Sequence record: OR352940.1
Strand: one strand, 5' to 3'
Source of the DNA: Escherichia phage AV110
Length of the DNA stretch: 64,000 nucleotides
Within the stretch, counting starts at the first letter, position 1; each line of letters begins with the position of its first letter. Both the position numbers and the translations under genes were made by a program. The notes below the pieces were generated by a model. That model was not told the DNA's origin. It worked only from the letters and a program-made list of their open reading frames with translations, and searched no databases. Positions 1 to 64,000 of this stretch are shown here, piece after piece.

Positions 1-35
1 CACGCTCACGTTCGGCCTCTACTACGTTCTGAAGA

Positions 36-335
36 TTATGACTCATATCGTTCCTTATAACTATCAATATAGTCCTGTATGTCGAAAAACGACATTTCAT
101 ATTCTAGGGCGTTAAGAGCCCGTTCTTCAGTATAGTCAGAACCAAAGACGATAGTGATTTCACCGGGCTTCATGTGATTGAAATCGACACTAAAAGGAAT
201 ACGAGAACATACTTCGTCTGCCATATCTACGATAACACTACGACACACTTCTCTGTTAACCTGATAAAGCTCTGCAAGTTCTTCACAACGAATAACAAGT
301 TCAGTGGCAGGATTTTCTTTGATTTTAGTAAGCAT
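36..335 (-). CDS. hypothetical protein (99 aa)
   Basis: ORF at distal end of the motA-downstream minus-strand gene string; no recognisable motif. Confidence 0.45.
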   Translation of the reverse strand: MLTKIKENPATELVIRCEELAELYQVNREVCRSVIVDMADEVCSRIPFSVDFNHMKPGEITIVFGSDYTEERALNALEYEMSFFDIQDYIDSYKERYES

Positions 336-409
336 AGTCTTTACCCTTATGTTTTTGTTTGCGTTTAGATTGAAGTTCTGATTTCTTCTTGTCCTTATGG
401 ACAGAAGCC

Positions 410-637
410 TTATTGAAATCGTGTTTTGCTACAAGATTGTTCATAATGATTTATAACCTCATTTAAACATTTGTCTGTGAAAGAAAACTTTTTAGCCACA
501 GAACATTCGATAATGTGCTCTTTCAAATCTTTAGAGTCAGTATAACCCATCTCAGTAATAAAGTGGCGAATTAAAGCTTTATTCTTATCATTAACAGAAT
601 TAAAATAATCTGCTTTAGAATCAATTATTCTCATCAT
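410..637 (-). CDS. hypothetical protein (75 aa)
   Basis: ORF in packed minus-strand string; 17-nt overlap with upstream ORF end. Confidence 0.4.
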   Translation of the reverse strand: MMRIIDSKADYFNSVNDKNKALIRHFITEMGYTDSKDLKEHIIECSVAKKFSFTDKCLNEVINHYEQSCSKTRFQ

Positions 638-902
638 CTAATTTCCTTAATTGATATTGCAACGAGCCAATAATTTCTTCGTTCATTTTAATATACATGT
701 CGCGCAAGAAAGGTTTTAACCCATCACGAATAATTGCTAACGTATCACCTTTACATAAATTAACCAAATAAGGATGGTCTAAAGCATCCCAACCAGGCTG
801 ATTAGCATACATACCATAATTTTCTTCCATCATAGCATTCAGGCGTTTGATATGATTAATGTGGGCTTCAATAGCATCAATCTGGAGTTGTTTAAGATTC
901 AT
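621..902 (-). CDS. hypothetical protein (93 aa)
   Basis: ORF whose start abuts stop of upstream ORF (translational coupling); T4 arn/asiA neighbourhood by synteny, not recognised by sequence. Confidence 0.45.
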   Translation of the reverse strand: MNLKQLQIDAIEAHINHIKRLNAMMEENYGMYANQPGWDALDHPYLVNLCKGDTLAIIRDGLKPFLRDMYIKMNEEIIGSLQYQLRKLDDENN

Positions 903-1363
903 TAGTAAAGGTCCTCAGAGTAAAGTTCTTTTTCATTACCACCACGTTCAATACGTACTTGTCCAGCGTAAGTTGCAATAATCATTGCTTCTTCACGTGT
1001 CCAATAATTACTATATTGGTCAATAAACCCTTGGTCATCATCACAAACTTGTTGAGTAACTAATTGAGGTTTAACTACATCTAAAACTTCTGCCATATCT
1101 TTAGAATAATGACGAGCACCTGGAATAATAAGAGTTCGTCCATCTTTTAATTTAAAACGGTTGGCTGCGCAGACAATTCGTCGTTGATACTTTTGGTTTT
1201 CATCCCAATACAGAGTCTGCCAACAGATTTCAGGAACTTCATCTAAAACATTTTGTTCTGTATATTCACCACCGTAAGAAGCTAATTTAGCAGCCAGACT
1301 TTCCGGAGTCTCACGCGACAAAGCTTTATCTAACAGAGCTAAACGTTCTTTAAAAGTTTTCAT
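902..1363 (-). CDS. hypothetical protein (153 aa)
   Basis: ORF with ATGA start/stop overlap to upstream gene. Confidence 0.5.
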
Positions 1364-1689
1364 TTAAACCATCCTTTAATACGTTGCCAAATAGATTTTT
1401 GTGCTTGTTTATTAACACCAATTGAACGAATAACCGGTTGTGACTGCTGATATTCTTTATAATCTTCTTTATAGATTTCGTAAGCTGCATCAACAAATGA
1501 ACTGATCGCTGCCATGTAGTTTTTACGAAGGCCAAATGGCGCGTCATTATTTTCACGAATAACCGTATATTGGCCTGCTTTAATCTTTACAATTGTCCCT
1601 AAATAGGCCCCGTGGTACCAAATATCCCATCCTTCCTGAGTAGGTTCTGCACATTTACGAAGTTCGTTAATAATACTCAGCTTATTCAT
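1360..1689 (-). CDS. hypothetical protein (about 109 aa)
   Basis: ATG at 1689 preceded by GAGGAA; track start at 1710 overlaps motA 3' end and is probably an artefact. Confidence 0.5.
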
Positions 1690-1699
1690 TATGTATTCC

Positions 1700-2332
1700 T
1701 CACAGTACATTAGTTACAAGGGTAATGATTTCTTTGGACACATTAGGGAAGTCAATGTAAGTATATTTACCACCGATTTTAATCTTAACATCATTTTCAA
1801 GAGAAGTAAACAGCTTTGATTCAGTTTCTGACATGTTGTATGCAAAGATTCTAAGAGCGCCATCTCGACGAATTTCGATCTGACGAATACCTAGAACTCG
1901 TTTTGCAAATCGAACTTCCAAGTTACTACGGTTTTCACCAATTTCTTTAACTTCAACTTTATCTTTAATATTTTCAAAAACAAAGTTTGCTAGTTCATGC
2001 ATTTCAGGAGTAACTCCACGTGCTTTTCTAGTGTTACGTTTCTGAAGAAGTTCTGGAGCATTTTCTTGAGCAAATAGATCTGCGGCTTTTTGGATAATAT
2101 CCATTGCTTCGCCTGTTGCTACAAGTCCATCACCTGATTTTTCGACTAAACCTTTCTTAATCAATACACCGATGTTAGAGTTAACAACTGATGCATTGTA
2201 TTCTGCTTCCAGAGCTTCACGGACATTGGCAGCAGTGGTGAAGTTGTTCTTAATGATATAAACCATTATTGCAGCAGTTTTTTCATTCAGAGCGTTTTCA
2301 GAAGCTTTGATGATGTAAGTAACTTTAGACAT
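1700..2332 (-). CDS. motA: MotA, activator of middle transcription
   Basis: 210 aa; MSKVTYIIKAS...VVNSNIGVLIKKGLVEKSGDGL matches T4 MotA as recalled; size matches (T4 211 aa); early promoter immediately upstream. Confidence 0.85.
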   Translation of the reverse strand: MSKVTYIIKASENALNEKTAAIMVYIIKNNFTTAANVREALEAEYNASVVNSNIGVLIKKGLVEKSGDGLVATGEAMDIIQKAADLFAQENAPELLQKRNTRKARGVTPEMHELANFVFENIKDKVEVKEIGENRSNLEVRFAKRVLGIRQIEIRRDGALRIFAYNMSETESKLFTSLENDVKIKIGGKYTYIDFPNVSKEIITLVTNVL

Positions 2333-2369
2333 TTTATTTCTCCAAATTAGTATTTGTTTTGATAGGTCT

Positions 2370-2398
2370 ATAATATCATGTTTGAAGCAAAAGTAAAC
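2370..2398 (-). promoter_or_regulatory. early promoter (GTTTAC-17-TATTAT) for motA
   Basis: Minus-strand GTTTAC at 2398-2393, TATTAT at 2375-2370, followed by conserved AGACCTATCAA; the about 60-bp module is duplicated at 2691-2719. Confidence 0.5.
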
Positions 2399-2435
2399 TT
2401 TATTTTGGGCTCTTTTTCAAAAGCCCTGGTAAAAT

Positions 2436-2651
2436 TTACAAACTCATTTCTTTAATAAGGCCAATAAGTTTTGCCTTTTTAGAACGAAGCTTTTCTAAAT
2501 GATATCCGTTTGAACCGCGAACAACTAAAGAATTGATTTCAACTTCTAAGAAATTTAATTCTTCAACAAGTGCTTTACGGGGAGCATTCATACCAGGTTT
2601 AACTTTACCGAAACGAGTAGTTGTGTTTTGGGTTAATTTCATTTTAGACAT
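2436..2651 (-). CDS. hypothetical basic protein (71 aa)
   Basis: ORF starting MSK with same promoter/RBS module as motA (local duplication of about 60 bp). Confidence 0.5.
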   Translation of the reverse strand: MSKMKLTQNTTTRFGKVKPGMNAPRKALVEELNFLEVEINSLVVRGSNGYHLEKLRSKKAKLIGLIKEMSL

Positions 2652-2690
2652 TTTATTTCTCCAATTGGGTTGTTTTGTTTTGATAGGTCT

Positions 2691-2719
2691 ATAATATCAT
2701 GTTTGAAGCACGTGTAAAC
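2691..2719 (-). promoter_or_regulatory. early promoter (GTTTAC-17-TATTAT), duplicate copy
   Basis: Same module as 2370-2398, upstream of ORF 2436..2651. Confidence 0.5.
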
Positions 2720-2743
2720 TGTTTTGTGAGAAAAATGCACAAA

Positions 2744-2759
2744 GGGAGCCGAAGCTCCC
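2744..2759 (-). terminator. hairpin terminator downstream of gene 52
   Basis: GGGAGC-UUCG-GCUCCC then UUUGUGCAUUUUUC on minus-strand RNA. Confidence 0.45.
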
Positions 2760-2835
2760 TAATCATGTTTGACCAACCAATATAGCCAAATCACTAGTGC
2801 AGCTATTGCACTGAGAAATCCTAAGGCTAGGGCAC

Positions 2836-4161
2836 TCAAAGTGCCTCCAAGTCTTTAGTGTACTCTGTCACAACATCAGTAGACTTCCAATACTCATTTT
2901 CTTCTTTCTTAGCTTTAGCTTCTTCGGCTAGTTTACGTGCTTCATCAGAAGTGATATGGAAGATGTTAAGACCTACCAGTTTATCGACATGTTCTTTATA
3001 CATTTCTATTTGTGCTAGCTCTTCAGTCAAAGCTTTACGAGTCTTGCCCTGAATCACAATTTCACCGTTGATAACTTTTTTGATGAAGTGTGCCTTAGCA
3101 AAAGCCAGTTTAAATGCTTTTTCAGATTCAAGGATTTTGTTGTCAATACGTTTCTGAACGTAAGTCTTACGGACTTCAACAAAATCTTTGATTAAGTCCA
3201 CTACGTTATCGTAGACAGCTAATTTACCCTTTTCATTAATCACTGTGATGTTTTGTGAACGACGTTCGATGAGACTAAAATCTTTCATGATTTTTTCATG
3301 ACGTAGCTCTTCATCATCAGGAAGCGAGTACTCTTTACGGAACTTCACCTTAAACCCAAAGCCGTGTTCACCGCAATCATCTTCCCATGAGATTAGACCT
3401 TTGTCTTCCAACGGGTCAAGAACCTTACTCACATACGTTTCACGGTCGAATTTATATGGGATTTCAGTTATCTGCATTTGAGTGCGAGATGTGAACTTAT
3501 ACGTTCCGTGAATCTCATAACGCCCATCAACTTCATGTACTTCACCACGGAATTCCGGGAATTCAACTTTTGGCTTAGTGACATTTTTACCTTGAAGAGC
3601 TTGTAATACAGCCTTTTTTACCGATTTAAAACTATGAGGCAGAATATTTGTTGCGTAACCGGTTGCAATACCAGAGACGCCATTCAAAAGAACCGTCGGA
3701 ATAATAGGAAGATAGAATTTTGGTGGAATGTGTTCTTTATCTTCATGAGCTGGAGCATATTCAGTATCTTTATATACGTTATAGAAATTTTTACTTACAC
3801 GAGCAAAAATATAACGAGATGCTGCAGCTTTTTGGACTGTTCTAGAACCAAAGTTGCCTTGGCCATCTAACAGTGGATAGTTGTTGTTCCATGTGTTAGC
3901 CATCAATGCACCTGCATCTTGTGCAGAAGATTCACCATGGTGATAACCTAAATCTGCAACACCGCCTGCAATTGACGCAAGTTTATGAAATTTTTCTTTA
4001 TTACCACGAGCCAAATCTAACGCGCGATGAACCACAAAACGTTGAACCGGCTTAAATCCATCAATCATGTTTGGGATCGCACGGTTTTCAACGGTGTACA
4101 TCGCATATGCTAAGGCTTCGTTATCAATAATACTTTTTAGATTACGAGAATTCAATTGCAT
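2836..4161 (-). CDS. 52: DNA topoisomerase II medium subunit gp52
   Basis: 441 aa; GyrA/ParC-like N-terminal region (GFKPVQRFVV...); size and position as T4 gene 52. Confidence 0.9.
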   Translation of the reverse strand: MQLNSRNLKSIIDNEALAYAMYTVENRAIPNMIDGFKPVQRFVVHRALDLARGNKEKFHKLASIAGGVADLGYHHGESSAQDAGALMANTWNNNYPLLDGQGNFGSRTVQKAAASRYIFARVSKNFYNVYKDTEYAPAHEDKEHIPPKFYLPIIPTVLLNGVSGIATGYATNILPHSFKSVKKAVLQALQGKNVTKPKVEFPEFRGEVHEVDGRYEIHGTYKFTSRTQMQITEIPYKFDRETYVSKVLDPLEDKGLISWEDDCGEHGFGFKVKFRKEYSLPDDEELRHEKIMKDFSLIERRSQNITVINEKGKLAVYDNVVDLIKDFVEVRKTYVQKRIDNKILESEKAFKLAFAKAHFIKKVINGEIVIQGKTRKALTEELAQIEMYKEHVDKLVGLNIFHITSDEARKLAEEAKAKKEENEYWKSTDVVTEYTKDLEAL

Positions 4162-4165
4162 ATTT

Positions 4166-4306
4166 TCACCATATTAATGAACGAATAACCATTATAACAT
4201 CTGAAATGAAAAGCACTACTTGGATTAGTCCAAACATCACACCGTAGTACAGAACCGTAAGCAACAACAAGAGCCCGAAGGCTCCTGCTAAGATTTTCTT
4301 AATCAT
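4166..4306 (-). CDS. small hydrophobic protein (46 aa)
   Basis: Hand-found ORF MIKKILAGAFGLLLLLTVLYYGV..., stop 5 nt before gene 52 ATG; below track size cut-off; position of T4 ac/stp small membrane genes. Confidence 0.35.
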   Translation of the reverse strand: MIKKILAGAFGLLLLLTVLYYGVMFGLIQVVLFISDVIMVIRSLIW

Positions 4307-4452
4307 TACTCGCCTTTTAACACGTTAAAAAGAGCTAAGACCGCTAAGGTGCCTTGTGATACGGCCTGTTGAAATACCGTTGTTTCGCCTGTAACTAAAG
4401 TGTTAACGAATAAAAACGACCAACACAACAATGCAATAATCCATGATACCAT
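4306..4452 (-). CDS. small hydrophobic protein (48 aa)
   Basis: Hand-found ORF MVSWIIALLCWSFLFV..., TAATG coupling to next small ORF; follows a terminator hairpin. Confidence 0.35.
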   Translation of the reverse strand: MVSWIIALLCWSFLFVNTLVTGETTVFQQAVSQGTLAVLALFNVLKGE

Positions 4453-4477
4453 TTTAATTACCTCAAAAATAAATTAA

Positions 4478-4497
4478 AGGCCTAACTTAATAGGCCT
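4478..4497 (-). terminator. intrinsic terminator downstream of ndd-like gene
   Basis: AGGCCU stem, 8-nt loop, then UUUAAUUUAUUUUUG. Confidence 0.5.
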
Positions 4498-4504
4498 GTA
4501 TAAA

Positions 4505-4951
4505 TTAGTAACTCTGCAGAATGAATTTGAAATTATCAGCCAGAAGACGGTTCATTTCAGTGAGTGTTTGATATTCTGATGTATGGTTGCGAGTGAATGC
4601 CAGAGCCAATTGACCTTTACCATAACCAGTGGTCAGTGGTTTCATGTTCTTAGCTGCAACAAAGATTACATCATATTCAATATTGTTAGTGCCCATGGTA
4701 CGGGCTAGTTGCGAACGGCCTTGACGAATGTGAGAAAGAATTGCATCCAACCCTTGTTTAGAACGTTGACGTCCTACAAAGAATCGTGCTGCTACTTGTC
4801 GCCAATCAGATGAACCTTTAACGAAGAAGTAAAAACCTTCACGAGAACGAAACTCTTTAGAAACTTCAGAACCGTATTCGCCATTACGAACTACTGCAAC
4901 AACTTCACCGCCAACTGCCAGAAGGTCTTTACGAGTTAAATATTTGGACAT
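4505..4951 (-). CDS. putative Ndd-like nucleoid disruption protein
   Basis: 148 aa; size and position (between 52 and rIIB) match T4 ndd; sequence similarity is from memory only. Confidence 0.4.
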
Positions 4952-4996
4952 GCTAATTTCCTCAATTGATTAATGTTTTTTGTAATCCATGAGAGA

Positions 4997-5026
4997 ATTA
5001 TACTCTGCTCTCAAGAGTTTGTACAA
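4997..5026 (-). promoter_or_regulatory. early promoter (TTGTAC-18-TATAAT)
   Basis: Upstream of ORF 4505..4951; near-identical about 35-bp element recurs at 49971-50000. Confidence 0.45.
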
Positions 5027-5028
5027 TT

Positions 5029-5229
5029 TTATTCGGCTATATCAGAACGTTCAAAAAGCTCTTCAACAGTTAAACATTCAGTGTCATCTTCAATAAAGAA
5101 TCGAGTCCAACACGTTGGGGCGATACAGTTATGAGTTTGTCCGGCGATAGAAGCTACACGAATAAGCTGCTGGCCGTTATTCAGAACAAATTTTTCACCA
5201 ATTTCAACATCTTTAAAAAGCTTAGCCAT
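5029..5229 (-). CDS. hypothetical protein (66 aa)
   Basis: ORF with GGAA RBS downstream of early promoter at 5258-5287. Confidence 0.45.
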   Translation of the reverse strand: MAKLFKDVEIGEKFVLNNGQQLIRVASIAGQTHNCIAPTCWTRFFIEDDTECLTVEELFERSDIAE

Positions 5230-5257
5230 TTTGTGTTCCTCATGTTTCAGTAGGACT

Positions 5258-5287
5258 ACTATACCATAATCCTACCTTGTTGTAAAC
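5258..5287 (-). promoter_or_regulatory. early promoter (GTTTAC-18-TATAGT)
   Basis: Upstream of ORF 5029..5229; -10 followed by AGTCCTAC. Confidence 0.45.
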
Positions 5288-5289
5288 AA

Positions 5290-5400
5290 TTAAATTACAT
5301 TAAAATATGTTAAAGCCAACCATGTTCCAGTGAACGAACATGCGATGTAAAACCACGCATCACAAATTGTTCTTAGTACAATAAGAAGTGCATTTTTCAT
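5290..5400 (-). CDS. small hydrophobic protein (36 aa)
   Basis: Hand-found ORF MKNALLIVLRTICDAWFYIACSF... with GAGGT RBS and upstream TTGCTT/TATAAT promoter. Confidence 0.25.
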   Translation of the reverse strand: MKNALLIVLRTICDAWFYIACSFTGTWLALTYFNVI

Positions 5401-5424
5401 AAGTACCTCAACACAATTGAAAAT

Positions 5425-5453
5425 ATTATACAAATCATTGGGATACTAAGCAA
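5425..5453 (-). promoter_or_regulatory. sigma70-like promoter (TTGCTT-17-TATAAT)
   Basis: Upstream of small ORF 5290..5400. Confidence 0.35.
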
Positions 5454-5479
5454 CCATATTCCTATCCACATTTTAGAGC

Positions 5480-5743
5480 TCATATCTCAACTTCCGCGAG
5501 TTCCATATATCCTTTGTTGATAACCTCTTTAAGGTCTTTAGAAAGAATAACACCAAAATGGTCGTTCATATGTCCGTTAACTAAACGAGTTATTTCGGCT
5601 TCAGATGACATATAAGGCACGTCCGAGTCCCAATGAGATAGACCCAAATGGGTATAAATCATCCCTTCGTCATCTGCAGTGTTGTACATTGAAACAAATT
5701 CGCCTGTTACTTTATGTTTTGCGTAGAAAAATTTAAATTTCAT
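5480..5743 (-). CDS. hypothetical protein (87 aa)
   Basis: ORF with AAGAGG RBS just downstream of early promoter at 5770-5799. Confidence 0.5.
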   Translation of the reverse strand: MKFKFFYAKHKVTGEFVSMYNTADDEGMIYTHLGLSHWDSDVPYMSSEAEITRLVNGHMNDHFGVILSKDLKEVINKGYMELAEVEI

Positions 5744-5769
5744 GATGTTATCCTCTTTTAGATAGGACT

Positions 5770-5799
5770 ACTATATCATAGTCCTACTTAGTTGTAAAC
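5770..5799 (-). promoter_or_regulatory. early promoter (GTTTAC-18-TATAGT)
   Basis: Upstream of ORF 5480..5743; -10 flanked by inverted repeat AGGACTA/TAGTCCT. Confidence 0.45.
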
Positions 5800-5811
5800 A
5801 CTTTTATGAAA

Positions 5812-6369
5812 TTAAAGATGAAGATACCACCCGTTGTAGTTGCTCTTGCGGACGATTTTCTTTAGGTCTTCATGGTCTCCCACGAACTTTATAGAATAAG
5901 AGAAGACGTCAGGTGAGGTTTCTTTGACATCTAATATAATAATGCAATCTGCGACTCGATGGTTCAAGAAGGGCCCTATATTGATTCCATTACCACCCGG
6001 ATAATCACCACTGTATCCTGTGGTAACCGAAATCCATTTCGAATCCATCTGATGGGTCTTTACTTCTACGCGTAGACCACAGTACTTAGGATGAGCTAAA
6101 ACGTCCCATGCATACGTGTACGGGTCTTCTACGTCTTCATTACCTTTATTAACATATCCGTCTAGCCAATTTGCTACTACATACTCTGCAAAGACTGCAA
6201 CCTTACAACGTCGAACAACGTCTTCTTTTATTTGACCTGGATCTTGTTTCAACGAGTACCGAGCAGTATCAGCGATCTTAACCTTCATTTCGCTAGTCAA
6301 AAACTCATTCGACAGGATAAATGTCGGAAGACTATTCAGCCTCAACAACCCCAAGTTCGTCTTTACCAT
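5812..6369 (-). CDS. hypothetical protein in denB position (about 185 aa)
   Basis: ATG at 6369 has GAGG RBS and gives 185 aa, the size of T4 endonuclease IV; assignment by synteny only; track start 6432 overlaps upstream ORF. Confidence 0.35.
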   Translation of the reverse strand: MVKTNLGLLRLNSLPTFILSNEFLTSEMKVKIADTARYSLKQDPGQIKEDVVRRCKVAVFAEYVVANWLDGYVNKGNEDVEDPYTYAWDVLAHPKYCGLRVEVKTHQMDSKWISVTTGYSGDYPGGNGINIGPFLNHRVADCIIILDVKETSPDVFSYSIKFVGDHEDLKKIVRKSNYNGWYLHL

Positions 6370-6592
6370 AGATACCTCTGATGTGTAGTTCGCCAAAATA
6401 AATGCGGTCTCCTTCTTCAAGATATTCTGCATCTACCGGTGGGATTTCAATAACAACTTCGTCGCATTCTAACCAGCCGTAGTGTGCATCGCCAGGATGT
6501 TTTACCAATTTAGCACAATAAACTGATTTACACTTATGGTGACCACGAAGATTAGCAATTTTGGATTCTGATACGTCAAATGGATGAATCAT
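6332..6592 (-). CDS. hypothetical protein (86 aa)
   Basis: ORF immediately downstream of rIIB terminator. Confidence 0.4.
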   Translation of the reverse strand: MIHPFDVSESKIANLRGHHKCKSVYCAKLVKHPGDAHYGWLECDEVVIEIPPVDAEYLEEGDRIYFGELHIRGIYGKDELGVVEAE

Positions 6593-6612
6593 AATTACCC
6601 CTAAAGAAAAAA

Positions 6613-6628
6613 GGGGACCGAAGTCCCC
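6613..6628 (-). terminator. intrinsic terminator downstream of rIIB
   Basis: GGGGAC-UUCG-GUCCCC followed by UUUUUUCUUU. Confidence 0.65.
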
Positions 6629-6633
6629 AATTA

Positions 6634-7560
6634 TTATTCTGCAAATAATTCAGTAACGTCTGAAATTACTTCATAACGACATGTACGCATCTTAGCATCG
6701 CCATAGTCAACCGGGATGGATACAACATCACGTGGATGAACTTTAACCTTAACAACTTTATCTGAGCTAGAACCAAAGTGACGAATATATGATTTAGCGC
6801 AAACATGTAGACCACGGGAGCAGGTTTGTGTATCATCATCGTTAACACGAGTACGAGGCATTGAAACAACTTTACCTGGTGAGTTATCAAATGTACCGCT
6901 ATAACAATCTAAATAGTCTTTACGAACTACTTTCCACGCGTAGAAATGCCCATCTTCAGTGATTTCAATATCATTTGCAACCAAGAAGTCGAATAAACGT
7001 TGTACAGCTTTTTCGCTCGGGTTTTCTAACAGGTTTTCAAGGAACGGTAGATAGAATTTAAAGTCTTCGCCTTTTTCCATTGAATCAATAATACGGTTAA
7101 CCAGCCCTGAACGAATCTCTATACCTTGATAAAATAAACTACCACCTTCAATAACAACATTACCGTCAACAAACTTACTAATAGCTTTCTTGATGTTAAT
7201 AAGTTCGACAGCTTTACTAAGGTTTCCTGCGACCAGATTAGCTTTAATTTCTTCAAAATTTGCATGACTTGATGGAGTCGCATTGTATGCTACGCGTCCT
7301 TCAATAATTGAAATAAATTTAGATGACGCGTTCCATACGATTTCAGGACGATGGCCGCCGATAATAGGTTCATCATTTTCTGGAACTTCTTCAACTTTCG
7401 AAGTCTCATCTTCGGCTTTAAAATTCTTAACAATCTTACGAAGAGTATCTGTTGAAATGTCGAAGTAATCAGCAATTTCCCGACGGGTCCATTGACCTGA
7501 TTCAACCAGTCTGTAAGCTTCTAACTGTTCTTCTTTGGACAAGCATTTGATATTGTACAT
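6634..7560 (-). CDS. rIIB: rIIB
   Basis: 308 aa directly downstream of rIIA; size and position as T4 rIIB (312 aa). Confidence 0.85.
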   Translation of the reverse strand: MYNIKCLSKEEQLEAYRLVESGQWTRREIADYFDISTDTLRKIVKNFKAEDETSKVEEVPENDEPIIGGHRPEIVWNASSKFISIIEGRVAYNATPSSHANFEEIKANLVAGNLSKAVELINIKKAISKFVDGNVVIEGGSLFYQGIEIRSGLVNRIIDSMEKGEDFKFYLPFLENLLENPSEKAVQRLFDFLVANDIEITEDGHFYAWKVVRKDYLDCYSGTFDNSPGKVVSMPRTRVNDDDTQTCSRGLHVCAKSYIRHFGSSSDKVVKVKVHPRDVVSIPVDYGDAKMRTCRYEVISDVTELFAE

Positions 7561-7569
7561 AATGTTTCC

Positions 7570-9783
7570 TTATTTGGCCGCTTCCACGGCCTTCATGAAT
7601 TTAACGATTTGAGCGACCTGTTCTTTGGAAAGAGTACCACGTCGTCCCATGTAGTCTGACACAATATGATAATTGGTTTCGAATTCAATAACCATTTTAT
7701 CATCATTATCGTAAGCATTATCTTTAAGCTTATCGAAAATTTTAGCACACAATTCTAACTTCTTATTCAGGTCTGTATTAGTAGCACCTGCGAATCGATT
7801 CCATCCCCAACGATTATTTACTGTTGAGAGTTTTGCAAAGTCTTTACTGATTTCTTTGTTCTTAGAGCTAAAATACTTACTAAGGAAGTTAAGCTCTTCA
7901 TTACGAGTAATATGATTCAAATAAGGCTGTGCTCTACGACTTGGTGATACATACTCATCATAATCTACTTTATCGATTAGCGTAATATAGTCGTTAATTG
8001 ATTTTTCGAACAAGCATTCTACTTCACCAAGTTTACGAACTTTCTTAGCAATCTGTGGACGGACTACAGTGAACTCTTTAATACCTGACAAATCAGCAAT
8101 ACGGGTCAAGAAATTGGAGTCATAGTTCAACCAACCTTTATCTGAGTCAAGACATTCAGCATTAGAACGATTACGAACTATAGCATAACCTTGGATTTCA
8201 TCTGCTTCACTTGCCGGAATAAAGAGGTCTTCTGATACCCAAACGTCATTTTCATTCTTAAAGAATCGATGAGCACTTGGCGATTTAGGACGAGGCTCAT
8301 TAGTCCGTTTCCTGACTTCAATCCATGGCTTAACGATTTGTAAAAGCTCTGAAGTCTTGTACATGTTAATGTTGTCGCCATCAAAGATAACTTTAAGGCG
8401 TTCCAGAAGTTTCATTGCATCTTCGTCTGTAGGGTCAACGAATAGTACACTTTTACCAAAACCGCGTGGAACTTTACCAGTTAATTTAACCTCGTCTTTA
8501 GACATTTCAATTGAATTAAGAGCTCGCATTAATGGAACGCGGCCCTTAACGTCGTCAATAACAATTTCAACATTTTTAATGTTAATGCCAATCAGACTGT
8601 TAATTGAAATGGTTGCCGTTGAGCTACCGCTTTCACGAATACGACGAAGACGAGGGGATTCAACGATATCGTATACGACACCAAGATTACACCACTCAGG
8701 CCCCATTTTAAAACGTTTGTACAACTCAGAATAAGTTAGTTGTTCTTTAGAGTATTTCAGTGATTCAATATTAGACCCGGCCTTTTCCATGTATTTACGA
8801 GCGGTATAGCCAAGAGAATCAATTTCACGGAACACATGACGTGGGTATTTACAATCAATCCATTTCTTAGAATCTTCAGCAAATAATTTTGCATCAATTT
8901 CTGCAACACGTTTATGGATATTTGCTACTGTACGTTTATCAAATGACAATGCTTCACGAGACGGGGCTACATCTAGTTCACCCATAGGGAATTTAATATA
9001 AGCTGTAGTGCATCGTGTCATCATCCATGTTTGTTCTTTAATAACACTTCCGATTGGATATACAATACCACCGTAAACAGCCATGATATTACCGCGTTCA
9101 CCCCATGGAGCTTCCTTGGCCAAATATACATCGTCAAATTCAGGGAAGTATTTAATATCTTTAACACCACGAACTTCTGCAATATCACCTAGAGGACGCA
9201 TAACATATGCAATTTCGGATGCGAACTTTTCAAAATCTTCTGGGTTAACAGGCACAACTACTTCAACGCCGGTCCGGTCATCAGGACCCATCTTATCTAC
9301 AAAGGTCGGCTTAATTTGTGGACCCGTGTCATCTTGGTAGATTACGTAACCACGAACTTCACCGTTGTGATAAGACGTAAGGTTAAACGTATCGGTATAT
9401 GCTAGTGGAGCTTTAGAACCGAGTCCGAATCCACCAATGAAATCGTTACTCGATGTTTTAGTTGAAGCAAAATATGAGTTATAGATTCCTGGCTCTTCGT
9501 CATTACCTCGAATGGTGAAATCACTCATACCAGGACCAAAGTCTCGAACTACAAAACGTGGGTCTAAACGACCTGGAGCCTGAACAATAAACTTATCAGT
9601 GCAACCATTAAGAATTTGTCCATCGATACAGTTTGTGATTAATTCACGTACACAAGCCAATTCTTTGTTTGTATAAAGGTCATTAGACAAAATCTTATAA
9701 ACTTTGCTATTGCCTTGAATAGTAAATGCTGTGCTTTTACCACCAGAACCAATAATCGTTTCTTTAGCCGTTTCAATAATCAT
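7570..9783 (-). CDS. rIIA: rIIA
   Basis: 737 aa; N-terminal GHKL-ATPase-like region (ELITNCIDG...DFGPGM); size and position as T4 rIIA. Confidence 0.9.
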   Translation of the reverse strand: MIIETAKETIIGSGGKSTAFTIQGNSKVYKILSNDLYTNKELACVRELITNCIDGQILNGCTDKFIVQAPGRLDPRFVVRDFGPGMSDFTIRGNDEEPGIYNSYFASTKTSSNDFIGGFGLGSKAPLAYTDTFNLTSYHNGEVRGYVIYQDDTGPQIKPTFVDKMGPDDRTGVEVVVPVNPEDFEKFASEIAYVMRPLGDIAEVRGVKDIKYFPEFDDVYLAKEAPWGERGNIMAVYGGIVYPIGSVIKEQTWMMTRCTTAYIKFPMGELDVAPSREALSFDKRTVANIHKRVAEIDAKLFAEDSKKWIDCKYPRHVFREIDSLGYTARKYMEKAGSNIESLKYSKEQLTYSELYKRFKMGPEWCNLGVVYDIVESPRLRRIRESGSSTATISINSLIGINIKNVEIVIDDVKGRVPLMRALNSIEMSKDEVKLTGKVPRGFGKSVLFVDPTDEDAMKLLERLKVIFDGDNINMYKTSELLQIVKPWIEVRKRTNEPRPKSPSAHRFFKNENDVWVSEDLFIPASEADEIQGYAIVRNRSNAECLDSDKGWLNYDSNFLTRIADLSGIKEFTVVRPQIAKKVRKLGEVECLFEKSINDYITLIDKVDYDEYVSPSRRAQPYLNHITRNEELNFLSKYFSSKNKEISKDFAKLSTVNNRWGWNRFAGATNTDLNKKLELCAKIFDKLKDNAYDNDDKMVIEFETNYHIVSDYMGRRGTLSKEQVAQIVKFMKAVEAAK

Positions 9784-9795
9784 ATTTTTCTCTCA

Positions 9796-9996
9796 TCACA
9801 AGTTACGTTTAAAAATTTCTGCCACTTCAAGAAGTTCTTCTTTAGTAGCTGTATCGGTTTGTATTTTATATCGAATTTCTTTAAAGCGTTCTTTAAAGGA
9901 CTCTGCTGACTCGATATCAAAAAATCTTTGGATAAGCCGGAATTCCCGGAGCACTGCTTTATCAAAAAGTTCCAAGTCCACGTTATATGTTCTCAT
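9796..9996 (-). CDS. hypothetical protein (66 aa)
   Basis: ORF between glycosyltransferase and rIIA; position of T4 rIIA.1. Confidence 0.45.
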   Translation of the reverse strand: MRTYNVDLELFDKAVLREFRLIQRFFDIESAESFKERFKEIRYKIQTDTATKEELLEVAEIFKRNL

Positions 9997-10088
9997 AATA
10001 TTCTCTTCAGTAGATTCCTAGGGCACTATTACTAAAGACCATATAATCTATCATCTTATGTGTAATAGTGCCTCAGGCTATTCAGGAT

Positions 10089-11189
10089 TTACGCTGTGAA
10101 GATTTTATCCCACATCGCAACAACTGCATCTCGATTATACTTCTTCCATACTGCTTCAGCACGTTTAACTCGAGCTTCGTATGTGTCAGTGAATTCTAAT
10201 ACAGCTTTTGTGTAAAGCGCAACTACTTCTTTCTTAGGAGTAGAGGAATCAATTTCTACACGCACAGTATCTGGGTCATATTCGAATGTCGCGTGCGGAT
10301 AATCCTTAAAAACTAACTGAATCACAGGGACACCTTTAGAGATGGCTTCAATAGAACTATTCTCTACCGTACCTGTGTCAGGACACGTATTAATAAGTGC
10401 TTTAGCTGTTTTAAGACGTTCCATGATTTCACTGTGTGGAGCATCAATAATAACAGGATACTTAGCCGGTGGTGCCCATTTACTAGGACAGTATCCTGCA
10501 CCATTTTCGCCTAGTGCTTTAATCGCTTCAAGAGCAACATCAGTACGACGCATTTTAGTGTCATAACGTTGTGCACTAATAATCAGATCCGTCGCCGGAA
10601 GAACTTCAGGTTTCTCATTCAAACAAATAACCGGATAATCTTCGGCTTCAAACAACGGATTTGCTCGCCAATAATCATAATCAATTTTGTCAGTCAGACC
10701 TGAAGTCATATAACAATATTTGCGTTCAAATTCACGGAAGGCTTTAGTAGGAGCATAACTCTTACCACCATTCTTATGAATTTGAATAGTCTGGTCCCAA
10801 ATTTGAACAATGCCACGAGATACCGGTTCAAATGGTGTTGCCATAAAATTCTTATGAACTTTAGAGAGACCCGCGTCTTTAATTGCCTGAACGGTTAGTT
10901 TGGTCGGTTCCATTGTAACAACGAAATCATACTCATTAATGCCGGCTAGTTCAACAATCTTACGAGCCATAGTATAACTCATACCTAGACTGAATTTAGT
11001 CAGATGACCAACAGGATGATGATTAACTTTCCAATCACCAAATGTGTCATTATCAAAACCGATATAATCAATATCAGCACCGATGGACACAAGATATTTC
11101 AACACATTTAAATGTACTGCTTCAAGACCACCTTGTACACGGTCAGGATTAAATGGGACTGCACGAGATGGGATAAACATAACTTTCAT
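10089..11189 (-). CDS. GT-B fold glycosyltransferase, candidate DNA hmC glycosyl/arabinosyl-transferase
   Basis: 366 aa; GT4-like N-terminus MKVMFIPSRAVPF...GGLEAVHLNVLKYL and C-terminal E...EAISKGVPVIQ donor-binding pattern; third gene from rIIA, where T4 has gene 60/mobA. Confidence 0.6.
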   Translation of the reverse strand: MKVMFIPSRAVPFNPDRVQGGLEAVHLNVLKYLVSIGADIDYIGFDNDTFGDWKVNHHPVGHLTKFSLGMSYTMARKIVELAGINEYDFVVTMEPTKLTVQAIKDAGLSKVHKNFMATPFEPVSRGIVQIWDQTIQIHKNGGKSYAPTKAFREFERKYCYMTSGLTDKIDYDYWRANPLFEAEDYPVICLNEKPEVLPATDLIISAQRYDTKMRRTDVALEAIKALGENGAGYCPSKWAPPAKYPVIIDAPHSEIMERLKTAKALINTCPDTGTVENSSIEAISKGVPVIQLVFKDYPHATFEYDPDTVRVEIDSSTPKKEVVALYTKAVLEFTDTYEARVKRAEAVWKKYNRDAVVAMWDKIFTA

Positions 11190-11215
11190 AATTAAGCCTT
11201 ATTAAAATTAAAATG

Positions 11216-11233
11216 AAGCTCCCGAAGGAGCTT
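11216..11233 (-). terminator. hairpin after gene 39 (attenuator/terminator-like)
   Basis: AAGCUCC-UUCG-GGAGCUU overlapping gene 39 stop, followed by interrupted U-tract. Confidence 0.35.
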
Positions 11234-13049
11234 AGGACATCCATTCTTTACGAAGTTCTGAATCATCACCCATCAACATTTCAAAGAGTTCTTTCCAATT
11301 TTCAGGAAGTTTAACTACGTCGTACACAGGGTTCTGAATCATTTCACGATATTCTGACTTTTCAAGGGAGCCTAATCCCTTGATGTATCGAATACTATGC
11401 TTAGGCAGTGTATCTTTAACTTCTTCATACTCAGCTACAGTATAAAACCATTTTTGAGTTTTGCCAATTTGTGCAATAATTACAGGCGTTTTAACAAAGC
11501 GAATACGTCCTTGTTCAAACAATTCAGGCCAATTACTAAAGAAAGCAAGCAAAGCCGGATAGATACTTCCAAGACCGTCGTGATCTGCATCGGTCATAAT
11601 TGCAATATTACGATAGTTCGTATTCTCTGCCTTTTCACCAAGAATAAGACCTGTGATAGCACAGATATCGAAGAGCTCTTTGTTCTTCATCATATCAGCA
11701 TATGACATACCCCAGCTATTCATCACCTTACCACGTAATGGGAATCCGCCGTGTAGTTCACGGTCACGAACATCAATGAGATAACCAATTGCCGAATCAC
11801 CTTCTGTTAAAAACAATGTCGTATCTGCATCTTTACCACATTGGTTAGCTTTAATATGCTTATGAACCTTAGCTTTAGTTGCCTTTTTAGCTGCTTTAGT
11901 TTCTGCAGCCTTTTCTGCTGCCAATTTACGAGCTAATGCTGCTTCAACAATAGGCATAATCAAGGCTTCGTTTTTAAGAAGTGCCTGAGCAATTTTCTTA
12001 GCATCTAATTGGATATGATTACGAATATCACCATACGTTGACGTTAAACGTTCTTTAGTCTGAGAATCAAAACGCATGTTGCTCATGTCTCTAATAAACA
12101 TCAACATTGTGAGGCATTCTTTAACACGAGCTTTAGTGACTTCAATACCCTTATATTTCTTTTTAATACCCGGTAAAAGATGTTCGCAGATATCATCCAT
12201 TACACATTCAACATGATGACCGCCATTTTTAGTATGGATGTTATTCACATAAGTTAAATGACGGAAGCCATCTGGTGATGTTGTGAATGCTATAGAGACT
12301 TTATCATTTTCTTGAATGATGTTATCTTCACCAAATTGTTTAGCAAATCGTTTAAAATTACCATCAACCTTTTTACCATTAAATGTGAACTTGATATCAG
12401 GATAAACGACTGCCAATGTTTGAAGTCGGTCTAAAGTAATATCTAAATAAATTTGAGATAAATTATGCTCTTCAAATGAAGAGAAATCAGGAGTGAAGAT
12501 TACTTTAGTGCCTTTACCTTTAGATTTCTTAGAAGACCATGATTTGTTTTCCATTCCGTTTGAACAGTTAACAGTGATTTCATTTTCGCCATCTGACGTG
12601 ATGCCTGTAAACAACGTAGAGAAGATATTAGTTAAACTACTCCCGACGCCGTTCATACCACCAGTCTTGCGTTCAGAGTCATCACCAAAGTTACCACCGG
12701 CCTTTGGAATAGTCCAGGCTGCTACAGGCCCAGGAATTTGTTCATCTGTTTGGTCAGTAACTAAACCTTGAGGAATACCACGTCCGTTATCTTCCACCGA
12801 AACTTGATTATTTTTAATTTGCACATCAATTTTATTTGCAAACTTAAATGATGTACGAATAGCTTCATCAACCGAGTTGTCAATAATCTCATCGATTAAT
12901 TTAACCAGACCAGGAACATATTCAACTTGTTGATATTTACCAAACAAAAAACGCTCATGTGCTTCTTTAGCAGAAGAACCAATATACATACCACTACGTT
13001 TCTTAATATGTTCTACATCTGACAATACCTTAATTTCATTTTTAATCAT
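11232..13049 (-). CDS. 39: DNA topoisomerase II large subunit gp39 (uninterrupted 39+60 form)
   Basis: 605 aa; GyrB-like GHKL ATPase (GMYIGS, DNGRGIP, GG.NGVGSS) and TOPRIM (LFLTEGDSA); fused form as in T2/T6. Confidence 0.9.
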   Translation of the reverse strand: MIKNEIKVLSDVEHIKKRSGMYIGSSAKEAHERFLFGKYQQVEYVPGLVKLIDEIIDNSVDEAIRTSFKFANKIDVQIKNNQVSVEDNGRGIPQGLVTDQTDEQIPGPVAAWTIPKAGGNFGDDSERKTGGMNGVGSSLTNIFSTLFTGITSDGENEITVNCSNGMENKSWSSKKSKGKGTKVIFTPDFSSFEEHNLSQIYLDITLDRLQTLAVVYPDIKFTFNGKKVDGNFKRFAKQFGEDNIIQENDKVSIAFTTSPDGFRHLTYVNNIHTKNGGHHVECVMDDICEHLLPGIKKKYKGIEVTKARVKECLTMLMFIRDMSNMRFDSQTKERLTSTYGDIRNHIQLDAKKIAQALLKNEALIMPIVEAALARKLAAEKAAETKAAKKATKAKVHKHIKANQCGKDADTTLFLTEGDSAIGYLIDVRDRELHGGFPLRGKVMNSWGMSYADMMKNKELFDICAITGLILGEKAENTNYRNIAIMTDADHDGLGSIYPALLAFFSNWPELFEQGRIRFVKTPVIIAQIGKTQKWFYTVAEYEEVKDTLPKHSIRYIKGLGSLEKSEYREMIQNPVYDVVKLPENWKELFEMLMGDDSELRKEWMS

Positions 13050-13071
13050 GTTGTCTCCTCGTTATGAAGGT

Positions 13072-13098
13072 ATTCTATCATCCGAAATCTAAAGCAAA
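13072..13098 (-). promoter_or_regulatory. middle promoter (MotA box TTTGCTTTA, 12 bp, -10 TAGAAT) for gene 39
   Basis: MotA-box consensus centred about -30 with sigma70 -10 at correct spacing, upstream of gene 39; motA is present in the window. Confidence 0.5.
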
Positions 13099-13114
13099 AA
13101 GGGCCGAAGCCCTT
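13099..13114 (-). terminator. hairpin terminator upstream of gene 39 promoter
   Basis: AAGGGC-UUCG-GCCCUU then UUUGCUUU; overlaps MotA box. Confidence 0.45.
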
Positions 13115-13535
13115 ATTTAAATTTAATTTTCTGAAGTGCATCAATTGCAGCCAAACGCCCTTGTTCACTTTTAACTGTAATGACCACATCGCCTGATACG
13201 ATCACCGAACCATCAACAAATTCTATAGAGCCTTTTTTGAAATCGACAACTGTATCTGGTTCCGGAACTTCTTCAAAGAATTTAAATTCTGCACCATAAA
13301 TCAGAATATCACCTTGCATACTAATGATTGAACGTCCAGGTCCATCGGTTTCAGCGGCAATCATTGAAACACCATAACCAATCATCTCTTCTACAATAAA
13401 ATCTCTTGATAATAAAACTGTATGCAGAGTAGTGTTAAGACGTTTACCAGTCGTATTAAGAATTCTCAAGAAATTATCTTCCTGTCCTTTGATAATACGA
13501 TATTTCTTACCAACTTCAAAACCTTTAAAAGCCAT
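13113..13535 (-). CDS. hypothetical protein (140 aa)
   Basis: ORF downstream of gene 39; followed by UUCG hairpin terminator. Confidence 0.5.
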   Translation of the reverse strand: MAFKGFEVGKKYRIIKGQEDNFLRILNTTGKRLNTTLHTVLLSRDFIVEEMIGYGVSMIAAETDGPGRSIISMQGDILIYGAEFKFFEEVPEPDTVVDFKKGSIEFVDGSVIVSGDVVITVKSEQGRLAAIDALQKIKFK

Positions 13536-13537
13536 AA

Positions 13538-13717
13538 TTAACCCTTCTTAAGTAAGTCGTAAAAACCACCGTTCACATGTTTAGGAGCAGAAACCCGACG
13601 AGTAGACAGACGATGACATTCAGGGCAAACATCGTTTTCTCGTTCAGAAATTCTTTTAATTTTTTCATATTCATGACCACAATCTTCAGATTGACATTTA
13701 TAGTCGTATAACGGCAT
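13538..13717 (-). CDS. FmdB-like zinc-ribbon protein (59 aa)
   Basis: Hand-found [21 protein letters not shown]...CPEC (two CxxC pairs), TAATG-coupled to upstream ORF; below track cut-off. Confidence 0.5.
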   Translation of the reverse strand: MPLYDYKCQSEDCGHEYEKIKRISERENDVCPECHRLSTRRVSAPKHVNGGFYDLLKKG

Positions 13718-14130
13718 TATTGTTCCTTAAAGTGAGCTTTCAACATTTGATACAAAGACCATGCCTGGTCGTTATTTTTGATAGTAATCGTCATCACCGG
13801 AAATTCAGACAATTCATCAAGTTCTCCAGAGTCTTGCTCTTCAGACGCTTGATATGGATTTCCAACTTCGTCAAAGAACTCTGCTTCATTCGTGGAGAGC
13901 CAGATAAAGTTTTCATCAAGGATATCACCACCTGTCGCGTATCCAACCATGCCAGTAGATGTCACAATTTTAGTAGGACGATCAAGATGGTCAACATCTA
14001 ATACTTTAAATGGTTCCACGCCAAGACGTCGTGCATAAATCCCATTATCGGTGTGGTCCTTAATAAACTCTTCTTGGGCACGTTTATCTTTAAATTGGTA
14101 CCATGAGTTAACGCGGAATTTATTAGCCAT
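13717..14130 (-). CDS. hypothetical acidic protein (about 137 aa)
   Basis: Start taken at Met-7 (MANKF...) coupled to upstream stop; track lists 13717..14148. Confidence 0.5.
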
Positions 14131-14357
14131 TAGTAAGTTTCCTTCCAATAAGTTGTACCGTTTTCAGTGATTTCACGGAAGATACCGTAGATAGGCATTT
14201 CATCACCGAGTTTTTCGTAAACGTAAACCACTTCGGTGTAGCATAAAAATCCGGTCCAGTTTTTCTGTACAACAACTAAATCAGGATTAAACAGAACATC
14301 TTCAAACTCATCGATGTTTGAATCAGTAGTTACGTTTTTAATGATTTGACGTTTCAT
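14130..14357 (-). CDS. hypothetical protein (about 75 aa)
   Basis: ATG at 14357 with AGAGGAG RBS; track start 14402 lies inside the promoter. Confidence 0.45.
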
Positions 14358-14385
14358 AATATTCTCCTCTTGTTTTGATAGGTCT

Positions 14386-14414
14386 ATAGTATCATAGACC
14401 ACAGTTGTTGTACA
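14386..14414 (-). promoter_or_regulatory. early-type promoter (TGTACA-17-TACTAT)
   Basis: Upstream of ORF 14130..14357; -10 flanked by GGTCTAT/ATAGACC inverted repeat. Confidence 0.4.
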
Positions 14415-14939
14415 TCATTTTAGCAAAATAAAATCAACTTGTTCTGCCAATGAACGTCTGAACATTAATTGACAACTTCCGAGGATGAAATCAGGTGCTT
14501 CATAGACCGCGATGTAGTATCCTTTAGCTTTCAAGAGTTCAACATCCACCTGGTCATCAAACCATGCATAAACCGCGTCAACACTTTCAAATCCAAAATA
14601 GAACCCTTGAGCCCAATCTTCACTCAATTCAAATGTGTGCTCAATTCTATGGTATCTTAAGATATTTTGTTCAAGGAGTTTGTCTTCATTTACTGTAGGA
14701 CGATTAGGGACATTATAGTTGTCGCCGTGATGGTAGAAGTTACCTGAGAGTATTCCATGCTTATCAAGGAACTCCCATGTTTCTTCAGAGTTGTCGGTGC
14801 CCGACCAACCGTATGGCGAGCGAGGTTCTTTATTCCAAGAGGTTTCCCAAATTCTGACGGCTTTACCATCTTCGATAGCAATTCCTGGTAATGATTCACG
14901 TTGAGTACAAAAACTACGTTCTACGCGATAAACTAACAT
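14415..14939 (-). CDS. hypothetical protein (174 aa)
   Basis: ORF with GGAG RBS downstream of early promoter 14966-14994. Confidence 0.5.
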   Translation of the reverse strand: MLVYRVERSFCTQRESLPGIAIEDGKAVRIWETSWNKEPRSPYGWSGTDNSEETWEFLDKHGILSGNFYHHGDNYNVPNRPTVNEDKLLEQNILRYHRIEHTFELSEDWAQGFYFGFESVDAVYAWFDDQVDVELLKAKGYYIAVYEAPDFILGSCQLMFRRSLAEQVDFILLK

Positions 14940-14965
14940 ATTATTCTCCTCTGGTTGATAGGTCT

Positions 14966-14994
14966 ATAATATCAAAACCGGAGGAGAAGTAAAC
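14966..14994 (-). promoter_or_regulatory. early promoter (GTTTAC-17-TATTAT)
   Basis: Upstream of ORF 14415..14939; followed by AGACCTATCAA. Confidence 0.5.
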
Positions 14995-14998
14995 AACT

Positions 14999-15418
14999 TT
15001 ATGCAAAAGATGCTGGACAATATTTTTTGATTTGGAACTCAGGAACTACCATGAACTGTCCAGCGAAAACGATGTTATAAAGCTTAACACCATCTTCTAC
15101 CCATTGGTCCGAAATAAAGCCAGCAACTTGATTCGTTTTCCATGGAGACCCGTCAGTTGCAGCAGCAATAGTAAATTTGTGGTCTTTTACAACTAAAACA
15201 GACCTGCACAGTTTCCATTTGAACGCACGTTCTTCTGGCTCAATGAATTGGCTTTTAACGTAACCAATGTTACCATCTGCGTCACGAACTTTAACTTCGT
15301 TACGTCCAAAAACCGGATCACTCACAGAAAGAACTTCAACCAACTTCCCGGCAACTTTAGAGCGAGAAGCATCCGATACGTGTACATAATCACCAATAGA
15401 GAGATTTGCAATATTCAT
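14999..15418 (-). CDS. paralogous family protein, member A (139 aa)
   Basis: Shares C-terminal motif ISDQWVEDGxKLYNIVFxGxFxVV and N-terminal SxASRSKxAGxLVEV with adjacent ORF 15428..15883. Confidence 0.6.
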   Translation of the reverse strand: MNIANLSIGDYVHVSDASRSKVAGKLVEVLSVSDPVFGRNEVKVRDADGNIGYVKSQFIEPEERAFKWKLCRSVLVVKDHKFTIAAATDGSPWKTNQVAGFISDQWVEDGVKLYNIVFAGQFMVVPEFQIKKYCPASFA

Positions 15419-15427
15419 AATAATTCC

Positions 15428-15883
15428 TTAAGCTTTACGAGGAGACACATAGCGAGTGATTTCAGATTCTTTAACAACTCGGAAGTCACCTAAGAATACG
15501 ATATTGTATAACTTTTCACCATCTTCAACCCATTGGTCACTAATGAAGCCACACATAGTATCAGTTTTGCTTGGATAACCGTATTCATCGATGAAGTCAA
15601 ATTCTTTATCAGTCTGGAATTCAACACCTTTATAAAGAGCCCATTTGAACTGTACATTAGGTTCAGTAGAAGCAAAATGAGCGCTCACATGAGTTTCCAA
15701 GAATTTAGGACTTACGTAAGCGTACTGAGTATCCTGACGTCCAAAACTAGGAATGATTCGAACTTTAACTTCTTTAATACGTCCCATGCCATTTGTGCGA
15801 AGTCCGACAACTTCAACCAGACGACCTGCGGCTTTAGAACGGGATGCAGTTGATACACGCTTAATTTCACCAATAGTAATCAT
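15428..15883 (-). CDS. paralogous family protein, member B (about 152 aa)
   Basis: Paralogue of 14999..15418; start taken at MITIGEIK (ATG 15883) because track start lies within promoter -35. Confidence 0.6.
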   Translation of the reverse strand: MITIGEIKRVSTASRSKAAGRLVEVVGLRTNGMGRIKEVKVRIIPSFGRQDTQYAYVSPKFLETHVSAHFASTEPNVQFKWALYKGVEFQTDKEFDFIDEYGYPSKTDTMCGFISDQWVEDGEKLYNIVFLGDFRVVKESEITRYVSPRKA

Positions 15884-15913
15884 AATTTTTCTCTCTTTGT
15901 TTAAGTTGAATTC

Positions 15914-15943
15914 ATTATACTCCAACCATCCTTGGTTGTACAA
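15914..15943 (-). promoter_or_regulatory. early-type promoter (TTGTAC-18-TATAAT)
   Basis: Upstream of paralogue B; spacer AACCAAGGATGGTTGGAG shared with 16471-16500 and 58281-58309. Confidence 0.45.
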
Positions 15944-15945
15944 CA

Positions 15946-16440
15946 TTAATTTAGAATATTAACCACAGCACTACGTGGAACTACACTAAAATCACCTGCA
16001 TGAACAACGTTCAGAAGTTCAACACCGTCTTCAATCCACTGGTCAGTTACCCAGCCACTTACCGGTCCTGCGAACGGACGTCGAATTGAAACAGCTTTAC
16101 ACAACAAATCAGTAGGCTCAATAGGCTTAATCAGAGTACCGTACATACAAGCGATATCCATATCAATACAGATGTCTTTAACGGGTTCTACTTCTTCAAT
16201 CAACAGTTCAAAGTCGGTGCTTGGAAGGGCGGTAGTAGAAATTGTACCATATGAATTTTTAATTTCTAAGAATAACCAAGGGCCTTCAGCTTGTTTGATG
16301 AAGTTAACAATAGTAAAACTATTACCTTGAGTGGCACCTAAAATTTCACAAAACTTTTCATAAGCTCGCACTGAAGCACCGTACCAGTTGATTTGTTTTT
16401 CGTCTTTCAGGATGTAAGTAGCCGTAGTATTGATATTCAT
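15946..16440 (-). CDS. paralogous family protein, member C (164 aa)
   Basis: More divergent copy with same C-terminal motif (VTDQWIEDGVELLNVVHAGDFSVV); own early promoter; position of T4 dexA.1/dexA.2/motB. Confidence 0.55.
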   Translation of the reverse strand: MNINTTATYILKDEKQINWYGASVRAYEKFCEILGATQGNSFTIVNFIKQAEGPWLFLEIKNSYGTISTTALPSTDFELLIEEVEPVKDICIDMDIACMYGTLIKPIEPTDLLCKAVSIRRPFAGPVSGWVTDQWIEDGVELLNVVHAGDFSVVPRSAVVNILN

Positions 16441-16470
16441 AATGTTTTCCTGTTTGGTTAAGATAGAAAG

Positions 16471-16500
16471 ATTATACTCCAGCCATCCTTGGTTGTAAAC
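16471..16500 (-). promoter_or_regulatory. early promoter (GTTTAC-18-TATAAT)
   Basis: Upstream of paralogue C; spacer AACCAAGGATGGCTGGAG. Confidence 0.5.
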
Positions 16501-16505
16501 TGATT

Positions 16506-17183
16506 TTATCGCTGTTTTACACTTAACGGGTCAGGATTCTCAGGGACATCTTCAAGGCCAAGCGCATAACGCTGAGCATATTTTAACATCAAAATATCTT
16601 TAGCACAATCATGAATACTATCATGGGCAACGAATCCTTTTAGCGTACCCATCGGTAATGGACACATACTTAATCCTCGTGTCAACGAGTAAGCTTCGAT
16701 TGCCGTACGAATATCGCGTTGAGCCCAGAATTTAACCGGTTCTAATTTATCAGTATCAATATCTGGTTCAAGAACACCTTCATCACGATAGAGGTCACGA
16801 ATCAAATCGACCAAGATTGGGAAGTCAAAGCTCATACCACGGCACCACATCTGTGATTTCCATTGGTCAACTTTATTATCTCGGCAATAGTCTAAAAAGA
16901 TTTTAATGCCTTCAAGCGTAGTGACATCATCTTCAGACGGAGCCAGGTTTTTACGCGCTTCAGCCGATTGTTCTTTCCACCATTTCATAGTGGATTTAGC
17001 GAAAACTCGCTTCCCTTTCTGAGAAGCTAAATTAAATTTAATTCGCTTACCTCGTTGAACAAGTTCTTCAAATGATTCAACAACTTCAGGGTCGGAATTA
17101 TATGCAATAACCGCAAGGTCAATAACAGCCGCTTTTGATGTATTGCCGAATGTTTCAAAATCTATAATAACATCAGTGCTCAT
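16506..17183 (-). CDS. dexA: exonuclease A (DexA), DnaQ-like 3'-5' exonuclease
   Basis: 225 aa; exo I motif VIIDFETFG near N-terminus; size and position as T4 dexA. Confidence 0.8.
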   Translation of the reverse strand: MSTDVIIDFETFGNTSKAAVIDLAVIAYNSDPEVVESFEELVQRGKRIKFNLASQKGKRVFAKSTMKWWKEQSAEARKNLAPSEDDVTTLEGIKIFLDYCRDNKVDQWKSQMWCRGMSFDFPILVDLIRDLYRDEGVLEPDIDTDKLEPVKFWAQRDIRTAIEAYSLTRGLSMCPLPMGTLKGFVAHDSIHDCAKDILMLKYAQRYALGLEDVPENPDPLSVKQR

Positions 17184-17192
17184 AATTTTCTC

Positions 17193-18506
17193 TCAAATAA
17201 AATGGACGTCAAACCGTCCACGAGTTGTGCCGACATACAATAACTGTTTAGCTAATTCTGAATCGGCATAATGGATACACGGTGTATAAACAAAGGCAGT
17301 GTCAACAGACATACCCTGGGCCTTATGGAAGGTTGATACAGGTAGTGCCTTCACCTTAGTGAACATACGTTTAGCATCCCAGAATTCGCTCCATGGGGCT
17401 TTACCACCTTTATTCCAGAATTTATATGTTTCTGCTGTCTTAGCCAAAAACAAATTGAATTTATAAAGCTCTTCTTCAGAAGAAATAACCTTTATATCTT
17501 CGCGGATGTATTCTTCATCATCCCCATATGTTTCTACTGTAAGATTCCAGTATCGTATCATATATTCGCCTGAAACACCACGTGCTTTAACGAATGTAGA
17601 CGTTTCTACAGCATCTCGAATACGAACGAATTGCCCGTTATTGAAAAGCATTTCGGTCATATTTTTACCATCTAGCTTATATGTCTTAGTAAATGGCTCT
17701 TGTAGAACAATGACTTCGTCTTTAATAAATGGTTTTTCTGTTTCAAGAAGTTTTCGGCGAATAATTGAATTTAACTTGTCCACCGACTTATTTGTGAATG
17801 CCATCATTCGATTTTCGAAAAGGTCTTCAGGAGTTTTAACGACGTTAAAATAGTTCATCATATACGATTTAAGGTCTGTATATCCATGAACACCGTGTCC
17901 ATCAACTACTTTATCGTAAATCCATTTGCCATTACGAATATCAGTCGCAACATCAATAATTGGTGCATTGCTACGTTTAACTTCTGTAAGGTTGCATTGC
18001 ACGAAGTCTTTGTGAGTGAAGAAAGGACTTAGATACGCAGTTGATTCGCCTGGGTCTACCGGACGAATCTGGCATCGGTCGCCGATTCCAATTACTGTAC
18101 ACCATTTAGGGATACTAGCTAACATTATTTTAAACAGAGAACGGTCGCACATTGACGCTTCATCAAATAACAGTACACGACACAAGGCTAAGTCGGGAAC
18201 CTTTTTCTGTTCAAACAATACGTTTTCTTCGTATGTAGTTGGGTTGATTTTAAGAATGCTATGAATAGTCGATGCTTCTTGACCCGCAAGTTTGCTTAGA
18301 ACCTTTTTAGCAGCATGTGTAGGGGCTGCTAAAATAATACCTGATTCTCCTGAAGAAATAAGAGCTTCAACAATAAATCTAGTAAGGGTTGTTTTACCTG
18401 TACCAGCCGGTCCATTAATAGTTACATGATGTTTCTTTTCTTTAATAGCTTCCATAACAACGTTGAAGGCGTTTTTCTGGCCTTCAGTCAAATCATCAAA
18501 TGTCAT
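17193..18506 (-). CDS. dda: Dda DNA helicase (SF1)
   Basis: 437 aa; Walker A GPAGTGKTT, helicase motifs; size and position as T4 dda (439 aa). Confidence 0.9.
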   Translation of the reverse strand: MTFDDLTEGQKNAFNVVMEAIKEKKHHVTINGPAGTGKTTLTRFIVEALISSGESGIILAAPTHAAKKVLSKLAGQEASTIHSILKINPTTYEENVLFEQKKVPDLALCRVLLFDEASMCDRSLFKIMLASIPKWCTVIGIGDRCQIRPVDPGESTAYLSPFFTHKDFVQCNLTEVKRSNAPIIDVATDIRNGKWIYDKVVDGHGVHGYTDLKSYMMNYFNVVKTPEDLFENRMMAFTNKSVDKLNSIIRRKLLETEKPFIKDEVIVLQEPFTKTYKLDGKNMTEMLFNNGQFVRIRDAVETSTFVKARGVSGEYMIRYWNLTVETYGDDEEYIREDIKVISSEEELYKFNLFLAKTAETYKFWNKGGKAPWSEFWDAKRMFTKVKALPVSTFHKAQGMSVDTAFVYTPCIHYADSELAKQLLYVGTTRGRFDVHFI

Positions 18507-18814
18507 CGTAAAGTCCCTGCAATTGGAATACTAACAATACGGCCTGTGTCCAGGATTCGTTGATACAATCTTTGCGTCTCCGCATCTAGTTTAACGTGTT
18601 TCATTTCAAGCTTATTAAACCAGAACTTACGCGGAGTTTCGACCATTCTTAGAACTCCCATTTTTAAATCTGTTTTATACTGTGTTTTCAAAGTATCGAA
18701 AACTTTATCTGCAATATCCTTTCTAAAAAATACTGCAGGACGATGCTCATCAAGTGGAACCGGGACAGTAAATCCTTCCATATCTCGATAAACTATTGCA
18801 TATACATAAACCAT
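18503..18814 (-). CDS. hypothetical protein (103 aa)
   Basis: ORF overlapping dda start by 4 nt; position of T4 dda.1. Confidence 0.5.
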   Translation of the reverse strand: MVYVYAIVYRDMEGFTVPVPLDEHRPAVFFRKDIADKVFDTLKTQYKTDLKMGVLRMVETPRKFWFNKLEMKHVKLDAETQRLYQRILDTGRIVSIPIAGTLR

Positions 18815-18816
18815 AA

Positions 18817-19563
18817 TTAACCTTTAATCAGTTGGAATAATGATGCGCTAAGTGGTAAGCCACGTTTCAATTTTAATTTACCAATGAAACCAATCTTTTC
18901 AAAACGTTGCAGACCTTGGATAACTTTATCATATGTATCGAAAAGCGATTCAGCATCAGTTAATTTAGTTTTAGTTTTCCAGTCAGAGCCTTTAAGAAGA
19001 ACGTTGAGTTTAGTAAGTTCATGGCCTTCTGCTTGATGTGAGCCATTAATACGTGCTTTCAAAGCAACAATTCTAAGTTTAGATTCGTTAGATAAAGGTT
19101 GATTTTTCATCATGTTCGCCATATGCTTAACACGATTTTCACGTTTTGCTCGGATTTTTAAAATAGTATCATAAACATTTTTAATTTGGGCCCATTTCTT
19201 CTCGTCGAGATTAAGTTTCTCTACTTTACGGGCAGAAGGATTAGCGATACGTCTTGCAATGGCATCACGTTTCACAATAAGTTCTTCTAATGTTAAATCA
19301 GAACGAGCCGTGTTATATTTTTTCTTAACTGGGATAACATTGCCTTTAATGTAGCCTATATCATTATTAAAACGTTCTAAGGATAATTTCTCACCTTCAA
19401 CAGAGTTATTGAAAGATTCACCTGAGTAAGCGCAGACCTTTTGATCAAGAATGTTTTTAAGGTAATTAAAGTCTAAGTTAAAATCCTTAGAGCGTCTCTT
19501 CGCAGAAGCTCTGGTGTGGTCAAGACGACGATTGATTTTGTTAATTTTATTATTTGATAACAT
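18817..19563 (-). CDS. basic protein in srd position (248 aa)
   Basis: Lys/Arg-rich; position between dda.1 and modA matches T4 srd; not verified by sequence. Confidence 0.4.
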   Translation of the reverse strand: MLSNNKINKINRRLDHTRASAKRRSKDFNLDFNYLKNILDQKVCAYSGESFNNSVEGEKLSLERFNNDIGYIKGNVIPVKKKYNTARSDLTLEELIVKRDAIARRIANPSARKVEKLNLDEKKWAQIKNVYDTILKIRAKRENRVKHMANMMKNQPLSNESKLRIVALKARINGSHQAEGHELTKLNVLLKGSDWKTKTKLTDAESLFDTYDKVIQGLQRFEKIGFIGKLKLKRGLPLSASLFQLIKG

Positions 19564-19613
19564 AATATTTTCCTCTGTCTTACGGACGTTAAGGTCATTT
19601 AGCTGATAAGCTT

Positions 19614-19642
19614 ATAATATCATGCCCTCAGGTAGTGTACAC
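19614..19642 (-). promoter_or_regulatory. early-type promoter (GTGTAC-17-TATTAT)
   Basis: Upstream of srd-position gene, heading the srd-dda-dexA string. Confidence 0.4.
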
Positions 19643-19716
19643 TCTTTTTTCATAAAATGCTTTAATTTTTTATGTGTTATAATGGTTCTGAGTTCCATCC
19701 GGTTATTCCAATTCAG

Positions 19717-20325
19717 TCAGTAACTGACAATAGACAGATTCCAGATTGTATAACGTCCATCTTGAATAATAGAATCTACACGCAGTGTAGTCCCTATAGG
19801 GAGCATAAATTCACATTCGTCAGATATAAGTCTAGCATTAGACCGTCTTGTCGCTTCAGGGAAAGCTCCATTGAACTCACAAGATGGCGCAGCCAGAATC
19901 ATGTTAAGCATATGTTCACGGAAGTTGAAAGCAAATGGTGCATCTTTGATGCAGAACATATTAAATGTTCCGTAAAAATTATACGAAGCAAAGTTACGTG
20001 CTACACCGAACACTGGGCTGAAGCTCATTACTCTGTCAAATTTAATAATACTACCAATGCCTTTATCATCGAGTGTAGCCATAGTTTTCTTAGAGATTCC
20101 ACGATACATTGTCTCAGGAACAGAAGACGTCCAATTTCTACGAACGATTGAACTTAACTCCTGTTGAATACAGTCTGGCTTGTTTTCCATACACTGCCAA
20201 AGGATGCTTTGTTCATTATCGTTGAATTGACTATCAATTTCGTACTGCAATACATCTTGATATTCGGGGTTTTGAGCACGACGAACCATTTCTTCAATTT
20301 CACACTCGTTATACGGCATAAACAT
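19717..20325 (-). CDS. modA: ADP-ribosyltransferase, ModA-like
   Basis: 202 aa; R-S-ExE triad candidates (YRG, FSPVFG, ECEF); paralogue of next gene; position as T4 modA. Confidence 0.55.
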   Translation of the reverse strand: MFMPYNECEIEEMVRRAQNPEYQDVLQYEIDSQFNDNEQSILWQCMENKPDCIQQELSSIVRRNWTSSVPETMYRGISKKTMATLDDKGIGSIIKFDRVMSFSPVFGVARNFASYNFYGTFNMFCIKDAPFAFNFREHMLNMILAAPSCEFNGAFPEATRRSNARLISDECEFMLPIGTTLRVDSIIQDGRYTIWNLSIVSY

Positions 20326-20353
20326 TTAGGTTTCTCCTGTGGTTGATAAAGGT

Positions 20354-20382
20354 ATAGTATCATCATCGGAAGAGTTTGTACA
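20354..20382 (-). promoter_or_regulatory. early-type promoter (TGTACA-17-TACTAT)
   Basis: Upstream of ModA-like gene. Confidence 0.4.
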
Positions 20383-20964
20383 CTAAAAATTCAACATTTT
20401 CAAATGAATGATTTTGTATAATCGAGATAAAGGGTCATATTCTAAGTCTTCAATTTCCACAATCTCAAATCTAGAGATACCTGAGACCATGTACTCTTGT
20501 TCAGATTCAATCATATCTAGGACATCGATACGAGTTTCTTCCATAACATGCTTAGGGTTCTTTCCGGCGAGTACAATGTTAACCATGTTTTGGTAGTAAT
20601 CAAAAATGAATGGAGCATTCCTGAGACTAAGAATAGTGTACGTCTGATATTCCCATCTCCCAGAGAATTGACGAGCTGTACTGAAATCAGTTGTGAACGA
20701 TGTTACTCGTCCAGGAGACCAATGGCATCCAACAGAAAGAAGAGAAAGACGTTCTACTTCTTCTGGAGTTACACCACGGTAGAGTTCTACTGGTACTGTA
20801 GAAGTCATATGCTTACGAACAAGATGGTCTAATTCATAGTGGAAATCCGGGTCTTCCTTAGAATCGGTGCAAGCCCAGAGAATGTTTTGTTCTTGGCGGG
20901 TGAATTTGCTATCAATCAGATTTGTTAGGTATTCACGTTCTTGAAGTTCAGATTGACATGTCAT
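20383..20964 (-). CDS. modB: ADP-ribosyltransferase, ModB-like
   Basis: 193 aa; YRG, FTTDFSTA, EQEY motifs; N-terminal EQNILWAC shared with ModA-like neighbour. Confidence 0.55.
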   Translation of the reverse strand: MTCQSELQEREYLTNLIDSKFTRQEQNILWACTDSKEDPDFHYELDHLVRKHMTSTVPVELYRGVTPEEVERLSLLSVGCHWSPGRVTSFTTDFSTARQFSGRWEYQTYTILSLRNAPFIFDYYQNMVNIVLAGKNPKHVMEETRIDVLDMIESEQEYMVSGISRFEIVEIEDLEYDPLSRLYKIIHLKMLNF

Positions 20965-20991
20965 GATAGACCTCCATTTAAAGATAAGCCT

Positions 20992-21022
20992 ATCATAACA
21001 CGAGAGGAGGGAATGTAAACTA
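20992..21022 (-). promoter_or_regulatory. possible early promoter (GTTTAC-19-TATGAT)
   Basis: Upstream of ModB-like gene; spacing slightly long. Confidence 0.3.
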
Positions 21023-21180
21023 CTTTTTAAGCTTTCCTACTAAAAGTCCGTCAGGACCAGGTTGTTCTAACATGAATAAGGATGCTTTAAAAAGCAATGT
21101 CAACCCTTTCACCATTCGATACCATGTCTCAAAGTCTTTTTCCTTGATTTCTAGTAAGAATTTCTCTTTAAATTTCTCTT

Positions 21181-21369
21181 TCATTTCCAAGGACTCCATG
21201 GTGGAGGGTCATCATAATAAGAGGCAAGGTCTTTCAGGGCTTCAACAGGTAAACTAAAGCCGTGTCGTTGTATAATACTATCTAGTTCATCGACAAGTTC
21301 ACTACAATGCACTTTAGGAGCCTTGACTTCAGGCTCGTCAAACATACTCATAAGGTCCATATTATTCAC
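21181..21369 (-). CDS. hypothetical protein (62 aa)
   Basis: ORF with stop/start overlap to upstream ORF. Confidence 0.4.
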   Translation of the reverse strand: MNNMDLMSMFDEPEVKAPKVHCSELVDELDSIIQRHGFSLPVEALKDLASYYDDPPPWSPWK

Positions 21370-21826
21370 CTAAATAAAAACTAGGCTGCTCGGAGAATGT
21401 TTCTAGCGCTACACCTTTTGCCTTAAAAAAATTCCAAATAGCTCGTTGCAAATGGATTAAATCTGCTAATGATGTAATAAAGTATTTTTTGGCAAAATAC
21501 TTATGGTCTCGCTTTTCAAACAAGTCTAAACGCTTTTCAGGATTCACATAAACAGCATTTTCTGTAGATTCGTACCCTAAATCCTTTATGCCTTCTTCAA
21601 GACTAAACGGAGAATTTTTAGAATGAGTAATAGCTCCAACTCGCTCTACACGAATTTTGTAACCTTTAGGAATCTGCAATTTGCAGAATTCTTCTACGAT
21701 ATATTGCGGATTATTTAGACTTTTGTTAATGAGAATAGCTATTTCTAGTGGGGTCTTATCTTCTACTGGTATATGTTTAAACGACTTGGCTTCAAGCAAA
21801 TACATTTTAAATAACATAGCATCCAT
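21362..21826 (-). CDS. hypothetical protein (154 aa)
   Basis: ORF, coding-like composition, coupled to neighbours. Confidence 0.5.
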   Translation of the reverse strand: MDAMLFKMYLLEAKSFKHIPVEDKTPLEIAILINKSLNNPQYIVEEFCKLQIPKGYKIRVERVGAITHSKNSPFSLEEGIKDLGYESTENAVYVNPEKRLDLFEKRDHKYFAKKYFITSLADLIHLQRAIWNFFKAKGVALETFSEQPSFYLGE

Positions 21827-22032
21827 TATAATTTCCTCGATGGTTCACCCATATAAAGTTTTACAATACGTTCGCCTTCATCTTCGACGAGCTTTTCTTC
21901 ATGTTTCTGGAATTCTTTAGCCATATTCTCTTCAAGAACATCCAGCCAATCTTCTGGACCGACACCATCGTCCCAGCTTTTAAACCATTTAACTATCTTG
22001 TTCATTCGCAGCTCCCTGAGCTTGAACCACAA
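21826..22032 (-). CDS. hypothetical protein (68 aa)
   Basis: ORF coupled to neighbours. Confidence 0.4.
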   Translation of the reverse strand: MWFKLRELRMNKIVKWFKSWDDGVGPEDWLDVLEENMAKEFQKHEEKLVEDEGERIVKLYMGEPSRKL

Positions 22033-22325
22033 TCAGAATAACTTGACCCGGAATCACCAGGCCAAGACGATACGTATGAATGATTATAACTTGAAGAGCT
22101 TGAAGCGTTAACCTGTTTTGTTTTTGGTCGAATAACTTCTTCCATCATGCCGTCACCAATGTATTCCCAACTTTTTTCGTGTGTATCAGGAATAGGCATC
22201 ATACCTTCGCCTGGTTTAACAGCAAACAACTTCTTCAGCATCGTAAGCATTAATTGTTCCTCGAACAAAACGAACACCACCGTCATCCCAACGGATTTCG
22301 GCATTAAATTTGACGTCTTCACCAT
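22002..22325 (-). CDS. hypothetical protein, start uncertain
   Basis: Ser/Gly/Cys-rich C-terminus; 5' part overlaps next ORF in another frame, true start probably internal (MMPIPD, near 22202). Confidence 0.3.
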   Translation of the reverse strand: MVKTSNLMPKSVGMTVVFVLFEEQLMLTMLKKLFAVKPGEGMMPIPDTHEKSWEYIGDGMMEEVIRPKTKQVNASSSSSYNHSYVSSWPGDSGSSYSDCGSSSGSCE

Positions 22326-22443
22326 CCATCATGAATGAGTGTACGACTACATCATCATAATATCCAAGGCCGTACTTTAATGAAACTTCTTGAGCAATCA
22401 AAGCACCTAATGTGTTATTAGGTTTAATCCAACGATTTAACAT
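22216..22443 (-). CDS. hypothetical protein (about 76 aa)
   Basis: ATG at 22443 preceded by AGGAG; track start 22512 lies in promoter/terminator region. Confidence 0.4.
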   Translation of the reverse strand: MLNRWIKPNNTLGALIAQEVSLKYGLGYYDDVVVHSFMMDGEDVKFNAEIRWDDGGVRFVRGTINAYDAEEVVCC

Positions 22444-22471
22444 ATTGTTCTCCTCTTGAGTAAGTAAGAAT

Positions 22472-22501
22472 ATCTTAACACAGTTTTTAGTGGTTGTAAA
22501 C
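22472..22501 (-). promoter_or_regulatory. early promoter (GTTTAC-18-TAAGAT)
   Basis: Follows soc terminator; tgTTAAGAT element shared with 51399-51428. Confidence 0.4.
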
Positions 22502-22516
22502 TGTAGAAACAAAAAA

Positions 22517-22536
22517 AGGAATCCCGAAGGATTCCT
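22517..22536 (-). terminator. intrinsic terminator downstream of soc
   Basis: AGGAAUCC-UUCG-GGAUUCCU followed by UUUUUUUGUU. Confidence 0.65.
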
Positions 22537-22544
22537 TAAATTAT

Positions 22545-22781
22545 TTAACCACTTACTGGTGTAGGGGTAAACATTGCAGCGTTCTTAGTTTTCCAGTCAG
22601 CTGCATCAGAAACTACAGTAGAATAAGCTGCCTTTTCTGATGGAAAGATTTGGTAATGAGAATCTGCAATCCGATGTTCGTTTGAATAAATCTCAAACGG
22701 CACAGAAACTTCCATACCTTTAACTTCTTTACCTTCACCAGCAGGATGCGTAAAGGTTTTGATGTTTACATAACCACCCAT
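22545..22781 (-). CDS. soc: small outer capsid protein Soc
   Basis: 78 aa; GYVNIKTF...HYQIFPSEKAAYSTV matches T4 Soc as recalled; late promoter TATAAATA about 32 nt upstream; UUCG terminator downstream. Confidence 0.8.
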   Translation of the reverse strand: MGGYVNIKTFTHPAGEGKEVKGMEVSVPFEIYSNEHRIADSHYQIFPSEKAAYSTVVSDAADWKTKNAAMFTPTPVSG

Positions 22782-22783
22782 AA

Positions 22784-23122
22784 TTAACTCCTTTGTTGTT
22801 TAATTACAGGTGTATTTATAATGAATTTCTTCGGGACAATAAAATATCCGAATTTAGCTAATATAACAACATCACCGTTAATTATTACCGGAGAATAATC
22901 ATCTGGAGTATTAAATTTCCAGTGGAGTCTAGTATTATATCCATCAGAGCCGAATGCTTTATTAGCCGGTCTCCCGGCTTTTTGCCATGCATAAAAATCA
23001 AGTTTCATTTGCAACCCAATCAACCATATGTAGATGGTCTGATAATTGACTAACATGCTGAAGCTGATTAGACAGGAGCTTACAAATAAGCTCACTGTTA
23101 TCATTTTTAAATAGTTGGTCAA
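22784..23122 (-). CDS. hypothetical protein, start uncertain
   Basis: N-terminal third looks non-genic; C-terminal part may be a short protein starting near 23008. Confidence 0.35.
   Translation of the reverse strand: MTNYLKMITVSLFVSSCLISFSMLVNYQTIYIWLIGLQMKLDFYAWQKAGRPANKAFGSDGYNTRLHWKFNTPDDYSPVIINGDVVILAKFGYFIVPKKFIINTPVIKQQRS
22813..22820 (-). promoter_or_regulatory. late promoter TATAAATA for soc
   Basis: Exact T4 late consensus on minus strand about 32 nt upstream of soc ATG; soc is a late capsid gene. Confidence 0.6.
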
Positions 23123-23170
23123 TACGTTTCTTATGAGCTTTCTTAAGCTGACGTTTATTTAAACAAGCCA

Positions 23171-23692
23171 TTAATAACCTCGGTCTTGACGAGCAAAGTT
23201 TTCAGCATTCTTCAGATAATACAGTTTAAAGATTTCTTCAGCAGAAAGACCCAGACCTTGGAACATGTTCAGAACGAAGTGCAGAATATCAATCATTTCG
23301 AATTTAATTTCGAGCTGGTCTTCAGGAGACAGTTCATCAATACGACGATTACGATATTCAGCATGTTGTGCTTTCCATGGCTTCCACACAGAGCTAGCGG
23401 CTTTTTCACCATTGCTCATACCACCAAGTGAAGTCAGCAGTTCACGGAATTCATCATCAATATAATCTTTCTGATTACGCAGCCAATCAACAACATCGCC
23501 TGCAGTGGCCAATTCATCAGGATGTTTGTTATGTTCAGGCTTGTCATTTGCCAGGCGAACCTGTAAAGATTTCTGCATATCAAGCATTACCTGCAGTGGG
23601 TCTTTATCTTCGTGAATCAGAGCATTAAAATAAGCTTCTTCCGCTTTATCAACACCAGAAATAAGTTGTGAACATTCGTTAAAGTGTGCCAT
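23171..23692 (-). CDS. 56: dCTP pyrophosphatase gp56 (MazG-like)
   Basis: 173 aa from MAHFNEC (ATG 23692, AGGA RBS); MazG-type helical NTP-PPase, size as T4 gp56; track start uses an upstream TTG. Confidence 0.85.
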   Translation of the reverse strand: MAHFNECSQLISGVDKAEEAYFNALIHEDKDPLQVMLDMQKSLQVRLANDKPEHNKHPDELATAGDVVDWLRNQKDYIDDEFRELLTSLGGMSNGEKAASSVWKPWKAQHAEYRNRRIDELSPEDQLEIKFEMIDILHFVLNMFQGLGLSAEEIFKLYYLKNAENFARQDRGY

Positions 23693-23780
23693 TATTTTTC
23701 CTTTCAATTCAGTATAAGAGAGTTAATTCTAACATTAATTTTATAAAGCGTAATAAATAATAGGTAACTAAGGAGATATT

Positions 23781-23978
23781 ATGTTTAAACTTCCATCGTT
23801 AATCAACGCTATTAAAGGCAATAAAAAGAAAACTGCTATCGCTGCAATAGTTGTAGGTGGCATTATTTCATGGAACTTCGGGATTGCACCATTGTTAGTT
23901 GCCCATGGTATTATAGTTCCTTCTGTTCCATTGGATACTGTAGTTGATTTGGCCTTTGCTATTATAGGGCTTGTTTAA
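23781..23978 (+). CDS. small membrane protein (65 aa), plus strand
   Basis: Strong RBS AAGGAGATATTATG; two hydrophobic segments; convergent with gene 61; one of very few credible plus-strand genes. Confidence 0.45.
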   Translation: MFKLPSLINAIKGNKKKTAIAAIVVGGIISWNFGIAPLLVAHGIIVPSVPLDTVVDLAFAIIGLV

Positions 23979-24997
23979 ATCTTCGAATAACGAGATAATC
24001 TCATTTTAGCATGCAACCCACTTGAAATATTCTGTTTCATATATTCTAAAATTTCTTGTGGTGTTGCATTTTCTTTCATTACCATATCATTCACATCCTT
24101 TGAACTCCATGGAGCTCTATCCCAGAACATGACACGTTCGCCTGCATCAACTAATCGCTTCATGCGAGCTATAGTATCCGGATGCCTAGGTTCATTATCC
24201 ATTACCCATACCCGACGTTCTTTAAATGGTACCACATCTAAATCTATCGAGCCGCCTGTAATAGCGATTGCATTGGGTATGAATAAACTATCAATAGGGC
24301 CTTCCATTACCCAGACGTCTCCTTCCTTAACACGTTCAACACCATAAATTTTTGTTGCAGACTCAAACGCTTTAATAGTGATATATTTCTGAGGAGCATC
24401 TTTACGAAGTGCACGTCCTTGGAATGACTCGGCCTTCCCATCTTTATTAAAAATAGGAATCACTAAACGTGGTTCGGGGATCTCTTTCTTATACGTACCA
24501 GGTTGAATCTTGTTGACCAATTTGGGCCATTCTAATGTGAACCATAATCTGTTCCACGATTCTTTAGGAATACATCTAGACTTAACATATTTCACAATAG
24601 GATGCTCTTCAGGCAACTTGTCCAGACGAGAACAAGACGGCAAAGAATTTATAGTCTTTTTCTCTGGCTCCGGCTTAGCTTCAGGAACCTTTTCAATCTT
24701 TGGTTCCATTCTAGCTTTTTCTTTACGAACTTCCATTAGATACTCGCGATAAAGCTCTTCATCATACTCTTTTAAGTATCCGGAAATTGTATTGTGGTAT
24801 TGACAGTTATAGCAATGCACATTACCAGGAGTACCGCCATAATACCAACCGCGGGCTTTCATTGCATCTGTCTGAGAGTCGCCACAAACTGGACAACGAA
24901 ACGTTAATTTAAATGTGCTTGAATTATTGATTTGTCTAAAACGAGGGAGGTGAGAAAACGCACGATAAGCAAATTCATTATCTATCCATTCAGCCAT
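23975..24997 (-). CDS. 61: DNA primase gp61
   Basis: 340 aa; WIDNEFAYRA...FRCPVCGDS zinc ribbon and TOPRIM-like core matching T4 gp61 as recalled. Confidence 0.9.
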   Translation of the reverse strand: MAEWIDNEFAYRAFSHLPRFRQINNSSTFKLTFRCPVCGDSQTDAMKARGWYYGGTPGNVHCYNCQYHNTISGYLKEYDEELYREYLMEVRKEKARMEPKIEKVPEAKPEPEKKTINSLPSCSRLDKLPEEHPIVKYVKSRCIPKESWNRLWFTLEWPKLVNKIQPGTYKKEIPEPRLVIPIFNKDGKAESFQGRALRKDAPQKYITIKAFESATKIYGVERVKEGDVWVMEGPIDSLFIPNAIAITGGSIDLDVVPFKERRVWVMDNEPRHPDTIARMKRLVDAGERVMFWDRAPWSSKDVNDMVMKENATPQEILEYMKQNISSGLHAKMRLSRYSKI

Positions 24998-25002
24998 AGT
25001 AT

Positions 25003-25022
25003 TCTCCAGAGGCCTTAAATTA
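25003..25022 (-). promoter_or_regulatory. RNA hairpin immediately upstream of gene 61 RBS
   Basis: GGCCUUA...UAAGGCC stem followed by CUGGAG and AUG of gene 61. Confidence 0.35.
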
Positions 25023-25036
25023 ATAAGGCCATCTTA

Positions 25037-25531
25037 TCACAACTTATTAATATTTACTTTAATTCGCTTTCTTTTCTTGGAAGGAATTTGTTCGGGACCT
25101 TTATTTACAATTGCACCTGTAGTAGTTCCTGATGCAATAGCTTGAGGATTGCCGTCTGAATCACCAGCAACCATATCCTCAAATAAAGGGAGTTCTTTAA
25201 ATATTTCTTTCTGTTGTTCTTCCGTAATGTTATAGCGTGAAGCTACAGCACTCCAGGCAGACATCATTGAGGCCATTCCATTAAGACCTGGAACAGTGCT
25301 CATCATTCGCTTCATTGAACGAACTGAAGCATGAAAAGGTGTATAAGCCGCTTTCTCTTCAGGAGTGGAAGGACGTTTAAGAACACTTCCACGTTCATCG
25401 ATGATTTTGGCTTCGTATGCTTTCCATTCGGTAAAAGGTTTTTGCATTAGTCGAATAAACTTATATGCATAAACAGAATCTATTGCAGTGTTAATAATAC
25501 CCATAGGTACCTCCTGAGTATATTTAATCAA
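25037..25531 (-). CDS. hypothetical protein (164 aa)
   Basis: ORF in position of T4 61.1; basic C-terminus KKRKRIK. Confidence 0.5.
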   Translation of the reverse strand: MIKYTQEVPMGIINTAIDSVYAYKFIRLMQKPFTEWKAYEAKIIDERGSVLKRPSTPEEKAAYTPFHASVRSMKRMMSTVPGLNGMASMMSAWSAVASRYNITEEQQKEIFKELPLFEDMVAGDSDGNPQAIASGTTTGAIVNKGPEQIPSKKRKRIKVNINKL

Positions 25532-25721
25532 TTACAAAGATTGCTTTGTCACCATTTATATCTGTGACTTCATATGTAGTGCCTTCATACTGTGGAATAT
25601 TCCAAATTACACCATCATTAGCTTTTACGCTAATATGGCATTGGTGTTTTGAAACAACTTCATAATCTTCAAAACTTGTAAAAACACTAATTTTAGAACC
25701 AGTGCAAATTGCAGTAGTCAT
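25524..25721 (-). CDS. hypothetical protein (65 aa)
   Basis: Short ORF coupled to neighbours. Confidence 0.4.
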   Translation of the reverse strand: MTTAICTGSKISVFTSFEDYEVVSKHQCHISVKANDGVIWNIPQYEGTTYEVTDINGDKAIFVID

Positions 25722-25722
25722 T

Positions 25723-26382
25723 TTAACCTCGATTCATAAATGCATTAAATATTTGGTCATCAACAGAAATTTCTAATTCGACTTCAATTGCTTCAGCTTT
25801 TTCTTCAGGTGGTAATTCGTATCCACACACTACAATTTTTTCATCGATATCAAAATATACAGAAGCAATACGATTAATGTTATTTTCAGTTAAGTCCAAA
25901 TCAACATCAACATCTTTTTGGCCTACACTTAGAGGATAACTAATACGGGTTATTTTATTATCTTTAACAAAGAGTCCACCAACATACTCTGTACTACGTT
26001 TGAAGTTTACACGTTTCCGAATTGAAAGATATGATGCATCTTTACCGTGAGCTCGGCTCATAGGACATAATGAATAGCTAGAATAAGAGATGTCAAATCC
26101 TACACCTTCAATATGAGCCAACGTGTCATGATTAAACCAATTATAATCATATGCCAAATCCATTATATTGTAATATGTGAAAGGCACTGGATTAACATCA
26201 TATGTTGTACCTTTAAAATCTGCCCAGGCAACGATTTCGTTATCTTTAACAATTACAAAAATTACACCAATATGATATCCACGATTGTTTTCATCAGGCG
26301 TTATATTATAACATTGTGCATCAGGAAATTTACCGTATTTAAACGGTGGATTTTTGTGCATATAATAAATCATATTATTCAC
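25723..26382 (-). CDS. hypothetical protein in 61.2 position (219 aa)
   Basis: Position corresponds to T4 61.2, which I recall (not verified) as the anti-DarT factor adfA locus. Confidence 0.5.
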   Translation of the reverse strand: MNNMIYYMHKNPPFKYGKFPDAQCYNITPDENNRGYHIGVIFVIVKDNEIVAWADFKGTTYDVNPVPFTYYNIMDLAYDYNWFNHDTLAHIEGVGFDISYSSYSLCPMSRAHGKDASYLSIRKRVNFKRSTEYVGGLFVKDNKITRISYPLSVGQKDVDVDLDLTENNINRIASVYFDIDEKIVVCGYELPPEEKAEAIEVELEISVDDQIFNAFMNRG

Positions 26383-26668
26383 CTGTGATTTCGGTTACGA
26401 TATCTTTGTTATCGAAATTAGGGTCACAATACAAAACATAGTTGTACTGCATGGTACCACCAGACTTAAGTTGTTCAACAACTTTATTAACCATATTAGG
26501 ACGGTCTCGTTTAGTGATGTTCATGATATCAGAGAAGATTTGTTGTTCAACATCTTCTTGATTTGCAGTCATTGACCACTCACAGAGGTCTTTATCATAA
26601 CCTGCCGTAACTGGAGCCGGTGCACATGATACTGCAAGTAAGATTGCTGCCAATGATAACTTTTTCAT
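26375..26668 (-). CDS. sp: periplasmic protein Sp (spackle)-like
   Basis: 97 aa; signal peptide MKKLSLAAILLAVSCAPAPVTA; size and position as T4 sp (61.3); own early promoter. Confidence 0.55.
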   Translation of the reverse strand: MKKLSLAAILLAVSCAPAPVTAGYDKDLCEWSMTANQEDVEQQIFSDIMNITKRDRPNMVNKVVEQLKSGGTMQYNYVLYCDPNFDNKDIVTEITGE

Positions 26669-26697
26669 TTTAACTCCTTAGTTGATTTGATAGGACT

Positions 26698-26727
26698 ACT
26701 ATACTATAGTCCATCTATAATGTAAAC
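26698..26727 (-). promoter_or_regulatory. early promoter (GTTTAC-18-TATAGT) for sp
   Basis: Upstream of sp-like gene. Confidence 0.45.
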
Positions 26728-26731
26728 AAGT

Positions 26732-26980
26732 TTATTCTTTTTCGCGAATAATAATTACTTGTTGAGGCTGCTGAGCAGATTTCTTTTCGGCAACGATAGA
26801 CCAAATTAAAGTTCCAATCCAACCAACCATCGTCCAGTTAAAGAGTAAAGATACAAAGAAGATTGCTGTTGTGCTTTTTGTGCCACGAATAAGTGCGATT
26901 ACCCAAGGCAACATGTAAATGATGATTGAACCAATACCTGCGATTAAAACTGCTACTGAACTAGCTACGAATAATTCCAT
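26732..26980 (-). CDS. small inner-membrane protein, superinfection-immunity (Imm)-like
   Basis: 82 aa, two TM segments; pattern YMLPWVIALIRG...VGWIGTLIWS resembles the superinfection-immunity family; own promoter. Confidence 0.5.
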   Translation of the reverse strand: MELFVASSVAVLIAGIGSIIIYMLPWVIALIRGTKSTTAIFFVSLLFNWTMVGWIGTLIWSIVAEKKSAQQPQQVIIIREKE

Positions 26981-27008
26981 GTTAATTTCCTCTTGATTTG
27001 TTATGTTT

Positions 27009-27038
27009 ATAGTATCTTGTTTTAACTTTGGTGTAAAC
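27009..27038 (-). promoter_or_regulatory. early promoter (GTTTAC-18-TACTAT)
   Basis: Upstream of Imm-like membrane gene. Confidence 0.45.
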
Positions 27039-27041
27039 CAA

Positions 27042-27410
27042 TTAATTAAATTTGTTTAAACGTTCAATACACTGGACGTAGTTATTCGCGATTTGTTTCT
27101 GGGTAGGCTCTTTACCAGTTGTTTCAACATAGCGAATGAATGCGATTTCAGTAGCCTGTAGACAATGTTCTTTAACGCGTTGTTCTTTTGTCAATGCTAC
27201 AGTATCAGAATCACGATAACGTTGAGCATGAGCATCAGCTTGAATCATTCGATTACCTACAGTAACCGGGTCTTCCACTTCAACTTTAGGTTGCTCATAT
27301 TGTTTAACATTCGGATTGTAAATCAGTTGGCCGACGTTATTAGGAATAAAGCCATGGGCGCCACATCCGGTTAATCCAAATACCATTGCTAAAGCGATTA
27401 ATTTTTTCAT
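27042..27410 (-). CDS. lipoprotein (122 aa)
   Basis: Signal peptide with lipobox MVFGLTGC; own early promoter and GGAA RBS. Confidence 0.55.
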   Translation of the reverse strand: MKKLIALAMVFGLTGCGAHGFIPNNVGQLIYNPNVKQYEQPKVEVEDPVTVGNRMIQADAHAQRYRDSDTVALTKEQRVKEHCLQATEIAFIRYVETTGKEPTQKQIANNYVQCIERLNKFN

Positions 27411-27437
27411 TTCAATTTCCTCTGTAGTTGATAGAAA

Positions 27438-27467
27438 GATAGTAACACAGTATGTGGTGCTTGTAAA
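27438..27467 (-). promoter_or_regulatory. early promoter (GTTTAC-18-TACTAT)
   Basis: Upstream of lipoprotein gene. Confidence 0.45.
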
Positions 27468-27481
27468 CAGCTATTTTAAAA

Positions 27482-27691
27482 TTATCGAAAATCTGCTTCG
27501 AAAACTTTCTCGTCATTAACAAATGCTTTAACTAATGCTTTGTTCACTTCAGCAAGTTGTACCGCAACCCACTCGATTTCTTCACGGTCACCTGATAACA
27601 TGATATCTTTAGTGAACATCTCACCGCTTTTAAACCAACCGATAAAAGTAACTTTAGTTAATTTGCTCATATTTCCTCGCAAAATGCCCAT
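27482..27691 (-). CDS. hypothetical protein (about 62-69 aa)
   Basis: Position near T4 dmd (61.5); assignment not supported by sequence. Confidence 0.4.
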   Translation of the reverse strand: MGILRGNMSKLTKVTFIGWFKSGEMFTKDIMLSGDREEIEWVAVQLAEVNKALVKAFVNDEKVFEADFR

Positions 27692-27909
27692 TCAGCGTGA
27701 TAAACTGTAGCGCCTTTAGTATCATTCATTTGAACTACATCTACCGGAGAAATTACTCGATAGAGACGTGGTTCACCTCCATAAGAGTGTGCTGCTCGTC
27801 CTGCATAAATCTTTGCTAAACCGATATCTTCAGTAAAGAATACACGATCCAAGTTTTTCTTACGTCCAGTTTCAGACAGAACTCCTGTTTCTTCAGGAGG
27901 ACAAAGCAT
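27667..27909 (-). CDS. hypothetical protein (80 aa)
   Basis: No RBS at listed ATG; a 14-codon mini-ORF with good RBS lies just upstream in another frame. Confidence 0.35.
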   Translation of the reverse strand: MLCPPEETGVLSETGRKKNLDRVFFTEDIGLAKIYAGRAAHSYGGEPRLYRVISPVDVVQMNDTKGATVYHAEWAFCEEI

Positions 27910-27999
27910 GTTTTCGATGTTAGCTGAACTACTTGAACCGTTTAAATTCTGCTTTACAATCGATGGTTTTCATTTTGTTCTCCAGTAGTTGATAGGTCT

Positions 28000-28028
28000 A
28001 TAATAACACAACTACTGGAGAAGTAAAC
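28000..28028 (-). promoter_or_regulatory. early promoter (GTTTAC-17-TATTAT)
   Basis: Family-1 element with AGACCTATCAA. Confidence 0.45.
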
Positions 28029-28402
28029 TAAAAACGTAATTTAGATACATCTGCGTTGATTTCGTTTTGGTTTGCGTCGTATGCAATTAAACGAACTGCT
28101 TTAGATGGGTCATTCAATGCATAGAAATGATGGAACATTGCTCGAACGATATCACCATTTACGAGTTCTACCTGGATAGGAGAACCTTTTTCGAGTTGGA
28201 AATGTTCATAAGCTTTGATGGTTCGTAGATAATCAAGTTTTTGATTTCCGGCTCCAACAATTTGTACGATACGTTTGCCCGTGTTTTCCATACGAGATAC
28301 AATAGTTTTAGGAGCAAGAATAACGTAGGTTGCCAGCGGAGAAACTACTTCAACAGTTGTGTTTTCGGTGATTGCAGTAAAAATTGCTTGAGACATATTC
28401 AT
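28028..28402 (-). CDS. hypothetical protein (124 aa)
   Basis: AAGAGGAAA RBS; early promoter GTTTAC-18-TATGAT upstream. Confidence 0.5.
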   Translation of the reverse strand: MNMSQAIFTAITENTTVEVVSPLATYVILAPKTIVSRMENTGKRIVQIVGAGNQKLDYLRTIKAYEHFQLEKGSPIQVELVNGDIVRAMFHHFYALNDPSKAVRLIAYDANQNEINADVSKLRF

Positions 28403-28431
28403 AATGTTTTCCTCTTGGTTTGTGTAAGTAC

Positions 28432-28461
28432 ATCATATCATGCCTAGAGGAAGATGTAAAC
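28432..28461 (-). promoter_or_regulatory. early promoter (GTTTAC-18-TATGAT)
   Basis: Immediately after gp41 terminator hairpin, upstream of ORF 28028..28402. Confidence 0.45.
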
Positions 28462-28467
28462 CCCGAA

Positions 28468-28485
28468 AGGAGACCGAAGTCTCCT
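28468..28485 (-). terminator. hairpin terminator downstream of gene 41
   Basis: AGGAGAC-UUCG-GUCUCCU directly after gp41 stop; weak U-tract. Confidence 0.4.
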
Positions 28486-28490
28486 TTTTA

Positions 28491-29933
28491 TTAAAATTTT
28501 AACTCATTGGCTAAGCTATCTAGGTCAGCACGTGTTGCTTTGGCTTTACCTACGCGTTCCGTACGATTCACCTCTGCCTGACGCATCTGAGCACCTGCGT
28601 TTTCATTTACTGTGTTAGGTGTGTTCATGCCTTCTTGCTCAATCTCAACCCATTTCTGATTGCCTTTACGTACACCCATCAGGAATTTATTCCACTTATT
28701 CTTATCACCATATCGTGATTTGATTTGTTTGATAAGTTGTTGTTCAGCTTGTGCAAGTTCTTCGGTTTCAATTACAGCCAACATGAAATCTGCCGTTGCT
28801 GGTAAACCTGCTGATTCTGCGATATCACTCATGTTCATGTCTGAAGCATCCCATGCTGCACGTCCTACTTGAGCTGCAGTCCATAGAACTGTTTCAGATT
28901 CTACTGCTAATGCACGAAGTTCTTCTGCGATAGCTTTAACTAATGTGTAGCTATTTTCAGTGTAAACTCTGATACGACAAGACCCACAAATACCTAAGTA
29001 ATCAACCATGATTACAGATGGCACAAAGTTCTTCTTAAGTTTTAACTCATTAAGCAATGCACGGAATGTATTAGCATTAGCTCCGCCAGTAGGATACTGT
29101 TTAACTACTAAACGTCCTAATGTTGTTTTTGAACGCCATTTTTCCATCTTGGCTTTATATTCAGCATAAGATACGTTACCATCATCGATATCATCGAGTG
29201 ATACGTCAAGCATGTTTGCATCTATACGCTTAGCACAAACTTCTTCAGCCATTTCCATGGAAATATAAAGAACATTATGCCCTGTTTGAAGATAATCTGC
29301 AGCAAGTGAACAAAGGCCTAAAGATTTACCGACGTTAACACCAGCCATTAAAACGTTTAGTGTACCGGTTTCAGCACCACCTTTAGTGATTTTATTCAAA
29401 ATGTTTAATTTGAACGGGACCTTACGTGCTTTGTTCAGATAAGAAAGCCAGCGTGCTTCATAGTCTTCCATCCAGTCATGTCCAACATAACTATCAAACG
29501 AAATTGAAAGTGCTTGACGCATAATATCAGGAATAGCTCCTACGTCAGGCATTTTCTTGTTACGTTGTTCTGGAGGTAGTTCAGCATTAGACTGAATCTC
29601 AATGATTTTGGATGTAGCATTATACATCGCTTTTTGCTGGACATATTTCTCAGTTTCTTTAACCAACCATTCATGGTCTTCAGGAGTATCAGCCAATTTT
29701 TCAATTAGGTCTGAAGTTCCTTTATATTCGGCTTCAGTTAAAGAACTGTTATCTAAAGCCACCTTTAACGCATTGATAGATGGCATTGCATTATATTCGT
29801 TAACGTGGCTCTTTATAATTTTAAAGACATTTTTTGCCGGTCCACGCTCAAAATACTCAGAATCCATATAAGGCCAGACCTTAGAAAAATAAGCCTGGTC
29901 GTATACTAGATGAGACAAAATAATTTCTACCAC
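28491..29933 (-). CDS. 41: replicative DNA helicase gp41 (DnaB-like)
   Basis: 480 aa; Walker A GVNVGKS and RecA-like core; size and position as T4 gp41 (475 aa). Confidence 0.9.
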   Translation of the reverse strand: MVEIILSHLVYDQAYFSKVWPYMDSEYFERGPAKNVFKIIKSHVNEYNAMPSINALKVALDNSSLTEAEYKGTSDLIEKLADTPEDHEWLVKETEKYVQQKAMYNATSKIIEIQSNAELPPEQRNKKMPDVGAIPDIMRQALSISFDSYVGHDWMEDYEARWLSYLNKARKVPFKLNILNKITKGGAETGTLNVLMAGVNVGKSLGLCSLAADYLQTGHNVLYISMEMAEEVCAKRIDANMLDVSLDDIDDGNVSYAEYKAKMEKWRSKTTLGRLVVKQYPTGGANANTFRALLNELKLKKNFVPSVIMVDYLGICGSCRIRVYTENSYTLVKAIAEELRALAVESETVLWTAAQVGRAAWDASDMNMSDIAESAGLPATADFMLAVIETEELAQAEQQLIKQIKSRYGDKNKWNKFLMGVRKGNQKWVEIEQEGMNTPNTVNENAGAQMRQAEVNRTERVGKAKATRADLDSLANELKF

Positions 29934-29942
29934 GATAACTCC

Positions 29943-30305
29943 TTAAAAGAATTTAAATTTTTTCTTGGTTCGTTCATTAAAAGCTTGTTGTACTTGCATT
30001 GTAACACATTTTTCAACATGTGGTGCAAGTTCTGCTTTTCTGTCCTGGTCAAGAACTGCAAAGTCCATTACGATTTTACCATCAACCCAGTCTAGTTTTG
30101 TAATATAGACTATATGATGGGAACCGTCTTCAAGTGTAATCAGAATCTCTTGAATGACATTTTCCATTGCTGAACGGACAATTTTAAGAGATTCATTAAA
30201 CACTCGTTCTTTGCGAATGTCTTCCCCTTCCGAAGAAGGGGATTCATCAACGATTTCTAGATTTAAATCATCGAGATTATTCATCGAAATCTTCCATTTC
30301 GTCAA
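29943..30305 (-). CDS. 40: gp40-position protein (head assembly chaperone in T4)
   Basis: Short acidic ORF between uvsX and 41 as in T4; alternative start at 30284; by synteny only. Confidence 0.45.
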   Translation of the reverse strand: MTKWKISMNNLDDLNLEIVDESPSSEGEDIRKERVFNESLKIVRSAMENVIQEILITLEDGSHHIVYITKLDWVDGKIVMDFAVLDQDRKAELAPHVEKCVTMQVQQAFNERTKKKFKFF

Positions 30306-31449
30306 GGTCGTTTTCTATATCTGCTGCAGATGGAGCATCAGAAGTTTTAACCGGAACTTTAGTTGTTGCTTTGCAATTAATAAGGTCGTTAACAGCGTCA
30401 TCAACTTCTTTAATAGAAGAGATAGCACCTAGTTTATATTTAGTTTCAATTGCATCTCGGAAAGGTTTGTGTTTAAACAACGGTCCCCAGAATTCTACAC
30501 AATCAGTAGCTTTAGCACGCCATGATTTTTCTTCACGAATCATTTCGCCTGTTTCTTCGTCAAGGAATTCACGAGCATACCACCCGGCTTTAGGCTTAAC
30601 TACAAAACCAATTTCAGTTGCCATTTCTAACAAGCCACTGAATGGGTCAATACCGCCATCAAAATTAACCGTGATCGGGAAAGTAGATTTCTCTTTAACT
30701 GTACGAGATTTTTCTGCTTTCAACGTGAAGTCATAACCGGTCAATTCAGTGCCATCTTTAACCTGACGTTTAGAGATAAAGAATACAGTGTTAGCCGAGT
30801 AAAGAATACCTGTACCGCCACCCATAATCTCTTTAGGATACAATCCGCCAATTTCCATTGCTGTATGGTTGATTGCAACACATGGAATATCTTTAATAGT
30901 CAGATAAGGAGTCACAATACGGAAAAGAGATTTAAGTGCCTTAGCACGAGACATATCACCTACAACTTTCTCGTTCAATGCATCTTCAGTTTCTTTCTTA
31001 GATGCAGTATTACCGATTGAATCGATAAAGATAATAACTTTATCACCCCGTTCAATCGCGGCAAGCTGATTAGTCATATCAACTTTAAGTTGTTCGACGG
31101 ATTGAATCGGAGTATGAACTACACGGTCTAAATCAACACCCATTGAACGAAAATAAGATTCTGAAGCACCGAATTCTGAGTCATAAAACAAACAGATTGC
31201 ATCTTTATATTTCTTCATATACGCTGCGACCATAGTTAGTCCAAACAACGTTTTAAAGTGTTTAGAAGGAGCAGCAAAAATAGTTAAGCCTGATTGCAAC
31301 CCTGCATTCAGTGCACCACCTAATGCGATATTCAACATCGGAATACGAGTAGGGACTTCATCACGATTATTAAACAGCTTAGACTTAGTCAAGTCTGCAG
31401 TCATTTTAGAAGTAGAAGCTTTAATCAGACGAGATTTTAAATCAGACAT
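30277..31449 (-). CDS. uvsX: UvsX recombinase (RecA-like)
   Basis: 390 aa; MSDLKSRLIKASTSK..., Walker A and acidic C-terminus DLDEMEDFDE matching T4 UvsX. Confidence 0.9.
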   Translation of the reverse strand: MSDLKSRLIKASTSKMTADLTKSKLFNNRDEVPTRIPMLNIALGGALNAGLQSGLTIFAAPSKHFKTLFGLTMVAAYMKKYKDAICLFYDSEFGASESYFRSMGVDLDRVVHTPIQSVEQLKVDMTNQLAAIERGDKVIIFIDSIGNTASKKETEDALNEKVVGDMSRAKALKSLFRIVTPYLTIKDIPCVAINHTAMEIGGLYPKEIMGGGTGILYSANTVFFISKRQVKDGTELTGYDFTLKAEKSRTVKEKSTFPITVNFDGGIDPFSGLLEMATEIGFVVKPKAGWYAREFLDEETGEMIREEKSWRAKATDCVEFWGPLFKHKPFRDAIETKYKLGAISSIKEVDDAVNDLINCKATTKVPVKTSDAPSAADIENDLDEMEDFDE

Positions 31450-31547
31450 TGTATTTTTCCATAGGCATCATTATATTTTACTCATGTTTAAAAGATAAGA
31501 TGATTATATACTAAGGGTTATACAGCATTTAAAACTTTAAATGGCTC

Positions 31548-32096
31548 TTAACGAGCCCATTTGATGATTTCTGTAATCAAACCATTACGTTCGCTTGCAT
31601 TAAATCCTATAACTTTGTTAGCACCATCATGATTAAGTAATTGATATGTTTGGATTTTGTTATGAATTGCAAACTCTTCAAAATGTGAAATGACTGTATT
31701 AAAACCGAATGAAGACAAAGTAATAAGGTCGTCTTCAAAACTTTCAGTCATTTCGTTACGTGTTAAAATAATTGTGAACACATCATGGTTTTGGCAAAGA
31801 CGAACATAATCCTGTTCATAAACGTCAAGAACCGAGTCAGCATCTTGTCGAATACGTCCATAAACCCAGTTACTAATATATCCACGGTCTAACAGATAAA
31901 TCTTAGTAGGGTCTAAATAATTCAACATCGTTTCGAAACAGCCAACTTCATTTCGAGACTTAACATCGAAACGCCCATCAACTGTTCGTTTAGGGAAATC
32001 AATCTTTACATATCTTTCACTAATTTCCATTATGTCATTAATGAAAGTTGTTTTACCAGCATTATCCGGGCCATCTACTAAAATAATTTTAGCCAT
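31548..32096 (-). CDS. P-loop kinase-like protein (182 aa)
   Basis: Walker A ILVDGPDNAGKTT at N-terminus, small-kinase size; no T4 counterpart at this position. Confidence 0.5.
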   Translation of the reverse strand: MAKIILVDGPDNAGKTTFINDIMEISERYVKIDFPKRTVDGRFDVKSRNEVGCFETMLNYLDPTKIYLLDRGYISNWVYGRIRQDADSVLDVYEQDYVRLCQNHDVFTIILTRNEMTESFEDDLITLSSFGFNTVISHFEEFAIHNKIQTYQLLNHDGANKVIGFNASERNGLITEIIKWAR

Positions 32097-32097
32097 T

Positions 32098-32997
32098 TTA
32101 TTCCTCGATTACGACATCTTCATATTTAGGTATATTATACGGCGAAGAAATTAAAGCATTAAAGTAGATGAACTCACCAAGACCTGGATGGAATACTTCT
32201 TCAGGATTTTCGAAATATTGAATTTTCGGACGCCCTTTAAGAATTTGATAGTACTCTGTTTTAGTTGGTTTAAAAATTCGAATCAGCGCTTCTTCAGGAT
32301 ACTTATTTCTGTCGAAGCTATTATTTGGATCGGTTATATAAAGCGGTTGGCCTAATTGAATTGCACATTCAACCACTTGTTCAAAACGATAGCACGGGTC
32401 ACTAATTCGAAATGGATGAAAAATACCATCTAGATAAATAGGAGCCAAATCACCTACAAGACGCTGCATGATGGAAGGACGTATAACTTTCTGCGTTACG
32501 ATAATCTTATTACCATCTGCACCTGCGTTAACCAGCACTTCTTTTTGACGTTCATTCAACACAGTAGTTTGAAGTGAACGATTAACCGACAACATATCAG
32601 TTTTTAAGAATTCATCAATATAAAAACGTGGTTTATTAGGGTCTGCAGTGATATTGAAATTGAATTCCACATCAAAAGCGCCGTCATATCCAGTGATATC
32701 TGTGATTAGAAAATCACAGTCATAATAAGCAATTAATGAATCAACCACAAATCCATTTTCAGACCAGAAATATTTACGAGTGTTATACGCGTTATCTTTA
32801 TACCATAATGGAACAAACTTAAATTCTGGAAAAAGACGTTCGCATTCTTTAATATCAGATGCATTACGTGGATATGTAATCACATCACCCGGATTAGCAC
32901 GGTGCAAATGAAGTTGGAAGTTGCCATCCTTAAGGATAGCATACTGTCCAGTTTCATAAGACCGCATACTCAAGATTGGTACGCGGAAAATAGCCAT
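32098..32997 (-). CDS. protein at beta-glucosyltransferase position (299 aa), possible glycosyltransferase
   Basis: Occupies the slot between 42 and uvsX where T4 has beta-gt (351 aa); no confident motif. Confidence 0.4.
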   Translation of the reverse strand: MAIFRVPILSMRSYETGQYAILKDGNFQLHLHRANPGDVITYPRNASDIKECERLFPEFKFVPLWYKDNAYNTRKYFWSENGFVVDSLIAYYDCDFLITDITGYDGAFDVEFNFNITADPNKPRFYIDEFLKTDMLSVNRSLQTTVLNERQKEVLVNAGADGNKIIVTQKVIRPSIMQRLVGDLAPIYLDGIFHPFRISDPCYRFEQVVECAIQLGQPLYITDPNNSFDRNKYPEEALIRIFKPTKTEYYQILKGRPKIQYFENPEEVFHPGLGEFIYFNALISSPYNIPKYEDVVIEE

Positions 32998-33713
32998 TAG
33001 TCAAGGAATCCTTTAACATAATCAAAATCACGTTCAAACACATGGGCACTTACCATGGTATGAGTATAATCACCAACTTCTACACCGCATTCGTTAGCGA
33101 TATAATGAAGTAATTTTCCTTGGAGATAAAAATCCAACTGCATAACAACAGCACAGTTCTGAGAACGCATATGACAGTGGGTATAAAGCTTACCATCACG
33201 AATATAATAAGTCACTGAGTCAGTACATGGATATTCAAGTGTTTCGTCTGAATCAAGCAAAGCCTGATCAGAACTTTCTAGAATTTGGAACACAACTCTT
33301 CGGGAGTTAGGCTTCTCTTTAAGTTCTTTTAGAAGAGCTGGTAATTGAGCCGCAATGCGAGGACCATAGAAAGTGTTGAAGTTCGCCGGCAAAACATCTG
33401 ATTTTGGTTTAGAAATAAATTTAGCGACATTAGGATATGTCTTAAACGCTTCTTCTGCGTTGGTACCACCAGAAATCATAAACTTCCAGAAGTCTTCGGC
33501 ATATTCATAAGAGATGCGGTTAATACGTGGGTCGGTCATTTTGAATGATGATGGAGTGTCAACAACTACTGTCATAGACCCAATTTCATTACAACGTCCA
33601 ATACGAGAATCAGTTACGAATTCCGGGTTTTCTAAAATTTCACGATTGACTGCTTTAAATGCGGTTTGAAAATCTGCGGCTTTGATATATTTCATTGTGT
33701 TATGTTTTCCCAT
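32997..33713 (-). CDS. 42: dCMP hydroxymethylase gp42 (thymidylate-synthase fold)
   Basis: 238 aa; TS-like core with catalytic Cys context (LEYPCTDSVTYY...HCHMRSQN); size/position as T4 gene 42. Confidence 0.65.
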   Translation of the reverse strand: MGKHNTMKYIKAADFQTAFKAVNREILENPEFVTDSRIGRCNEIGSMTVVVDTPSSFKMTDPRINRISYEYAEDFWKFMISGGTNAEEAFKTYPNVAKFISKPKSDVLPANFNTFYGPRIAAQLPALLKELKEKPNSRRVVFQILESSDQALLDSDETLEYPCTDSVTYYIRDGKLYTHCHMRSQNCAVVMQLDFYLQGKLLHYIANECGVEVGDYTHTMVSAHVFERDFDYVKGFLD

Positions 33714-33755
33714 GTTTACCTCAATACAATTTATTATATACTCAATTCGTAAAGC

Positions 33756-33995
33756 TTATTTGAATTTCTTGACAATGTTGACATAACGTAAAGCTTCAGC
33801 ATCGATACTTCCAAGAACACTATGAAGAAATGCATCAGCGTAGTATTCCAATTGAACAGGTTCTTTAATCACTTTAGCCGCTTTAGTTTCAAACAGGCCC
33901 ATCAGGGCCTTTTTAAGAATTTGTTCATTAGTGTTCAGATTCATAGTCAAAATCTCTTCATTAAGTTGGTGGTTAAAAGTTTTTCTAGAAATCAT
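33756..33995 (-). CDS. hypothetical protein (79 aa)
   Basis: ORF with ATGA overlap to upstream enzyme gene. Confidence 0.45.
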   Translation of the reverse strand: MISRKTFNHQLNEEILTMNLNTNEQILKKALMGLFETKAAKVIKEPVQLEYYADAFLHSVLGSIDAEALRYVNIVKKFK

Positions 33996-35152
33996 TCCGG
34001 GTACCTCAAAGCGTCATCAGAGTTAGTTATATCAATAATAGATATAGAGTTTTCTGCTAACCCGTTTTTAGATAATTGACGTTTATAATATCTTTCACAA
34101 TATGTACACGTCGTCCCGCAGATTTCATTAGCACAATCGAAATCTGGATGTCTGAACCACCTTTTTTCTAAAAAGCCATCTAACAAAGAGGTTTCAATAT
34201 TTACTGTATGTGAAAACTCAGTTTCGTTTTCAAGAGTGAAAATAGTCTCTAAAGGCTTCCACAGTTCTAACAAATTACCTTCAAACTTTTCAGAAGCGTA
34301 TGCTTCAAGAACTTTCAAAATGTAGTCTGTGCTACCTGTACGTCCTGAAACTTTGAATTGAGTGATACCAATATCATTATAAAGTTTCAAATCTTGAGGA
34401 CGAACAAAACGAGTTCTCAACCAGTTAAATGGGTCTGTATCACGAGCTTTAATACAGTGCTGCATAGGATATCCGTTTAAGGATTTAGCATCATCAGCTG
34501 TAACATCAGTACTATGGAAAATATAGCAAGAGTCACGATAGCTACAATGTGTTGTATACCCTTTACCAGCATTAGAACAGAACTCATTTACAAGAACTTC
34601 AAATATTATATTGTTCTTATTGCAAAACTCTGCTGCACGCTTCAGGAAAGAAACTGAACGGTTCTTATGAATTCCACAGCAGACCTTTTTGATATTATAT
34701 TGGTCATGCAAGTATTTGATTTGAGTTACAGCATCGACATGTAGAATTGTTGAAACTTCAATCTCAATGTCTTTATTGACTTCACGAACAATTTCCATAA
34801 CAACAGGGTTAGCGATAGTAATACGCCATACGCCTATTGACCAAAGATACTGAACATAATCCTGAATAGCTTTCTTCTTCCACTCAACTAGTTCTCTTTT
34901 TGAACCAGGATTTATCGTGTTGAGTGTATAGTTAAAGCAAATACCTAATTCGTTACAACGTTTAACGTAATCTTCTAACATCTTTTTGTCAACGTCAGGA
35001 AGCCTAAAATCAGGTCTGGCTGCTACAAAAGCCATTTCTCTTGTAGAGCCATATACTTCGTTTATCAAGCTATTAGGATAGGTTTTATTGAGCTCTACGA
35101 TTTTATCAAGAAGAGCTAAATCAAAATTTGTTCCGATTTTAAAAGTATTCAT
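33992..35152 (-). CDS. Cys-rich enzyme of unknown function (386 aa), possible Fe-S protein
   Basis: Several Cys clusters including C-x4-C-x3-C-x2-C near C-terminus (DCANEICGTTCTYCERY); embedded in the sugar-nucleotide cluster. Confidence 0.5.
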   Translation of the reverse strand: MNTFKIGTNFDLALLDKIVELNKTYPNSLINEVYGSTREMAFVAARPDFRLPDVDKKMLEDYVKRCNELGICFNYTLNTINPGSKRELVEWKKKAIQDYVQYLWSIGVWRITIANPVVMEIVREVNKDIEIEVSTILHVDAVTQIKYLHDQYNIKKVCCGIHKNRSVSFLKRAAEFCNKNNIIFEVLVNEFCSNAGKGYTTHCSYRDSCYIFHSTDVTADDAKSLNGYPMQHCIKARDTDPFNWLRTRFVRPQDLKLYNDIGITQFKVSGRTGSTDYILKVLEAYASEKFEGNLLELWKPLETIFTLENETEFSHTVNIETSLLDGFLEKRWFRHPDFDCANEICGTTCTYCERYYKRQLSKNGLAENSISIIDITNSDDALRYPE

Positions 35153-35211
35153 TTTTTTTGCATCTCACGTTAATTGATGCGATGGTTTTTTTGCAGGTCT
35201 TACTTAAATTA

Positions 35212-35613
35212 TTATAGATTCGGTTTATACGATTTAAATGTTTCGAATTCGCCTTTATTCATAAGAGCTTTGAATTCGTCAGGACGCATAGCTTTGTCGT
35301 CGATAATCCAATCATATACTGGTTTATGTGTTAGCAAATTATGGTACTTCAAGCCAATGTTTGCCAAGTTCTGAATCAGACTTGGGAGAATGTCAATTGC
35401 TATACGACCAGGACCTACTGACTTCATACCGCGAGCAGTGTAAAGCGTTATTGTATGCCCTGCATCATACAGAGCATTAATGGCAGACACCATTTCGACG
35501 TCCGGTTTGAAGTTCACATAATCACGATTGTTATTCCACTCTGTTATACAATCATCGACATCAAAACAAAGATTAAGCATGTTTTCTACACGGTGCATTA
35601 GATTCGTTCCCAT
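35212..35613 (-). CDS. HAD-superfamily phosphatase-like protein
   Basis: Motif I LCFDVDDCIT, motif II ITLYTAR, motif III K...DD; start may be Met-6 (TAATG-coupled at about 35598). Confidence 0.55.
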   Translation of the reverse strand: MGTNLMHRVENMLNLCFDVDDCITEWNNNRDYVNFKPDVEMVSAINALYDAGHTITLYTARGMKSVGPGRIAIDILPSLIQNLANIGLKYHNLLTHKPVYDWIIDDKAMRPDEFKALMNKGEFETFKSYKPNL

Positions 35614-37283
35614 TGATGAGTGATATCGCCACCGATTGGACGATAAGAAACACCAGTTTCTTTATCAGTTAGTACCCATTTACCAGGATTTTTTGTAATC
35701 AGAGTAGCCGTTACAGGTTCTGCTACGTCATAACTAATAGAGCCGTCCTGAAGTACACGGCCCATGTTACGTAATTGCTTAGTCAGAAGTTCCATACCTT
35801 TATAATATGCGGCTACCGCTTTAAGTGGATTATTCTTGAAATAACCACCTAATGCAATCCAGATAATTGCTACAGCCAAATGATGATATTCATTAAACGA
35901 ACTCAGCTTTCCATATTTGTAAACTAATGGATTGATGTTAATAGTCACATTACAAGTTGTTTCATCAATAGTAAACTGTCCCCAGGTCGGATTAGCGTTG
36001 AATTCATCATAACCTGAAACAGCGTAAAGCACTTTAGCTTCGTCGTACAATTTCGGCCCGTAAATCTTGGTTTCGCCAAAATATCCACGAGGGTCGATAA
36101 ACTTGACTTCGCCGTTATCAGTAATCATAGTATTACTGAAGTTCGGGTCACCATGAATAACAGAGTACTGTCCCTGAGAACGGTTATGATAACGAATAAG
36201 GTGTTCTAAAGCTTGTTTCAGCATTGGCTTCAGACGTCCAATCTTAGTGTAGTTCACATGTGTGATTTTACCAAATGAATCAATCAATGGTTGAATGCTT
36301 TCACAACGATCAATAACTTTCGTATAGAATTCTTTAGTGAAATCACGACGAACAGTTTCAGGACTTACAAAATAAGTGTCTGCGCTGAATTTCAGTGCAT
36401 CTAAAATTGCATCAATAATTTGTGGACGAGCAAGACTTGATTTTGATTTAATATATTCAAATGCCGGCTTACCTTTAATGCGTTCCATTTCAAAGTTATT
36501 TTCATTAACAGAAACTAACTGAGGAACTGAATCTGATTTCACTTTCAAATACCACGAAATCTCATCTTTCTGAAGAGCTCGACCCTGTTCGGTTAATGCG
36601 AATTTAGTTACAGTTTCTTCGCCAATTTCAACTGCATTAAAACTACGGTTCAGTTCACGAACTTCATGGGCCTTTTCAAGTTTAGGCATATCACCAAGGT
36701 CGATGATATTCATAAGCTCTGATTTATTGAATGCGCCGCTGTAAAGGAATTCTACGAAATCACGTCCTTTGCAGTATTCATGAATTTCCTCATCGGTAGA
36801 ACCCATATAGAATTCCCAGTCTTTGAACTGATAAATTCCTACAACATTACCGCCTGTTTCACCTACATTAGTGATATTTTCACCATCGAAATTATACCGA
36901 CATTCATCACCCTTAACATAGATTGCGTTAACATTCCAAGACCAAGAACCAAAATCGGGAATAATATCACACCAGTTAACAATTACATTATGGCCGTCTA
37001 AATCTTTGTGTAATTTAGCAAGAGCATAAGCAGAACCATACGCTTCATCAACTGTACGAATAGTCACATTGAACCCTTCTTGCTCACAATAAGCTCGAAC
37101 AGTTTCAGCAAATTTTGAATGAACTACTACAATAATTTCATCTGCGCCAAGGTCAGAATAAATTGTATACAAATTGCTCAGAATAGTGTCTTGCTTATAG
37201 TTAACAAGCACCTTAGGAATATGATGCGTTATTGGATACAAACGAGTTGCCAGTCCAGCACCAAGAATAACAGCTTTTTTCAT
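35598..37283 (-). CDS. bifunctional sugar-1-phosphate nucleotidyltransferase / APH-like sugar kinase
   Basis: 561 aa; N-terminus AVILGAGLATRLYPIT (RmlA/GlmU-type NTase signature); C-terminus VIHGDPNFSNTMI and FIDPRG (aminoglycoside/choline-kinase Brenner and DFG-like motifs). Confidence 0.7.
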   Translation of the reverse strand: MKKAVILGAGLATRLYPITHHIPKVLVNYKQDTILSNLYTIYSDLGADEIIVVVHSKFAETVRAYCEQEGFNVTIRTVDEAYGSAYALAKLHKDLDGHNVIVNWCDIIPDFGSWSWNVNAIYVKGDECRYNFDGENITNVGETGGNVVGIYQFKDWEFYMGSTDEEIHEYCKGRDFVEFLYSGAFNKSELMNIIDLGDMPKLEKAHEVRELNRSFNAVEIGEETVTKFALTEQGRALQKDEISWYLKVKSDSVPQLVSVNENNFEMERIKGKPAFEYIKSKSSLARPQIIDAILDALKFSADTYFVSPETVRRDFTKEFYTKVIDRCESIQPLIDSFGKITHVNYTKIGRLKPMLKQALEHLIRYHNRSQGQYSVIHGDPNFSNTMITDNGEVKFIDPRGYFGETKIYGPKLYDEAKVLYAVSGYDEFNANPTWGQFTIDETTCNVTININPLVYKYGKLSSFNEYHHLAVAIIWIALGGYFKNNPLKAVAAYYKGMELLTKQLRNMGRVLQDGSISYDVAEPVTATLITKNPGKWVLTDKETGVSYRPIGGDITHQWERI

Positions 37284-37324
37284 GTTGAAGTCCTCATTGG
37301 TAAGTAGGAGTATTGTACACTATT

Positions 37325-37468
37325 CTAGTTAAAGCATTCATACTTTGCCTGTAGACCAATCATAATCCATCCAATTACAAGTGTTGGAATCATTACCGGA
37401 GCCGTTAAGCTCCAGTAGATAGTCATGGCAAGCATCAATAGTAAAAGTCCTATTGTTATTGCTTTCAT
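37325..37468 (-). CDS. small membrane protein (47 aa)
   Basis: Hand-found ORF MKAITIGLLLLMLAMTIYWSL..., ATGA-coupled to upstream SIS gene; sits where T4 has imm/imm.1. Confidence 0.35.
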   Translation of the reverse strand: MKAITIGLLLLMLAMTIYWSLTAPVMIPTLVIGWIMIGLQAKYECFN

Positions 37469-38100
37469 TGTTCGCCTCGTAACATGGCACCTAGTGCACC
37501 ACCTGGATGGAACTTAAGGAAGTCATTAGAGGTAAATCCACGTTCAGACGAAAGGTTGATAGCGAACGTATCGATAAGCGCTAACAACAATGTAGTAGAC
37601 ATTGTCGGAGCTAAAGAGTTCTCGTCAACTTCTACCGCGATACCGGTACAGAACGTATAATCAAAAAGAGCTTCGTATTCTTGTGGAATGTCAGGGTTAC
37701 AATGTAACAGAATCTGTTTAACCTGAGGACGAATCATACGAAGATGTTTAGCAACACCTATCATTTCTTCAGTCTTACCAGAACGACTGATGTGAACTAA
37801 TACATCATTAGGTGCAATAAATCCTGCGTCACCATGAGAATAATGCCCAGTGTTCAAGTACATACTTGGGATACCGAGTGAAGCAAAAGTCTCGGAAGCT
37901 TTAGTTGCGATATTAGCGTTCTTACCAACACCTGTAATAATTACTCGGCTTTCATAATTACTAAGTCCCGGGCGTCGAAGAGTTTCTAGAATAGCATTAT
38001 AACGAGCAGGGTTTTGACTAATTACTTTAGCCATAGTGGCAAGAGATGAAGCTTGTTTTACGATTGCGTCAATAGCGATAGTGATTGGTGTAGTTTTCAT
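37465..38100 (-). CDS. SIS-domain sugar-phosphate isomerase, arabinose-5-phosphate isomerase (KdsD/GutQ)-like
   Basis: 211 aa; KdsD-type SIS motifs (TFASLGIPS, HGDAGF, ISRSGKT, LAPTMSTT, GFTSNDF..HPGGALG); lacks CBS domains. Confidence 0.7.
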   Translation of the reverse strand: MKTTPITIAIDAIVKQASSLATMAKVISQNPARYNAILETLRRPGLSNYESRVIITGVGKNANIATKASETFASLGIPSMYLNTGHYSHGDAGFIAPNDVLVHISRSGKTEEMIGVAKHLRMIRPQVKQILLHCNPDIPQEYEALFDYTFCTGIAVEVDENSLAPTMSTTLLLALIDTFAINLSSERGFTSNDFLKFHPGGALGAMLRGEQ

Positions 38101-38140
38101 ATTTCTCTCATTTAATTAGTTGGCCGTCCTTGGCATTATA

Positions 38141-40852
38141 TCAAAAATCAAACATATCGAACAGAGATGCTTTCTTCTCGTAATCGAGTTTAGCTGCTGA
38201 TGTGAATCCTTCAAGTGGTTTAATAAATGTCTTCTCAAGGAGAACAGTGTAGTCCATCCAATGAAGTACGTCGTCTTTAATTAAATCTGTGATTTCAGTA
38301 CCAGAAGGCCATGCGATACATTTATCACCGAATGGGTTTCCTTCACGTAAAGGCAGAACATATACTTTTTCACCTTCTACAACTTGTGGTGCATCAATAT
38401 TACCTTTGATAGCTCGGTTATATGTCAGAATTCCACGAATATGGAACGGGCATTTAGGACCCGGGAATCCACCTACGTCATATTTAGCAATGTTATTCGC
38501 AGAAGATACCGACGCGATGCTAATATAATTCAATTGACGGAATTCTTTTTCAAACTCTTTAAAATATTCTTGTAATGATTCTTCACCTTCTTGAAGCATA
38601 CGACGAATACATTCTTTAAGAGCTTTCTGTACTGCTTTAGGAGTCGAAGATTTCTGAGTCTCTAGACCCATGATTTTGAGTTTAGGCTCAGCGTAACGAG
38701 TGCCTTCCATATCCCACACGTTTAATGCATAACGTTTCTTACCAGTCCAGAATCCACCAATACCTTTAGAACCGAGCGGAGGGCCAGCAATAGCTTCTCG
38801 GTCCATGAACATTAAGTGTTGTTTATTGTTCATGTATTCACACATTTCACGGAAACCTCTATCAATAGCAGGTTCCATACGTTCACGAGCGAACTTATCT
38901 AAGAAGTCTACCCAATGGTTGGTATCACGGAATTTAGATTCACCAACCTTATCGATAATTTTATCGGCAGATACGTAAATAGAGTCTGTATCACCATATA
39001 GAACGAAAGCTTCACCTTCTGTACCACAAACTTCATTCAGATATTCATTAACTTTACGTTCAATCCACTGTAAAGCCATTTGTCCGAATGTTGTGATTGC
39101 AGTAGCATTACGCAAATCATAATAACGGAACCAAACGTTGCCAAGTGCACCATAAAGTGAGTTGATAAGCAATTTACGGTTAATTTGTGCGGTCATACCT
39201 GCAACTTCAGTACGTTGAGCTCTAAACAACATTTCATTAAGAGATTTAGCAGACAACTTTTTAATCTTTTCTTTAATCTCATCACTGAAGTCGAAACGAT
39301 AATCAACATCTAATGGTTCGTCAACAGAAAGATTAGGATTATGCAATGCCTCTTTAATTATTTCACCATTACGTTGAGCTGCAAGCATATAACCTTTATG
39401 TTCTTTACGTTGATTAAAGACCTTAGTGATTTCAGTTGGAACTACACCATCACGGTCTTTATAATACATCATGCCGTTAGGAGAGCAACTGTACACATCT
39501 GAAGGACGTTCAGCGATTGCGTTAATATAATCATGCAATGGAGCTACTTTAAACGTTCCTGCTATTGTTTCCGGGCTAATATTCACTTGGCGAATAATAC
39601 TTGGATACAGAGATGTAAGGTCGAAACTCATTACATATTTGTATCGATTTGGAATAGGTTCCTTAACAAAAGCGCCAGGATAAGGTTGAACCGGGTGAGA
39701 ACGACCTTGTGGAATCACCTTGTTTTGTTCTTTAAGGCTATTAAAAATAATAGCATCCCAAGTTTTAATTGGACTGAACACAGATTGAATCTGAATTTTA
39801 GCATAATAACCCATGTCCAAGCTCAAGTTGATGAACTGACGCTTAGAATCAATTTGCAATACACGATACACGTCGATAATGTTATAAGAAATATATCGTT
39901 GGTGATTGCTTTCACGAAGCTTAGAAATAGGGCCGTCATATTTCAGTTTACCAACGTTCAATTCAAATTCTGAAATGTAATCCAGAGAATACGACGGTTG
40001 ATTGGTAAAAGAGAATTTTTTGTAAAGGTCAATGTAATCAAGAACAGAGATACCGAACAATGTAATGATTTCACGAGAACCATACATGTTTTCGATAACT
40101 TTAACACGAGTTTTACGATGCGGCGATAAACGTTTCGCAGTAGATTCGCCAAAAATATTCTTGATTCGGTTATACACATATGGAATATCAAATGACTCAA
40201 CGTTCCATCCAGTCAAAATGACAGGAGTTTTCTGTTGCCAGAAGTTGAGATATTCCATCAACAATTCTTTTTCGTTATCGAACGGCATATAAATGATTTT
40301 ATCGATAATTTCAGATGGAACTTCATCACCGCCTTGTTCTTGAAGCTTAGCAGCGATTTCAATAGACCATTCTTCTACATTACCATATGGAGAATTCAAT
40401 AGATCAAATACGTAGAACCTGTCGTCAATTGAGTCATAATGGGTGATAGCATCAATCGGATGTTTTGCTTGTGACGGCTCAGGGAACCCGTCCGGAGATG
40501 TTACTTCGATGTCGAAGTTAGCCACACGAATTTTTGTATGGTCGTATTTGATTTCATAGTTATAAGTGTCAGACAAATACGCCAATTTGAAATCGTCCAT
40601 GCCAAGTGCTTCAAGTCCGATATCTTCCATGCGTTTAATCCATTGGGAGGCATCACGCATATTAGCGAACAACTTACGAGTACACGGCTTACCGTAGATA
40701 TCGAAATATTTCGTAGCCTGACTTTCCGGACAATGAGCAAACAGTGATGGTTTATATTCTACTTCACGAGTACGTTCACGGCCATTAGAATCGATGTAAC
40801 GTTCAAAAATTGAATCACCAATCTGTTCAACCGTTAAGTAAAATTCTTTCAT
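38141..40852 (-). CDS. 43: DNA polymerase gp43 (family B)
   Basis: 903 aa; exo motifs FDIEV, YNIIDV, pol motifs DLTSLYPSI, YGDTDS; N-terminus matches RB69 gp43 as recalled. Confidence 0.95.
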   Translation of the reverse strand: MKEFYLTVEQIGDSIFERYIDSNGRERTREVEYKPSLFAHCPESQATKYFDIYGKPCTRKLFANMRDASQWIKRMEDIGLEALGMDDFKLAYLSDTYNYEIKYDHTKIRVANFDIEVTSPDGFPEPSQAKHPIDAITHYDSIDDRFYVFDLLNSPYGNVEEWSIEIAAKLQEQGGDEVPSEIIDKIIYMPFDNEKELLMEYLNFWQQKTPVILTGWNVESFDIPYVYNRIKNIFGESTAKRLSPHRKTRVKVIENMYGSREIITLFGISVLDYIDLYKKFSFTNQPSYSLDYISEFELNVGKLKYDGPISKLRESNHQRYISYNIIDVYRVLQIDSKRQFINLSLDMGYYAKIQIQSVFSPIKTWDAIIFNSLKEQNKVIPQGRSHPVQPYPGAFVKEPIPNRYKYVMSFDLTSLYPSIIRQVNISPETIAGTFKVAPLHDYINAIAERPSDVYSCSPNGMMYYKDRDGVVPTEITKVFNQRKEHKGYMLAAQRNGEIIKEALHNPNLSVDEPLDVDYRFDFSDEIKEKIKKLSAKSLNEMLFRAQRTEVAGMTAQINRKLLINSLYGALGNVWFRYYDLRNATAITTFGQMALQWIERKVNEYLNEVCGTEGEAFVLYGDTDSIYVSADKIIDKVGESKFRDTNHWVDFLDKFARERMEPAIDRGFREMCEYMNNKQHLMFMDREAIAGPPLGSKGIGGFWTGKKRYALNVWDMEGTRYAEPKLKIMGLETQKSSTPKAVQKALKECIRRMLQEGEESLQEYFKEFEKEFRQLNYISIASVSSANNIAKYDVGGFPGPKCPFHIRGILTYNRAIKGNIDAPQVVEGEKVYVLPLREGNPFGDKCIAWPSGTEITDLIKDDVLHWMDYTVLLEKTFIKPLEGFTSAAKLDYEKKASLFDMFDF

Positions 40853-40864
40853 TTAATTTCCTTT

Positions 40865-40880
40865 AGACGAGTTATTGTCT
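40865..40880 (-). promoter_or_regulatory. gp43 translational operator hairpin (loop AAUAACUC)
   Basis: mRNA reads AGAC-AAUAACUC-GUCU then AAGGA and AUG of gene 43; the 8-nt loop equals the T4 gp43 operator loop as I recall it. Confidence 0.6.
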
Positions 40881-40911
40881 TTTGTTTGTTGATGAACTTA
40901 TTATACTCCAA

Positions 40912-40929
40912 ATGGGACCGAAGTCCCAT
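40912..40929 (-). terminator. hairpin downstream of regA
   Basis: AUGGGAC-UUCG-GUCCCAU immediately after regA stop, upstream of gene 43 -10-like TATAAT. Confidence 0.4.
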
Positions 40930-40933
40930 TGCT

Positions 40934-41311
40934 TTAATTACCAATTGTATATTTTGCTTTCAAAGTCCAGTCATCTTTCTGTTTAAAAGAGATAACACGG
41001 AAGTTATTAGTCAGGCCAAACAGATCTTCACGAGCAGAGTCTTCAATAACAATCAAGCCCCAGTCTTCAAGCAACTGAGCAATCGAATCACGTCGCTGAT
41101 AGTCTTCACCATCAATATCAACCTGACGTCCGTCCATACGCAGCATTTCTTTAAAGTGGACGATGTAATATTTACCTTGCTTTTGGAGGATATGACAGGA
41201 CTGATAAAGAACTTTATCCTTGTTATTAGCGATGCCCATACGGGTCAGAGTCTCTTTGACTTTCAGAAAATCTTCGGGGTTCTTCAATTTAATTTCGATC
41301 ATTTTTACCAT
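40934..41311 (-). CDS. regA: RegA translational repressor
   Basis: 125 aa; [31 protein letters not shown] matches T4 RegA; position between 62 and 43. Confidence 0.85.
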
Positions 41312-41868
41312 TCCAATGCTAATTTTTTAAATTGTTTTTGTTCTTTCACATTTTTTGTAACTTCTTTGAGAAACTCATCAGTGACCATGGCCTTCAGTTC
41401 TTTAAGGACTATTGGCAACTTGTTATTTTTTTCAAGGAGCCGCTTATACTCGGTAGCATCATTCATGTTGATTGTGTAATGTTTCATCAACAGTTTGATA
41501 ACTAGTAACTCTGAAGTGTCTTCGACTAGTTTAGCCCATTTAGAGAATCGTCGGCCACGTGGAATTGCCGCCATCATATAGTTGAAGTGCGCTTCATCAC
41601 TTAATTCAGAACCGACTAAGTTCATCATGTAAACGGCTGGCATACATTCTGGGAACTGGGATAATGAGTTCTCAACCATAAATTTTGAGTAGTCGACCTG
41701 AGCAATTGACATAGATTTCTTTTCATTAATAGCATTAATGATTTTAAAGAATTCATTCTCAGGTTTTTCTTTAAACATGTCAGCACATTTTTGAATCGCA
41801 TCAGCGTCGTTAGACTTCCATGCAATTTGGTGCTCGTTAAGTTGGACGTCATCATCAAATAAGTTCAT
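41305..41868 (-). CDS. 62: clamp loader small subunit gp62
   Basis: 187 aa (same as T4 gp62); overlaps gene 44 stop and regA start as in T4. Confidence 0.8.
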
Positions 41869-41869
41869 A

Positions 41870-42832
41870 TTATTTCCAAGTCAGTTCGCAGGTCAGTTGA
41901 AGAAGCATATACATAACATGTAATTCAATATTACTTGCTAATCCATGAAACTTATTATTTTCGCCTGCAATTTCATAAAGCGAAATAATACTTTTACCTG
42001 GTGCAACTTTGTCATAACACTCAGAAACTAATTTATCGATGAACCATGAATAATCAGCGGCATATTTTGGAGCTAACGCACGAAGCTGTTTGATATCTTT
42101 ATTTTTCATTGCTTCTATGACATCATCTACCGTGCCACGATCATTGGTTACAATCGACAAAATACCTGCATCAAGAACACCTTTAGACGAGTACTGGTCT
42201 AATTGACCAATTGTACGTCGAAAGTCCGGGAAGTTCTTTTTAACCAGAGCTGCAACAACTTTCATATCAGCGATTTCGATATTTTCGTTCTTACAGATTT
42301 CAACCATGCGATGAATCATTTTCTTCATCATTGAGATTTTATCTTCTTCGGTTGGACGTCCGAATTCGATAACTCGACAACGACTACGTAACGGTTCGAT
42401 AATTCCATCGATGTTGTTGGCAGTAATAATAATAGAACAGTTACTAGAGAATTCTTCCATGAATGTACGAAGGTGACGTTGTGATTCAGCGAGGCCACTA
42501 CGGTCAAATTCATCAATAACAATAACTTTAGGCTTGCCTTCCATTGAGACTGAACGAGCGAATGCAGTTAACGGACCACGCACAAAATCAATCTTACAAT
42601 CAGAACCGTTGACGAACATCATTTCGGCATTGATATCATTACATAATGCTTTTGCTACGGTTGTTTTACCGGTACCAGGAGATGGAGAGTGTAAAATAAT
42701 ATGAGGAAGTTTTCCTTTAGATACTAAAGACTTGAATGTTTCATGGTCATACGCAGGCAGAATACATTCGTCAATGGAAGAAGGACGATATTTCTGTTCT
42801 AGAATGTGTTCTTTGGAATTGATAGTAATCAT
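41870..42832 (-). CDS. 44: clamp loader ATPase gp44 (AAA+)
   Basis: 320 aa; Walker [11 protein letters not shown], Walker B VIVIDEFD, sensor and SRC-type arginine-finger region. Confidence 0.9.
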
Positions 42833-42857
42833 GTAATTTTCCTCATTATCATTAAAC

Positions 42858-42875
42858 TGGAGGATTTCTCCTCCA
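42858..42875 (-). promoter_or_regulatory. 45-44 intercistronic RNA hairpin (GAAA tetraloop)
   Basis: UGGAGGA-GAAA-UCCUCCA between gene 45 stop and gene 44 RBS. Confidence 0.4.
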
Positions 42876-42907
42876 TAATCGTATCACAATAAACGTAAAG
42901 CTTTGAC

Positions 42908-43594
42908 TTAGAAGTCGTGAGTAGAATCGGCTTCCATCGCAATAACATAACTTACTTGAGAGCTTTCAAACTTAGCTGCAACTTTATCACCAGCTCCCCA
43001 CAACATTACTTTATAGTTACCTGGCTGGATTTTCATATTAGCCATATTGATTACGAAGTTAAAGTTATTAGAACCGTCATAATCAGTAAGAGTCAAAGAA
43101 TACTTAGGACGAGTTAGTCCGGAATCTTCAACTTTATTATAGCCATTGATAACAATTTTACCATCTTTATTTGTAATAGCAATTGTATCAATCTGAAGTC
43201 CACGTGAAACTCGAAGCAATTGTTGAAGGTCTTCAGCTTTAATTTCAGTAATCACAGAAGCCACTGGGAATTGAATTGGCTTATTAGGAAAAACAATGGT
43301 GCTCTTGTCGGCAGCAGGCCAATAAACTGTGGAACGTGTATCTGCAATTTTAATATTGCCATCAGTATGCATTGAAATTTCGGCATCGTCAGACACTAGA
43401 CTCAAAATGCTTAAGAAGCTATTCAAATCATAAAGTGCTACGTCAAAATCAATTTCATCAGAGATATTTGCTTCCGCATAAGTGGTGCCATTAACTGCAC
43501 GAGTCATAATAAATTTACCTTGACTCAGCAGAATGCCAGAGTTAATAGAGGCAAAGTTTTTCAGAATAGCGATAGTATCTTTAGACAGTTTCAT
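42908..43594 (-). CDS. 45: sliding clamp gp45
   Basis: 228 aa from MKLSKDTIAILKNF (ATG 43594, AGGAA RBS), same length as T4 gp45; C-terminal ALEADSTHDF. Confidence 0.9.
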   Translation of the reverse strand: MKLSKDTIAILKNFASINSGILLSQGKFIMTRAVNGTTYAEANISDEIDFDVALYDLNSFLSILSLVSDDAEISMHTDGNIKIADTRSTVYWPAADKSTIVFPNKPIQFPVASVITEIKAEDLQQLLRVSRGLQIDTIAITNKDGKIVINGYNKVEDSGLTRPKYSLTLTDYDGSNNFNFVINMANMKIQPGNYKVMLWGAGDKVAAKFESSQVSYVIAMEADSTHDF

Positions 43595-43636
43595 TTTATT
43601 TCCTTTCAAGACAATTCAAAGTTTATAACAAATTTA

Positions 43637-44053
43637 TTATGCAGCAACCATCTGCTTTTTAATAGCTTCAGGCAGTGATTCAATATATTCTGGAATTTTA
43701 GAAGCAACAATTTCGCCAGCTGCAATTAGTTGTTCGTCGGCATCAACACAGTAAAAATCTTCAAGGCGTTCAGAACCGTCTTTATCAAGAACGATTTTAG
43801 CACCTGCTTCGATAGAATCTTTATAGTGCTTACGCATCAAATGAATCCACATATCAGACACATCGTTATCAATAAAACCATAAATCATAAAACGAGTTTC
43901 TTGTGGCAAAGATTGGAGTTTTTTAGCACTTGCGTCATCACAATGCAGGACCCATGCTTTACGAACACGATTATGGTTATGCGGGTTAGCGTCAGTACGG
44001 ATAGAAGTAACTTTCAGATCAGCAGCGGTAAAACCTTTAGCAGTAGTAAACAT
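43637..44053 (-). CDS. rpbA: RpbA-position protein (RNA polymerase-binding protein in T4)
   Basis: 138 aa between 46/45.2 and 45 as in T4; by synteny only. Confidence 0.4.
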   Translation of the reverse strand: MFTTAKGFTAADLKVTSIRTDANPHNHNRVRKAWVLHCDDASAKKLQSLPQETRFMIYGFIDNDVSDMWIHLMRKHYKDSIEAGAKIVLDKDGSERLEDFYCVDADEQLIAAGEIVASKIPEYIESLPEAIKKQMVAA

Positions 44054-44065
44054 ATTATTTCTCTC

Positions 44066-44266
44066 TTATTCGTAGAAGTCGGTAACTGTCCATGCGGAAT
44101 TGCGATTAGACATTATTTTATTATACTCATCTTTAAAAGCAGATTTGAGCATTTGTTCAGTAACAATATGTTCTTCACCTGAAAACGTATTGGTCAAAAC
44201 ATATTTTTTAATTTCAGGGACAACGAGAAGATGTTGTCCAGTTGAATACTCCATGTTGTTCTCCAT
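44066..44266 (-). CDS. hypothetical protein (66 aa)
   Basis: Position of T4 45.2; GGAG RBS. Confidence 0.45.
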   Translation of the reverse strand: MENNMEYSTGQHLLVVPEIKKYVLTNTFSGEEHIVTEQMLKSAFKDEYNKIMSNRNSAWTVTDFYE

Positions 44267-44282
44267 TTAATTTGATGTGGTC

Positions 44283-44310
44283 ATTATAACCACATCGTGT
44301 TAAAGCGTTT
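44283..44310 (-). promoter_or_regulatory. possible middle promoter (GCTTTA box, 12 bp, TATAAT)
   Basis: MotA-box-like ACGCTTTA directly after gene 46 stop, TATAAT 12 bp downstream; same module at 59342-59366. Confidence 0.35.
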
Positions 44311-45997
44311 ATGAAACAGTCATTACAGTAAATCGTCCAACTTTGCTCATTTGCAAATGTTGTCCATAACGTTGAGGGTCATGGTCCCTATGAGAAATAA
44401 TGAACACGTTAGTATTTTGTAAACTTCCAAGAATGGTATCTATAGCCTTAACAGCTTCAGAATCAACTGCCCCATCAAAAACCTCATCAAGAATCAGAGT
44501 GTTGATTTTAACACCAGAGACCTTTTCAGCAATATCTCGCCATGTAAACAACAACGCGATATCAATGCGTGCTTTTTCACCTTGACTAAATGAAGCATAA
44601 CTAAAATCTTCACGACCACGTGATTTTATAGATTCATTGAATTCTTCATCAATAGAAAACACGTAATCAGCTTCCATAATTTTAAGATAATGGTTAATCT
44701 GCTTGTTGAACAGAGGCACATATTTTTTAATGATAGCACCTTTAATACCAGAATCTTTTAACATATCTGTGATAATACCACGATGGTATTTTTCAAGAAC
44801 GATATCCGATTTTGTTTTAATGATTTTATCAAGTTCTTTTTGAAGCAAAGCTATCTCATCGGCATGGTCGATAAATTCTGCTGAGGCTTGCTCTATTGCA
44901 GCTTTAACTTTCTTAGCTTTATCAATAGTGGCAATCATTGCTTGTTTCTTGGTACGAATATCAGATGCAAGGTCCTGTTTAGTCTTAACATTAGCTCTAT
45001 ATTCGTCCACTAGGACACTCAGATTATCTCTGTGACATGTAAGTTGCTCGAATGAGTGATTACATTCATGAAGCTTATCGGTAATCTTAGAGACAATAGG
45101 ATCACCCTGGTGCAACTGTGATGCGCAAGTAGGACATGTACCGCCGTCATGATACATCTTAATAACTTTGTTGTATGAGTCAATTTTAGATTTAATCAAG
45201 AATGCTTCTTGTCCTATCTTGTTGAATGCCTCAGTAGGGTCTTCATCAAGAACGATATTAAGTAGTCGCTCATTAGCTTCTTCGATTTCTGCTTTTAATG
45301 AACGAGCTTCTTTGGCTAGGTCGTCATACATATTCTGTAGACGCGCTACATTATCACCAGATAATTTCTTTTGACGTTCGATATTCTCGTTATAAATCTT
45401 AATTTGTTGGATAACACCATCTTTCTTGGCATCGAGAACTTGTCCCTGAGAATTAAGTTCGCGAACTTGAGACTTATTGATTTTATCCATTTCAGCGAGT
45501 GTGCCGACTTCTAAAAGGTCTTCGACAAGTTTTCTACGAGCAGGGGTGCTAAGAGCCATGAAAGGGGTATACCCTGCCGTCCCAAGCACAACGATCTGTT
45601 TAAAAGACGCGTATGACATTCCGATGCTACGTTCAAATTCTTCTTGGAAGTCACGACTGCTGGCAGATTCATCGAGACGAACACCGTCAACGGAGATTTC
45701 GAAAATATTGGGCTTTTGGCCACGTTTAATGAAGTATTTTTTATCATCGAATTCCATCCAAAGCTCAACTAAGAGCTCTTTCTTGTTCGTGCTATTAATG
45801 ATTTGTCCTTTCTTAACATCACGAAATGGTTTACCGAAAAGTCCGAAAGTAATGGCTTCTAACATCGTAGATTTACCACCGCCATTTTTACCGGTGATTA
45901 AGGTCTTTTGGACTTTATCTAATTGGATATCGATAGGATTCCCACCTACCGACATGATGTTTTGATAACGAACACGATTTAATTTAAATGATTTCAT
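44309..45997 (-). CDS. 46: recombination endonuclease subunit gp46 (Rad50/SbcC-like ATPase)
   Basis: 562 aa; Walker A GKNGGGKST, coiled-coil middle with CPTC zinc hook, signature and D-loop region at C-terminus. Confidence 0.9.
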   Translation of the reverse strand: MKSFKLNRVRYQNIMSVGGNPIDIQLDKVQKTLITGKNGGGKSTMLEAITFGLFGKPFRDVKKGQIINSTNKKELLVELWMEFDDKKYFIKRGQKPNIFEISVDGVRLDESASSRDFQEEFERSIGMSYASFKQIVVLGTAGYTPFMALSTPARRKLVEDLLEVGTLAEMDKINKSQVRELNSQGQVLDAKKDGVIQQIKIYNENIERQKKLSGDNVARLQNMYDDLAKEARSLKAEIEEANERLLNIVLDEDPTEAFNKIGQEAFLIKSKIDSYNKVIKMYHDGGTCPTCASQLHQGDPIVSKITDKLHECNHSFEQLTCHRDNLSVLVDEYRANVKTKQDLASDIRTKKQAMIATIDKAKKVKAAIEQASAEFIDHADEIALLQKELDKIIKTKSDIVLEKYHRGIITDMLKDSGIKGAIIKKYVPLFNKQINHYLKIMEADYVFSIDEEFNESIKSRGREDFSYASFSQGEKARIDIALLFTWRDIAEKVSGVKINTLILDEVFDGAVDSEAVKAIDTILGSLQNTNVFIISHRDHDPQRYGQHLQMSKVGRFTVMTVS

Positions 45998-46248
45998 ATG
46001 TATTCTCTTCGAATGAAGTCCTCTACATATTTTAACATGTCATCTCTATCAGCAAAATATTCATCTAGTTCTGCATACATAACAACACCTGGTGCATACT
46101 CACAGGTAACATACATTGTTCCAAAGAAACGAGGAGTTGATTCCTCGTAATTCTCAGTCCATTCAACGATACCAATATAACCGTCACCAATACTAAATTC
46201 ATGACGATGGATTTCATAATCAGTCTTCGTCATTATACGCATCCTCAA
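45994..46248 (-). CDS. hypothetical protein (84 aa)
   Basis: Position of T4 46.1; coupled. Confidence 0.5.
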   Translation of the reverse strand: MRMRIMTKTDYEIHRHEFSIGDGYIGIVEWTENYEESTPRFFGTMYVTCEYAPGVVMYAELDEYFADRDDMLKYVEDFIRREYI

Positions 46249-46477
46249 TACACGCTTCAGCCATTTTAAGAATAGAGCCGGGAGTATCGTTGTCCATTAT
46301 ATTAAAGCTAAATTCAATAGCCCAGTCGGTGCAGACATGAACTGCTTTAACTTCATTGCCTTCAACGCGTAATGGCTCAATCCAATACTTGATGGTGTTC
46401 TCGAATCCATCATCGTCTTTAACGTCTATTTCAACTTCAAGCCCGAGCCCAGCATTGTTAAATTCATCTAAAGTCAT
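46220..46477 (-). CDS. hypothetical protein (85 aa)
   Basis: Position of T4 46.2; coupled. Confidence 0.5.
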   Translation of the reverse strand: MTLDEFNNAGLGLEVEIDVKDDDGFENTIKYWIEPLRVEGNEVKAVHVCTDWAIEFSFNIMDNDTPGSILKMAEACIEDAYNDED

Positions 46478-47493
46478 TGTGTTGCCTCAATATAAAGTTC
46501 GTTGGAATATTTGACCAGCGCTTCTCTGTCTTCGTCTGAGATATCTGGAATCGCGTCAATATATTCTTTAATGATATCTTGAAGTGATTTAATCTCAATT
46601 TCCTGGTCATCATCAGATTCAACACTGTTATCAAATTTAGAAACCATACGAAGAGAGTGAACTACTTTTTCAAGTTCAGATTCAAACTTAGTCAACTCTG
46701 AATCAATTTCTGATACTATAACACGTACGGCTAGATTAGTATAATCAGAATAATTAATTTTGCCTTTAAACGGATAAGTGATTCGTCGATGCCATGTTGT
46801 TTCATTAGGAATAAATTCCATACGTTCAACATCAGTGTCAAATACCCAGAATCCGCGTGGGTCGTTCTCATCGCCTGCAGTAAGGGTCCATGGTGTCCCA
46901 ATATATTTGACGTTAGCAGCTTCAGAGATTGTGTGGAAGTGGCCGGACCAGACTTGTTTATAGGTCTTTAAGAAATCAGGTTCAAGCCCATGAGACTTCA
47001 TTCCTTTATAGAAATAAAAGCCATTTAATTCCCAGTGCCCAACACAATACGCGGCGGAAGAAGTCTTGATGTGCTCTAAGATTTCACCTGTATTTTCTTC
47101 ACACATCCATGGAACGATATCAATCAGACATCCGTCAAAATCTACAGTAGTCGGATGCTCGTAAATAGTAAAGTTTTCAAATTGAGTTAACAATTCAGAA
47201 ACAGTGTTAGGTGTTATTGTATTCTTAAACGCCATGTCATGGTTTCCTATCGTGACATGAACGTGAATGCCTGCTTTAGAAATCATATCAACGATTTCAC
47301 GATTGAATTCCATTGTACGATGTGTTATTGCTTTACGGACGTCAAACCAATCACCGTACTGAATCCAAGTTTTAATCCCGTGTTTCTTAGAGTATTCAAT
47401 TGCTTGTTGAATACCATCACGTTGAATATCTTGAACCCATGGGTCGTCTTGTTTGACTCCGATATGGAAGTCGCCTAAGTGCAAAATTTTCAT
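46474..47493 (-). CDS. 47: recombination endonuclease subunit gp47 (Mre11/SbcD-like)
   Basis: 339 aa; calcineurin-like phosphoesterase motifs (LHLGDFH, GDWFD, GNHD, GHWE, GHFH). Confidence 0.9.
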   Translation of the reverse strand: MKILHLGDFHIGVKQDDPWVQDIQRDGIQQAIEYSKKHGIKTWIQYGDWFDVRKAITHRTMEFNREIVDMISKAGIHVHVTIGNHDMAFKNTITPNTVSELLTQFENFTIYEHPTTVDFDGCLIDIVPWMCEENTGEILEHIKTSSAAYCVGHWELNGFYFYKGMKSHGLEPDFLKTYKQVWSGHFHTISEAANVKYIGTPWTLTAGDENDPRGFWVFDTDVERMEFIPNETTWHRRITYPFKGKINYSDYTNLAVRVIVSEIDSELTKFESELEKVVHSLRMVSKFDNSVESDDDQEIEIKSLQDIIKEYIDAIPDISDEDREALVKYSNELYIEATQ

Positions 47494-47545
47494 ATTATTT
47501 CCTCATTAGTTAATTCATTTTATCATCCGTTTATAAAGCAAAAAA

Positions 47546-47563
47546 GGAACTCCGAAGAGTTCC
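47546..47563 (-). terminator. intrinsic terminator upstream of gene 47
   Basis: GGAACUC-UUCG-GAGUUCC followed by UUUUUUGCUUU. Confidence 0.6.
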
Positions 47564-47736
47564 TATCCACATAGTACACCGTACAGAGGCTCATTTGAAC
47601 TTTTAAATCGAATGGGCTTGTACGTAATAGTTCCTTCGGCAGAAGCTTTATCATAAGACTCTTTAAAACGTCTCATTCTTTCTGCTTTGCCTTTACGGAT
47701 TTTATCGAAATTTTCAGAAGTCGGGATGTTCGTCAT
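47563..47736 (-). CDS. small protein (57 aa)
   Basis: Hand-found ORF with GAGGTG RBS, followed directly by UUCG hairpin terminator; below track cut-off. Confidence 0.35.
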   Translation of the reverse strand: MTNIPTSENFDKIRKGKAERMRRFKESYDKASAEGTITYKPIRFKSSNEPLYGVLCG

Positions 47737-47775
47737 GCATAATCACCTCTCAGAAAATACCTAAACCGATTTCTC

Positions 47776-47997
47776 TCATCGTTTCCACCATTTCTTAACT
47801 TGAAATGAATCGACCCACACGAGTTGTTTTGGGTCTGCCTTTACAATAGGCGGACAAATTTCTGTAATAGAACCGTCGTGATATTCCTTTTCAGAAATTT
47901 TAACACAAAGAGGACCTCCCAATTTAAGGGTGAACCCTGCGTTCAGCTTCAGATGTTTAAACTTTGTTTGAACTAGCGCCATTAATGATGTCCTCAA
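47776..47997 (-). CDS. hypothetical protein (73 aa)
   Basis: Short ORF in the region where T4 carries alpha-gt. Confidence 0.4.
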   Translation of the reverse strand: MRTSLMALVQTKFKHLKLNAGFTLKLGGPLCVKISEKEYHDGSITEICPPIVKADPKQLVWVDSFQVKKWWKR

Positions 47998-48280
47998 TAG
48001 CCTGACGAGTAGTAACCCACTGGATTTTAATTAACTTGTCATTGTATGGTTGTCGTAGAATATCCCGAGATTTCTTAATAGCATATTCGTAAGCTTCGAA
48101 GTTGTTTTGAATTGCTGCTTCTTGAGCATGTGCATAAAGACGGTTTAGTTCAAAACGATTCTTTTTAAGAATCTTTTCGGATTTTTTACGTGCTTCAGCT
48201 TCATTTTTCTTTTGGATTTCTTGTAGCATTTTAGCTACTGCATCTTCTGCTTCTTTATTTTCAATAATCTCGGTAGTCAT
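47957..48280 (-). CDS. hypothetical protein (107 aa)
   Basis: Charged, probably helical. Confidence 0.5.
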   Translation of the reverse strand: MTTEIIENKEAEDAVAKMLQEIQKKNEAEARKKSEKILKKNRFELNRLYAHAQEAAIQNNFEAYEYAIKKSRDILRQPYNDKLIKIQWVTTRQAIEDIINGASSNKV

Positions 48281-48281
48281 A

Positions 48282-48575
48282 TTATCTCATTAAATTAAAA
48301 TAAAAACGTCCGTCCTCTTCAATACAGAACTCGTACTCAACTGGAGTTCCATTTATCGAAAATGACACGTCATGTGGGTTCAAAGGGTCGATGTCAAAAT
48401 TAATTTTAAATTCTCGACCCAACAGTTTTACCAAATAAGGGATTGCTTCGTCAAAAGGTTCTTCTAAGTAGTTAGAGATGTCAATTGTCATCCTCATATA
48501 AAAAATCCAAACTAGGCGAATCGCTAACAACTTCCTTCTTTTCAGCCCCAGGAGCTTTATAAGCGGATTCTTCAT
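48282..48575 (-). CDS. hypothetical protein, start uncertain
   Basis: 5' part overlaps gene 55 3' end in another frame; likely starts at internal Met near 48491-48497. Confidence 0.3.
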
Positions 48576-49038
48576 AATGCGTCATTTTATCGTAGATGTC
48601 TTGAATAAACGTTTCATCTACCAACGCTACCATATCATCGTCATGACTGTCGTAGACATTATGAACGAAGTAACTATATTTCTTTGCAACTTCCTTACGT
48701 TCTTTTTTGATACGTTGGACAAAAGCATTAAAACAAGCTCGAGTTATGTATGCATGTGGGTTATTGTACTTAGTTTCGTCGAAATTATGAAGTCCCTTAA
48801 TAGAGGCTTCAATCCCATCTGCAATCATCTCCTGCTTCCAAGACTGGGTATATCCTGAAAAGTTGAAACGTTTGGACAGGCCTTCGGCGATAAGCATAAT
48901 TGCTAAACCGATAGTATCATTCTGACGAATAATTTTGTTTGGGTCTTTATTATTTAAGAGCTCCTTTTTCCACTCGATTATAGCGGCGAGAAGCTCTTTA
49001 TTATTCACATAGTTATTTTTAGGTTTTTGTTCAGTCAT
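48481..49038 (-). CDS. 55: late sigma factor gp55
   Basis: 185 aa from [17 protein letters not shown] (ATG 49038, AGAGG RBS); matches T4 gp55 in length and sequence as recalled. Confidence 0.85.
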
Positions 49039-49110
49039 AAGTACCTCTTGGCTCAATTCATAGGTCTATTATATCATAATATTTAGAGACCTATCTTAAA
49101 GCACGAGATA

Positions 49111-49380
49111 CTATCGGAGCAAACAATAAGCCTGAAACACTTTTTCCATTAAACGTTTGAACTCATGGATATCGATATAAAGCTCAGTAAGACCGGCATT
49201 ATAAAGAAAATCTAAAAAGTTCTCATGTGTTTCGTTATAGTCGCCTTCGTTTAATTGAGATACATGAGTTTCCCAAAAACCAACACCTTTAACGAATGGA
49301 AAATACGTGACTTTCATGTATTCGTCAACATAAAATTCGCCAAGCTTTTCTTCAGTTATACTGATTCGAGTTAATTTCAT
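49111..49380 (-). CDS. hypothetical protein (89 aa)
   Basis: Position of T4 55.x genes. Confidence 0.5.
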   Translation of the reverse strand: MKLTRISITEEKLGEFYVDEYMKVTYFPFVKGVGFWETHVSQLNEGDYNETHENFLDFLYNAGLTELYIDIHEFKRLMEKVFQAYCLLR

Positions 49381-49604
49381 TCTAGTTCCTTTGCTGCTTC
49401 AAGAGCAGCATCCAGCGAGTCAAATTGGTCAACGAAATCAATATTCAACGCATCGTCAACCGTAGCATATAACCACCATTGTTTGAATTCGTATTCTAGA
49501 ATAAATCCAGGACCTTCAATCTGAGGAAGACCTAGGCTATTTGTACCAACTTCGTAACCAGCTAGATGCAGGTCATTAATCAAAATTTCTGTTAATACGC
49601 TCAT
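49377..49604 (-). CDS. hypothetical protein (75 aa)
   Basis: Acidic; ATGA-coupled. Confidence 0.5.
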   Translation of the reverse strand: MSVLTEILINDLHLAGYEVGTNSLGLPQIEGPGFILEYEFKQWWLYATVDDALNIDFVDQFDSLDAALEAAKELE

Positions 49605-49933
49605 TTTACCGCCTTAACAATTTTCAAGTCAGCGAATTTTTTCTTACGTTGATTTTTCATACGACGGATAGTTTTTTCAGAGATTTCATGTTTCTGATAA
49701 GCTTTAGATTCAACACCAAATGCAGCAACGTCAAATTCAGAAAGAATATATTGTACTAGAATTTCGCGAATAGAATTACGTCCAATTTTCTGGTCGTGTT
49801 TTTGCATGATTTCATAAAGACGGAATTCCCACGCGTCAAGAACTTGAGGAGTAACAATATTGCCGGATTCCAGAAGAGCAACAACTTTATCGAAAGCGAA
49901 AGAATTAACTACGTTTTTGATTTTAGTAGACAT
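49601..49933 (-). CDS. hypothetical protein (about 110 aa)
   Basis: Start taken at MSTKIKNVV (ATG 49933, GGA RBS); track start lies inside the promoter. Confidence 0.5.
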   Translation of the reverse strand: MSTKIKNVVNSFAFDKVVALLESGNIVTPQVLDAWEFRLYEIMQKHDQKIGRNSIREILVQYILSEFDVAAFGVESKAYQKHEISEKTIRRMKNQRKKKFADLKIVKAVK

Positions 49934-49970
49934 ATTATTTTCCTCGGTTATTTTATTATCCAACGAGAGA

Positions 49971-50000
49971 ATTATACTCATCTCTCAAGAGTTTGTATAC
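49971..50000 (-). promoter_or_regulatory. early-type promoter (GTATAC-18-TATAAT)
   Basis: Repeat of the 4997-5026 element. Confidence 0.4.
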
Positions 50001-50239
50001 TATTTTTTAAGCATGAAAAGTAAGTAATTTGTATCACGTGGAGTAATATCAACACCCATATCAAAGATGCCTTTATAGATTGGGTATTTGTTTTCGGTTG
50101 TATCGAAGCTGAAACTATTTCCATCACAACTAACAGTAATAGCATCTGTTAAAATGTCATACTCAATCCTAACAATTGAATCCCCAATTTTAACGTCTAG
50201 GTGTTTTTTGAATTTGATAAAATCTAATTCTTGGGCCAT
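50000..50239 (-). CDS. hypothetical protein (79 aa)
   Basis: GAGGAAAA RBS; promoter with 12-bp inverted repeat upstream. Confidence 0.5.
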   Translation of the reverse strand: MAQELDFIKFKKHLDVKIGDSIVRIEYDILTDAITVSCDGNSFSFDTTENKYPIYKGIFDMGVDITPRDTNYLLFMLKK

Positions 50240-50270
50240 GATATTTTCCTCATTTTAAGACGATAGGAAG

Positions 50271-50299
50271 ATAATAACATGTCTTCCTATCGTTGTACA
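50271..50299 (-). promoter_or_regulatory. early-type promoter (TGTACA-17-TATTAT) inside 12-bp perfect inverted repeat
   Basis: Arms ACGATAGGAAGA / TCTTCCTATCGT (about 50260-50293) bracket the -10. Confidence 0.45.
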
Positions 50300-50302
50300 T
50301 TA

Positions 50303-50515
50303 TTAACCGAACTTTTTAGCGCCTTTCCAGCCTTCGTACATAACTGCGCAAGTCAGTAGTACAGCGTGCTGGCATTCTTTGTATTTGTAAATCCAGAACC
50401 AGCGTAAGAAGTCTTCGTCCTCAACACCGTTGAGTTTCATATTGGCAAAGAATTCGGCCCGTTCTTCACGAAGCTTTTGCGATAACATAGATTCAGGATT
50501 CATTTTGTGTTCCAC
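50303..50515 (-). CDS. hypothetical protein (70 aa)
   Basis: ORF. Confidence 0.45.
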   Translation of the reverse strand: MEHKMNPESMLSQKLREERAEFFANMKLNGVEDEDFLRWFWIYKYKECQHAVLLTCAVMYEGWKGAKKFG

Positions 50516-50634
50516 ACCCCATTTTCATCGATGAACTTAATCCAGTCATTTACAGACCATTTAGTTGTATCACCCTTTGGATTAACATTTAAAGTATATA
50601 ATCCCTGCTTAAAAAGCATTCGTTTGATATTCAT
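50500..50634 (-). CDS. small protein (about 44 aa)
   Basis: Start taken at MNIKRML with GAGGAA RBS; track ORF 50500..50727 overlaps upstream gene. Confidence 0.3.
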   Translation of the reverse strand: MNIKRMLFKQGLYTLNVNPKGDTTKWSVNDWIKFIDENGVWNTK

Positions 50635-50641
50635 AATTTCC

Positions 50642-50935
50642 TCAACTGTAACGATAACATTCGTTAGCTTTACGTTTGGCTTCAGTATGAGAAGTATTAT
50701 AATCATAATCTTCTTTACTGTAAACATCTTTTTTCAACTTACGAACTTCTTTGCGGAGTTGTCGATTCATTTCATTCTTGACTTCAGAATCAACGCCTTT
50801 CATACGTTTCCATTTATCTGAGCGGAAAATGTTTTCAACCATGACTTTGTGGCTAACACCGTCAGGAGCTTTACGCTTACCAAAATAGTCGTAATCGCGA
50901 ACTTTCAAATCTTTACGACGATATGTTTTACCCAT
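50642..50935 (-). CDS. highly basic protein (about 97 aa)
   Basis: Start MGKTYRRKDLK (ATG 50935, GAGG RBS); Lys/Arg-rich throughout, probable nucleic-acid binder. Confidence 0.45.
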   Translation of the reverse strand: MGKTYRRKDLKVRDYDYFGKRKAPDGVSHKVMVENIFRSDKWKRMKGVDSEVKNEMNRQLRKEVRKLKKDVYSKEDYDYNTSHTEAKRKANECYRYS

Positions 50936-50942
50936 AAGTACC

Positions 50943-51191
50943 TCAGAGGTTGATTGATACAATGCGTTTGATAAAATTCACTTCACTTACTGAAAGGTCT
51001 TTAAGACCGATTGATTCTAAACGCTGAGTAAGCGTCAACATTGGGATATAATCCCAATGAGTTTTATTTGCTTGATAAGTACGAACGCCATTAGCAATTT
51101 CAACATACAAATCGGAAATGGTAACGAATACCGGTCGCTCGTTATTTACATTAAGAGATAGAACAACTTTCTTTGAATCTAAACTAATCAT
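50943..51191 (-). CDS. hypothetical protein (82 aa)
   Basis: ORF. Confidence 0.45.
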   Translation of the reverse strand: MISLDSKKVVLSLNVNNERPVFVTISDLYVEIANGVRTYQANKTHWDYIPMLTLTQRLESIGLKDLSVSEVNFIKRIVSINL

Positions 51192-51370
51192 GGCTTAATT
51201 TCCTTCGCAATTGAACAGAAGATACCACGGTCACAAAGCATTTCACCAATTTCTGGATATTTGATTGAACGGTACCAAACATCCAGGTTTGAAACTTTGG
51301 TTATCTGTACTGCATTACCGTTGACAGAATAGTACTGGTCAACCTTAATTTCTTTATCTTCAATTGTCAT
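51188..51370 (-). CDS. hypothetical protein (about 60 aa)
   Basis: Start taken at MTIEDKEIK (ATG 51370, GGA RBS); track start lies in promoter. Confidence 0.4.
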   Translation of the reverse strand: MTIEDKEIKVDQYYSVNGNAVQITKVSNLDVWYRSIKYPEIGEMLCDRGIFCSIAKEIKP

Positions 51371-51398
51371 TTTATTTTCCTCTATAGTAGATGGTTTA

Positions 51399-51428
51399 AT
51401 CTTAACACATTTATTGAGGATGTAAACT
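51399..51428 (-). promoter_or_regulatory. early promoter (GTTTAC-18-TAAGAT)
   Basis: Intergenic, upstream of ORF 51188..51370. Confidence 0.4.
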
Positions 51429-51519
51429 GTTTTATGAAAATATTTTTTGATTTGAGAGGGGCACAAGGAGATAGTGAAGTGAAGATTCCAATGGATTATA
51501 TTAGAAATGAGATAAAGAA

Positions 51520-51538
51520 GACCAGGCGGCACCTGGTC
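51520..51538 (-). terminator. hairpin terminator downstream of NrdH-like gene
   Basis: GACCAGG...CCUGGUC overlapping stop codon, U-rich tail. Confidence 0.4.
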
Positions 51539-52034
51539 AATCTTCTATGATATCAGAGTCATATCCTAATGAAATCAAGGACTTTTTAAACTCTGCAATA
51601 TTCTTTTGTTTCTTATCATTTAAAAATATGACAGGATAACGAATATTAAGTGAAGTGAATCCTGCACGTTTAGCAAGAGATACGATTAAAGGACGGTCAT
51701 ATTCAATCTTACCATTGTTAGTGAGGACTTTATAAAATGTATAAGGAGCATTGAGCTCCTTTAAAAGTTTTGTAACAGTATAACATCCTGGACAACGTCC
51801 AACTTCTTCAGGGATGCCATAAACTTCAATTTTATTCTTTGGGTTCGAGTTTTGTTCCACGAGAAATAATTCCTTGATAAGCCCAGTACGGCGGGTTAAC
51901 AGAATCATCACCAGAATTTTCTTCAGGGAAATAAACCTGAATAACGAATCCGGATTCGTCAAAGGTAAAATACACTGTAGGCAGTTCACCAAGCAATTCG
52001 GAACGAGCGTTAATTTCTTCGAGGTCTTGCTCAC
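51537..52034 (-). CDS. thioredoxin-fold redox protein (NrdH/glutaredoxin-like), start uncertain
   Basis: C-terminal about 100 aa carry KIEVYGIPEEVGRCPGCY redox motif; N-terminal 60 codons overlap the upstream ORF and look non-genic; no ATG at domain start (possible GTG near 51860). Confidence 0.5.
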   Translation of the reverse strand: MSKTSKKLTLVPNCLVNCLQCILPLTNPDSLFRFISLKKILVMILLTRRTGLIKELFLVEQNSNPKNKIEVYGIPEEVGRCPGCYTVTKLLKELNAPYTFYKVLTNNGKIEYDRPLIVSLAKRAGFTSLNIRYPVIFLNDKKQKNIAEFKKSLISLGYDSDIIED

Positions 52035-52143
52035 GTCCAGCCCAAAAACTAGGATTTAAACTACATTCGTAAAAATAATAGTCATTACCAAACATATCAA
52101 AACCCTTCCAACTCTCTACCACGTACCGCTCAAAACTAATCAT
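51832..52143 (-). CDS. hypothetical acidic protein (103 aa)
   Basis: Protein-like composition. Confidence 0.45.
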   Translation of the reverse strand: MISFERYVVESWKGFDMFGNDYYFYECSLNPSFWAGREQDLEEINARSELLGELPTVYFTFDESGFVIQVYFPEENSGDDSVNPPYWAYQGIISRGTKLEPKE

Positions 52144-52145
52144 AA

Positions 52146-52361
52146 TTAAGCCTTTTTATCAAGAACAGAATTCAGTTTATTAGTAATTTTGTCCAAACGT
52201 TCATTGAATTCGCTGGAGGATAAACCCTTTTCCGGAGAAATTAAACTAATCACGAAAAATACACCAGTAAAAGGAATAAGAAAAATAGCTCCAACTGCCA
52301 TAAACAAAAAGAACGTTACAGTTGTAAGAAAATCAGCTAAACCTTTACGAAATTTATACAT
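52146..52361 (-). CDS. small membrane protein (71 aa)
   Basis: Central hydrophobic segment FFLFMAVGAIFLIPFTGVFFVISLI. Confidence 0.45.
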   Translation of the reverse strand: MYKFRKGLADFLTTVTFFLFMAVGAIFLIPFTGVFFVISLISPEKGLSSSEFNERLDKITNKLNSVLDKKA

Positions 52362-52471
52362 ATTTACCCTTAATTAACTAAGCATTGATAAGCATTAAAC
52401 TATATTGCGAATAAAATTCTGGACCAAAATTAAAAATCATATCATTTATAGTATCCATAATGTAATTCAAT

Positions 52472-52942
52472 TTAATCATGTTTCCACACCCCATCGGTAT
52501 TTGACCAAAGTCGCTGGTTATCTGATCCTCGCCACAGTTTTTTGGTCGGAAGATTTTTCTCATACTTCCCATCAATAATAACATCAACATATTTAAGCAT
52601 TTCTAGTTGTTTAATATCTTCAAACTTATATCCTGTCCACAACCAAATGCTTTTATTTGGATAAAGATTTTTTACTGTTTGAACAATGCAATGAATAACA
52701 TCTCGGTTATCAGGATAGAGAGGGTCACCTCCGGTTATAGTCAATCCTTCTATATAATCATTATTCAAACATTCAATTAATTGTTCTAGTGTTTCGCCAG
52801 TGAATGGAATACCATTTCTAGCATTCCATGTTGATTTATTATAACACCCTTCACATTTATGCAAACAACCTGTAACGAAAAGAACGACCCTGCAACCAGG
52901 GCCATTCACAAAATCGCAAGGATAAAATCTATCATAATTCAT
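52472..52942 (-). CDS. nrdG: anaerobic ribonucleotide reductase activating protein NrdG (radical SAM)
   Basis: 156 aa; radical-SAM cysteine cluster CLHKCEGC; overlaps nrdD end as in T4. Confidence 0.85.
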   Translation of the reverse strand: MNYDRFYPCDFVNGPGCRVVLFVTGCLHKCEGCYNKSTWNARNGIPFTGETLEQLIECLNNDYIEGLTITGGDPLYPDNRDVIHCIVQTVKNLYPNKSIWLWTGYKFEDIKQLEMLKYVDVIIDGKYEKNLPTKKLWRGSDNQRLWSNTDGVWKHD

Positions 52943-54756
52943 TGGTGTTTAACCCTATGCATGATTTCTTTATTTTTACCGAGATTAAATCCGCGTTCGT
53001 TCGGATTTCCCAAATAACCACAAGTTCTTCTTATTGTGTTCATCTTTTTAGGATCAGTTTCTCCGCAAACTGAACAAACAAATCCATTTTCAGTAGGAGT
53101 CATTTCATGAGTACTTCCGCATGTAAAACATTTATCTACTGGCATATTAACACCAAAATAATCTAAATGTTGTGCAGCATAATCCCATACAGCCTCAAGT
53201 CCCTTTAAATTGTTTTTCATATCTGGAAGTTCAACATAAGAAATGTGACCGCCTGTCGCAATGAAATGATACGGCGCTTCACGAGAAATCTTTTCAAACG
53301 GAGTAATATTTTCTTCTACTGAAACATGGAAACTATTAGTGTACCAGCCTTTATCTGTAACATCTTTTACACTTCCATATTTTTCTGTGTCGAGTTTACA
53401 AAAGCGATAACAAAGGTTTTCAGCAGGAGTAGAATATAAACTAAAAGCAAATCCGGTTCTTTCAGTCCACTGTTTAAGATGAGCATTCATTTTAGTTAAA
53501 ATTTCTTGTCCAATATCACGACCGACAAGAATATTCAATTCGTGAATACCAATGTATCCCAAAGACACTGAACTTCTACCGTTTTTAAATAACTCAATTA
53601 TATCGTCATCAGGTTTAAGACGAACCCCAAATGCACCTTCTTGGTAAAGAATAGGAGCAACAGTCGCTTTAACTCCTTTTAAGGAACTAATTCTACACAT
53701 CAAAGCTTCAAAACACAGGTCCATTCGTTCGTTAAATAGCTCAACAAATTTCTGTTCATTGAACTGTGTTCCAATATAAGAATCTAACGCAATACGAGGA
53801 AGATTCAGTGTTACAACACCAAGATTATTACGTCCATCAAGAATTTCATTACCAGTCGAATCTTTCCATACGCTCAAGAAACTACGGCAACCCATCGGAG
53901 AAACAGGAACTGAAGAACCGGTAATAGCTTTATTATTCTTAACCGAAATAATGTCAGGATACATTCTTTTGCTTGCACATTCTAACGCAAGTTGTTTAAT
54001 ATCATAGTTCGGATCGTCTTTATAAAGATTAACACCTTCTTCAACGAACATAACAAGCTTAGGGAAAATAGGAGTTATTCCATCACGACCAAGACCTTTA
54101 ATGCGGTTTTTAAGAATTGCCTTCTGAATCATTCGTTCAGTCCAATCGGTTCCCGTACCAAATGTAATTGTTACAAAAGGAGTTTGTCCGTTTGAACTAA
54201 AGAGAGTATTTACTTCATATTCATAAGCTTGGAATGCGTCATAGACATCTTTTTCTGTTTTAGATTGAGCATAATTCAGAATGTCTGGTATTTGCCATTT
54301 TTCTGCATCTTCAACATGTTTAGCGTATGTACGTTTAACATAAGGAGAAAGAACTTTATCGACATTCGCAAATGTAGTTCCGCCATACTGATGTGAAGCA
54401 ACCTGTGCAGTAATTTGTGCCATAATTGCAGTAGCAACGCCAATAGATTTAGGCGTTTCAATTTGAGCATTGCCTAATTTAAATCCATTCTCAAGCATCC
54501 CCTTTAAATCGACTAAACAGCAATTGGTAAACGGAAGAGCAGGAGAATAATCAATATCATGCATGTGAATGATTCCGCTTTCATGCGCATTCATAATAAA
54601 AGACGGGACCATATTTTTGGCAATGTGCTTAGACACAATACCAGCCATAAGGTCCCGTTGAGTTGGAAAAACACGAGAATCTTTATTAGCATTCTCGTTT
54701 AAAAGGTCTTTATTAGTTTTATGAATTAATCCTTCAATTTCTTTTTCAATTTTCAT
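52939..54756 (-). CDS. nrdD: anaerobic ribonucleotide reductase NrdD (glycyl radical enzyme)
   Basis: 605 aa; C-terminal glycyl-radical motif RTCGYLG and Zn-ribbon CFTCGSTHE...CSVCG; uninterrupted (no intron). Confidence 0.9.
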   Translation of the reverse strand: MKIEKEIEGLIHKTNKDLLNENANKDSRVFPTQRDLMAGIVSKHIAKNMVPSFIMNAHESGIIHMHDIDYSPALPFTNCCLVDLKGMLENGFKLGNAQIETPKSIGVATAIMAQITAQVASHQYGGTTFANVDKVLSPYVKRTYAKHVEDAEKWQIPDILNYAQSKTEKDVYDAFQAYEYEVNTLFSSNGQTPFVTITFGTGTDWTERMIQKAILKNRIKGLGRDGITPIFPKLVMFVEEGVNLYKDDPNYDIKQLALECASKRMYPDIISVKNNKAITGSSVPVSPMGCRSFLSVWKDSTGNEILDGRNNLGVVTLNLPRIALDSYIGTQFNEQKFVELFNERMDLCFEALMCRISSLKGVKATVAPILYQEGAFGVRLKPDDDIIELFKNGRSSVSLGYIGIHELNILVGRDIGQEILTKMNAHLKQWTERTGFAFSLYSTPAENLCYRFCKLDTEKYGSVKDVTDKGWYTNSFHVSVEENITPFEKISREAPYHFIATGGHISYVELPDMKNNLKGLEAVWDYAAQHLDYFGVNMPVDKCFTCGSTHEMTPTENGFVCSVCGETDPKKMNTIRRTCGYLGNPNERGFNLGKNKEIMHRVKHQ

Positions 54757-55226
54757 TTTAAACTCTTTCTAAGCTGCTTTTTGAATGAAGCTATTAATTG
54801 TGTTTTAGTATCTGATTCATTATATTCAAATCCTCTTTGAAGCATCTCGGTCATCATTTCCTCTTTACCTAGTCTTGAGAACTCTTTAGTTTTGTCTGGA
54901 ACAAAATTAGGATGGATATTATTATCAGAATAATCTTGTTTCAAATAAGCGAGAAGAGCTTCAAGCCATTCTAGGTAGTCGACATCACGGCCTTTAAGAC
55001 CAGAACGGTTGAACTTATGCTTCATTTGACCTTCTGCTGCGTTGCACAGAGAACAGAGTAATCCACGAACTCTACCGGCTTTTGGCCCGTTTAATTCATG
55101 GTCGTGGTCAAGATGGTTACCTTGAACATCAGGGTCTAATTCACGGTGGCAAATAGGACACTTACCGTTCTGTGCATCATAAAATTTTTGTTTTTCTTCT
55201 TTATATTTTGCGCCTGATAATAACAT
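54753..55226 (-). CDS. 49: endonuclease VII gp49 (Holliday junction resolvase)
   Basis: 157 aa; CPICHREL...HLDHDHELNGPKAG...CSLCNAAEG zinc/HNH-like core matching T4 endo VII; identical C-terminal tail as recalled. Confidence 0.9.
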   Translation of the reverse strand: MLLSGAKYKEEKQKFYDAQNGKCPICHRELDPDVQGNHLDHDHELNGPKAGRVRGLLCSLCNAAEGQMKHKFNRSGLKGRDVDYLEWLEALLAYLKQDYSDNNIHPNFVPDKTKEFSRLGKEEMMTEMLQRGFEYNESDTKTQLIASFKKQLRKSLK

Positions 55227-55231
55227 GATAA

Positions 55232-55256
55232 ACCCTTACCTTAAATAGATAAGGGT
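55232..55256 (-). promoter_or_regulatory. RNA hairpin occluding gene 49 ribosome-binding site
   Basis: 7-bp stem ACCCUUA/UAAGGGU with 11-nt loop; 3' arm contains the AAGGG Shine-Dalgarno 6 nt before the gene 49 AUG. Confidence 0.4.
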
Positions 55257-55261
55257 ATTTA

Positions 55262-55675
55262 TTAACTTAAACGTCTTTCTAAATATTCAATGTATTCTGC
55301 GGCTGCTTGCATCAGGTTACCTTCATAGCCGTCGTTATTTTCTTGTCCGGCTAATTTAGCTAAAGCATAAGAAATACGTTCACCTTCGAATTCGCCAAGT
55401 CCACCATCACAAACTACTTGGTCAATTTCTTCGAGTTCATCTATTGAATGGGATTCCCAGAAGCACCAAAGAGAAGTATCACGGTCATAGATGCAAAGTT
55501 TCTCACCTGTGTTCAACAACACTTCGATAATGCCATGGTCGCCATAACCATCTTCGGTAGTAGTACCAATTACCTTGATGATCGTATCTTTCTTTAATTC
55601 AGGAAACTTGACTTGTAGTTCTTCATCTTCTTTAACAATCTTGAACCATTTACCGCGAGTTTCAGAAATATTCAT
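55262..55675 (-). CDS. hypothetical acidic protein (about 137 aa; pin position)
   Basis: Start taken at MNISETRG; track ORF N-terminus overlaps next ORF; sits where T4 has pin. Confidence 0.4.
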   Translation of the reverse strand: MNISETRGKWFKIVKEDEELQVKFPELKKDTIIKVIGTTTEDGYGDHGIIEVLLNTGEKLCIYDRDTSLWCFWESHSIDELEEIDQVVCDGGLGEFEGERISYALAKLAGQENNDGYEGNLMQAAAEYIEYLERRLS

Positions 55676-55676
55676 A

Positions 55677-55874
55677 TCAATATTCTCTATAAAAGTTACG
55701 ATGAGAACGTTTAGCTTTGCGAAGCTGACGTTTAGTAGGACGAACTGTAAATGGTTGTCCAGAGAAAAAATTCGGATCGGTTTTAATAAGCAAATACCAA
55801 TCATGTTTACCATTTTTTAATAAACGGTACAATAATTTAACTTGCATAATAATCTCTTCCCATTTCCATATCAA
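55677..55874 (-). CDS. hypothetical basic protein (65 aa)
   Basis: ORF; an alternative 55-codon acidic ORF overlaps in another frame. Confidence 0.3.
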   Translation of the reverse strand: MIWKWEEIIMQVKLLYRLLKNGKHDWYLLIKTDPNFFSGQPFTVRPTKRQLRKAKRSHRNFYREY

Positions 55875-55975
55875 TTAATTCATTTATTGAAGGTTCATCA
55901 TAACATGGTTCTTCGTCGTTGTAAACCGTTTTGACGTCTGGCTCGACAGTCTCCCATCGAGCAGAATACCACGGT

Positions 55976-56332
55976 TTAACCCCGGAGTTTATTGAGCTCT
56001 TCATAATCAATCCAGGATTCTAGCCCTGACGGCAGGTCACATTCAATGTTCCACAGAAGCTCTTCAATGGCTTGCAGGCGATTATATTCTTCAACGGTAA
56101 TGGTAACCATTGGTGCAACCGGTTCTGCCTTTTTAACCATCATATCGTTCATCAGGACGTAAAGGTCATCACGAACGACAGTGTCGTTCCAACCCCATGA
56201 TTTGGCTTCGTAAGCTAATGATGAAGGGAGCACATTTAAAACTTCAATAATAGTTGGAGCATCAGGACCAAGTTCATTGGCACAAACTTCGTATACATCT
56301 TGGAAATCTTTAAGATTTAATGAATATGTCAT
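55976..56332 (-). CDS. hypothetical protein (118 aa)
   Basis: ATGA-coupled to nrdC. Confidence 0.5.
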   Translation of the reverse strand: MTYSLNLKDFQDVYEVCANELGPDAPTIIEVLNVLPSSLAYEAKSWGWNDTVVRDDLYVLMNDMMVKKAEPVAPMVTITVEEYNRLQAIEELLWNIECDLPSGLESWIDYEELNKLRG

Positions 56333-56592
56333 TTAAAATATTCTCGTAGTTGGTCAAAGCCACCGATCGAAGTTCCATCAGGAGCAAACACTTGAGGCAT
56401 AGTCAATCCGACTTGTGATTCACGTCCAAGCTTAGTCAGAAGCTCAGCAATTTTTTCTTCATCGAATACACCTTTTTCTGGCATAACATTAATGAATTCG
56501 AACGGCTGTTTCTTAACAGTCAGCAATCGTTTCGCATTATCACAATAAATGCATTTATGAATAGTAGAGTCATACCCGTACACTTTAAACAT
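56329..56592 (-). CDS. nrdC: thioredoxin NrdC
   Basis: 87 aa from MFKVYGYDSTIHKCIYCDNAKRLL (ATG 56592, AAGGAAA RBS), CxxC active site; matches T4 nrdC as recalled. Confidence 0.85.
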   Translation of the reverse strand: MFKVYGYDSTIHKCIYCDNAKRLLTVKKQPFEFINVMPEKGVFDEEKIAELLTKLGRESQVGLTMPQVFAPDGTSIGGFDQLREYFK

Positions 56593-56998
56593 TATTTTTC
56601 CTTTCATCGATTAAATATGCAATGCCAAATACAATACATGTAATAAAACCTGTGATACAGATAGAAACCAACAACACCGTACCAAAGAACCAAATCAAGT
56701 TATCTTTAGTAGTTTGTTTGATATCCATCTCACGAATTTCTATAGCTATCGTATCACCTTTATTCAGAAGCGTATAAAATGATGGAGATACACGCCTGTC
56801 AAAAACTCGTCCTTGCTCATCTTTATAAACTGCAATAAATTCTAATTTAGAATATTTTCCTGTAGATTGACCTGAAATTAATTCCACTACCTCCACAGGA
56901 ATTACTTTAGTTTCCATGTAAGTATTCTGGCTGTTCCAAATGAATGGAATGATGGCAAAAACTAAAGCTGCGATAAAACAACGAAGGCTATATCTCAT
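56585..56998 (-). CDS. membrane protein (137 aa)
   Basis: N- and C-terminal hydrophobic segments; position of T4 nrdC.1. Confidence 0.5.
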   Translation of the reverse strand: MRYSLRCFIAALVFAIIPFIWNSQNTYMETKVIPVEVVELISGQSTGKYSKLEFIAVYKDEQGRVFDRRVSPSFYTLLNKGDTIAIEIREMDIKQTTKDNLIWFFGTVLLVSICITGFITCIVFGIAYLIDERKNNV

Positions 56999-57303
56999 TA
57001 TAATGTTCTCTCAAATTTATGGAAGCATTTACGGCATTTCAATTTCAAGTTATCAGTGGTCCAGTTAACCAGTTGGACTTGGATAGTTCCACATTCCGGG
57101 CATGGATGTTTTGCTGCCGATTTGGCAGCATTTTCACGTCGTTCAACCATTTTCATTATTTCGTTCCATGCCGGAGGAACGAACTCTTCTTCACCGTGGA
57201 TTTTATCTCGCTGAACAAATTCGATCTTTGAACTATCGTCAATAAACTTAACCAAGCCATGATTAGTGCTCATATCAATATCCTCTAAAAGACGTAGTTT
57301 CAT
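56998..57303 (-). CDS. zinc-ribbon protein (101 aa)
   Basis: C-terminal CPEC...CRKC pair. Confidence 0.5.
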   Translation of the reverse strand: MKLRLLEDIDMSTNHGLVKFIDDSSKIEFVQRDKIHGEEEFVPPAWNEIMKMVERRENAAKSAAKHPCPECGTIQVQLVNWTTDNLKLKCRKCFHKFERTL

Positions 57304-58253
57304 TATAACACCTCAATGGCATTTCGTAAACCATCCGCTTTCGCATTCAGAGCTTTTAACGATTTAGTTTGTTCTGCAATCTGGGCTTCGACTTCTTTCA
57401 GACGAGATTTGAGATATTCGCGTTCTTCTCTTAAGTTATCAACTTTTTCTGCTTTAGGCTCTTTAATAGGCTTAGGCTTATACTCGTTAGGGTTCTTCAA
57501 CTTAATTTGAATGCGAGAACTGTATAACATTGAACCATTAGCTTCGGTTTCATCATACATTTCTACCACGTCCATGATTCTTAACATCATGCGAAGTTTA
57601 TAAGACAGCGAACGAACGGTTTTGTTGCGCTTATTAATTTCTTCGGCTTTCATGGTACCGAGATTACGTGAGTAGTAATAAGGAACCTGGATATCAATTG
57701 ATAATGATGCGTTACCATTACCGGTTGGTTTGAATACTGCAGTAACCCAATCTTTAACATGAACTTTATTTGTACGATCATCGCCGCCTGTGAATAATTT
57801 ACGAGAATGTTTAAAAAGCATATTCACTTGGTTATTGAATTCACAAGCAAATTTATCAGCAAATTTAGTTTCAGGAATGGTAGATAACCAATCAGCCAAA
57901 TGAGTCTTTTTAACATCATTAACAATAGTGAATTCAACCAAATCGGTTTTAGATGTCACAGATTTAATAAAGCTCGGCTTCATAAAGTTTTTAATGTTAT
58001 CGCGAGCTACAGTAGAAGATAATAAACGAGAACGTTTAAACCATTGAAGCAACGTCCCTAACGAATGAGAATACGCATTTTGAGTATCTTTACAGATATG
58101 ATTTTCTTGGCCTATGTATGTACCAAAATCGCGAAGAATACCACTTACTACATCTCGGTGTGGAACATCAAATCCTAGTGCACCAGAAGCACGTTGGGCA
58201 TGAACGTTAGCGATAAGACCTGCAAAGTATTCAATGTAATGTGAACGTGTCAT
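57303..58253 (-). CDS. hypothetical protein with C-terminal coiled coil (316 aa)
   Basis: Heptad-like charged C-terminus; early promoter upstream. Confidence 0.5.
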   Translation of the reverse strand: MTRSHYIEYFAGLIANVHAQRASGALGFDVPHRDVVSGILRDFGTYIGQENHICKDTQNAYSHSLGTLLQWFKRSRLLSSTVARDNIKNFMKPSFIKSVTSKTDLVEFTIVNDVKKTHLADWLSTIPETKFADKFACEFNNQVNMLFKHSRKLFTGGDDRTNKVHVKDWVTAVFKPTGNGNASLSIDIQVPYYYSRNLGTMKAEEINKRNKTVRSLSYKLRMMLRIMDVVEMYDETEANGSMLYSSRIQIKLKNPNEYKPKPIKEPKAEKVDNLREEREYLKSRLKEVEAQIAEQTKSLKALNAKADGLRNAIEVL

Positions 58254-58280
58254 AATATTTTCCTCTCGTTAAGATAGATT

Positions 58281-58309
58281 CATTATACTCCAACCATCCT
58301 TGGTTGTAC
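58281..58309 (-). promoter_or_regulatory. early-type promoter (TGTACA-17-TATAAT)
   Basis: Upstream of ORF 57303..58253. Confidence 0.45.
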
Positions 58310-58310
58310 A

Positions 58311-59306
58311 TCATTCCTTAAGAAGTTTTACTACTTGAATAAGATTAGCTCGTTCTGTTTTATTTTTACCATTTAAGCCTGCTAATCGTGAGATTTCATC
58401 GTCGGTCTGTTGAATAGTTACATTAAGTTCGTTAATCAAAGCTTCAAAGTATTTGATTTGCTCAGCATGTTTTGATTCAAATTTCTGAACAGGAATAACG
58501 TCTTGGTTTAGTTCATCAATAAGGTCTTTAAGAGCATCTTCTTGGTTGATATCATATTCAACTTCTTTTATTTCTTCAACGAGCTCGTCTTTATATCTAA
58601 CGTCTTTTAGTCCTGGTGCTGGTCCTGAAATCTCTTCTTTAAGAGTACAAACATACCCAATACGGTATCCAATGCCGTCTCGCTTGATATCAACTTCGTC
58701 GATAAATCCACAATGTTTAAGACCAGAGCCGATTAGGTCAAAATATCCTTGACGTCGTCCTTCAAACGTTACACGAACTACTAAGACAGTTTTGCCACCA
58801 ACCTTTTGAAGCTCACATTTATAAAAGTCTGTTGAACCTGAATAACTTGGATGAGTTTTAAAGTTCATCTGACGATCTAGGCCCATTTGTAAACGTGCTG
58901 TTACGGCCATAAAACGTGTTTGGTTCTCGTTAAGATGAGCAACAATCCATTTCAAAGGCATTTTACACTGTTCACGACCGAACAAATCGGTACGTCCTAG
59001 ATTACGCAGGATGTTGTTAGAGTTAATCATCGACAGAACGTTAAGTTTATTCAGCGCGCTGAAGATTCCATCAGCCATTGATTTTCCATAACCTTTACAC
59101 GCTTTAATAAGTGCTCGCGGCAGATTAGTATAGATTTCAGACGGCATATGAAAATCAAATTTACTAGTCAGTAATTGATGAACTTGGATAGCAATTTGCT
59201 CATAATTAAGTGCTCTGCGATCGTTATGGTCTTTAAACCACACTTTAATCTGTGAAGCACATAAACCGTTAATTTCATGTTTTACCGCATCAGATGTAAT
59301 GCTCAT
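58311..59306 (-). CDS. hypothetical protein with C-terminal coiled coil (331 aa)
   Basis: C-terminal 80 aa acidic coiled coil; MotA-box middle promoter upstream. Confidence 0.5.
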   Translation of the reverse strand: MSITSDAVKHEINGLCASQIKVWFKDHNDRRALNYEQIAIQVHQLLTSKFDFHMPSEIYTNLPRALIKACKGYGKSMADGIFSALNKLNVLSMINSNNILRNLGRTDLFGREQCKMPLKWIVAHLNENQTRFMAVTARLQMGLDRQMNFKTHPSYSGSTDFYKCELQKVGGKTVLVVRVTFEGRRQGYFDLIGSGLKHCGFIDEVDIKRDGIGYRIGYVCTLKEEISGPAPGLKDVRYKDELVEEIKEVEYDINQEDALKDLIDELNQDVIPVQKFESKHAEQIKYFEALINELNVTIQQTDDEISRLAGLNGKNKTERANLIQVVKLLKE

Positions 59307-59341
59307 AACTATTTCCTCAGATTGAATTGGAACTCAAAACC

Positions 59342-59366
59342 ATTATAACCCGTCCTTGGGTAAAGC
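59342..59366 (-). promoter_or_regulatory. possible middle promoter (GCTTTA box, 13 bp, TATAAT)
   Basis: ACGCTTTA box after stop of 59369..59896, upstream of 58311..59306. Confidence 0.35.
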
Positions 59367-59368
59367 GT

Positions 59369-59896
59369 TTATGCGTGAACCGTCTTTAAACGTTCTTCAA
59401 ATTTCCGAAGAGTACTAATACGTTCTGCTTTCTGTTTTGTATAGTTTGCAATACGTTCTGAAGTGAGAGCGTATCGTTCGTTTACTGTTTCTTTCATGAA
59501 GTCAGGGATTTCACGAGAAGCTTTAATTTCATCAAACTTATCGAGTACTGCCTGGTCTTCAGCGATTAAATTTTCATACATCTCGATATCTTTCTTGATA
59601 AACTCGATATCTTCCTGGGTTACTTTGGATAAACGAGATGCTTTATCCTTTTTGTACTGCTCGTTAGTTTCACGAGACCAGAATAATGTACGTTTTTTGT
59701 TAGTGTTTTTGTAGACTTCCGCAATTCCAACTGAATCGATGATAACAATCCAATTCCAGCGAGATTTGAAAATCTGACCTCCGTCTACGGTAATCTCGTT
59801 ACCATAAGCAACGTCATTAAAGAACTTGCTTTGTGCTTCAGATTTAAATTTTCCGTCGTTATAATTTACCAGGTTGAAAATATCTTTAGCGTTCAT
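59369..59896 (-). CDS. hypothetical protein (175 aa)
   Basis: GGAGGT RBS and early promoter upstream. Confidence 0.5.
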   Translation of the reverse strand: MNAKDIFNLVNYNDGKFKSEAQSKFFNDVAYGNEITVDGGQIFKSRWNWIVIIDSVGIAEVYKNTNKKRTLFWSRETNEQYKKDKASRLSKVTQEDIEFIKKDIEMYENLIAEDQAVLDKFDEIKASREIPDFMKETVNERYALTSERIANYTKQKAERISTLRKFEERLKTVHA

Positions 59897-59923
59897 GTTT
59901 TACCTCCAGTAGTTGATAGGTCT

Positions 59924-59952
59924 ATAATAACATAACTATAGACCTTGTAAAC
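59924..59952 (-). promoter_or_regulatory. early promoter (GTTTAC-17-TATTAT)
   Basis: Family-1 element with GGTCTATA/TATAGACC inverted repeat around -10. Confidence 0.5.
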
Positions 59953-59954
59953 AA

Positions 59955-60242
59955 CTAAAAGAAACTTTTTTCGGTATTTTTTCCACTGAACCAAACAGAC
60001 TTCGGGATTTTTTGTAATTTTTCAGATTTAAGTTTCTCTTCCTGTTCTTTCTTATATACACCCTTGTCGTACTGGAGCATCTCTATGGCATTCTTTTGCA
60101 AACGATCTAAGGTAATTAAGGCTTTAGTTTTTCCTTTCAAGGAAGAGTCCTGGCGAACCTCCTCACTATATTGCATCGTAGAACTAACCATACGATGAGC
60201 ATACAGTTCGACTGCGGCTTTATTTTTTTGCATAAAATCCAT
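59955..60242 (-). CDS. hypothetical protein (95 aa)
   Basis: AGAGGA RBS. Confidence 0.45.
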   Translation of the reverse strand: MDFMQKNKAAVELYAHRMVSSTMQYSEEVRQDSSLKGKTKALITLDRLQKNAIEMLQYDKGVYKKEQEEKLKSEKLQKIPKSVWFSGKNTEKSFF

Positions 60243-60379
60243 AACATATCCTCTTTGATTTGTACATCATTATTTTAAATATTTCTATGCCCTCAGTAGG
60301 TTCCTGGTGTCCTTCTTTGAGGTAAGCCATATGATTATTCATCTTTATGGCTTTTGTTACCTCAGAACTTCCTATAAGC

Positions 60380-61381
60380 TTATTTCAGTAAAGTTACTTC
60401 AGAGATTTCCTCCCAACCATCTTTATCAGTTGAAATAAAATCTGCTACATAAAGAGCGGTACGTAATGATACATTGCGAAGACGAGATACATTAGCCTTC
60501 ATCCAGGACAATGCTTTATACGTTTCTGCATCAGTCAGACCACGTTTCTGCATCATGTCAGTAGATAATATTACATCTTCAACTCGAACCATAATCTCTT
60601 CATTAGAGTGTACTCCAAGGTCGAGATACACTGAGCGAGATACTAAAGCTTGAAGGTGTGGAGCAAGTTTCGAACCGCGTTCTAACTCTTTATCGATATC
60701 AACGTTTGTAATGAAAACGATAGTACCTTCAAACTCAAATTCTTTATCAATACCCTTATCATCGAGATAAGATGACGCAGTGCTCCAACAAACTTTGCGT
60801 TTATCTCCAGTATCTAATGCTGCTTTAAGAAGATTCAAGATGTCCATATCTGAGAATACGTCAACGTCATCGATTAAGAGAACGCTGTCTGCATCACGGT
60901 TGAGCCAAAGTTGTTCGTAAAGGCCAATACCAGAGATTTTACCATTAATGCTTTTGTATTTGATGAAACCATTATCATTAGCATTATTAAGTGCTTTATC
61001 CAGAGAATACGTCTTACCAATACCGGCTGCACCTGAAATAATGAGTGAACGAATTTTGCCATCGATAATGCCATTCGTCATCATGTTCATTACTTTAAAG
61101 CGTTTGTTGATACGAGTTTTCATATCTTCAGTGCTTTCAACAACTGCAACTGGTGATGTCTCAACTCCTTCCATTACGATGTCTGATTTGAAGACCCATA
61201 CTCCACGTTCAGAACCATCAATCATAACGAAAATTTTACCGTCACCTAAGTGGGAACATTCAGGATTAAGCTTTGCTGGGAACCAGGTCTTTGTGGCAAC
61301 ATAAGAACCAGAGATTTCGTTATTACGATAGATACCTTTTTTGATTTGAACGTTGAACATTTTATTCTCCAATTTACTCAT
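60380..61381 (-). CDS. P-loop NTPase, AAA-like (333 aa)
   Basis: Walker A ISGAAGIGKTYS, Walker B VLLIDDVD, sensor-like TIVFITN; own promoter. Confidence 0.6.
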   Translation of the reverse strand: MSKLENKMFNVQIKKGIYRNNEISGSYVATKTWFPAKLNPECSHLGDGKIFVMIDGSERGVWVFKSDIVMEGVETSPVAVVESTEDMKTRINKRFKVMNMMTNGIIDGKIRSLIISGAAGIGKTYSLDKALNNANDNGFIKYKSINGKISGIGLYEQLWLNRDADSVLLIDDVDVFSDMDILNLLKAALDTGDKRKVCWSTASSYLDDKGIDKEFEFEGTIVFITNVDIDKELERGSKLAPHLQALVSRSVYLDLGVHSNEEIMVRVEDVILSTDMMQKRGLTDAETYKALSWMKANVSRLRNVSLRTALYVADFISTDKDGWEEISEVTLLK

Positions 61382-61398
61382 TTCGTTTCGATAGGTCT

Positions 61399-61427
61399 AT
61401 AATAACATATCCTAAAAGCATGTACAC
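61399..61427 (-). promoter_or_regulatory. early-type promoter (GTGTAC-17-TATTAT)
   Basis: Family-1 downstream motif AGACCTATCG; upstream of P-loop NTPase gene. Confidence 0.45.
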
Positions 61428-61447
61428 TACTTTTTTAAATATTTTAA

Positions 61448-61463
61448 CCCCCTAAAGGGACCC
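61448..61463 (-). terminator. hairpin terminator downstream of secreted-protein gene
   Basis: GGGACC-UUCG-GGUCCC; weak U-tract. Confidence 0.4.
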
Positions 61464-61477
61464 GAAGGTCCCCACAT

Positions 61478-61759
61478 TTACTTATCGCACTTAGCAACAT
61501 AATTAGGCATATCACAGAATACAGAGCGAGTAACTACTCGGCCCTTTGTCCATGCTTCAGTCGCTTGTCCGGCCGTGCTATTAATATAGCTTGATTTAAT
61601 GTTCTCAATACCTTGAGAATGTGATGCATTTACCGAACCATTGGAAGGCCCAGAAGACTGGTTACCACCAGCTCCTGCACTACCGCTGGCTGCACCCGTG
61701 GTAGCACCAACAGAGAATGTCATCATTACTGCGAATAAACCAATTGCTAATTTTTTCAT
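61478..61759 (-). CDS. secreted Gly/Ser-rich small protein (93 aa)
   Basis: Signal peptide MKKLAIGLFAVMMTFSVGA; low-complexity G/S/A/N region; late promoter TATAAATA about 33 nt upstream; hairpin terminator downstream. Confidence 0.5.
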   Translation of the reverse strand: MKKLAIGLFAVMMTFSVGATTGAASGSAGAGGNQSSGPSNGSVNASHSQGIENIKSSYINSTAGQATEAWTKGRVVTRSVFCDMPNYVAKCDK

Positions 61760-61790
61760 ATTTACCTCAAGTTAAGGGTTATTTATCTAC

Positions 61791-62780
61791 TTATTTATAG
61801 TAAGAATTATGATTTTCGAGATAGACTTGCTCAAGGAAATCATCCCAGAAACTCATATCTACTTTTTGTTGCATACCATTCTTGGCAGCTTGTTCTGACG
61901 CATGTTCAACTTGGTCAACGATATCTTCTAGGAATTCTTGTACAGTTTTAAACGTATGTTTACCAAGCTTAACATCGAGAATAAATGGAGCATCCTGAAG
62001 TGGGTAAACCAGGTCGCCGGTTTTGTAAATTTCTAATAGTTGAAGTCCACCACGACATGCATGACTCAATGCTTTCCAGTCAATACCTTCGTTAGCTTCT
62101 GCCTTACGAGCACGTTCACCGTAGTTCTCTTCCAGTTTAACCAGGATGGCATTGAACTCTTTATTGGTTAACGTATCTTGGAATTTACGGTCTAACAGAT
62201 TATAGAATGTTTGCTTACCTGTTTTCTCGTTTTCGGTTTCAACCCACGAAGCAAATTCACCTACAGGCAGAACATTCTTCATATGTGATAAACGAATTAC
62301 TGCACCATTATCAAAGTATTGTCCCCATTCATTAGAACGTTTAAGGGCTTGACGAAGAACAGCCAGTCGAGAACCCTTGACACCGTATTTAGAAGCTTGC
62401 TTACGGACATACCCTAAATAAGATTTCATGTTAGTGGTATAGAAGCGAGACCTGTTATCTTGAATATACTTCCATACATCAGGCAAATCAGATTTAACTA
62501 CTAGACTTTGCGGAGTGTGAAGCATATCTAATGCGACGGTTTCACCATCCGCAGCTAGTTTAAAGAAATATTTGAGACTATACAATTCATGGTCTACGTC
62601 GTCTTTTGTGTTCTTAGAAGATGTGTTATTCGTGTTCTTGCTCATGTGTTCTTTAACGTTACCGGTCAAAATATCACGAGCATGAGGGATATAAATTTCT
62701 TTAAAATCTACGTCAGATTCAGGAGTAGACGTTCCATAAAGGTGGCTACCAAAGTAGCCTTTCATAATTGTTTTCATCAT
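61791..62780 (-). CDS. Pol-beta-superfamily nucleotidyltransferase-fold protein (329 aa)
   Basis: N-terminal GS-x10-D-x-D signature GYFGSHLYGTSTPESDVDF. Confidence 0.55.
   Translation of the reverse strand: MMKTIMKGYFGSHLYGTSTPESDVDFKEIYIPHARDILTGNVKEHMSKNTNNTSSKNTKDDVDHELYSLKYFFKLAADGETVALDMLHTPQSLVVKSDLPDVWKYIQDNRSRFYTTNMKSYLGYVRKQASKYGVKGSRLAVLRQALKRSNEWGQYFDNGAVIRLSHMKNVLPVGEFASWVETENEKTGKQTFYNLLDRKFQDTLTNKEFNAILVKLEENYGERARKAEANEGIDWKALSHACRGGLQLLEIYKTGDLVYPLQDAPFILDVKLGKHTFKTVQEFLEDIVDQVEHASEQAAKNGMQQKVDMSFWDDFLEQVYLENHNSYYK
61792..61799 (-). promoter_or_regulatory. late promoter TATAAATA
   Basis: Exact late consensus about 33 nt upstream of the secreted-protein gene 61478..61759. Confidence 0.5.
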
Positions 62781-63250
62781 TTAGCCTTATATTCAAGAGT
62801 AGGACAGACTTTTTCTTTACGAGCTTTAAGGTATTCACCTATTAATGATTTCTTACGTTCAATAGGCTCAAGTCCATTTTTAATTCGTTCTTGGTTTTGT
62901 GCAATGAGCTCAACTTCTTTATAATACTTCCGCTCTCTGTATAAGTCGATTAGCCACGGTATGCCTAATACTAAAACTATAGAAATACCAACACATAATG
63001 CAATGAATAAAACACCTACACCAATTGAGGCCGGAACTAATGTCCATAAACTACTAAAGACAAAGAATTTAGTTAAAATTTCCTGGCCAACGATTGTGGC
63101 CGCTGCTAAAATCGCAAATCCAATAATCGAAACAAACAATACCGGGAGAAACGTTTTCCAAAAATAAGCACACAACGTTTTCGGGCGATTCCATGTACTA
63201 TTAAACGCGGTATAAATTTTAAAGTGCCAAGAGTTTTCATTGATAATCAT
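62777..63250 (-). CDS. membrane protein (157 aa)
   Basis: Multiple hydrophobic segments; basic C-terminus. Confidence 0.5.
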   Translation of the reverse strand: MIINENSWHFKIYTAFNSTWNRPKTLCAYFWKTFLPVLFVSIIGFAILAAATIVGQEILTKFFVFSSLWTLVPASIGVGVLFIALCVGISIVLVLGIPWLIDLYRERKYYKEVELIAQNQERIKNGLEPIERKKSLIGEYLKARKEKVCPTLEYKAK

Positions 63251-63259
63251 AATAATTCC

Positions 63260-63802
63260 TTATTTCAAAGTTGGGATAATAGAATCGAGATAAGCTTTAA
63301 GAGCAACTGCCTCATCTTTGTCTAATGTAATGATATGTTGACGAAGGTCATCAATTTGGCGAATAACTACGACATCACCGTCTTCATAAGAAGGATTAAC
63401 GCCTAGGACTGTTGTATAGTCAGGGCGGTCCTGATTTGTAATAAAAGCATTACGGCATTTAGCCCATTGAAGTTTGGCCTTTTTGGCTGTTTCAGATTCC
63501 ATTAATTCTTTCACCTTATTGACAAATGTTTTCCAATTATTAATAGAAAAACATTCGTCTTCAGTTTCGATATTAACCCCACTATAAAGTCCGTGATAAA
63601 AACGAACTTGAAGGTCTTCATCAATGTTAATTACAGATGCATGGCCGGGTGGATTGAGTTTCAAAATCTTGTCCAGTTCCATAGGAAGAATAGTAGCAGC
63701 ATCATCTTCTTGTGTCAGAACATACACATAACCACGTTTTTCGATACATAAATCACCAAACAACTCGGTTGTTTCAATTACAGTTTTCATATTATTCACC
63801 AA
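63260..63802 (-). CDS. hypothetical protein (180 aa)
   Basis: ORF. Confidence 0.5.
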   Translation of the reverse strand: MVNNMKTVIETTELFGDLCIEKRGYVYVLTQEDDAATILPMELDKILKLNPPGHASVINIDEDLQVRFYHGLYSGVNIETEDECFSINNWKTFVNKVKELMESETAKKAKLQWAKCRNAFITNQDRPDYTTVLGVNPSYEDGDVVVIRQIDDLRQHIITLDKDEAVALKAYLDSIIPTLK

Positions 63803-63971
63803 TTAAAGTTTCAACAAAATTCACCAAATCATTCAGACAAGCATCAACCTGTTTTTCATAAAAGTCTTCGTTATCATTTACTGCATGATAAGCTACATCA
63901 TTCAAATCTGAATCGGCTTCACGTAAGTCACGGATAAGGTCCATCAATTTATTAGCTTGTTCACGGGTCAT
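63792..63971 (-). CDS. small acidic protein (59 aa)
   Basis: Hand-found ORF MTREQANKLMDLIRDLREADSDL... at window edge; coordinates +-1. Confidence 0.3.
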   Translation of the reverse strand: MTREQANKLMDLIRDLREADSDLNDVAYHAVNDNEDFYEKQVDACLNDLVNFVETLIGE

Positions 63972-64000
63972 TTTACCATACTCGTTTCAATAAGATTCAC

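Follow-up and report, generated by a model that had tools for sequence, protein, structure and literature searches.

In phage T4 the gene for beta-glucosyltransferase (beta-gt) lies in the order gene 42, beta-gt, segA, uvsX, and at the equivalent place the genome of Escherichia phage AV110 encodes a 299-aa protein, here called GT1, which raises the question of what reaction this protein catalyzes and on which substrate. The window analyzed is a 64,000-nt stretch of AV110 (record OR352940.1) and is RB69-like Mosigvirus DNA, the 5.8-kb region around GT1 being 98-99% identical in more than 150 Escherichia and Shigella phages. A previous sequence-only reading of the window described GT1 as an unassigned protein sitting exactly between gene 42 and uvsX. 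Its location in the T4 slot is borne out, but a kinase gene intervenes before uvsX, and the upstream gene is no orthologue of gene 42. The description as unassigned remains true of Pfam, NCBIfam and PHROGs, but not of the 2026 literature, in which an assignment has been published. Because the protein is described there, and the AV110 copy is a near-identical orthologue, GT1 is already known, as the putative enzyme for the first arabinosylation in the 5-hydroxycytosine (5hoC) pathway. Our analysis leans towards the same answer, namely that GT1 is a compact GT-B glycosyltransferase that adds the first D-arabinofuranose (Araf) to 5-hydroxycytosine, with UDP-Araf as the donor.

Genomic context and distribution of GT1

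GT1 is the sole long ORF at its position and has an ATG start (Table 1). Its relatives fall into 138 protein clusters of 36-99% identity, and tblastn locates the family in 348 phage records, among them phages of Escherichia, Acinetobacter, Klebsiella, Serratia, Enterobacter, Proteus, Yersinia and Shewanella; on the strength of this conservation GT1 is a genuine gene. Only 229 relatives came out of an exhaustive profile search over 1.84 billion representatives, and the family is thus small and virus-centred.

Along the minus strand, the gene order is DNA polymerase, SIS isomerase, 561-aa enzyme, HAD phosphatase, U32-family protein, 79-aa ORF, ThyA-like protein, GT1, kinase and uvsX. The stop codon of the ThyA-like gene overlaps the start codon of GT1 (TAATG), the kinase gene starts 2 nt past the GT1 stop codon, and a scan for promoters and terminators inside this three-gene block gave no signal above chance. 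Judged by this spacing, the three genes appear to share a transcript and to be coupled in translation.

Table 1. Features of the AV110 window discussed in the text (positions refer to the 64,000-nt stretch)
Feature	Position	Strand	Length (aa)	Remarks
DNA polymerase	38141-40852	-		
SIS-domain arabinose-5-phosphate isomerase (RB69 gp55)	37465-38100	-	211	Pfam SIS
Bifunctional sugar kinase and sugar-1-phosphate uridylyltransferase (RB69 gp52:53, AfhE-like)	35598-37283	-	561	
HAD phosphatase (RB69 gp51, AfhF-like)	35212-35613	-	133	PHROG 1238, E 5.3e-43
Peptidase-U32-family protein (RB69 gp50)	33992-35152	-	386	Pfam PF01136, E 7.3e-11; conserved cysteine clusters
Conserved ORF	33756-33995	-	79	PHROG 8601; between U32 and ThyA-like genes
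ThyA-superfamily 5-hydroxy-dCMP synthase ('gene 42' position)	32997-33713	-		Pfam Thymidylat_synt, E 2.4e-15
GT1	32098-32997	-	299	ATG start
Tmk-like P-loop nucleotide kinase (RB69 gp45)	31548-32096	-	182	PHROG 761 thymidylate kinase, E 5.7e-45
uvsX	30277-31449	-		
GT2, second glycosyltransferase (RB69 gp3, HY126 GT)	10089-11189	-	366	21 kb from the cluster

The ThyA-like protein encoded upstream of GT1 is near-identical to PDB entries 9iqc, 9ir2 and 9iqu (E 2.9e-160) and shares 25% identity with T4 gp42. Where E. coli ThyA has D169, this protein has Asn (RSQN, versus RSND in T4 and PS2), and 5-hydroxy-dCMP synthase activity has been demonstrated for RB69 gp48 (PMC13326640). Rather than a hydroxymethylase, the upstream gene encodes a flavin-dependent 5-hydroxy-dCMP synthase.

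The neighborhood of GT1 was surveyed in 52 IMG/VR loci, 48 of which included enough upstream sequence to look for a ThyA-like gene. A ThyA-like gene of the D169N type lies within 2.5 kb upstream of GT1 in 45 of these 48 viral loci, and in 39 of the 45 it ends no more than 150 nt from GT1. Of 49 loci, 33 have the Tmk-like kinase gene immediately after GT1, and at least 46 contain it within the cluster (44 detected by tblastn and 2 by hhalign). The ThyA-like enzyme, GT1 and the Tmk-like kinase are a near-universal trio, which is described here for the first time.

Natural fusion proteins, GT-kinase and HAD-GT, are likewise new here. Three family representatives (P0231, P0235 and P0258) carry a C-terminal Tmk-like kinase domain (PHROG 3891 followed by PHROG 761), the fused domain matching the kinase family with an hhalign probability of 94%, while P0227 is the reverse fusion, with the kinase preceding GT1. 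Six representatives bear an N-terminal KdsC-type HAD domain (DFDGI...TGDS...GDDxYD), which has no detectable relation to the 133-aa HAD phosphatase of the window (hhalign 0.8%). BLASTP failed to name the fusion-partner domains; PHROG HMMs, local hhalign and motif reading identified them. The loci of an environmental clade (L035-L048, L050, L058 and L004) contain only flavodoxin, ThyA-like, GT and kinase genes, and no arabinose-donor genes within 10 kb, which suggests that the core module consists of the hydroxylase, the first glycosyltransferase and the kinase, and that the sugar-nucleotide genes are an add-on.

Fold and family of GT1

Database profiles give little guidance to the family of GT1. 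It has no match in Pfam at E ≤ 0.1 and none in NCBIfam; a phmmer search of the PDB with the single sequence matched no solved structure, and hmmsearch of the PDB with a 55-sequence GT1 profile returned no glycosyltransferase at E ≤ 10. PHROG 3891, annotated as 'unknown function', matches residues 1-298 (E 3.6e-155). GT1 is 98.7% identical to RB69 ORF047c+ORF046c (gp46:47), which is split in the RB69 reference record by a sequencing error and is otherwise like the intact single ORF of AV110; the BFVD models of both RB69 halves superpose on the predicted GT1 structure with a TM-score of 0.98 each. Identity is 45.6% with gp79 of Acinetobacter phage DLP3 and 48.5% with TH1_063 (300 aa) of Shewanella phage Thanatos. 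By these comparisons GT1 appears to belong, with full-length homology, to the family of RB69 gp46:47 and DLP3 gp79.

Structure prediction, which had been proposed as a check, yielded a model with two Rossmann-like beta/alpha/beta domains separated by an interdomain cleft, i.e. a GT-B fold. As the sequence-only reading had stated, GT1 is shorter than T4 beta-gt (299 versus 351 aa) and has no recognizable similarity to it: homology to this GT63 enzyme was rejected on profile comparison (hhalign probability 0.1%), and T4 beta-gt is absent from the best 60 structural matches of GT1. The resemblance between the two lies in the slot between a ThyA-family gene and uvsX, and in the role proposed for GT1, that of a GT-B enzyme decorating a modified cytosine from a UDP-sugar. 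Homology to the second glycosyltransferase of the window, GT2, was also rejected (hhalign 0.3%, no sequence relation). Retaining GT-B enzymes of the T4 alpha-glucosyltransferase/GT4 type (sucrose-phosphate synthase 6kih, BshA 6n1x, PimA 2gej and MshA 3c4q) share 8-12% identity with GT1, which is 40-100 residues shorter, has no EX7E motif and matches neither Glycos_transf_1 nor Glyco_trans_4. The helix equivalent to EX7E reads H270-P-G-L-G-E275 in GT1, with one acidic residue and no E-x7-E, and GT1 was for this reason not placed in CAZy GT4 (Pfam Glycos_transf_1).

Across 55 GT1 sequences with identities down to 37%, 29 residues are invariant, and in the predicted structure these sit at the C-terminal ends of beta-strands in both Rossmann domains. 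They include M11-R12-S13, K23-D24-G25-N26, R33, R74, N148 and Q151 in the N-domain, and F193-x-P-F-R197, D200, Y203, T222-x-P-N225, K246 and H270-P-G in the C-domain. In GT-B enzymes the donor is bound on loops that follow the C-domain beta-strands, with basic residue(s) for the diphosphate and an acidic residue, on the helix after C-beta4, for the ribose. R197, K246 and H270-P-G, which are invariant, and the conserved E/D275 appear to occupy such loop positions, and on the model the overall pattern would fit GT-B donor and acceptor sites.

A 308-aa relative of GT1 is encoded in the hmC phage PS2, directly after a true gene 42 and before the beta-gt genes. It is related to GT1 with an hhalign probability of 99.2% at 19% identity, and has lost nearly all of the invariant residues.

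Arabinosylation of 5-hydroxycytosine and the proposed role of GT1

The genes of the UDP-Araf pathway are complete beside GT1, comprising an isomerase, a kinase/uridylyltransferase and a HAD phosphatase. The 211-aa isomerase matches the NCBIfam models KpsF/GutQ (E 8.8e-32) and KdsD (E 3.8e-30). The 561-aa protein contains a Pfam NTP_transferase domain (E 8.8e-10) and shows weak matches to APH-type kinases and NCBIfam nucleotidyltransferase matches; proteins of this RB69 gp52:53 (AfhE-like) type make UDP-arabinofuranose (PMC13326640, PMC6024577), and UDP-D-arabinose pyrophosphorylase activity has been reported for AfhE, the homologue in HY126 (He et al., as cited in PMC13326640). The 133-aa HAD protein matches an NCBIfam capsule biosynthesis phosphatase (E 4.3e-13), and AfhF-like HAD enzymes convert Araf-1,5-bisphosphate into Araf-1-phosphate (as cited in PMC13326640).

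The DNA of RB69-type phages contains di-arabinosyl cytosine (PMC13326640, PMC13390438), with an alpha-Araf directly on O5 as determined by NMR (PMC13326640). In the pathway that we propose, the ThyA-like flavoenzyme encoded upstream would turn dCMP into 5-hydroxy-dCMP, a step shown in the literature, and 5-hydroxycytosine would enter DNA via a dNMP kinase and the polymerase, as shown for the gp1-type kinase. GT1 would then glycosylate the 5-OH, installing the base-proximal sugar, and GT2 would add the second (beta) arabinose, a step partly shown with DLP3 homologues. GT1 may be an enzyme of the metal-independent type, with alpha arabinofuranose as the first sugar. The UDP-sugar would probably be held by the C-terminal Rossmann domain (F193-x-P-F-R197, T222-D-P-N225, K246 and H270-P-G...E275), and the N-domain (M11-R12-S13, K23-D24-G25-N26, R33, R74, D100 and Q151) may provide acceptor binding and catalytic input. 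As the outcome, every cytosine would carry one or two arabinoses, and restriction enzymes and CRISPR nucleases would be blocked. Deletion of the arabinosyltransferase 'Aat' in phage Bas46 is reported to make the phage susceptible to a plasmid-encoded defence system.

The order of the two transferases is argued from their distribution. GT2 matches the 'phage HY126 glycosyltransferase' (PDB 9iqz/9ir0, E 7.2e-249); it lies far from the cluster that contains GT1, is unrelated to GT1 in sequence, and occurs in poly-arabinosylating lineages only. All of its 211 records come either from Mosigvirus-type coliphages, which are di-arabinosyl, or from Acinetobacter phages, which are tri-arabinosyl and have two copies each, and its homologues DLP3 gp76 and gp77 extend the arabinose on RB69 DNA in vitro (PMC13326640). 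Thanatos contains a GT1 homologue and gave no GT2 match; its cytosine bears a single pentose (PMC12838424, PMC13326640), and GT1 is the only GT-like gene of its modification cluster. Because the second-sugar enzyme is the separate GT2, GT1 is most likely the first transferase. PMC13326640 assigns the family likewise, as the putative 'arabinosyltransferase 1' (Lee et al., NAR 2026).

The evidence counted for this reading is the near-identity with RB69 gp46:47, the invariant residues, the coupling of the trio, the ThyA-like gene upstream in 45 of 48 loci, the adjoining UDP-Araf genes, the concurring assignment and NMR result of PMC13326640, and the range of GT1, which is wider than that of GT2 and includes mono-glycosylated Thanatos. 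Counted against it are the published results with Thanatos TH1_063 (no xylose transfer, and UDP-xylose as the product), the lack of a sequence link to any CAZy or Pfam glycosyltransferase family, the missing EX7E motif, and the acidity of the family (median pI 5.3, median net charge -9), which is atypical of DNA-binding enzymes, though PS2 beta-gt is also acidic (pI 5.85). The literature searched contains no demonstrated transferase activity for a member of the GT1 family. The idea of a sugar transferase advanced from the sequence alone is thus upheld as regards the type of enzyme, and is revised as regards the base (5hoC rather than hmC), the sugar (arabinofuranose) and the step (the first).

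DNA or nucleotide as the acceptor

By analogy with the T-even phages, 5hoC in DNA is most likely the acceptor of GT1. To our knowledge, all characterized DNA glycosylation (T2, T4, T6, SP-15-type and others) is post-replicative. The main alternative is that GT1 arabinosylates free 5-hydroxy-dCMP, the glycosylated nucleotide then being handled by the Tmk-like kinase and the polymerase, with later sugars added on DNA. The apparent translational coupling of the three genes, the retention of the trio in T4-like phages and in environmental viruses unrelated to them, and the fusion of GT1 to the kinase in both orders speak for such a route. Moreover, a gp1-type dNMP kinase already makes 5hodCDP from 5hodCMP (PMC13326640), which leaves the additional Tmk-like kinase with no assigned substrate, and DLP3 gp79 showed no activity towards 5hoC-DNA when given the donor that served gp76 and gp77 (PMC13326640). 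This orphan kinase and the negative result on DNA keep alive a nucleotide-level reading, and the authors of PMC13326640 state that they cannot tell a mononucleotide from DNA as the acceptor in the first arabinosylation. The five invariant or near-invariant Arg/Lys residues of the N-domain, in a family that is otherwise acidic, have been counted in the same direction, but since PS2 beta-gt is acidic as well, pI and charge do not discriminate between the two acceptors.

Several observations weigh on the other side. Incorporation of 5hoC into DNA proceeds readily in vivo when GT1 is absent (PMC13326640). Where a virus has no gp1-type kinase, phosphorylation of 5hodCMP may just be the task of the Tmk-like kinase of the module. 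The fusions indicate a shared pathway rather than consecutive steps, GT1 being fused also to a HAD phosphatase of the sugar branch. In view of this limit on the fusions and of the post-replicative rule, we regard glycosylation of the free nucleotide as a serious alternative, though less likely than glycosylation of DNA. If true, it would be the first nucleotide-level, pre-replicative glycosylation of a DNA base, of which we know no earlier case.

Other candidate functions

A different function has been published for the Thanatos protein TH1_063, which is syntenic with GT1, following the ThyA-like TH1_062 directly and preceding a Tmk-like gene. Purified His-tagged TH1_063 incubated with UTP, xylose-1-phosphate and pyrophosphatase gave UDP-xylose by LC-MS/MS, and was assigned as a UDP-xylose pyrophosphorylase (PMC12838424); by extension, GT1 would be a UDP-pentose pyrophosphorylase acting on UTP and pentose-1-phosphate, and not the transferase. 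Such a role is hard to square with a GT-B fold and conflicts with the assignment that PMC13326640 makes. GT1 has neither a nucleotidyltransferase fold nor an NTP_transferase signature, a bona fide domain of that kind is already present in the neighboring 561-aa protein, whose HY126 counterpart is credited with the pyrophosphorylase activity, and the environmental clade retains GT1 with no sugar-activation genes nearby. The UDP-xylose observed could reflect a co-purified E. coli uridylyltransferase, or reverse glycosyl transfer (UDP and sugar-1-phosphate) as in GT-B phosphorylases. The same study found no transfer of xylose by TH1_063 to plasmid DNA, dCMP, dCTP or cytosine (Brandt et al., PMC12838424), and all of these acceptors lack the 5-OH. 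We consider a pyrophosphorylase role for GT1 very improbable.

Equally improbable is the version suggested from the sequence alone, in which GT1 extends an already glycosylated base by adding a second sugar to hmC. The GT-B fold and the di-arabinosyl cytosine of the phage DNA would accommodate it, but it is GT2 that tracks di- and tri-arabinosylation and has homologues shown to add arabinose to RB69 DNA, while GT1 accompanies the hydroxylase gene and is the sole GT-like gene in the cluster of a mono-glycosylated phage. With GT2 confined to poly-arabinosyl lineages and unmatched in Thanatos, the second-sugar role fits the 366-aa protein and not GT1.

The least credible candidate is a GT-B-like non-transferase, e.g. 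a donor remodeller of the UDP-sugar 2-epimerase type, to which the lowest Foldseek E-values point (non-hydrolysing UDP-GlcNAc 2-epimerases 4neq, 7vza and 1f6d, about 1e-6). Foldseek likewise supports a GT-B fold, but the TM-scores of these epimerases (0.45-0.52) are below those of GT4 transferases (0.56-0.61), and the proposed route from ribulose-5-phosphate to UDP-Araf needs no epimerization (PMC13326640).

U32-family proteins in GT1 gene clusters

In three divergent loci, which belong to phages encoding a DnaE-type polymerase, a Tmk-like kinase gene is followed by a GT1-like gene and, directly downstream of it, a U32-family gene; no ThyA-like gene, cryptic ones included, was detected in the flanking sequence retrieved. 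The U32 proteins of these loci share 47-50% identity with the one in the window and keep the cysteine clusters, and the GT1-like proteins retain most of the invariant residues. Some modules appear to have a U32 'peptidase' gene instead of the ThyA-like gene, an arrangement new here. The U32-family proteins TrhP, RlhA and UbiU/UbiV are O2-independent, prephenate-dependent hydroxylases. The window U32 protein may be a candidate O2-independent hydroxylase, providing an anaerobic route to 5-hydroxycytosine; the phage protein has been labelled a 'sugar or heterocycle reductase' (PMC13326640), and a literature search returned no paper linking it to anaerobic 5-hydroxycytosine formation.

In other lineages (Edwardsiella, Klebsiella, Yersinia, Pectobacterium, Serratia and Proteus phages), the gene between those for U32 and the ThyA-like protein encodes a chorismate mutase of type II (Pfam CM_2, scoring above threshold), and every locus with this mutase also has U32. 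The 79-aa ORF at this position in AV110 was tested as a cryptic chorismate mutase and is unrelated.

Implications

Arabinosylated 5-hydroxycytosine is a recently recognized and widespread hypermodification of phage DNA, effective against restriction enzymes and against some CRISPR systems. GT1 represents the least understood step of the pathway, the joining of the first sugar to the base, and two papers (PMC13326640 and PMC12838424) disagree over the function of its family. The trio, the GT-kinase fusions and the modules with U32 in place of ThyA sharpen the question of whether the first sugar is added to DNA or to a nucleotide, the answer to which bears on the enzymatic making of glycosylated DNA and on predicting which defences are evaded by therapeutic-type coliphages.

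Assignment of the GT1 family

Two differing functions have been published for the single protein family that includes GT1, the 299-aa GT-B fold protein of the window: Thanatos TH1_063 was assigned as a UDP-xylose pyrophosphorylase with in-vitro data (PMC12838424), whereas DLP3 gp79 and RB69 gp46:47 were assigned as arabinosyltransferase 1 from structure prediction (PMC13326640). The arabinosyltransferase 1 assignment is favoured over the pyrophosphorylase because of the fold of the GT1 family. The second-sugar enzyme is a 366-aa glycosyltransferase, encoded 21 kb from the remaining pathway genes and essentially identical to the phage HY126 glycosyltransferase solved in complex with UDP (see table).

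A distant GT1 homologue is encoded directly after gene 42 in Serratia phage PS2, an hmC/glucosyl phage with true gene 42, beta-gt and beta-alpha-gt. Since almost all GT1-family invariant residues are substituted in its sequence, this protein (FF83_gp042) may be a degenerate relic or may have been repurposed.

Gene neighbours and fusion partners of GT1

Among the loci and proteins compared, the Tmk-like kinase is almost always a neighbour of GT1 and sometimes fused with it, both domains occurring in a single protein in P0231, P0235, P0258 and P0227. 5-Hydroxy-dCMP is already phosphorylated by the RB69 gp1-type dNMP kinase (PMC13326640). Other natural fusions (P0140, P0147, P0148, P0153, P0161 and P0166) carry a KdsC-type HAD phosphatase N-terminal to the GT1 domain, with motifs DFDGI, TGDS and GDDxYD and no detectable relationship to the 133-aa HAD phosphatase of the window.

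A clade of environmental viruses has a minimal module made up of a flavodoxin-like gene, a ThyA-like (D169N) gene, GT1 and a kinase. GT1 is ~350 aa long here, being extended at its C-terminus, and arabinose-donor genes are absent within 10 kb. The sugar that these viruses join to 5-hydroxycytosine is probably supplied by the host.

Features of the window and of compared viral loci (L-numbers)
Feature	Location	Strand	Remarks
366-aa glycosyltransferase	window 10089-11189	-	RB69 gp3; PDB 9iqz/9ir0
Tmk-like kinase	window 31548-32096	-	beside GT1
79-aa ORF	window 33756-33995	-	PHROG 8601, unknown function
U32 'peptidase' gene	window 33992-35152	-	member of modification cluster
U32 homologues	L057 10954-12051; L054 5783-6865; L059 ~10882		
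FF83_gp042 (308 aa)	L005 3953-4879		Serratia phage PS2; hhalign 99.2%, 19% identity
Type II chorismate mutase	L007 4908-5294		Proteus phage Pm5461; between U32 and ThyA-like; Pfam CM_2 above cutoff
Type II chorismate mutase, further loci	L009, L013, L015 ~9067; L021 9008; L023 9070; L025, L027 8962; L031 8915		
Minimal module	L035-L048, L050, L058; L004 4739-7594		environmental virus clade

The U32 gene and its surroundings

In many related phage lineages, the interval between the genes for the peptidase-U32-family protein (U32) and the ThyA-like protein contains a gene for a type II chorismate mutase, which scores above the Pfam CM_2 cutoff; among the loci compared, the mutase gene is restricted to those bearing U32. 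Chorismate mutase yields prephenate, which hydroxylases of the U32 family use as their co-substrate. In the window phage, this interval has no chorismate mutase and instead contains a 79-aa ORF, which was considered as a chorismate mutase and rejected, the proteins being unrelated. The ORF matches no Pfam family, and its presence in this interval is conserved in Mosigvirus, Yersinia-phage and Pectobacterium-phage lineages.

Homologues of the window U32 (47-50% identity) also lie immediately 3' of GT1-like genes in three non-T4-like phages with a DnaE-type polymerase, at loci that contain the Tmk-like kinase. Known O2-independent hydroxylases include TrhP and RlhA, which act on RNA, and UbiU/V, which acts on ubiquinone. 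Because U32 adjoins GT1-like genes at these three loci, where its cysteine clusters are kept and the fetched flanks contain no ThyA-like gene, it may, by analogy with TrhP, RlhA and UbiU/V, be an alternative, O2-independent cytosine 5-hydroxylase.

Follow-up and report, generated by a model that had tools for sequence, protein, structure and literature searches.

Characterized members of the U32 family, namely RlhA, TrhP, and UbiU/UbiV, are Fe-S proteins needed for O2-independent, prephenate-dependent hydroxylation and are not proteases in cells (PMC5727448, PMC6599085, PMC6747719, PMC10990095). RlhA converts C to ho5C in 23S rRNA (PMC5727448), and TrhP converts U to ho5U in tRNA (PMC6599085). 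A Glu-Cys-Cys set of residues is essential in both (PMC6599085, PMC5727448), and RlhA also needs the C-terminal cysteines C580 and C611 (PMC5727448). When ubiquinone is made through UbiU/V, prephenate donates the oxygen, as 18O labeling has demonstrated, and in vitro hydroxylation is yet to be demonstrated for any U32 protein (PMC10990095).

The DNA of phage RB69 carries the base arabinosyl-5-hydroxycytosine, whose hydroxyl comes from a ThyA-like enzyme that uses FMN and O2 (PMC13326640). No other phage route to 5-hydroxycytosine is known. The function of the enzyme, gp48, was shown by an in vivo assay and 18O2 labeling, and aerobic E. coli forms 5hodC with gp48 alone (PMC13326640). Full replacement of C in RB69 is pre-replicative and takes place at the mononucleotide level, and arabinose is supplied by a route that runs from Ru5P through A5P, Ara-1,5-P2, and Ara-1-P to UDP-Ara (PMC13326640).

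Here, we analyzed a 64,000-nucleotide stretch of Escherichia phage AV110 (OR352940.1; the window) and propose that the product of the gene at 33992..35152 (minus strand) is an O2-independent, prephenate-dependent pyrimidine C5 hydroxylase. A full-text search, whose reach did not extend to He et al. 2026 and Mahler et al. 2025, turned up nothing that connects phage DNA modification with U32, prephenate, or chorismate mutase, and the U32 gene is given no assignment in the Thanatos and Durham-collection papers.

A divergent U32-family protein in the modification cluster

The source phage is a Mosigvirus (RB69-like), and its U32 gene is the orthologue of RB69 gp50. The ORF is genuine, starts with ATG, and encodes 386 amino acids, of which 13 (3.4%) are Cys, at positions 66, 72, 158, 159, 177, 192, 203, 209, 233, 340, 345, 349, and 352. 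Pfam PF01136 (Peptidase_U32) matches residues 94–286 with 42.2 bits against a GA of 22.4, a weak score that marks the protein as a divergent member of the family. PHROG 5757 is matched end to end, and hhalign against the E. coli U32 paralogues (TrhP/RlhA/UbiU/UbiV) gave a probability of 97.6% and an E value of 1.5e-11. The AF2 model is a beta/alpha (TIM) barrel with a pLDDT of 92.9 and a pTM of 0.91. Its best PDB match by Foldseek is 5d88 (E value of 3e-7 and a TM score of 0.67 on the target), which Lee et al. likewise reported as a structure match for RB69p050 (PMC13326640). The original prediction had suspected a U32 relation for a Cys-rich 386-aa protein inside a modification cluster. The Pfam match above GA, the hhalign probability, and the top fold match bear out the relation, and the location of the gene and the exact C-terminal C-x4-C-x3-C-x2-C spacing that had been described (C340, C345, C349, and C352) agree with our analysis as well.

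The protein has a single domain, and a Pfam scan found neither DUF3656 nor the TrhP C-terminal domain. An NCBIfam scan did not establish orthology to RlhA, TrhP, UbiU, or UbiV, as no equivalog cut-off was reached; the sole match was UbiU, with 18.5 bits against a cut-off of 440. A sequence search against solved structures returned nothing meaningful, and TrhP likewise has no solved relative. A BFVD fold search with the model recovered only the same protein and a few viral U32-like proteins. Scanning for promoters and terminators around the gene gave none above chance.

Homologues of the gene were matched in 221 phage records by tblastn of the phage collection. The same search found no homologue below 80% identity, so we take T4 to be without a counterpart, as had been predicted. 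A profile of the U32 proteins collected 486 clusters (50% identity) at E<=1e-30, and the subfamily profile matched only 1,695 of 1.84 billion representatives at E<=1e-3. By these sequence comparisons, the phage U32 proteins are a separate, large, and distinct viral subfamily and not orthologues of RlhA, TrhP, UbiU, or UbiV. The gene is under strong purifying selection, with a dN/dS of at most 0.07 wherever dS is unsaturated, and within the cluster its product is the best conserved, at 83–87% identity. Given the Pfam match above GA, the PHROG 5757 match, the wide recurrence, and the low dN/dS, this is no chance ORF.

Conserved Glu and Cys residues

The original prediction had made conservation of the cysteines the test of a metal or Fe-S site. 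Across 121 homologues, down to ~48% identity, nine are invariant (C158, C192, C203, C209, C233, C340, C345, C349, and C352), in line with that expectation. A tenth, C177, is kept in 118 of the 121, leaving only C66, C72, and C159 as variable positions.

The first conserved region spans E185 to C233 (EVLVNEFCSNAGKGYTTHCSYRDSCYIFHS...GYPMQHC; 34454..34600, minus strand; translation checked) and includes E185, E190, C192, C203, C209, and C233, which the close family keeps with few or no exceptions. In the hhalign pairing, E185, C203, and C209 fall on TrhP E162, C170, and C177, and the corresponding Glu/Cys/Cys of RlhA is E161/C169/C176. The phage protein therefore retains the Glu-Cys-Cys set by alignment. 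C192 lies in a 10-residue insertion specific to the phage subfamily, and the third and fourth Cys of the canonical U32 four-Cys motif have no aligned counterpart by hhalign. Four invariant cysteines of the U32 region (C192, C203, C209, and C233) are spaced CX10CX5CX23C, compared with the Fe-S hydroxylase consensus CX6CX15CX3/4C, from which UbiU and UbiV deviate too. In divergent members of the subfamily, C192 is kept in 126 of 128 and C233 in all 128, and C203 and C209 are kept in only ~60%.

The second region is the C-terminal cluster C340-x4-C345-x3-C349-x2-C352 (CANEICGTTCTYC; 34097..34135, minus strand), read from the translation, which is a candidate second metal or Fe-S site. Its four Cys are invariant in close homologues (120/120) and kept in 108–114 of 128 divergent ones. 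The phage U32 protein is a putative Fe-S protein.

The arabinosyl-5-hydroxycytosine cluster

On the minus strand downstream and upstream of U32 lie orthologues of the RB69 modification genes. At 32997..33713, ~280 bp from U32 and two genes away, is the ThyA-like 5-hydroxy-dCMP synthase (RB69 gp48 orthologue), identified by Pfam Thymidylat_synt and ~99% identical to its Mosigvirus orthologues. DNA arabinosyltransferase 1 (AraT1; 32098..32997, minus strand; RB69 gp46:47 orthologue; PHROG 3891) was assigned from PMC13326640, and a thymidylate-kinase-like nucleotide kinase (31548..32096, minus strand; RB69 gp45 orthologue; PHROG 761) follows Table 1 of the same paper. Sugar activation is represented by a HAD-type, AfhF-like phosphatase at 35212..35613 (minus strand; RB69 gp51 orthologue; PHROG 1238), with a role in UDP-arabinose synthesis taken from PMC13326640, and by a bifunctional, AfhE-like nucleotidyltransferase and kinase at 35598..37283 (minus strand; RB69 gp52:53 orthologue), whose matches are Pfam NTP_transferase and weak kinase-family hits and whose role comes from the same source. 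A SIS-domain arabinose-5-phosphate isomerase (37465..38100, minus strand; RB69 gp55 orthologue; Pfam SIS; PHROG 5670) completes this set.

The modified base is not hydroxymethylcytosine, as RB69-type DNA carries arabinosyl-5-hydroxycytosine (PMC13326640). An extra step on the sugar or the base had been proposed for the Cys-rich protein. Since the base in question is made with a ThyA-like enzyme, U32 probably adds no step and would more likely provide a second, O2-independent way to an existing one, C5 hydroxylation of the base; of the two targets, the base is more likely than the sugar. Because gp48 alone suffices in aerobic E. coli, U32 must be dispensable at least in air. The window also encodes NrdD and NrdG, so an anaerobic-only supply of DNA precursors is already at the phage's disposal.

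Between U32 and the ThyA-like gene, a 79-aa ORF without Cys (33756..33995, minus strand; ORF049c family; PHROG 8601) overlaps the U32 stop by 4 nt. It fills the slot held by chorismate mutase in most other T4-like phages. We considered whether it could be an AroQ chorismate mutase and rejected this, as it has no CM_2 match, a BLASTP E value of 6.8 against phage mutases, and an hhalign probability of 0.2%. Pfam and NCBIfam gave no match of any kind, and the single-sequence AF2 model reached a pLDDT of 65.6. The ORF049c family co-occurs with chorismate mutase in Yersinia phages and PM2.

Prephenate-pathway genes adjoin U32

A link between U32 and prephenate appears in three independent arrangements. 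A monofunctional AroQ chorismate mutase (prephenate synthase) separates U32 from the ThyA-like gene in 14 of 16 T4-like loci, as it does in LC53. It matches Pfam CM_2 at 40.9 bits against a GA of 27, and the family occurs in 56 phage records. The Mosigvirus lineage, AV110 included, is without this mutase and has the unrelated ORF in the slot. Beyond the T4-like phages, DAHP synthase-chorismate mutase fusions adjoin U32 in L040, L041/L043, L044, and L054, and DAHP synthase alone does so in L009 and L029. DAHP synthase or its mutase fusion thus stands beside U32 in 6 of 30 distinct non-T4 loci.

These DAHP_synth_1 neighbors could in principle have been KDO8P synthases, which would link them to arabinose-5-phosphate. 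We rejected this assignment, as the DAHP models score 124–237 bits versus 30–63 for KDO8P, and five of the proteins have a fused CM_2 domain.

Distribution of U32 and the ThyA-like hydroxylase

In the 30 distinct non-T4 viral loci, genes on the same strand as U32 include AraT1-like glycosyltransferases (22 loci), AfhE-like genes (13), SIS isomerases (9), and dCMP deaminases (6), along with TAGT/GLF, NT5C, and dNK. The AraT1 homologues are remote (phmmer 26–59 bits) and lie beside or overlapping U32. Tmk-like kinases and dCTPase-type genes are also among the neighbors, and epimerase genes travel with U32 as well.

U32 and the ThyA-like hydroxylase have a complementary distribution. No ThyA-type hydroxylase was found within +/-10 kb of U32 in the 30 non-T4 loci, using a superfamily profile with filters off. 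One match in L031 proved to be an ordinary thymidylate synthase. The ThyA-like synthase occurs more widely, with 373 phage records that include 57 from Acinetobacter phages and 20 from Rhizobium phages. Acinetobacter phage Mokit has all other genes of the cluster and is missing U32 and chorismate mutase, and Dhakavirus-type E. coli phages (Bp7) use the pathway and have no U32. U32 is also absent by tblastn from T-even phages that do not have the 5hoC pathway. Among the 221 U32 records, every named host genus belongs to Enterobacterales or is Shewanella, a host pattern with few independent lineages behind it.

A proposed O2-independent route to 5-hydroxy-dCMP

On balance, we favor the reading that the U32 protein provides an O2-independent route to 5-hydroxy-dCMP, with somewhat better than even confidence. 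The phage enzyme would use host prephenate as the oxygen donor to hydroxylate a cytosine deoxynucleotide at C5, with the conversion of dCMP to 5-hydroxy-dCMP as the likeliest reaction. In anoxic cells, this would supply the 5-hydroxycytosine that is later arabinosylated in phage DNA. U32 and the ThyA-like FMN enzyme may then form an anaerobic/aerobic pair for one product, by a logic like that of TrhO/TrhP, of UbiI-H-F and UbiU-V, and of the phage's own NrdAB and NrdDG. The family is implicated in pyrimidine C5 hydroxylation and the RB69 5hoC synthase needs O2, so the chemistry fits the need.

Family membership, the conserved Glu-Cys-Cys and nine Cys, the purifying selection, the distinct viral subfamily, the recurrent linkage to prephenate-pathway, arabinosylation, and nucleotide-metabolism genes, and the complementary distribution with the ThyA-like hydroxylase are direct observations; we infer Fe-S binding, the use of prephenate, the independence from O2, the substrate, and the role of the phage protein as an anaerobic backup. 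Several observations count against the proposal, namely the sufficiency of gp48 in air, the few lineages behind the host pattern, the Mosigvirus phages without chorismate mutase, the Bp7 pathway without U32, the missing third and fourth canonical Cys, and the retention of C203 and C209 in only ~60% of divergent members.

A broader claim seems possible but falls a little short of even confidence. It holds jointly that the protein would be the first U32 hydroxylase of a free nucleotide and the founder of a large viral subfamily, that it would back up the ThyA-like enzyme in phages of facultative anaerobes, and that in many uncultured phages it would be the sole hydroxyl-making enzyme for glycosyl hypermodification of DNA. 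On this reading, each modified base would cost one prephenate, which is why some phages would carry a chorismate mutase or a DAHP synthase-chorismate mutase fusion that draws host carbon into prephenate.

Alternative functions

The alternative that survives best keeps the prephenate-dependent hydroxylase and changes its substrate or timing, to cytosine in DNA, to dCDP/dCTP, or to a uracil nucleotide. RlhA and TrhP do act on polymers, glycosyltransferases acting on DNA overlap U32 in several loci, and a dCMP deaminase gene overlaps or abuts U32 in L006 and L010, which would fit a uracil product or substrate. The single 386-aa domain, however, has neither DUF3656 nor the C-terminal domains of RlhA and TrhP, and its neighbors are mononucleotide enzymes (NT5C, dNK, dCMP deaminase, Tmk-like kinases, and dCTPase-type proteins). 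C replacement in RB69 is likewise carried out pre-replicatively on mononucleotides (PMC13326640). We therefore consider another substrate unlikely, with a minor but real share of the probability.

Lee et al. 2026 labeled RB69p050 a sugar or heterocycle reductase in their Table 1 (PMC13326640), and the protein could accordingly be a reductase or another sugar-tailoring enzyme in NDP-arabinose synthesis. U32 lies between sugar-activation genes, it has SIS, AfhE-like, and epimerase companions in the non-T4 loci, and a PDB fold search shows that its TIM barrel is common to many sugar-phosphate enzymes and to methylenetetrahydrofolate reductase. The published UDP-Ara route, on the other hand, involves no redox step and is complete without U32, and Acinetobacter phages arrive at arabinosyl-5hoC with no U32 gene. 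The specific fold and sequence match is to U32 and to no reductase family, and a role on the sugar would leave the linkage to chorismate mutase and DAHP synthase unexplained. This function is quite improbable in our view.

A radical enzyme had also been raised in the original prediction. In this case, C345-x3-C349-x-Y351-C352 would bind a site-differentiated [4Fe-4S] cluster and cleave SAM. The spacing fits CxxxCxPhiC in a barrel protein, and G346 and Y351 are nearly invariant in the close family. We consider the idea unlikely, however. No Radical_SAM, Fer4_12 (E<=0.1), or SPASM match was obtained, against a clear 164 bits for NrdG in the same window. With C340 as a fourth invariant Cys, the cluster would have all its positions ligated, and the C345-C349 spacing is shorter in 54 of 128 divergent members, so that CX3C is lost. 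Furthermore, the motif follows an already complete U32 barrel, in the C-terminal tail, and separate radical-SAM genes adjoin U32 in some loci. We give this reading very little weight.

Slightly less probable still is an RlhA/TrhP mimic that hydroxylates host or phage RNA (the tRNA wobble U or 23S rRNA C2501) and tunes translation during infection. T-even phages encode tRNAs of their own, and rRNA and tRNA are the only nucleic acids on which U32 proteins have been credited with activity so far (PMC5727448, PMC6599085). Against this, there is no equivalog match beyond the weak, sole hit to UbiU, the extra RlhA and TrhP domains are missing, the position of U32 is fixed in DNA-modification and nucleotide clusters in T4-like and unrelated phages alike, and T-even phages without the 5hoC pathway are also without U32.

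Finally, most GenBank records follow the historical family name (PrtC collagenases) and annotate a "peptidase," a "collagenase-like protease," or a "putative protease." A genuine peptidase or collagenase is hardly credible, as characterized U32 members are tied to hydroxylation, nothing in the gene neighborhood points to proteolysis, the Cys, Glu, and Arg residues that never vary belong to the Fe-S/U32 motif, and, to our knowledge, no catalytic mechanism has been described for U32 "peptidases."

Implications

These phages infect gut bacteria. If the proposed O2-independent U32 reaction is correct, it would account for the persistence of the modification, and of the protection from restriction and CRISPR that comes with it, in anoxic habitats; such upkeep bears on phage therapy in the gut. 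Prephenate-dependent hydroxylation, so far described for RNA and quinones, would then include DNA precursors and occur in viruses, and chorismate mutase and DAHP synthase would become phage auxiliary metabolic genes with a defined purpose. The U32 field is without an in vitro assay and without a structure of a hydroxylase member (PMC10990095), and a small, soluble, single-chain enzyme of 386 aa acting on commercial dCMP would permit reconstitution in vitro. The combination of U32 with an AraT1-like glycosyltransferase may also serve as a genomic marker for new glycosylated-pyrimidine DNA modifications in uncultured phages that have no ThyA-type enzyme.

Comparison with known systems

The best solved-structure match is Mk0906 of Methanopyrus kandleri (PDB 5d88), a U32 protein that differs from the phage protein in its 11% identity and its length of 247 aa, which comprises only the barrel and does not have the C-terminal Cys-rich extension. 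In terms of product, the closest counterpart is the ThyA-like 5-hydroxy-dCMP synthase (RB69 gp48, DLP3 gp80, and the HY126 homologue), which shares the cluster and the proposed product, 5hodCMP (PMC13326640). Unlike U32, this enzyme has a thymidylate synthase fold, uses FMN, needs O2, and is present in Acinetobacter and Rhizobium phages, where U32 was not found.

UbiU-UbiV, which work with UbiT, are U32 Fe-S proteins that each hold a [4Fe-4S] cluster through four Cys and are the anaerobic counterpart of flavin/O2 hydroxylases (PMC6747719, PMC10990095). They differ in forming a heterodimer, in needing a lipid-binding accessory protein, and in acting on a lipid substrate, and their CX6CX16CX38C spacing contrasts with CX10CX5CX23C plus the C-terminal CX4CX3CX2C in the phage protein. 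For the proposed pairing, the closest parallel is TrhP/TrhO (tRNA ho5U34), in which one C5-hydroxypyrimidine has two sources, a prephenate-dependent, O2-independent U32 protein and an O2-dependent enzyme unrelated to it, and both are kept by organisms that meet oxic and anoxic conditions (PMC6599085). In the phage, the O2-dependent partner is a thymidylate synthase homologue and not a rhodanese, and the proposed substrate is a DNA precursor and not tRNA.

RlhA (YdcP; 23S rRNA C2501) makes a C5-hydroxylated cytosine and needs both prephenate and Fe-S biogenesis (PMC5727448). The phage U32 protein keeps the aligned Glu/Cys/Cys and, like RlhA, has C-terminal cysteines, in its case an invariant cluster of its own. 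It differs in its 10-residue insertion with an extra invariant Cys and in lacking the canonical third and fourth Cys. RlhA is a 653-aa protein with DUF3656 that acts on one rRNA residue, whereas the phage U32 protein is a single domain of 386 aa whose proposed substrate is a free deoxynucleotide, which it would hydroxylate in amounts stoichiometric for a whole genome.

The U32 gene and its cluster

The window phage belongs to Mosigvirus (T-even phages of the RB69 type), and the 6.6 kb around its U32 gene (33992..35152, minus strand) match many phages of Escherichia and Shigella at 98–99% identity. The gene is a real open reading frame with a 386-aa product and is the orthologue of RB69 gp50 (99.5% identical). 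It lies within a minus-strand gene block flanked by the genes for gp43 DNA polymerase and UvsX. The cluster, all on the minus strand, begins with a SIS isomerase (37465..38100), followed by an AfhE-like nucleotidyltransferase-kinase (35598..37283), an AfhF-like HAD phosphatase (35212..35613), U32, a 79-aa, cysteine-free ORF of the RB69 ORF049c family (33756..33995; 4-nt overlap with the U32 stop codon), the ThyA homologue (32997..33713), an arabinosyltransferase (32098..32997), and a thymidylate-kinase-like gene (31548..32096). The window also encodes a second arabinosyltransferase (10089..11189) and a phage dCTPase (23171..23707).

RB69 DNA contains arabinosyl-5-hydroxycytosine, not arabinosyl-hydroxymethylcytosine (Lee et al., NAR 2026, PMC13326640). 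In that work, the flavin-binding ThyA homologue gp48 yields 5-hydroxy-dCMP with an oxygen atom derived from O2, as seen by 18O2 labelling, and the SIS, AfhE-like, and AfhF-like genes account for UDP-arabinose synthesis (PMC13326640). Many public records still list the ThyA homologue (32997-33713) as “dCMP hydroxymethylase” and the glycosyltransferase at 10089-11189 as “hmC-arabinosyltransferase”; since the base is 5-hydroxycytosine, these annotations are outdated. RB69p050 itself is confined to Table 1 of PMC13326640, where a fold match to 5d88 led to the label “Sugar or heterocycle reductase”; the paper nowhere uses the terms U32, peptidase, Fe-S, or prephenate. In the record of Escherichia phage OLB35, the U32 gene appears as two proteins of 269 and 108 aa (BFVD matches A0A3G3MCS7 and A0A3G3MCT7), probably because of a frameshift or an error in sequencing; the RB69 record splits gp46:47 and gp52:53 in a similar way.

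Family, fold, and conserved cysteines

The original prediction described a cysteine-rich, 386-aa enzyme with a C-x4-C-x3-C-x2-C motif, for which a relation to the U32 family was worth testing, and this description of the protein is confirmed. There are 13 Cys in all, and the motif is C340-x4-C345-x3-C349-x2-C352. Pfam identifies Peptidase_U32 at 42.2 bits (GA 22.4), and nine cysteines are invariant across 121 sequences, down to ~48% identity. No NCBIfam equivalog was reached, with UbiU at 18.5 bits against a cut-off of 440. Using hhalign, a profile of the 121 homologues aligned with four E. coli U32 paralogues over residues 9–302 (probability 97.6%, E = 1.5e-11). This places E185, C203, and C209 on TrhP E162, C170, and C177, which are essential in TrhP and have essential counterparts in RlhA (PMC6599085, PMC5727448). 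The invariant C192 falls inside a 10-residue insertion, and the canonical third and fourth cysteines of the U32 four-cysteine motif (PMC6747719) have no aligned counterpart in the phage protein. Across a more distant set of 128 representatives, C192 and C233, like the four cysteines of the C-terminus, are near-universal and C203 and C209 drop to ~60%, so any assignment of cysteines to metal sites would be tentative. AlphaFold2, run with an 81-sequence alignment, confidently predicts a beta/alpha barrel (pLDDT 92.9, pTM 0.91); among solved structures, the model best matches Mk0906 (5d88), a U32 protein. We conclude that this is probably an Fe-S protein, one of the options first suggested. Within the cluster it shows the highest conservation (83–87% identity versus 71–82% for the ThyA homologue), and its gene is under strong purifying selection (dN/dS ≤0.07).

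Neighboring genes and a possible prephenate supply

U32 proteins are needed for O2-independent hydroxylations, namely RlhA for ho5C2501 (PMC5727448), TrhP for ho5U34 (PMC6599085), and UbiU/V for ubiquinone (PMC10990095, PMC6747719). These reactions are prephenate-dependent (PMC5727448, PMC6599085, PMC10990095, PMC6747719), and 18O labelling identified prephenate as the oxygen donor in ubiquinone synthesis (PMC10990095). The phage U32 subfamily is tied to prephenate supply through three different gene arrangements. In Enterobacter phage Entb_45, the U32 stop is overlapped by the gene for a monofunctional AroQ chorismate mutase (Pfam CM_2 40.9 bits, GA 27), which tblastn detects in 56 phage records. 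Chorismate mutase occurs in 14 of 16 T4-like loci, and in all 14, as well as in Serratia phage LC53, it sits between U32 and the ThyA-like gene. In unrelated viral contigs, U32 adjoins a DAHP synthase-chorismate mutase fusion with both Pfam domains above GA (L040:8411-9433; L041:9-971 and L043:7302-8357; L044:8332-9387; L054:11079-12197) or DAHP synthase alone (L009:8145-8891; L029:9384-10130). KDO8P synthase was rejected for the latter two, at 61–67 bits versus 221–237 to DAHP synthase models. These shikimate-pathway auxiliary metabolic genes of uncultured phages were described in none of the papers searched.

The window lineage has no chorismate mutase, so prephenate would need to derive from host PheA/TyrA. 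The unrelated 79-aa ORF fills exactly the slot where most other T4-like phages carry the mutase, and it could be a U32 partner. Yersinia phages and PM2 keep both genes, adjacent to each other; in EcS1 and Serratia CHI14-type phages (L024, L026), the N-terminal “RINHxMNE” motif of ORF049c is apparently fused ahead of the mutase domain. Other T4-like loci of Klebsiella/Proteus type (L016, L020, L021, L027) lack the SIS arabinose-5-phosphate isomerase and presumably draw arabinose-5-phosphate from host KdsD/GutQ; L016 also lacks chorismate mutase. An inserted gene for a putative, possibly homing, endonuclease (L064:4854-5492) separates the HAD phosphatase gene from U32 in LC53.

U32 loci without a nearby ThyA-type hydroxylase

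We scanned 47 IMG/VR and 9 metagenome loci with seed proteins. U32 and the ThyA-like gene occur together in 16/16 T4-like loci. The other 40 loci, once grouped at 95% U32 identity, leave 30 distinct loci, with U32 proteins 40–55% identical to the window's, and none of these 30 has a ThyA-type hydroxylase within 10 kb of U32. A ThyA-superfamily profile run with filters off on the non-T4 loci matched a single gene, an ordinary thymidylate synthase in L031. An AraT1-like glycosyltransferase (resembling the product of 32098..32997) is present in 22 of the 30, and in 18 it lies within 3 kb of U32, always on the same strand and frequently overlapping it. Also found are AfhE-like nucleotidyltransferase-kinase (13/30), SIS isomerase (9/30), DAHP synthase with or without chorismate mutase (6/30), and dCMP deaminase (6/30), along with TAGT with UDP-galactopyranose mutase, dUTPase/DCD, NT5C, dNK, and Tmk-like kinases. 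In these phages, the glycosylation module thus accompanies U32 rather than the ThyA-type enzyme, as would be expected if U32 provides the acceptor hydroxyl.

Host distribution and oxygen

The ThyA-like synthase was found in 373 phage records; 57 of these come from phages of Acinetobacter and 20 from phages of Rhizobium, both obligate aerobes. U32 was found in 221, and the host genera named among the matches are all Enterobacterales or Shewanella, which are facultative anaerobes; this pattern is drawn from a small number of independent lineages, with E. coli phage Bp7 (Dhakavirus), also without U32, as an exception. Acinetobacter phage Mokit retains SIS, AfhE, HAD, ThyA-like, glycosyltransferase, and kinase genes in unchanged order, but its cluster has neither U32 nor chorismate mutase, and its HAD and ThyA-like genes are immediately adjacent. 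The window also encodes NrdD, the anaerobic ribonucleotide reductase (52939..54756, minus strand; 605 aa, 572 bits), and NrdG, its radical-SAM activase (52472..52942, minus strand), so for making DNA precursors the phage already has a pair of enzymes dedicated to anaerobic conditions.

A proposed O2-independent route to 5-hydroxy-dCMP

On balance, we favor the U32 protein as an O2-independent route to 5-hydroxy-dCMP, and lean toward placing it in a viral branch of the prephenate-dependent U32 hydroxylases that acts on nucleotides. The original interpretation is thus partly supported: U32 is probably an alternative route to an existing step and not the additional one envisaged, and the base is 5-hydroxycytosine, not hydroxymethylcytosine. 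Under anoxia, the FMN/O2 enzyme gp48 would be inoperative, and the U32 protein would oxidize C5 of dCMP, supplied in part by the phage dCTPase. We infer every U32-specific step, in which prephenate would be decarboxylated to phenylpyruvate and the hydroxyl delivered, as proposed for UbiU/V (PMC10990095), with two electrons passed by the candidate Fe-S site(s) to an acceptor. The 5hodCMP would reach the triphosphate through a phage dNMP kinase and host NDP kinase, then be incorporated by the polymerase and decorated by the two arabinosyltransferases; incorporation and decoration were shown for RB69 by Lee et al. (PMC13326640).

The nearest rival, which we consider improbable, is an enzyme with the same chemistry that acts on DNA, dCTP, or a uracil nucleotide; the last is kept in play by a dCMP deaminase gene overlapping U32 in one uncultured locus (L006). 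A sugar reductase, as labelled in PMC13326640, is less likely again, because the published sugar route needs no such enzyme and the shikimate-pathway neighbors would be left unexplained. We regard a radical-SAM enzyme, also raised originally, as very unlikely: the C-terminal motif resembles CxxxCxPhiC, but there is a fourth invariant cysteine, spacing varies in divergent members, and no radical-SAM family is matched. An RNA-hydroxylase mimic, slightly less credible still, and a peptidase, the least credible of all, each fail a specific test.

On this proposal, prephenate supply could matter. From the window G+C (0.371), a genome of ~168 kb, a T-even burst of 100–200, and textbook Phe+Tyr demand, we roughly estimate that each genome holds ~62,000 cytosines and that each infected cell would need ~10^7 hydroxylations, a substantial share of one cell generation's prephenate flux. 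Such demand would account for the chorismate mutase or DAHP synthase genes found in many lineages.

Relation to described systems

The U32 annotation (GenBank records) and the 5d88 fold match (PMC13326640) were already public. The LC53 record, from the laboratory of Mahler et al., lists U32 as a “putative peptidase” and the mutase as a “chorismate mutase domain-containing protein.” In the full texts searched, we found no statement giving either phage U32 or the chorismate mutase beside it a part in 5hoC synthesis, though an earlier description may exist.

A dCMP/cytidine deaminase gene overlaps U32 in L006 (7447-9086) and immediately precedes it in L010 (6504-8083); these large phage contigs (one of 466 kb) also carry UDG-like and thymidylate-kinase-like genes, and their modified base might be a 5-hydroxyuracil derivative instead of 5-hydroxycytosine. 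In three unrelated contexts, U32 has a radical SAM-SPASM gene as a neighbor (L006:1-249, L007:12160-13185, L013:4980-6011), and L007 has a second, very divergent U32-like gene (13227-14360) as well as NT5C, dNK, and nucleoside deoxyribosyltransferase; this setting could reflect another pathway at the nucleoside level or a partner in maturation. In L012 (6028-13179) and L037 (9010-16284), the order is glycosyltransferase, U32, TAGT (a DNA-base glycosyltransferase), dCTP deaminase/dUTPase, and, further along, UDP-galactopyranose mutase. Such an arrangement looks like that of a predicted hypermodification of galactofuranosyl type, attached to a hydroxyl made by U32; it broadly recalls Rhizobium phage RL38J1, minus the ThyA-type enzyme of that phage.

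Follow-up and report, generated by a model that had tools for sequence, protein, structure and literature searches.

We analyzed a 64-kb stretch of DNA (the window) from the ~169-kb genome of Escherichia phage AV110. In the ORF listing for the window, gene 47 and gene 55 are separated by 987 nt (47494-48480). This region contains the following features:

46474-47493, minus strand: gene 47, SbcD/Mre11-like nuclease subunit and left border of the interval (339-aa ORF; Pfam Metallophos)
47517-47564, minus strand: putative PmSL-type stem-loop and middle-promoter module (from a terminator scan, an RNA fold, and a motif scan)
47563-47736, minus strand: a-gt.2 orthologue, 57 aa (Pfam DUF5486, 5e-27)
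47776-47982, minus strand: a-gt.3 orthologue, 68 aa from the ATG at 47982 (phrog_1648)
47957-48280, minus strand: a-gt.4 orthologue, 107 aa (Pfam DUF2654, 1e-27)
48282-48497, minus strand: a-gt.5 orthologue, 71 aa (Pfam DUF5491)
48481-49038, minus strand: gene 55, late sigma factor and right border of the interval (185 aa from its ATG)

The two border genes are readily identified by alignment: the product of gene 47 is 75.8% identical to gp47 from T4 and 99.4% identical to gp47 from RB69, and the product of gene 55 is 89.2% and 99.5% identical to the corresponding proteins. Between them, the orthologues of a-gt.2 (74% identity to the T4 protein, E = 5e-29), a-gt.3 (69%, E = 3e-34), a-gt.4 (58%, E = 3e-38), and a-gt.5 (47%, E = 2e-18) are the sole genes, and they are in the same order as in T4. 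Three of these four small genes match Pfam families (DUF5486, DUF2654, and DUF5491). As in T4, a-gt.5 and gene 55 overlap, here by 17 nt at the 3' end of the latter. The longest ORFs on the plus strand within the interval encode at most 50 aa, and a search of 47494-48480 against Rfam gave no match.

The preliminary description of this DNA stated that the interval holds only short ORFs, of 57, 73, 107, and 97 aa, and the ORF listing gives exactly these, all on the minus strand. Two of these lengths are over-extensions. The 73-aa reading of a-gt.3 starts from a TTG, while the annotations of RB69 and JK45 start at the ATG, and the alignment of T4's a-gt.5 begins at M27 of the 97-aa ORF. Similarly, the ORF call for gene 55 (48481-49056) is too long, with the real ATG at 49038.

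The a-gt gene is 1203 nt long, so it cannot fit between genes 47 and 55. With 987 nt, four orthologues of a-gt.2 to a-gt.5, and no match to a-gt, the claim that the interval lacks a-gt is correct. This arrangement is not peculiar to the window. The sequence at 46474-49056 is 98.3% identical to RB69, without gaps, and 46400-49100 is 99.2% identical to Mosigvirus mar005P1. RB69's own annotation has the identical layout (47, a-gt.2, a-gt.3, a-gt.4, a-gt.5, 55), but RB69 is a distinct phage: the a-gt.2 proteins, for example, are 93% identical. A collinear arrangement without a-gt is common to ~146 phage records in the collection that we searched. In T4, genes 46, 46.1, 46.2, 47, 55, and a-gt.2 to a-gt.5 are orthologous to and collinear with those in the window, but the order after gene 47 is 47.1, a-gt, mobB, a-gt.2. 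Like the window, Dhakavirus JS98 and Karamvirus CC31 have no a-gt between 47 and a-gt.2/a-gt.3, although JS98 keeps 47.1. The genes a-gt.2 to a-gt.5 are present with or without a-gt, which makes a link to glucosylation unlikely. Our literature search found no functional data for these four genes.

To look for glucosyltransferases beyond this interval, we searched the window and the complete genome of JK45 (170,740 bp) with tblastn and phmmer. JK45 is 94-98% identical to the window over the aligned parts and served as the whole-genome check, in which a strain-specific acquisition outside the window would not show up. T4's a-gt (400 aa) had no homologue in either. The best matches (E = 0.011-0.08, over 69-85 aa) fell in two unrelated ORFs, one of them AAA-ATPase-like. 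The match at 60995-61234, with E = 0.011 from a sensitive tblastn search, disappeared with default settings, so we attribute it to chance. It lies in an ORF (60380-61381) with sub-threshold Pfam matches to AAA/STAND NTPases and a HTH, and this ORF corresponds to a gene noted as nrdC.10 in JK45. The RB14/T2-type ba-gt had no homologue either; its best match in the window or JK45 (E = 0.3-0.8 over 58 aa) was within the topoisomerase gene 52. The preliminary description had also considered b-gt to be missing, and indeed T4's b-gt had no match at E ≤ 1 in the window or in JK45. In sum, the tblastn comparison of a-gt and b-gt that the preliminary description had asked for found no homologue in the window or the complete JK45 genome, nor did we find in them a glucosyltransferase homologue elsewhere, which it had named as the finding that would refute its reading. 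The annotation of JK45 does not include a glucosyltransferase anywhere in the complete genome.

We also considered whether a-gt, b-gt, or ba-gt was merely relocated, so that an orthologue outside of the 47-55 interval still glucosylates hydroxymethylcytosine (hmC). The window covers only 64 kb of the genome, and accessory genes do shuffle: imm and imm.1 are at 26.7-27.4 kb here, and not between 42 and 43. Nevertheless, we think that relocation is extremely unlikely. The best matches to a-gt or ba-gt, in the window and in complete JK45, are at E = 0.011-0.8 and to unrelated ORFs; there is no gp42-type hydroxymethylase to supply the acceptor (see below); BlastP found no such glucosyltransferase in RB69 (Thomas et al. 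2018, PMC6024577); and the DNA of RB69 and NicPhage contains arabinose, not glucose (PMC13326640, PMC13390438). Diverged copies are not expected either. In the phage collection, homologues of a-gt are at least 90% identical in 502 records and 60-80% identical in 143 records, mainly from Klebsiella phages, and just 10 records have homologues below 60% identity. These bands leave no room for diverged copies in the ~150 Mosigvirus records.

In T4, gp42 makes hmC, and a-gt and b-gt glucosylate it. The window encodes a different set of proteins for modifying cytosine:

10089-11189, minus strand: GT-B (GT4-like) glycosyltransferase, 366 aa, corresponding to RB69 ORF003c/gp3, the proposed second arabinosyltransferase
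31548-32096, minus strand: thymidylate-kinase-like nucleotide kinase, RB69 gp45 (98.9% identity to RB69p045; phrog_761, thymidylate kinase)
32098-32997, minus strand: GT-B glycosyltransferase, 299 aa, corresponding to RB69 gp46:47, the proposed first arabinosyltransferase
32997-33713, minus strand: thymidylate-synthase-family enzyme, corresponding to RB69 gp48, 5-hydroxy-dCMP synthase (Pfam Thymidylat_synt)
33992-35152, minus strand: U32-peptidase-like protein, RB69 gp50, with a possible role in the pathway (Pfam Peptidase_U32; 99.2% identity to RB69p050)
35212-35598, minus strand: HAD-type phosphatase, RB69 gp51, equivalent to AfhF from HY126 (99.2% identity to RB69p051; phrog_1238)
35598-37283, minus strand: bifunctional sugar kinase and nucleotidyltransferase, RB69 gp52:53, equivalent to AfhE from HY126 (561-aa ORF; predicted to make UDP-arabinofuranose)
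37465-38100, minus strand: arabinose-5-phosphate isomerase, RB69 gp55 (Pfam SIS; phrog_5670, 2e-116; 96.7% identity to RB69p055)

Eleven proteins of the modification cluster are 92-99.5% identical to their counterparts in RB69, and for the ten with an assigned function, the range is about 97-99.5%. JS98 has an RB69-like cluster as well, with homologues of orf045c, orf047c, orf048c, orf051c, and orf052c.

The thymidylate-synthase-family (ThyA-family) protein is 98.7% identical to RB69p048 but only 25% identical to gp42 from T4, so we rejected orthology to the T4 hydroxymethylase. The activity of RB69 gp48 as a 5-hydroxy-dCMP synthase was demonstrated experimentally (PMC13326640), and the protein in the window would likewise make 5-hydroxy-dCMP in place of 5-hydroxymethyl-dCMP. 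Thus the base itself is probably changed, to 5-hydroxycytosine rather than 5-hydroxymethylcytosine, which the preliminary description did not foresee.

The 299-aa glycosyltransferase gene adjoins this ThyA homologue. In T4, b-gt lies between the ThyA-family gene and uvsX; here, that position is occupied by the 299-aa GT-B protein, which is unrelated in sequence to b-gt, and by the kinase. The gene for the 366-aa protein lies between rIIA.1 and gene 39. This protein is 99.5% identical to RB69p003, has no match in Pfam, and is ~98% identical to PDB entries 9iqz/9ir0, "phage HY126 glycosyltransferase" (E = 7e-249). (We discarded an AlphaFold2 model of it, which was built from 6 sequences and had a pLDDT of 59, and used the match to 9iqz instead.) For both transferases, two Rossmann-like domains and structural matches to known GT-B enzymes indicate the GT-B fold. 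Together, the two glycosyltransferases are 98-99.5% identical to gp46:47 and gp3 from RB69, where they are in the same positions and have the same neighbors. Using profiles of both transferases, hmmsearch found no further paralogues in the window or in JK45, except for a duplicated fragment in JK45.

The set of genes for supplying UDP-arabinose is complete: the arabinose-5-phosphate isomerase, the bifunctional kinase/uridylyltransferase, and the HAD phosphatase are all present, at 97-99% identity to their RB69 counterparts. RB69 gp51, like AfhF from HY126, converts arabinose-1,5-bisphosphate to arabinose-1-phosphate, as stated in PMC13326640 with reference to He et al. 2026. The product of 35598-37283 matches Pfam NTP_transferase at its N terminus, has weak matches to kinases at its C terminus, and is 98-99% identical to RB69p052 and RB69p053. 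The RB69 record splits both this gene (052/053) and the gene for the first transferase (046/047). The single ORFs of 561 and 299 aa in the window agree with the explanation in the literature that the split genes of RB69 are due to sequencing errors.

Chemical analyses of the DNA of RB69 and its close relative NicPhage found mono- and di-arabinosylated 5-hydroxycytosine, without glucose (PMC6024577, PMC13326640, PMC13390438). Homologues of the two GT-B enzymes from DLP3 used UDP-arabinofuranose in vitro; single glycosyltransferases were inactive in vitro (PMC13326640).

The window comes from an RB69-like Mosigvirus, a relative of T4. Given the near-identity of its proteins to those of RB69, NicPhage, and HY126, the DNA of the phage very probably carries arabinose on 5-hydroxycytosine instead of glucosyl-hydroxymethylcytosine. 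The isomerase, the kinase/uridylyltransferase, and the phosphatase would form a phage-encoded route to UDP-arabinofuranose, and the 299-aa and 366-aa enzymes would attach the first and the second arabinose, respectively, to the 5-hydroxyl of cytosine. T4's a-gt depends on UDP-glucose and on a hydroxymethyl group as the acceptor, and an arabinosylating phage would offer it no substrate. The proposal that glucosylation has been replaced entirely is supported by the lack of homologues of all three glucosyltransferases in the window and JK45, by the RB69 arabinosylation set at about 97-99.5% identity, and by the arabinosylated DNA of RB69 and NicPhage.

Could the two GT-B enzymes be non-orthologous glucosyltransferases, so that glucosylation is kept by different enzymes? 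They share the GT-B fold with a-gt and b-gt, and one of them is in the position of b-gt. Also, their top structural neighbors use UDP-glucose or UDP-GlcNAc, but the fold does not tell the donor sugar. We consider this very unlikely because the enzymes are so similar (98-99.5% identity) to gp46:47 and gp3 from RB69, whose 5-hydroxycytosine bears one or two arabinoses (PMC13326640). Furthermore, the neighboring genes encode an arabinose-5-phosphate isomerase and a sugar-1-phosphate uridylyltransferase/kinase, and the DLP3 homologues accept UDP-arabinofuranose, which also points to arabinose as the sugar.

The arabinosyl-5-hydroxycytosine system of RB69 was described by Thomas et al. 2018 (PMC6024577) and Lee et al. 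2026 (PMC13326640), and the latter also attributes work on it to He et al. 2026 and Mahler et al. 2025. That arabinose takes the place of glucose in the RB69 group is therefore already published (2018, 2025-26). An empty a-gt slot alone is no proof of which modification a phage makes, because in CC31 the slot is empty, yet the genes for glucosylating hmC, b-gt and ba-gt, are retained, unlike in the window. Restriction assays, which the preliminary description had proposed, are also a less clean discriminator of glucosylation than they might seem, because BrxU, a GmrSD-family enzyme, cuts arabinosylated Mosigvirus DNA too (PMC13390438).

The type of sugar on its DNA determines the restriction, CRISPR, and type IV defense systems that a T4-like phage evades or sets off, as well as its ability to exchange genes with T4. 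The modification is relevant to phage therapy and engineering for this reason. Current annotations call both putative arabinosyltransferases and the 5-hydroxy-dCMP synthase either "hypothetical" or "dCMP hydroxymethylase," and the two transferases are invisible to Pfam and PHROGs. As a result, annotation-based scans will keep rediscovering an apparently missing transferase.

We now return to the slot itself. Only 69 nt lie between the start of gene 47 and the stop of a-gt.2, versus a ~2.3-kb block of 47.1, a-gt, and mobB in T4. Within these 69 nt, the terminator scan predicts a hairpin (47564-47545) with an 8-bp stem, a UUCG loop, and a U-run. Its fold has a predicted energy of -13.9 kcal/mol (z = -3.8), and none of 200 shuffled sequences was as stable. 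In the motif scan, the hairpin is followed by a MotA box (TGCTTTA, 47540-47534) and, after 11 nt, by a -10 box (TAAAAT, 47522-47517). From these motifs, we infer that the module may act as both a terminator and a promoter. A similar module is found upstream of gene 39.

Composite promoter-terminator motifs known as PeSLs and PmSLs occur in T4-like phages (Arbiol et al. 2010, PMC2839356; Comeau et al. 2014, PMC4122927). In a PmSL, the promoter that directly follows the stem-loop has a TGCTT Mot box together with a -10 box. The module in the window is of this variant, with the two boxes at the proper distance, and it lies, as PeSLs and PmSLs do, at the border of a variably present gene. The published PmSLs are from vibriophage nt-1, and PeSLs are mainly in hyperplastic regions (PMC2839356, PMC4122927), while the module described here is at the a-gt slot; we found no report of this slot as an example in the literature that we searched.

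In alignments, copies of the module, with the core TGCTTTATA, lie on each side of a-gt in both T4 and Klebsiella phage Mineola, while the window, RB69, JK45, and JS98 have a single copy. In T4, the same type of hairpin and MotA box follows a-gt.2, as it does in the window, and the extra 2.3 kb comes with a second copy. These repeated modules suggest homologous recombination of the PeSL/PmSL type as the likely mechanism by which the a-gt cassette would be gained or lost. This is our small addition to the published picture. We tentatively propose, with a little less than even confidence, that a-gt is a mobile cassette bounded by PmSL modules and that the hybrid module at 47517-47564 is a scar or an empty target of recombination. 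However, the modules are ~45-nt motifs that are also ordinary regulatory signals, so finding them on either side of a-gt may reflect no more than normal gene punctuation.

Of the five genera that we sampled, Tequatrovirus and Jiaodavirus have a-gt, and the other three (Mosigvirus, Dhakavirus, and Karamvirus) lack it. The empty slot might be ancestral: Mosigvirus would never have had a-gt, and the cassette, along with one copy of the module, would have been inserted in the lineages of Tequatrovirus and Jiaodavirus. This alternative concerns only the direction of the event. It is quite plausible, if somewhat short of an even chance, as three of the five genera lack a-gt at this site, and nearly all homologues of a-gt in the collection are from Tequatrovirus-like and Klebsiella phages. 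The slot is otherwise variable too: only T4 and JS98 have 47.1, and only T4 has mobB. On the other hand, gp47 and gp55 from the window are closest to T4 (75.8% and 89.2% identity) and less similar to Mineola (66.7% and 76.5%), and the a-gt proteins of T4 and Mineola, which are encoded in the same slot, are 66.8% identical, near the 70.5% identity of their gp47 proteins. This fits vertical descent of a-gt and its loss in Mosigvirus. From the identities of these two proteins, gp47 and gp55, we lean weakly towards loss rather than gain. If a-gt is indeed a mobile cassette bounded by modules, then T-even phages would switch the sugar modification of their DNA by module-mediated cassette exchange, and a-gt.2 to a-gt.5, having no part in glucosylation, would be left in place.

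The preliminary description held that no alpha-glucosyltransferase (a-gt) lies between genes 47 and 55, and this is borne out. The minus strand carries every gene of this region, and the 987 nt between genes 47 and 55 contain only orthologs of T4's a-gt.2 to a-gt.5, in the T4 order:

46474-47493, minus strand: gene 47 (339 aa; Pfam Metallophos; 75.8% identity to T4 gp47)
47563-47736, minus strand: a-gt.2 ortholog (74% identity to T4)
47776-47982, minus strand: a-gt.3 ortholog (69% identity to T4; real protein 68 aa)
47957-48280, minus strand: a-gt.4 ortholog (58% identity to T4)
48282-48497, minus strand: a-gt.5 ortholog (47% identity to T4; real protein 71 aa)
48481-49038, minus strand: gene 55 (185 aa counted from ATG; 89.2% identity to T4 gp55)

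These are the ORFs that had been described as 57, 73, 107, and 97 aa, but the 73- and 97-aa versions are mechanical over-extensions of the 68- and 71-aa proteins. Three of the four small proteins match Pfam families (DUF5486, DUF2654, and DUF5491), and an Rfam scan of the interval found no RNA family. The 17-nt overlap of a-gt.5 with gene 55 is also present in T4. Since the T4 order is 47, 47.1, a-gt, mobB, a-gt.2, a-gt.3, a-gt.4, a-gt.5, 55, the absent part is the 2.3-kb 47.1/a-gt/mobB block, with a 69-nt spacer instead.

We searched the window and the complete genome of a close relative, Shigella phage JK45 (170,740 bp, joined from five pieces), with a-gt and beta-glucosyltransferase (b-gt) from T4 and the T2-type beta-alpha-glucosyltransferase (ba-gt) from RB14. 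Both tblastn and phmmer gave only short matches in unrelated ORFs (best E = 0.011–0.8), so the tblastn check proposed for a-gt and b-gt found no homolog by sequence in either. The JK45 record annotates none of its genes as a glucosyltransferase. Similarly, Thomas et al. found no glucosyltransferase in RB69 with BlastP (PMC6024577). Across a collection of 50,697 phage records, a-gt homologs form clean identity bands: at least 90% in 502 records (T4-like) and 60–80% in 143 (mainly Klebsiella phages), with just 10 records below 60%. We found ba-gt in 689 records and b-gt in 126. No Mosigvirus-type record was among the matches listed for any of the three.

Over window 46400-49100, identity is 99.2% to Mosigvirus mar005P1 and 98.5–99% to many further RB69-like phages, and the collinear layout without a-gt is common to 146 phage records. 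Window 46474-49056 aligns to RB69 with 98.3% identity and zero gaps, and RB69's GenBank annotation has a-gt.2 to a-gt.5 between 47 and 55 and does not list a-gt. The top match for window 1-25000 is NicPhage (97.7%). That RB69-type phages have neither a-gt nor b-gt could be read from the RB69 annotation as soon as it was deposited, and was analyzed in 2018; the chemistry and enzymes that take their place were resolved in 2025–26. The finding is therefore correct yet already known, and the window is one further member of a well-sampled genus.

The broader claim, that glucosylation was replaced entirely, is also correct: by sequence, no a-gt, b-gt, or ba-gt homolog was found in the window or JK45, and the entire RB69 arabinose modification system is present, with protein identities of 97–99.5%. 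The cluster is bordered by uvsX (30277-31449) and DNA polymerase (38141-40852), and one gene stands apart. Except for the two glycosyltransferases, functions are from Pfam/PHROG:

31548-32096: thymidylate-kinase-like kinase
32098-32997: 299-aa GT-B glycosyltransferase (counterpart of RB69 gp46:47)
32997-33713: thymidylate-synthase-family enzyme (ThyA homolog)
33992-35152: U32-like protein
35212-35598: HAD phosphatase
35598-37283: 561-aa nucleotidyltransferase/kinase fusion
37465-38100: arabinose-5-phosphate isomerase
10089-11189: 366-aa GT-B glycosyltransferase (counterpart of RB69 gp3), between rIIA.1 and gene 39

Besides the sugar, the acceptor base is changed. The ThyA homolog is only 25% identical to T4 gp42, while neighboring core proteins are 57–89% identical to their T4 counterparts. 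Its identity to RB69 gp48 is 98.7%, and that enzyme was demonstrated experimentally to make 5-hydroxy-dCMP, not 5-hydroxymethyl-dCMP (PMC13326640). The 299-aa protein adjoins the ThyA-family gene, which is the position of b-gt in T4 and ba-gt in RB14; b-gt is missing by sequence, as had been claimed, but its position is occupied by a different GT-B enzyme. The 366-aa protein is ~98% identical to a solved structure (9iqz/9ir0, "phage HY126 glycosyltransferase, GT4-like"). A glucosyltransferase homolog elsewhere had been named as evidence against replacement. None was found by sequence in the window or JK45. The genome does encode remote structural homologs of a-gt, and these literally fit that description, yet they belong to the replacement.

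The DNA of RB69 and its close relative NicPhage contains mono- and di-arabinosylated 5-hydroxycytosine, and RB69's proposed arabinosyltransferases are gp46:47 (first) and gp3 (second); reconstitution of the UDP-arabinofuranose route, with AfhE and AfhF in HY126, has also been achieved (PMC13326640, PMC13390438, PMC6024577). Because its system is nearly identical to those of the studied phages, we predict that AV110 DNA contains mono- and di-arabinosyl-5-hydroxy-dC as well. The proposed restriction test with glucosyl-hmC-specific systems would discriminate only partly, because BrxU, a GmrSD-family enzyme, cleaves arabinosylated Mosigvirus DNA (PMC13390438). For U32-peptidase-like RB69 gp50 (the counterpart of 33992-35152), "sugar or heterocycle reductase" was only suggested (PMC13326640).

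The modification type cannot be diagnosed from an empty a-gt slot, as Karamvirus CC31 (47, small ORF, a-gt.3, a-gt.4, a-gt.5, 55) lacks a-gt there but retains b-gt and ba-gt. Dhakavirus JS98 (47, 47.1, a-gt.2 to a-gt.5, 55) has an RB69-like cluster, although the U32-peptidase-like gene was not seen in the examined stretch. In contrast, Jiaodavirus Mineola has 47, a-gt, a-gt.2 to a-gt.5, 55.

The junction between a-gt.2 and gene 47 is a stem-loop plus a predicted MotA-type middle promoter (PmSL type), followed by a Shine-Dalgarno sequence and gene 47's ATG:

47564-47545, minus strand: hairpin directly after the a-gt.2 stop codon (8 bp, UUCG loop and U-run; -13.9 kcal/mol, z -3.8)
47540-47534, minus strand: MotA-box core TGCTTTA
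47522-47517, minus strand: TAAAAT, 11 nt after TGCTTTA

Copies of this module share a stop codon, a UUCG hairpin rich in GC, a T-rich stretch, and (T)GCTTTATA. There is one copy in each of the window, RB69, JK45, and JS98, whereas T4 and Mineola have two, after a-gt.2 and after a-gt, so that modules bracket the a-gt cassette; this is the sole small addition here to what was known. In the window's module, the left half matches T4's copy after a-gt.2, and the right half (CGGATGATAAAATGA) is similar to T4's copy before 47.1 (CGGAGTTTGATATAATGA). Recombination between repeated composite promoter-terminator motifs (PeSLs, and the Mot-box variant PmSL) has been described for T4-like phages (PMC2839356, PMC4122927). 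Mixed halves are expected if the cassette was lost or gained by recombination between such modules. This may have happened here, although the motifs are short, are also ordinary regulatory signals, and have a similar counterpart before gene 39. We lean towards loss in Mosigvirus rather than gain elsewhere, because T4 is closest to the window on gp47 and gp55, and because T4 and Mineola are about as similar in a-gt (66.8%) as in gp47 (70.5%). On the other hand, a-gt is missing from three of the five genera sampled.

The module upstream of gene 39 (window 13040-13110, near 13096, minus strand) is AAGGGC-TTCG-GCCCTT, then TTTTGCTTTAGATTTCGGATGATAGAAT, with a T-run, TGCTTTA, and a -10 element, and closely resembles the 47/a-gt.2 junction module. 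It is immediately upstream of gene 39 (11232-13049), the 5' neighbor of the 366-aa glycosyltransferase gene. Homologs of imm and imm.1 (64% and 34% identity to T4) are at 26735-26980 and 27057-27404 (minus strand), near the spackle/gene 61 region; their T4 counterparts sit between genes 42 and 43, where the window has the arabinose genes. RB69's record splits ORF046/047 and ORF052/053. These are uninterrupted 299-aa and 561-aa ORFs in the window (32098-32997 and 35598-37283), which supports the published view that the splits are sequencing errors.

RefSeq (NC_054940.1) classifies JK45 as a Tequatrovirus ("Tequatrovirus jaykay"). It has the look of a Mosigvirus instead, because it is 94–98% identical to the RB69-like window over the aligned parts, has the arabinose cluster, and lacks a-gt, b-gt, and ba-gt. 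Its ThyA-family gene (L005 25043-25759; L numbers are pieces of the JK45 record) is labeled "dCMP hydroxymethylase," which is probably wrong, given this family's identities to T4 gp42 and RB69 gp48; both glycosyltransferases are labeled "hypothetical protein." The window's nrdD is one intact 605-aa ORF (52939-54756); JK45's (L009 840-3702) is split by a ~1 kb insertion encoding an I-TevII-like homing endonuclease. JK45 also has a tandem duplication of ~500 bp (L005 2412-3417; window counterpart 9981-10483), which could be real or an assembly artifact. It yields a 136-aa ORF (gp003) that repeats, over its last 130 residues and at 100% identity, the C-terminal third of the 366-aa glycosyltransferase; this segment is single-copy in the window and RB69. 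Finally, beyond the window, a JK45 gene annotated as "phospho-2-dehydro-3-deoxyheptonate aldolase" (L010 41606-42598; DAHP/KDO8P-synthase-like) adjoins dCMP deaminase. Because arabinose-5-phosphate is a substrate of KDO8P synthases, this gene could conceivably be connected with the arabinose pathway.
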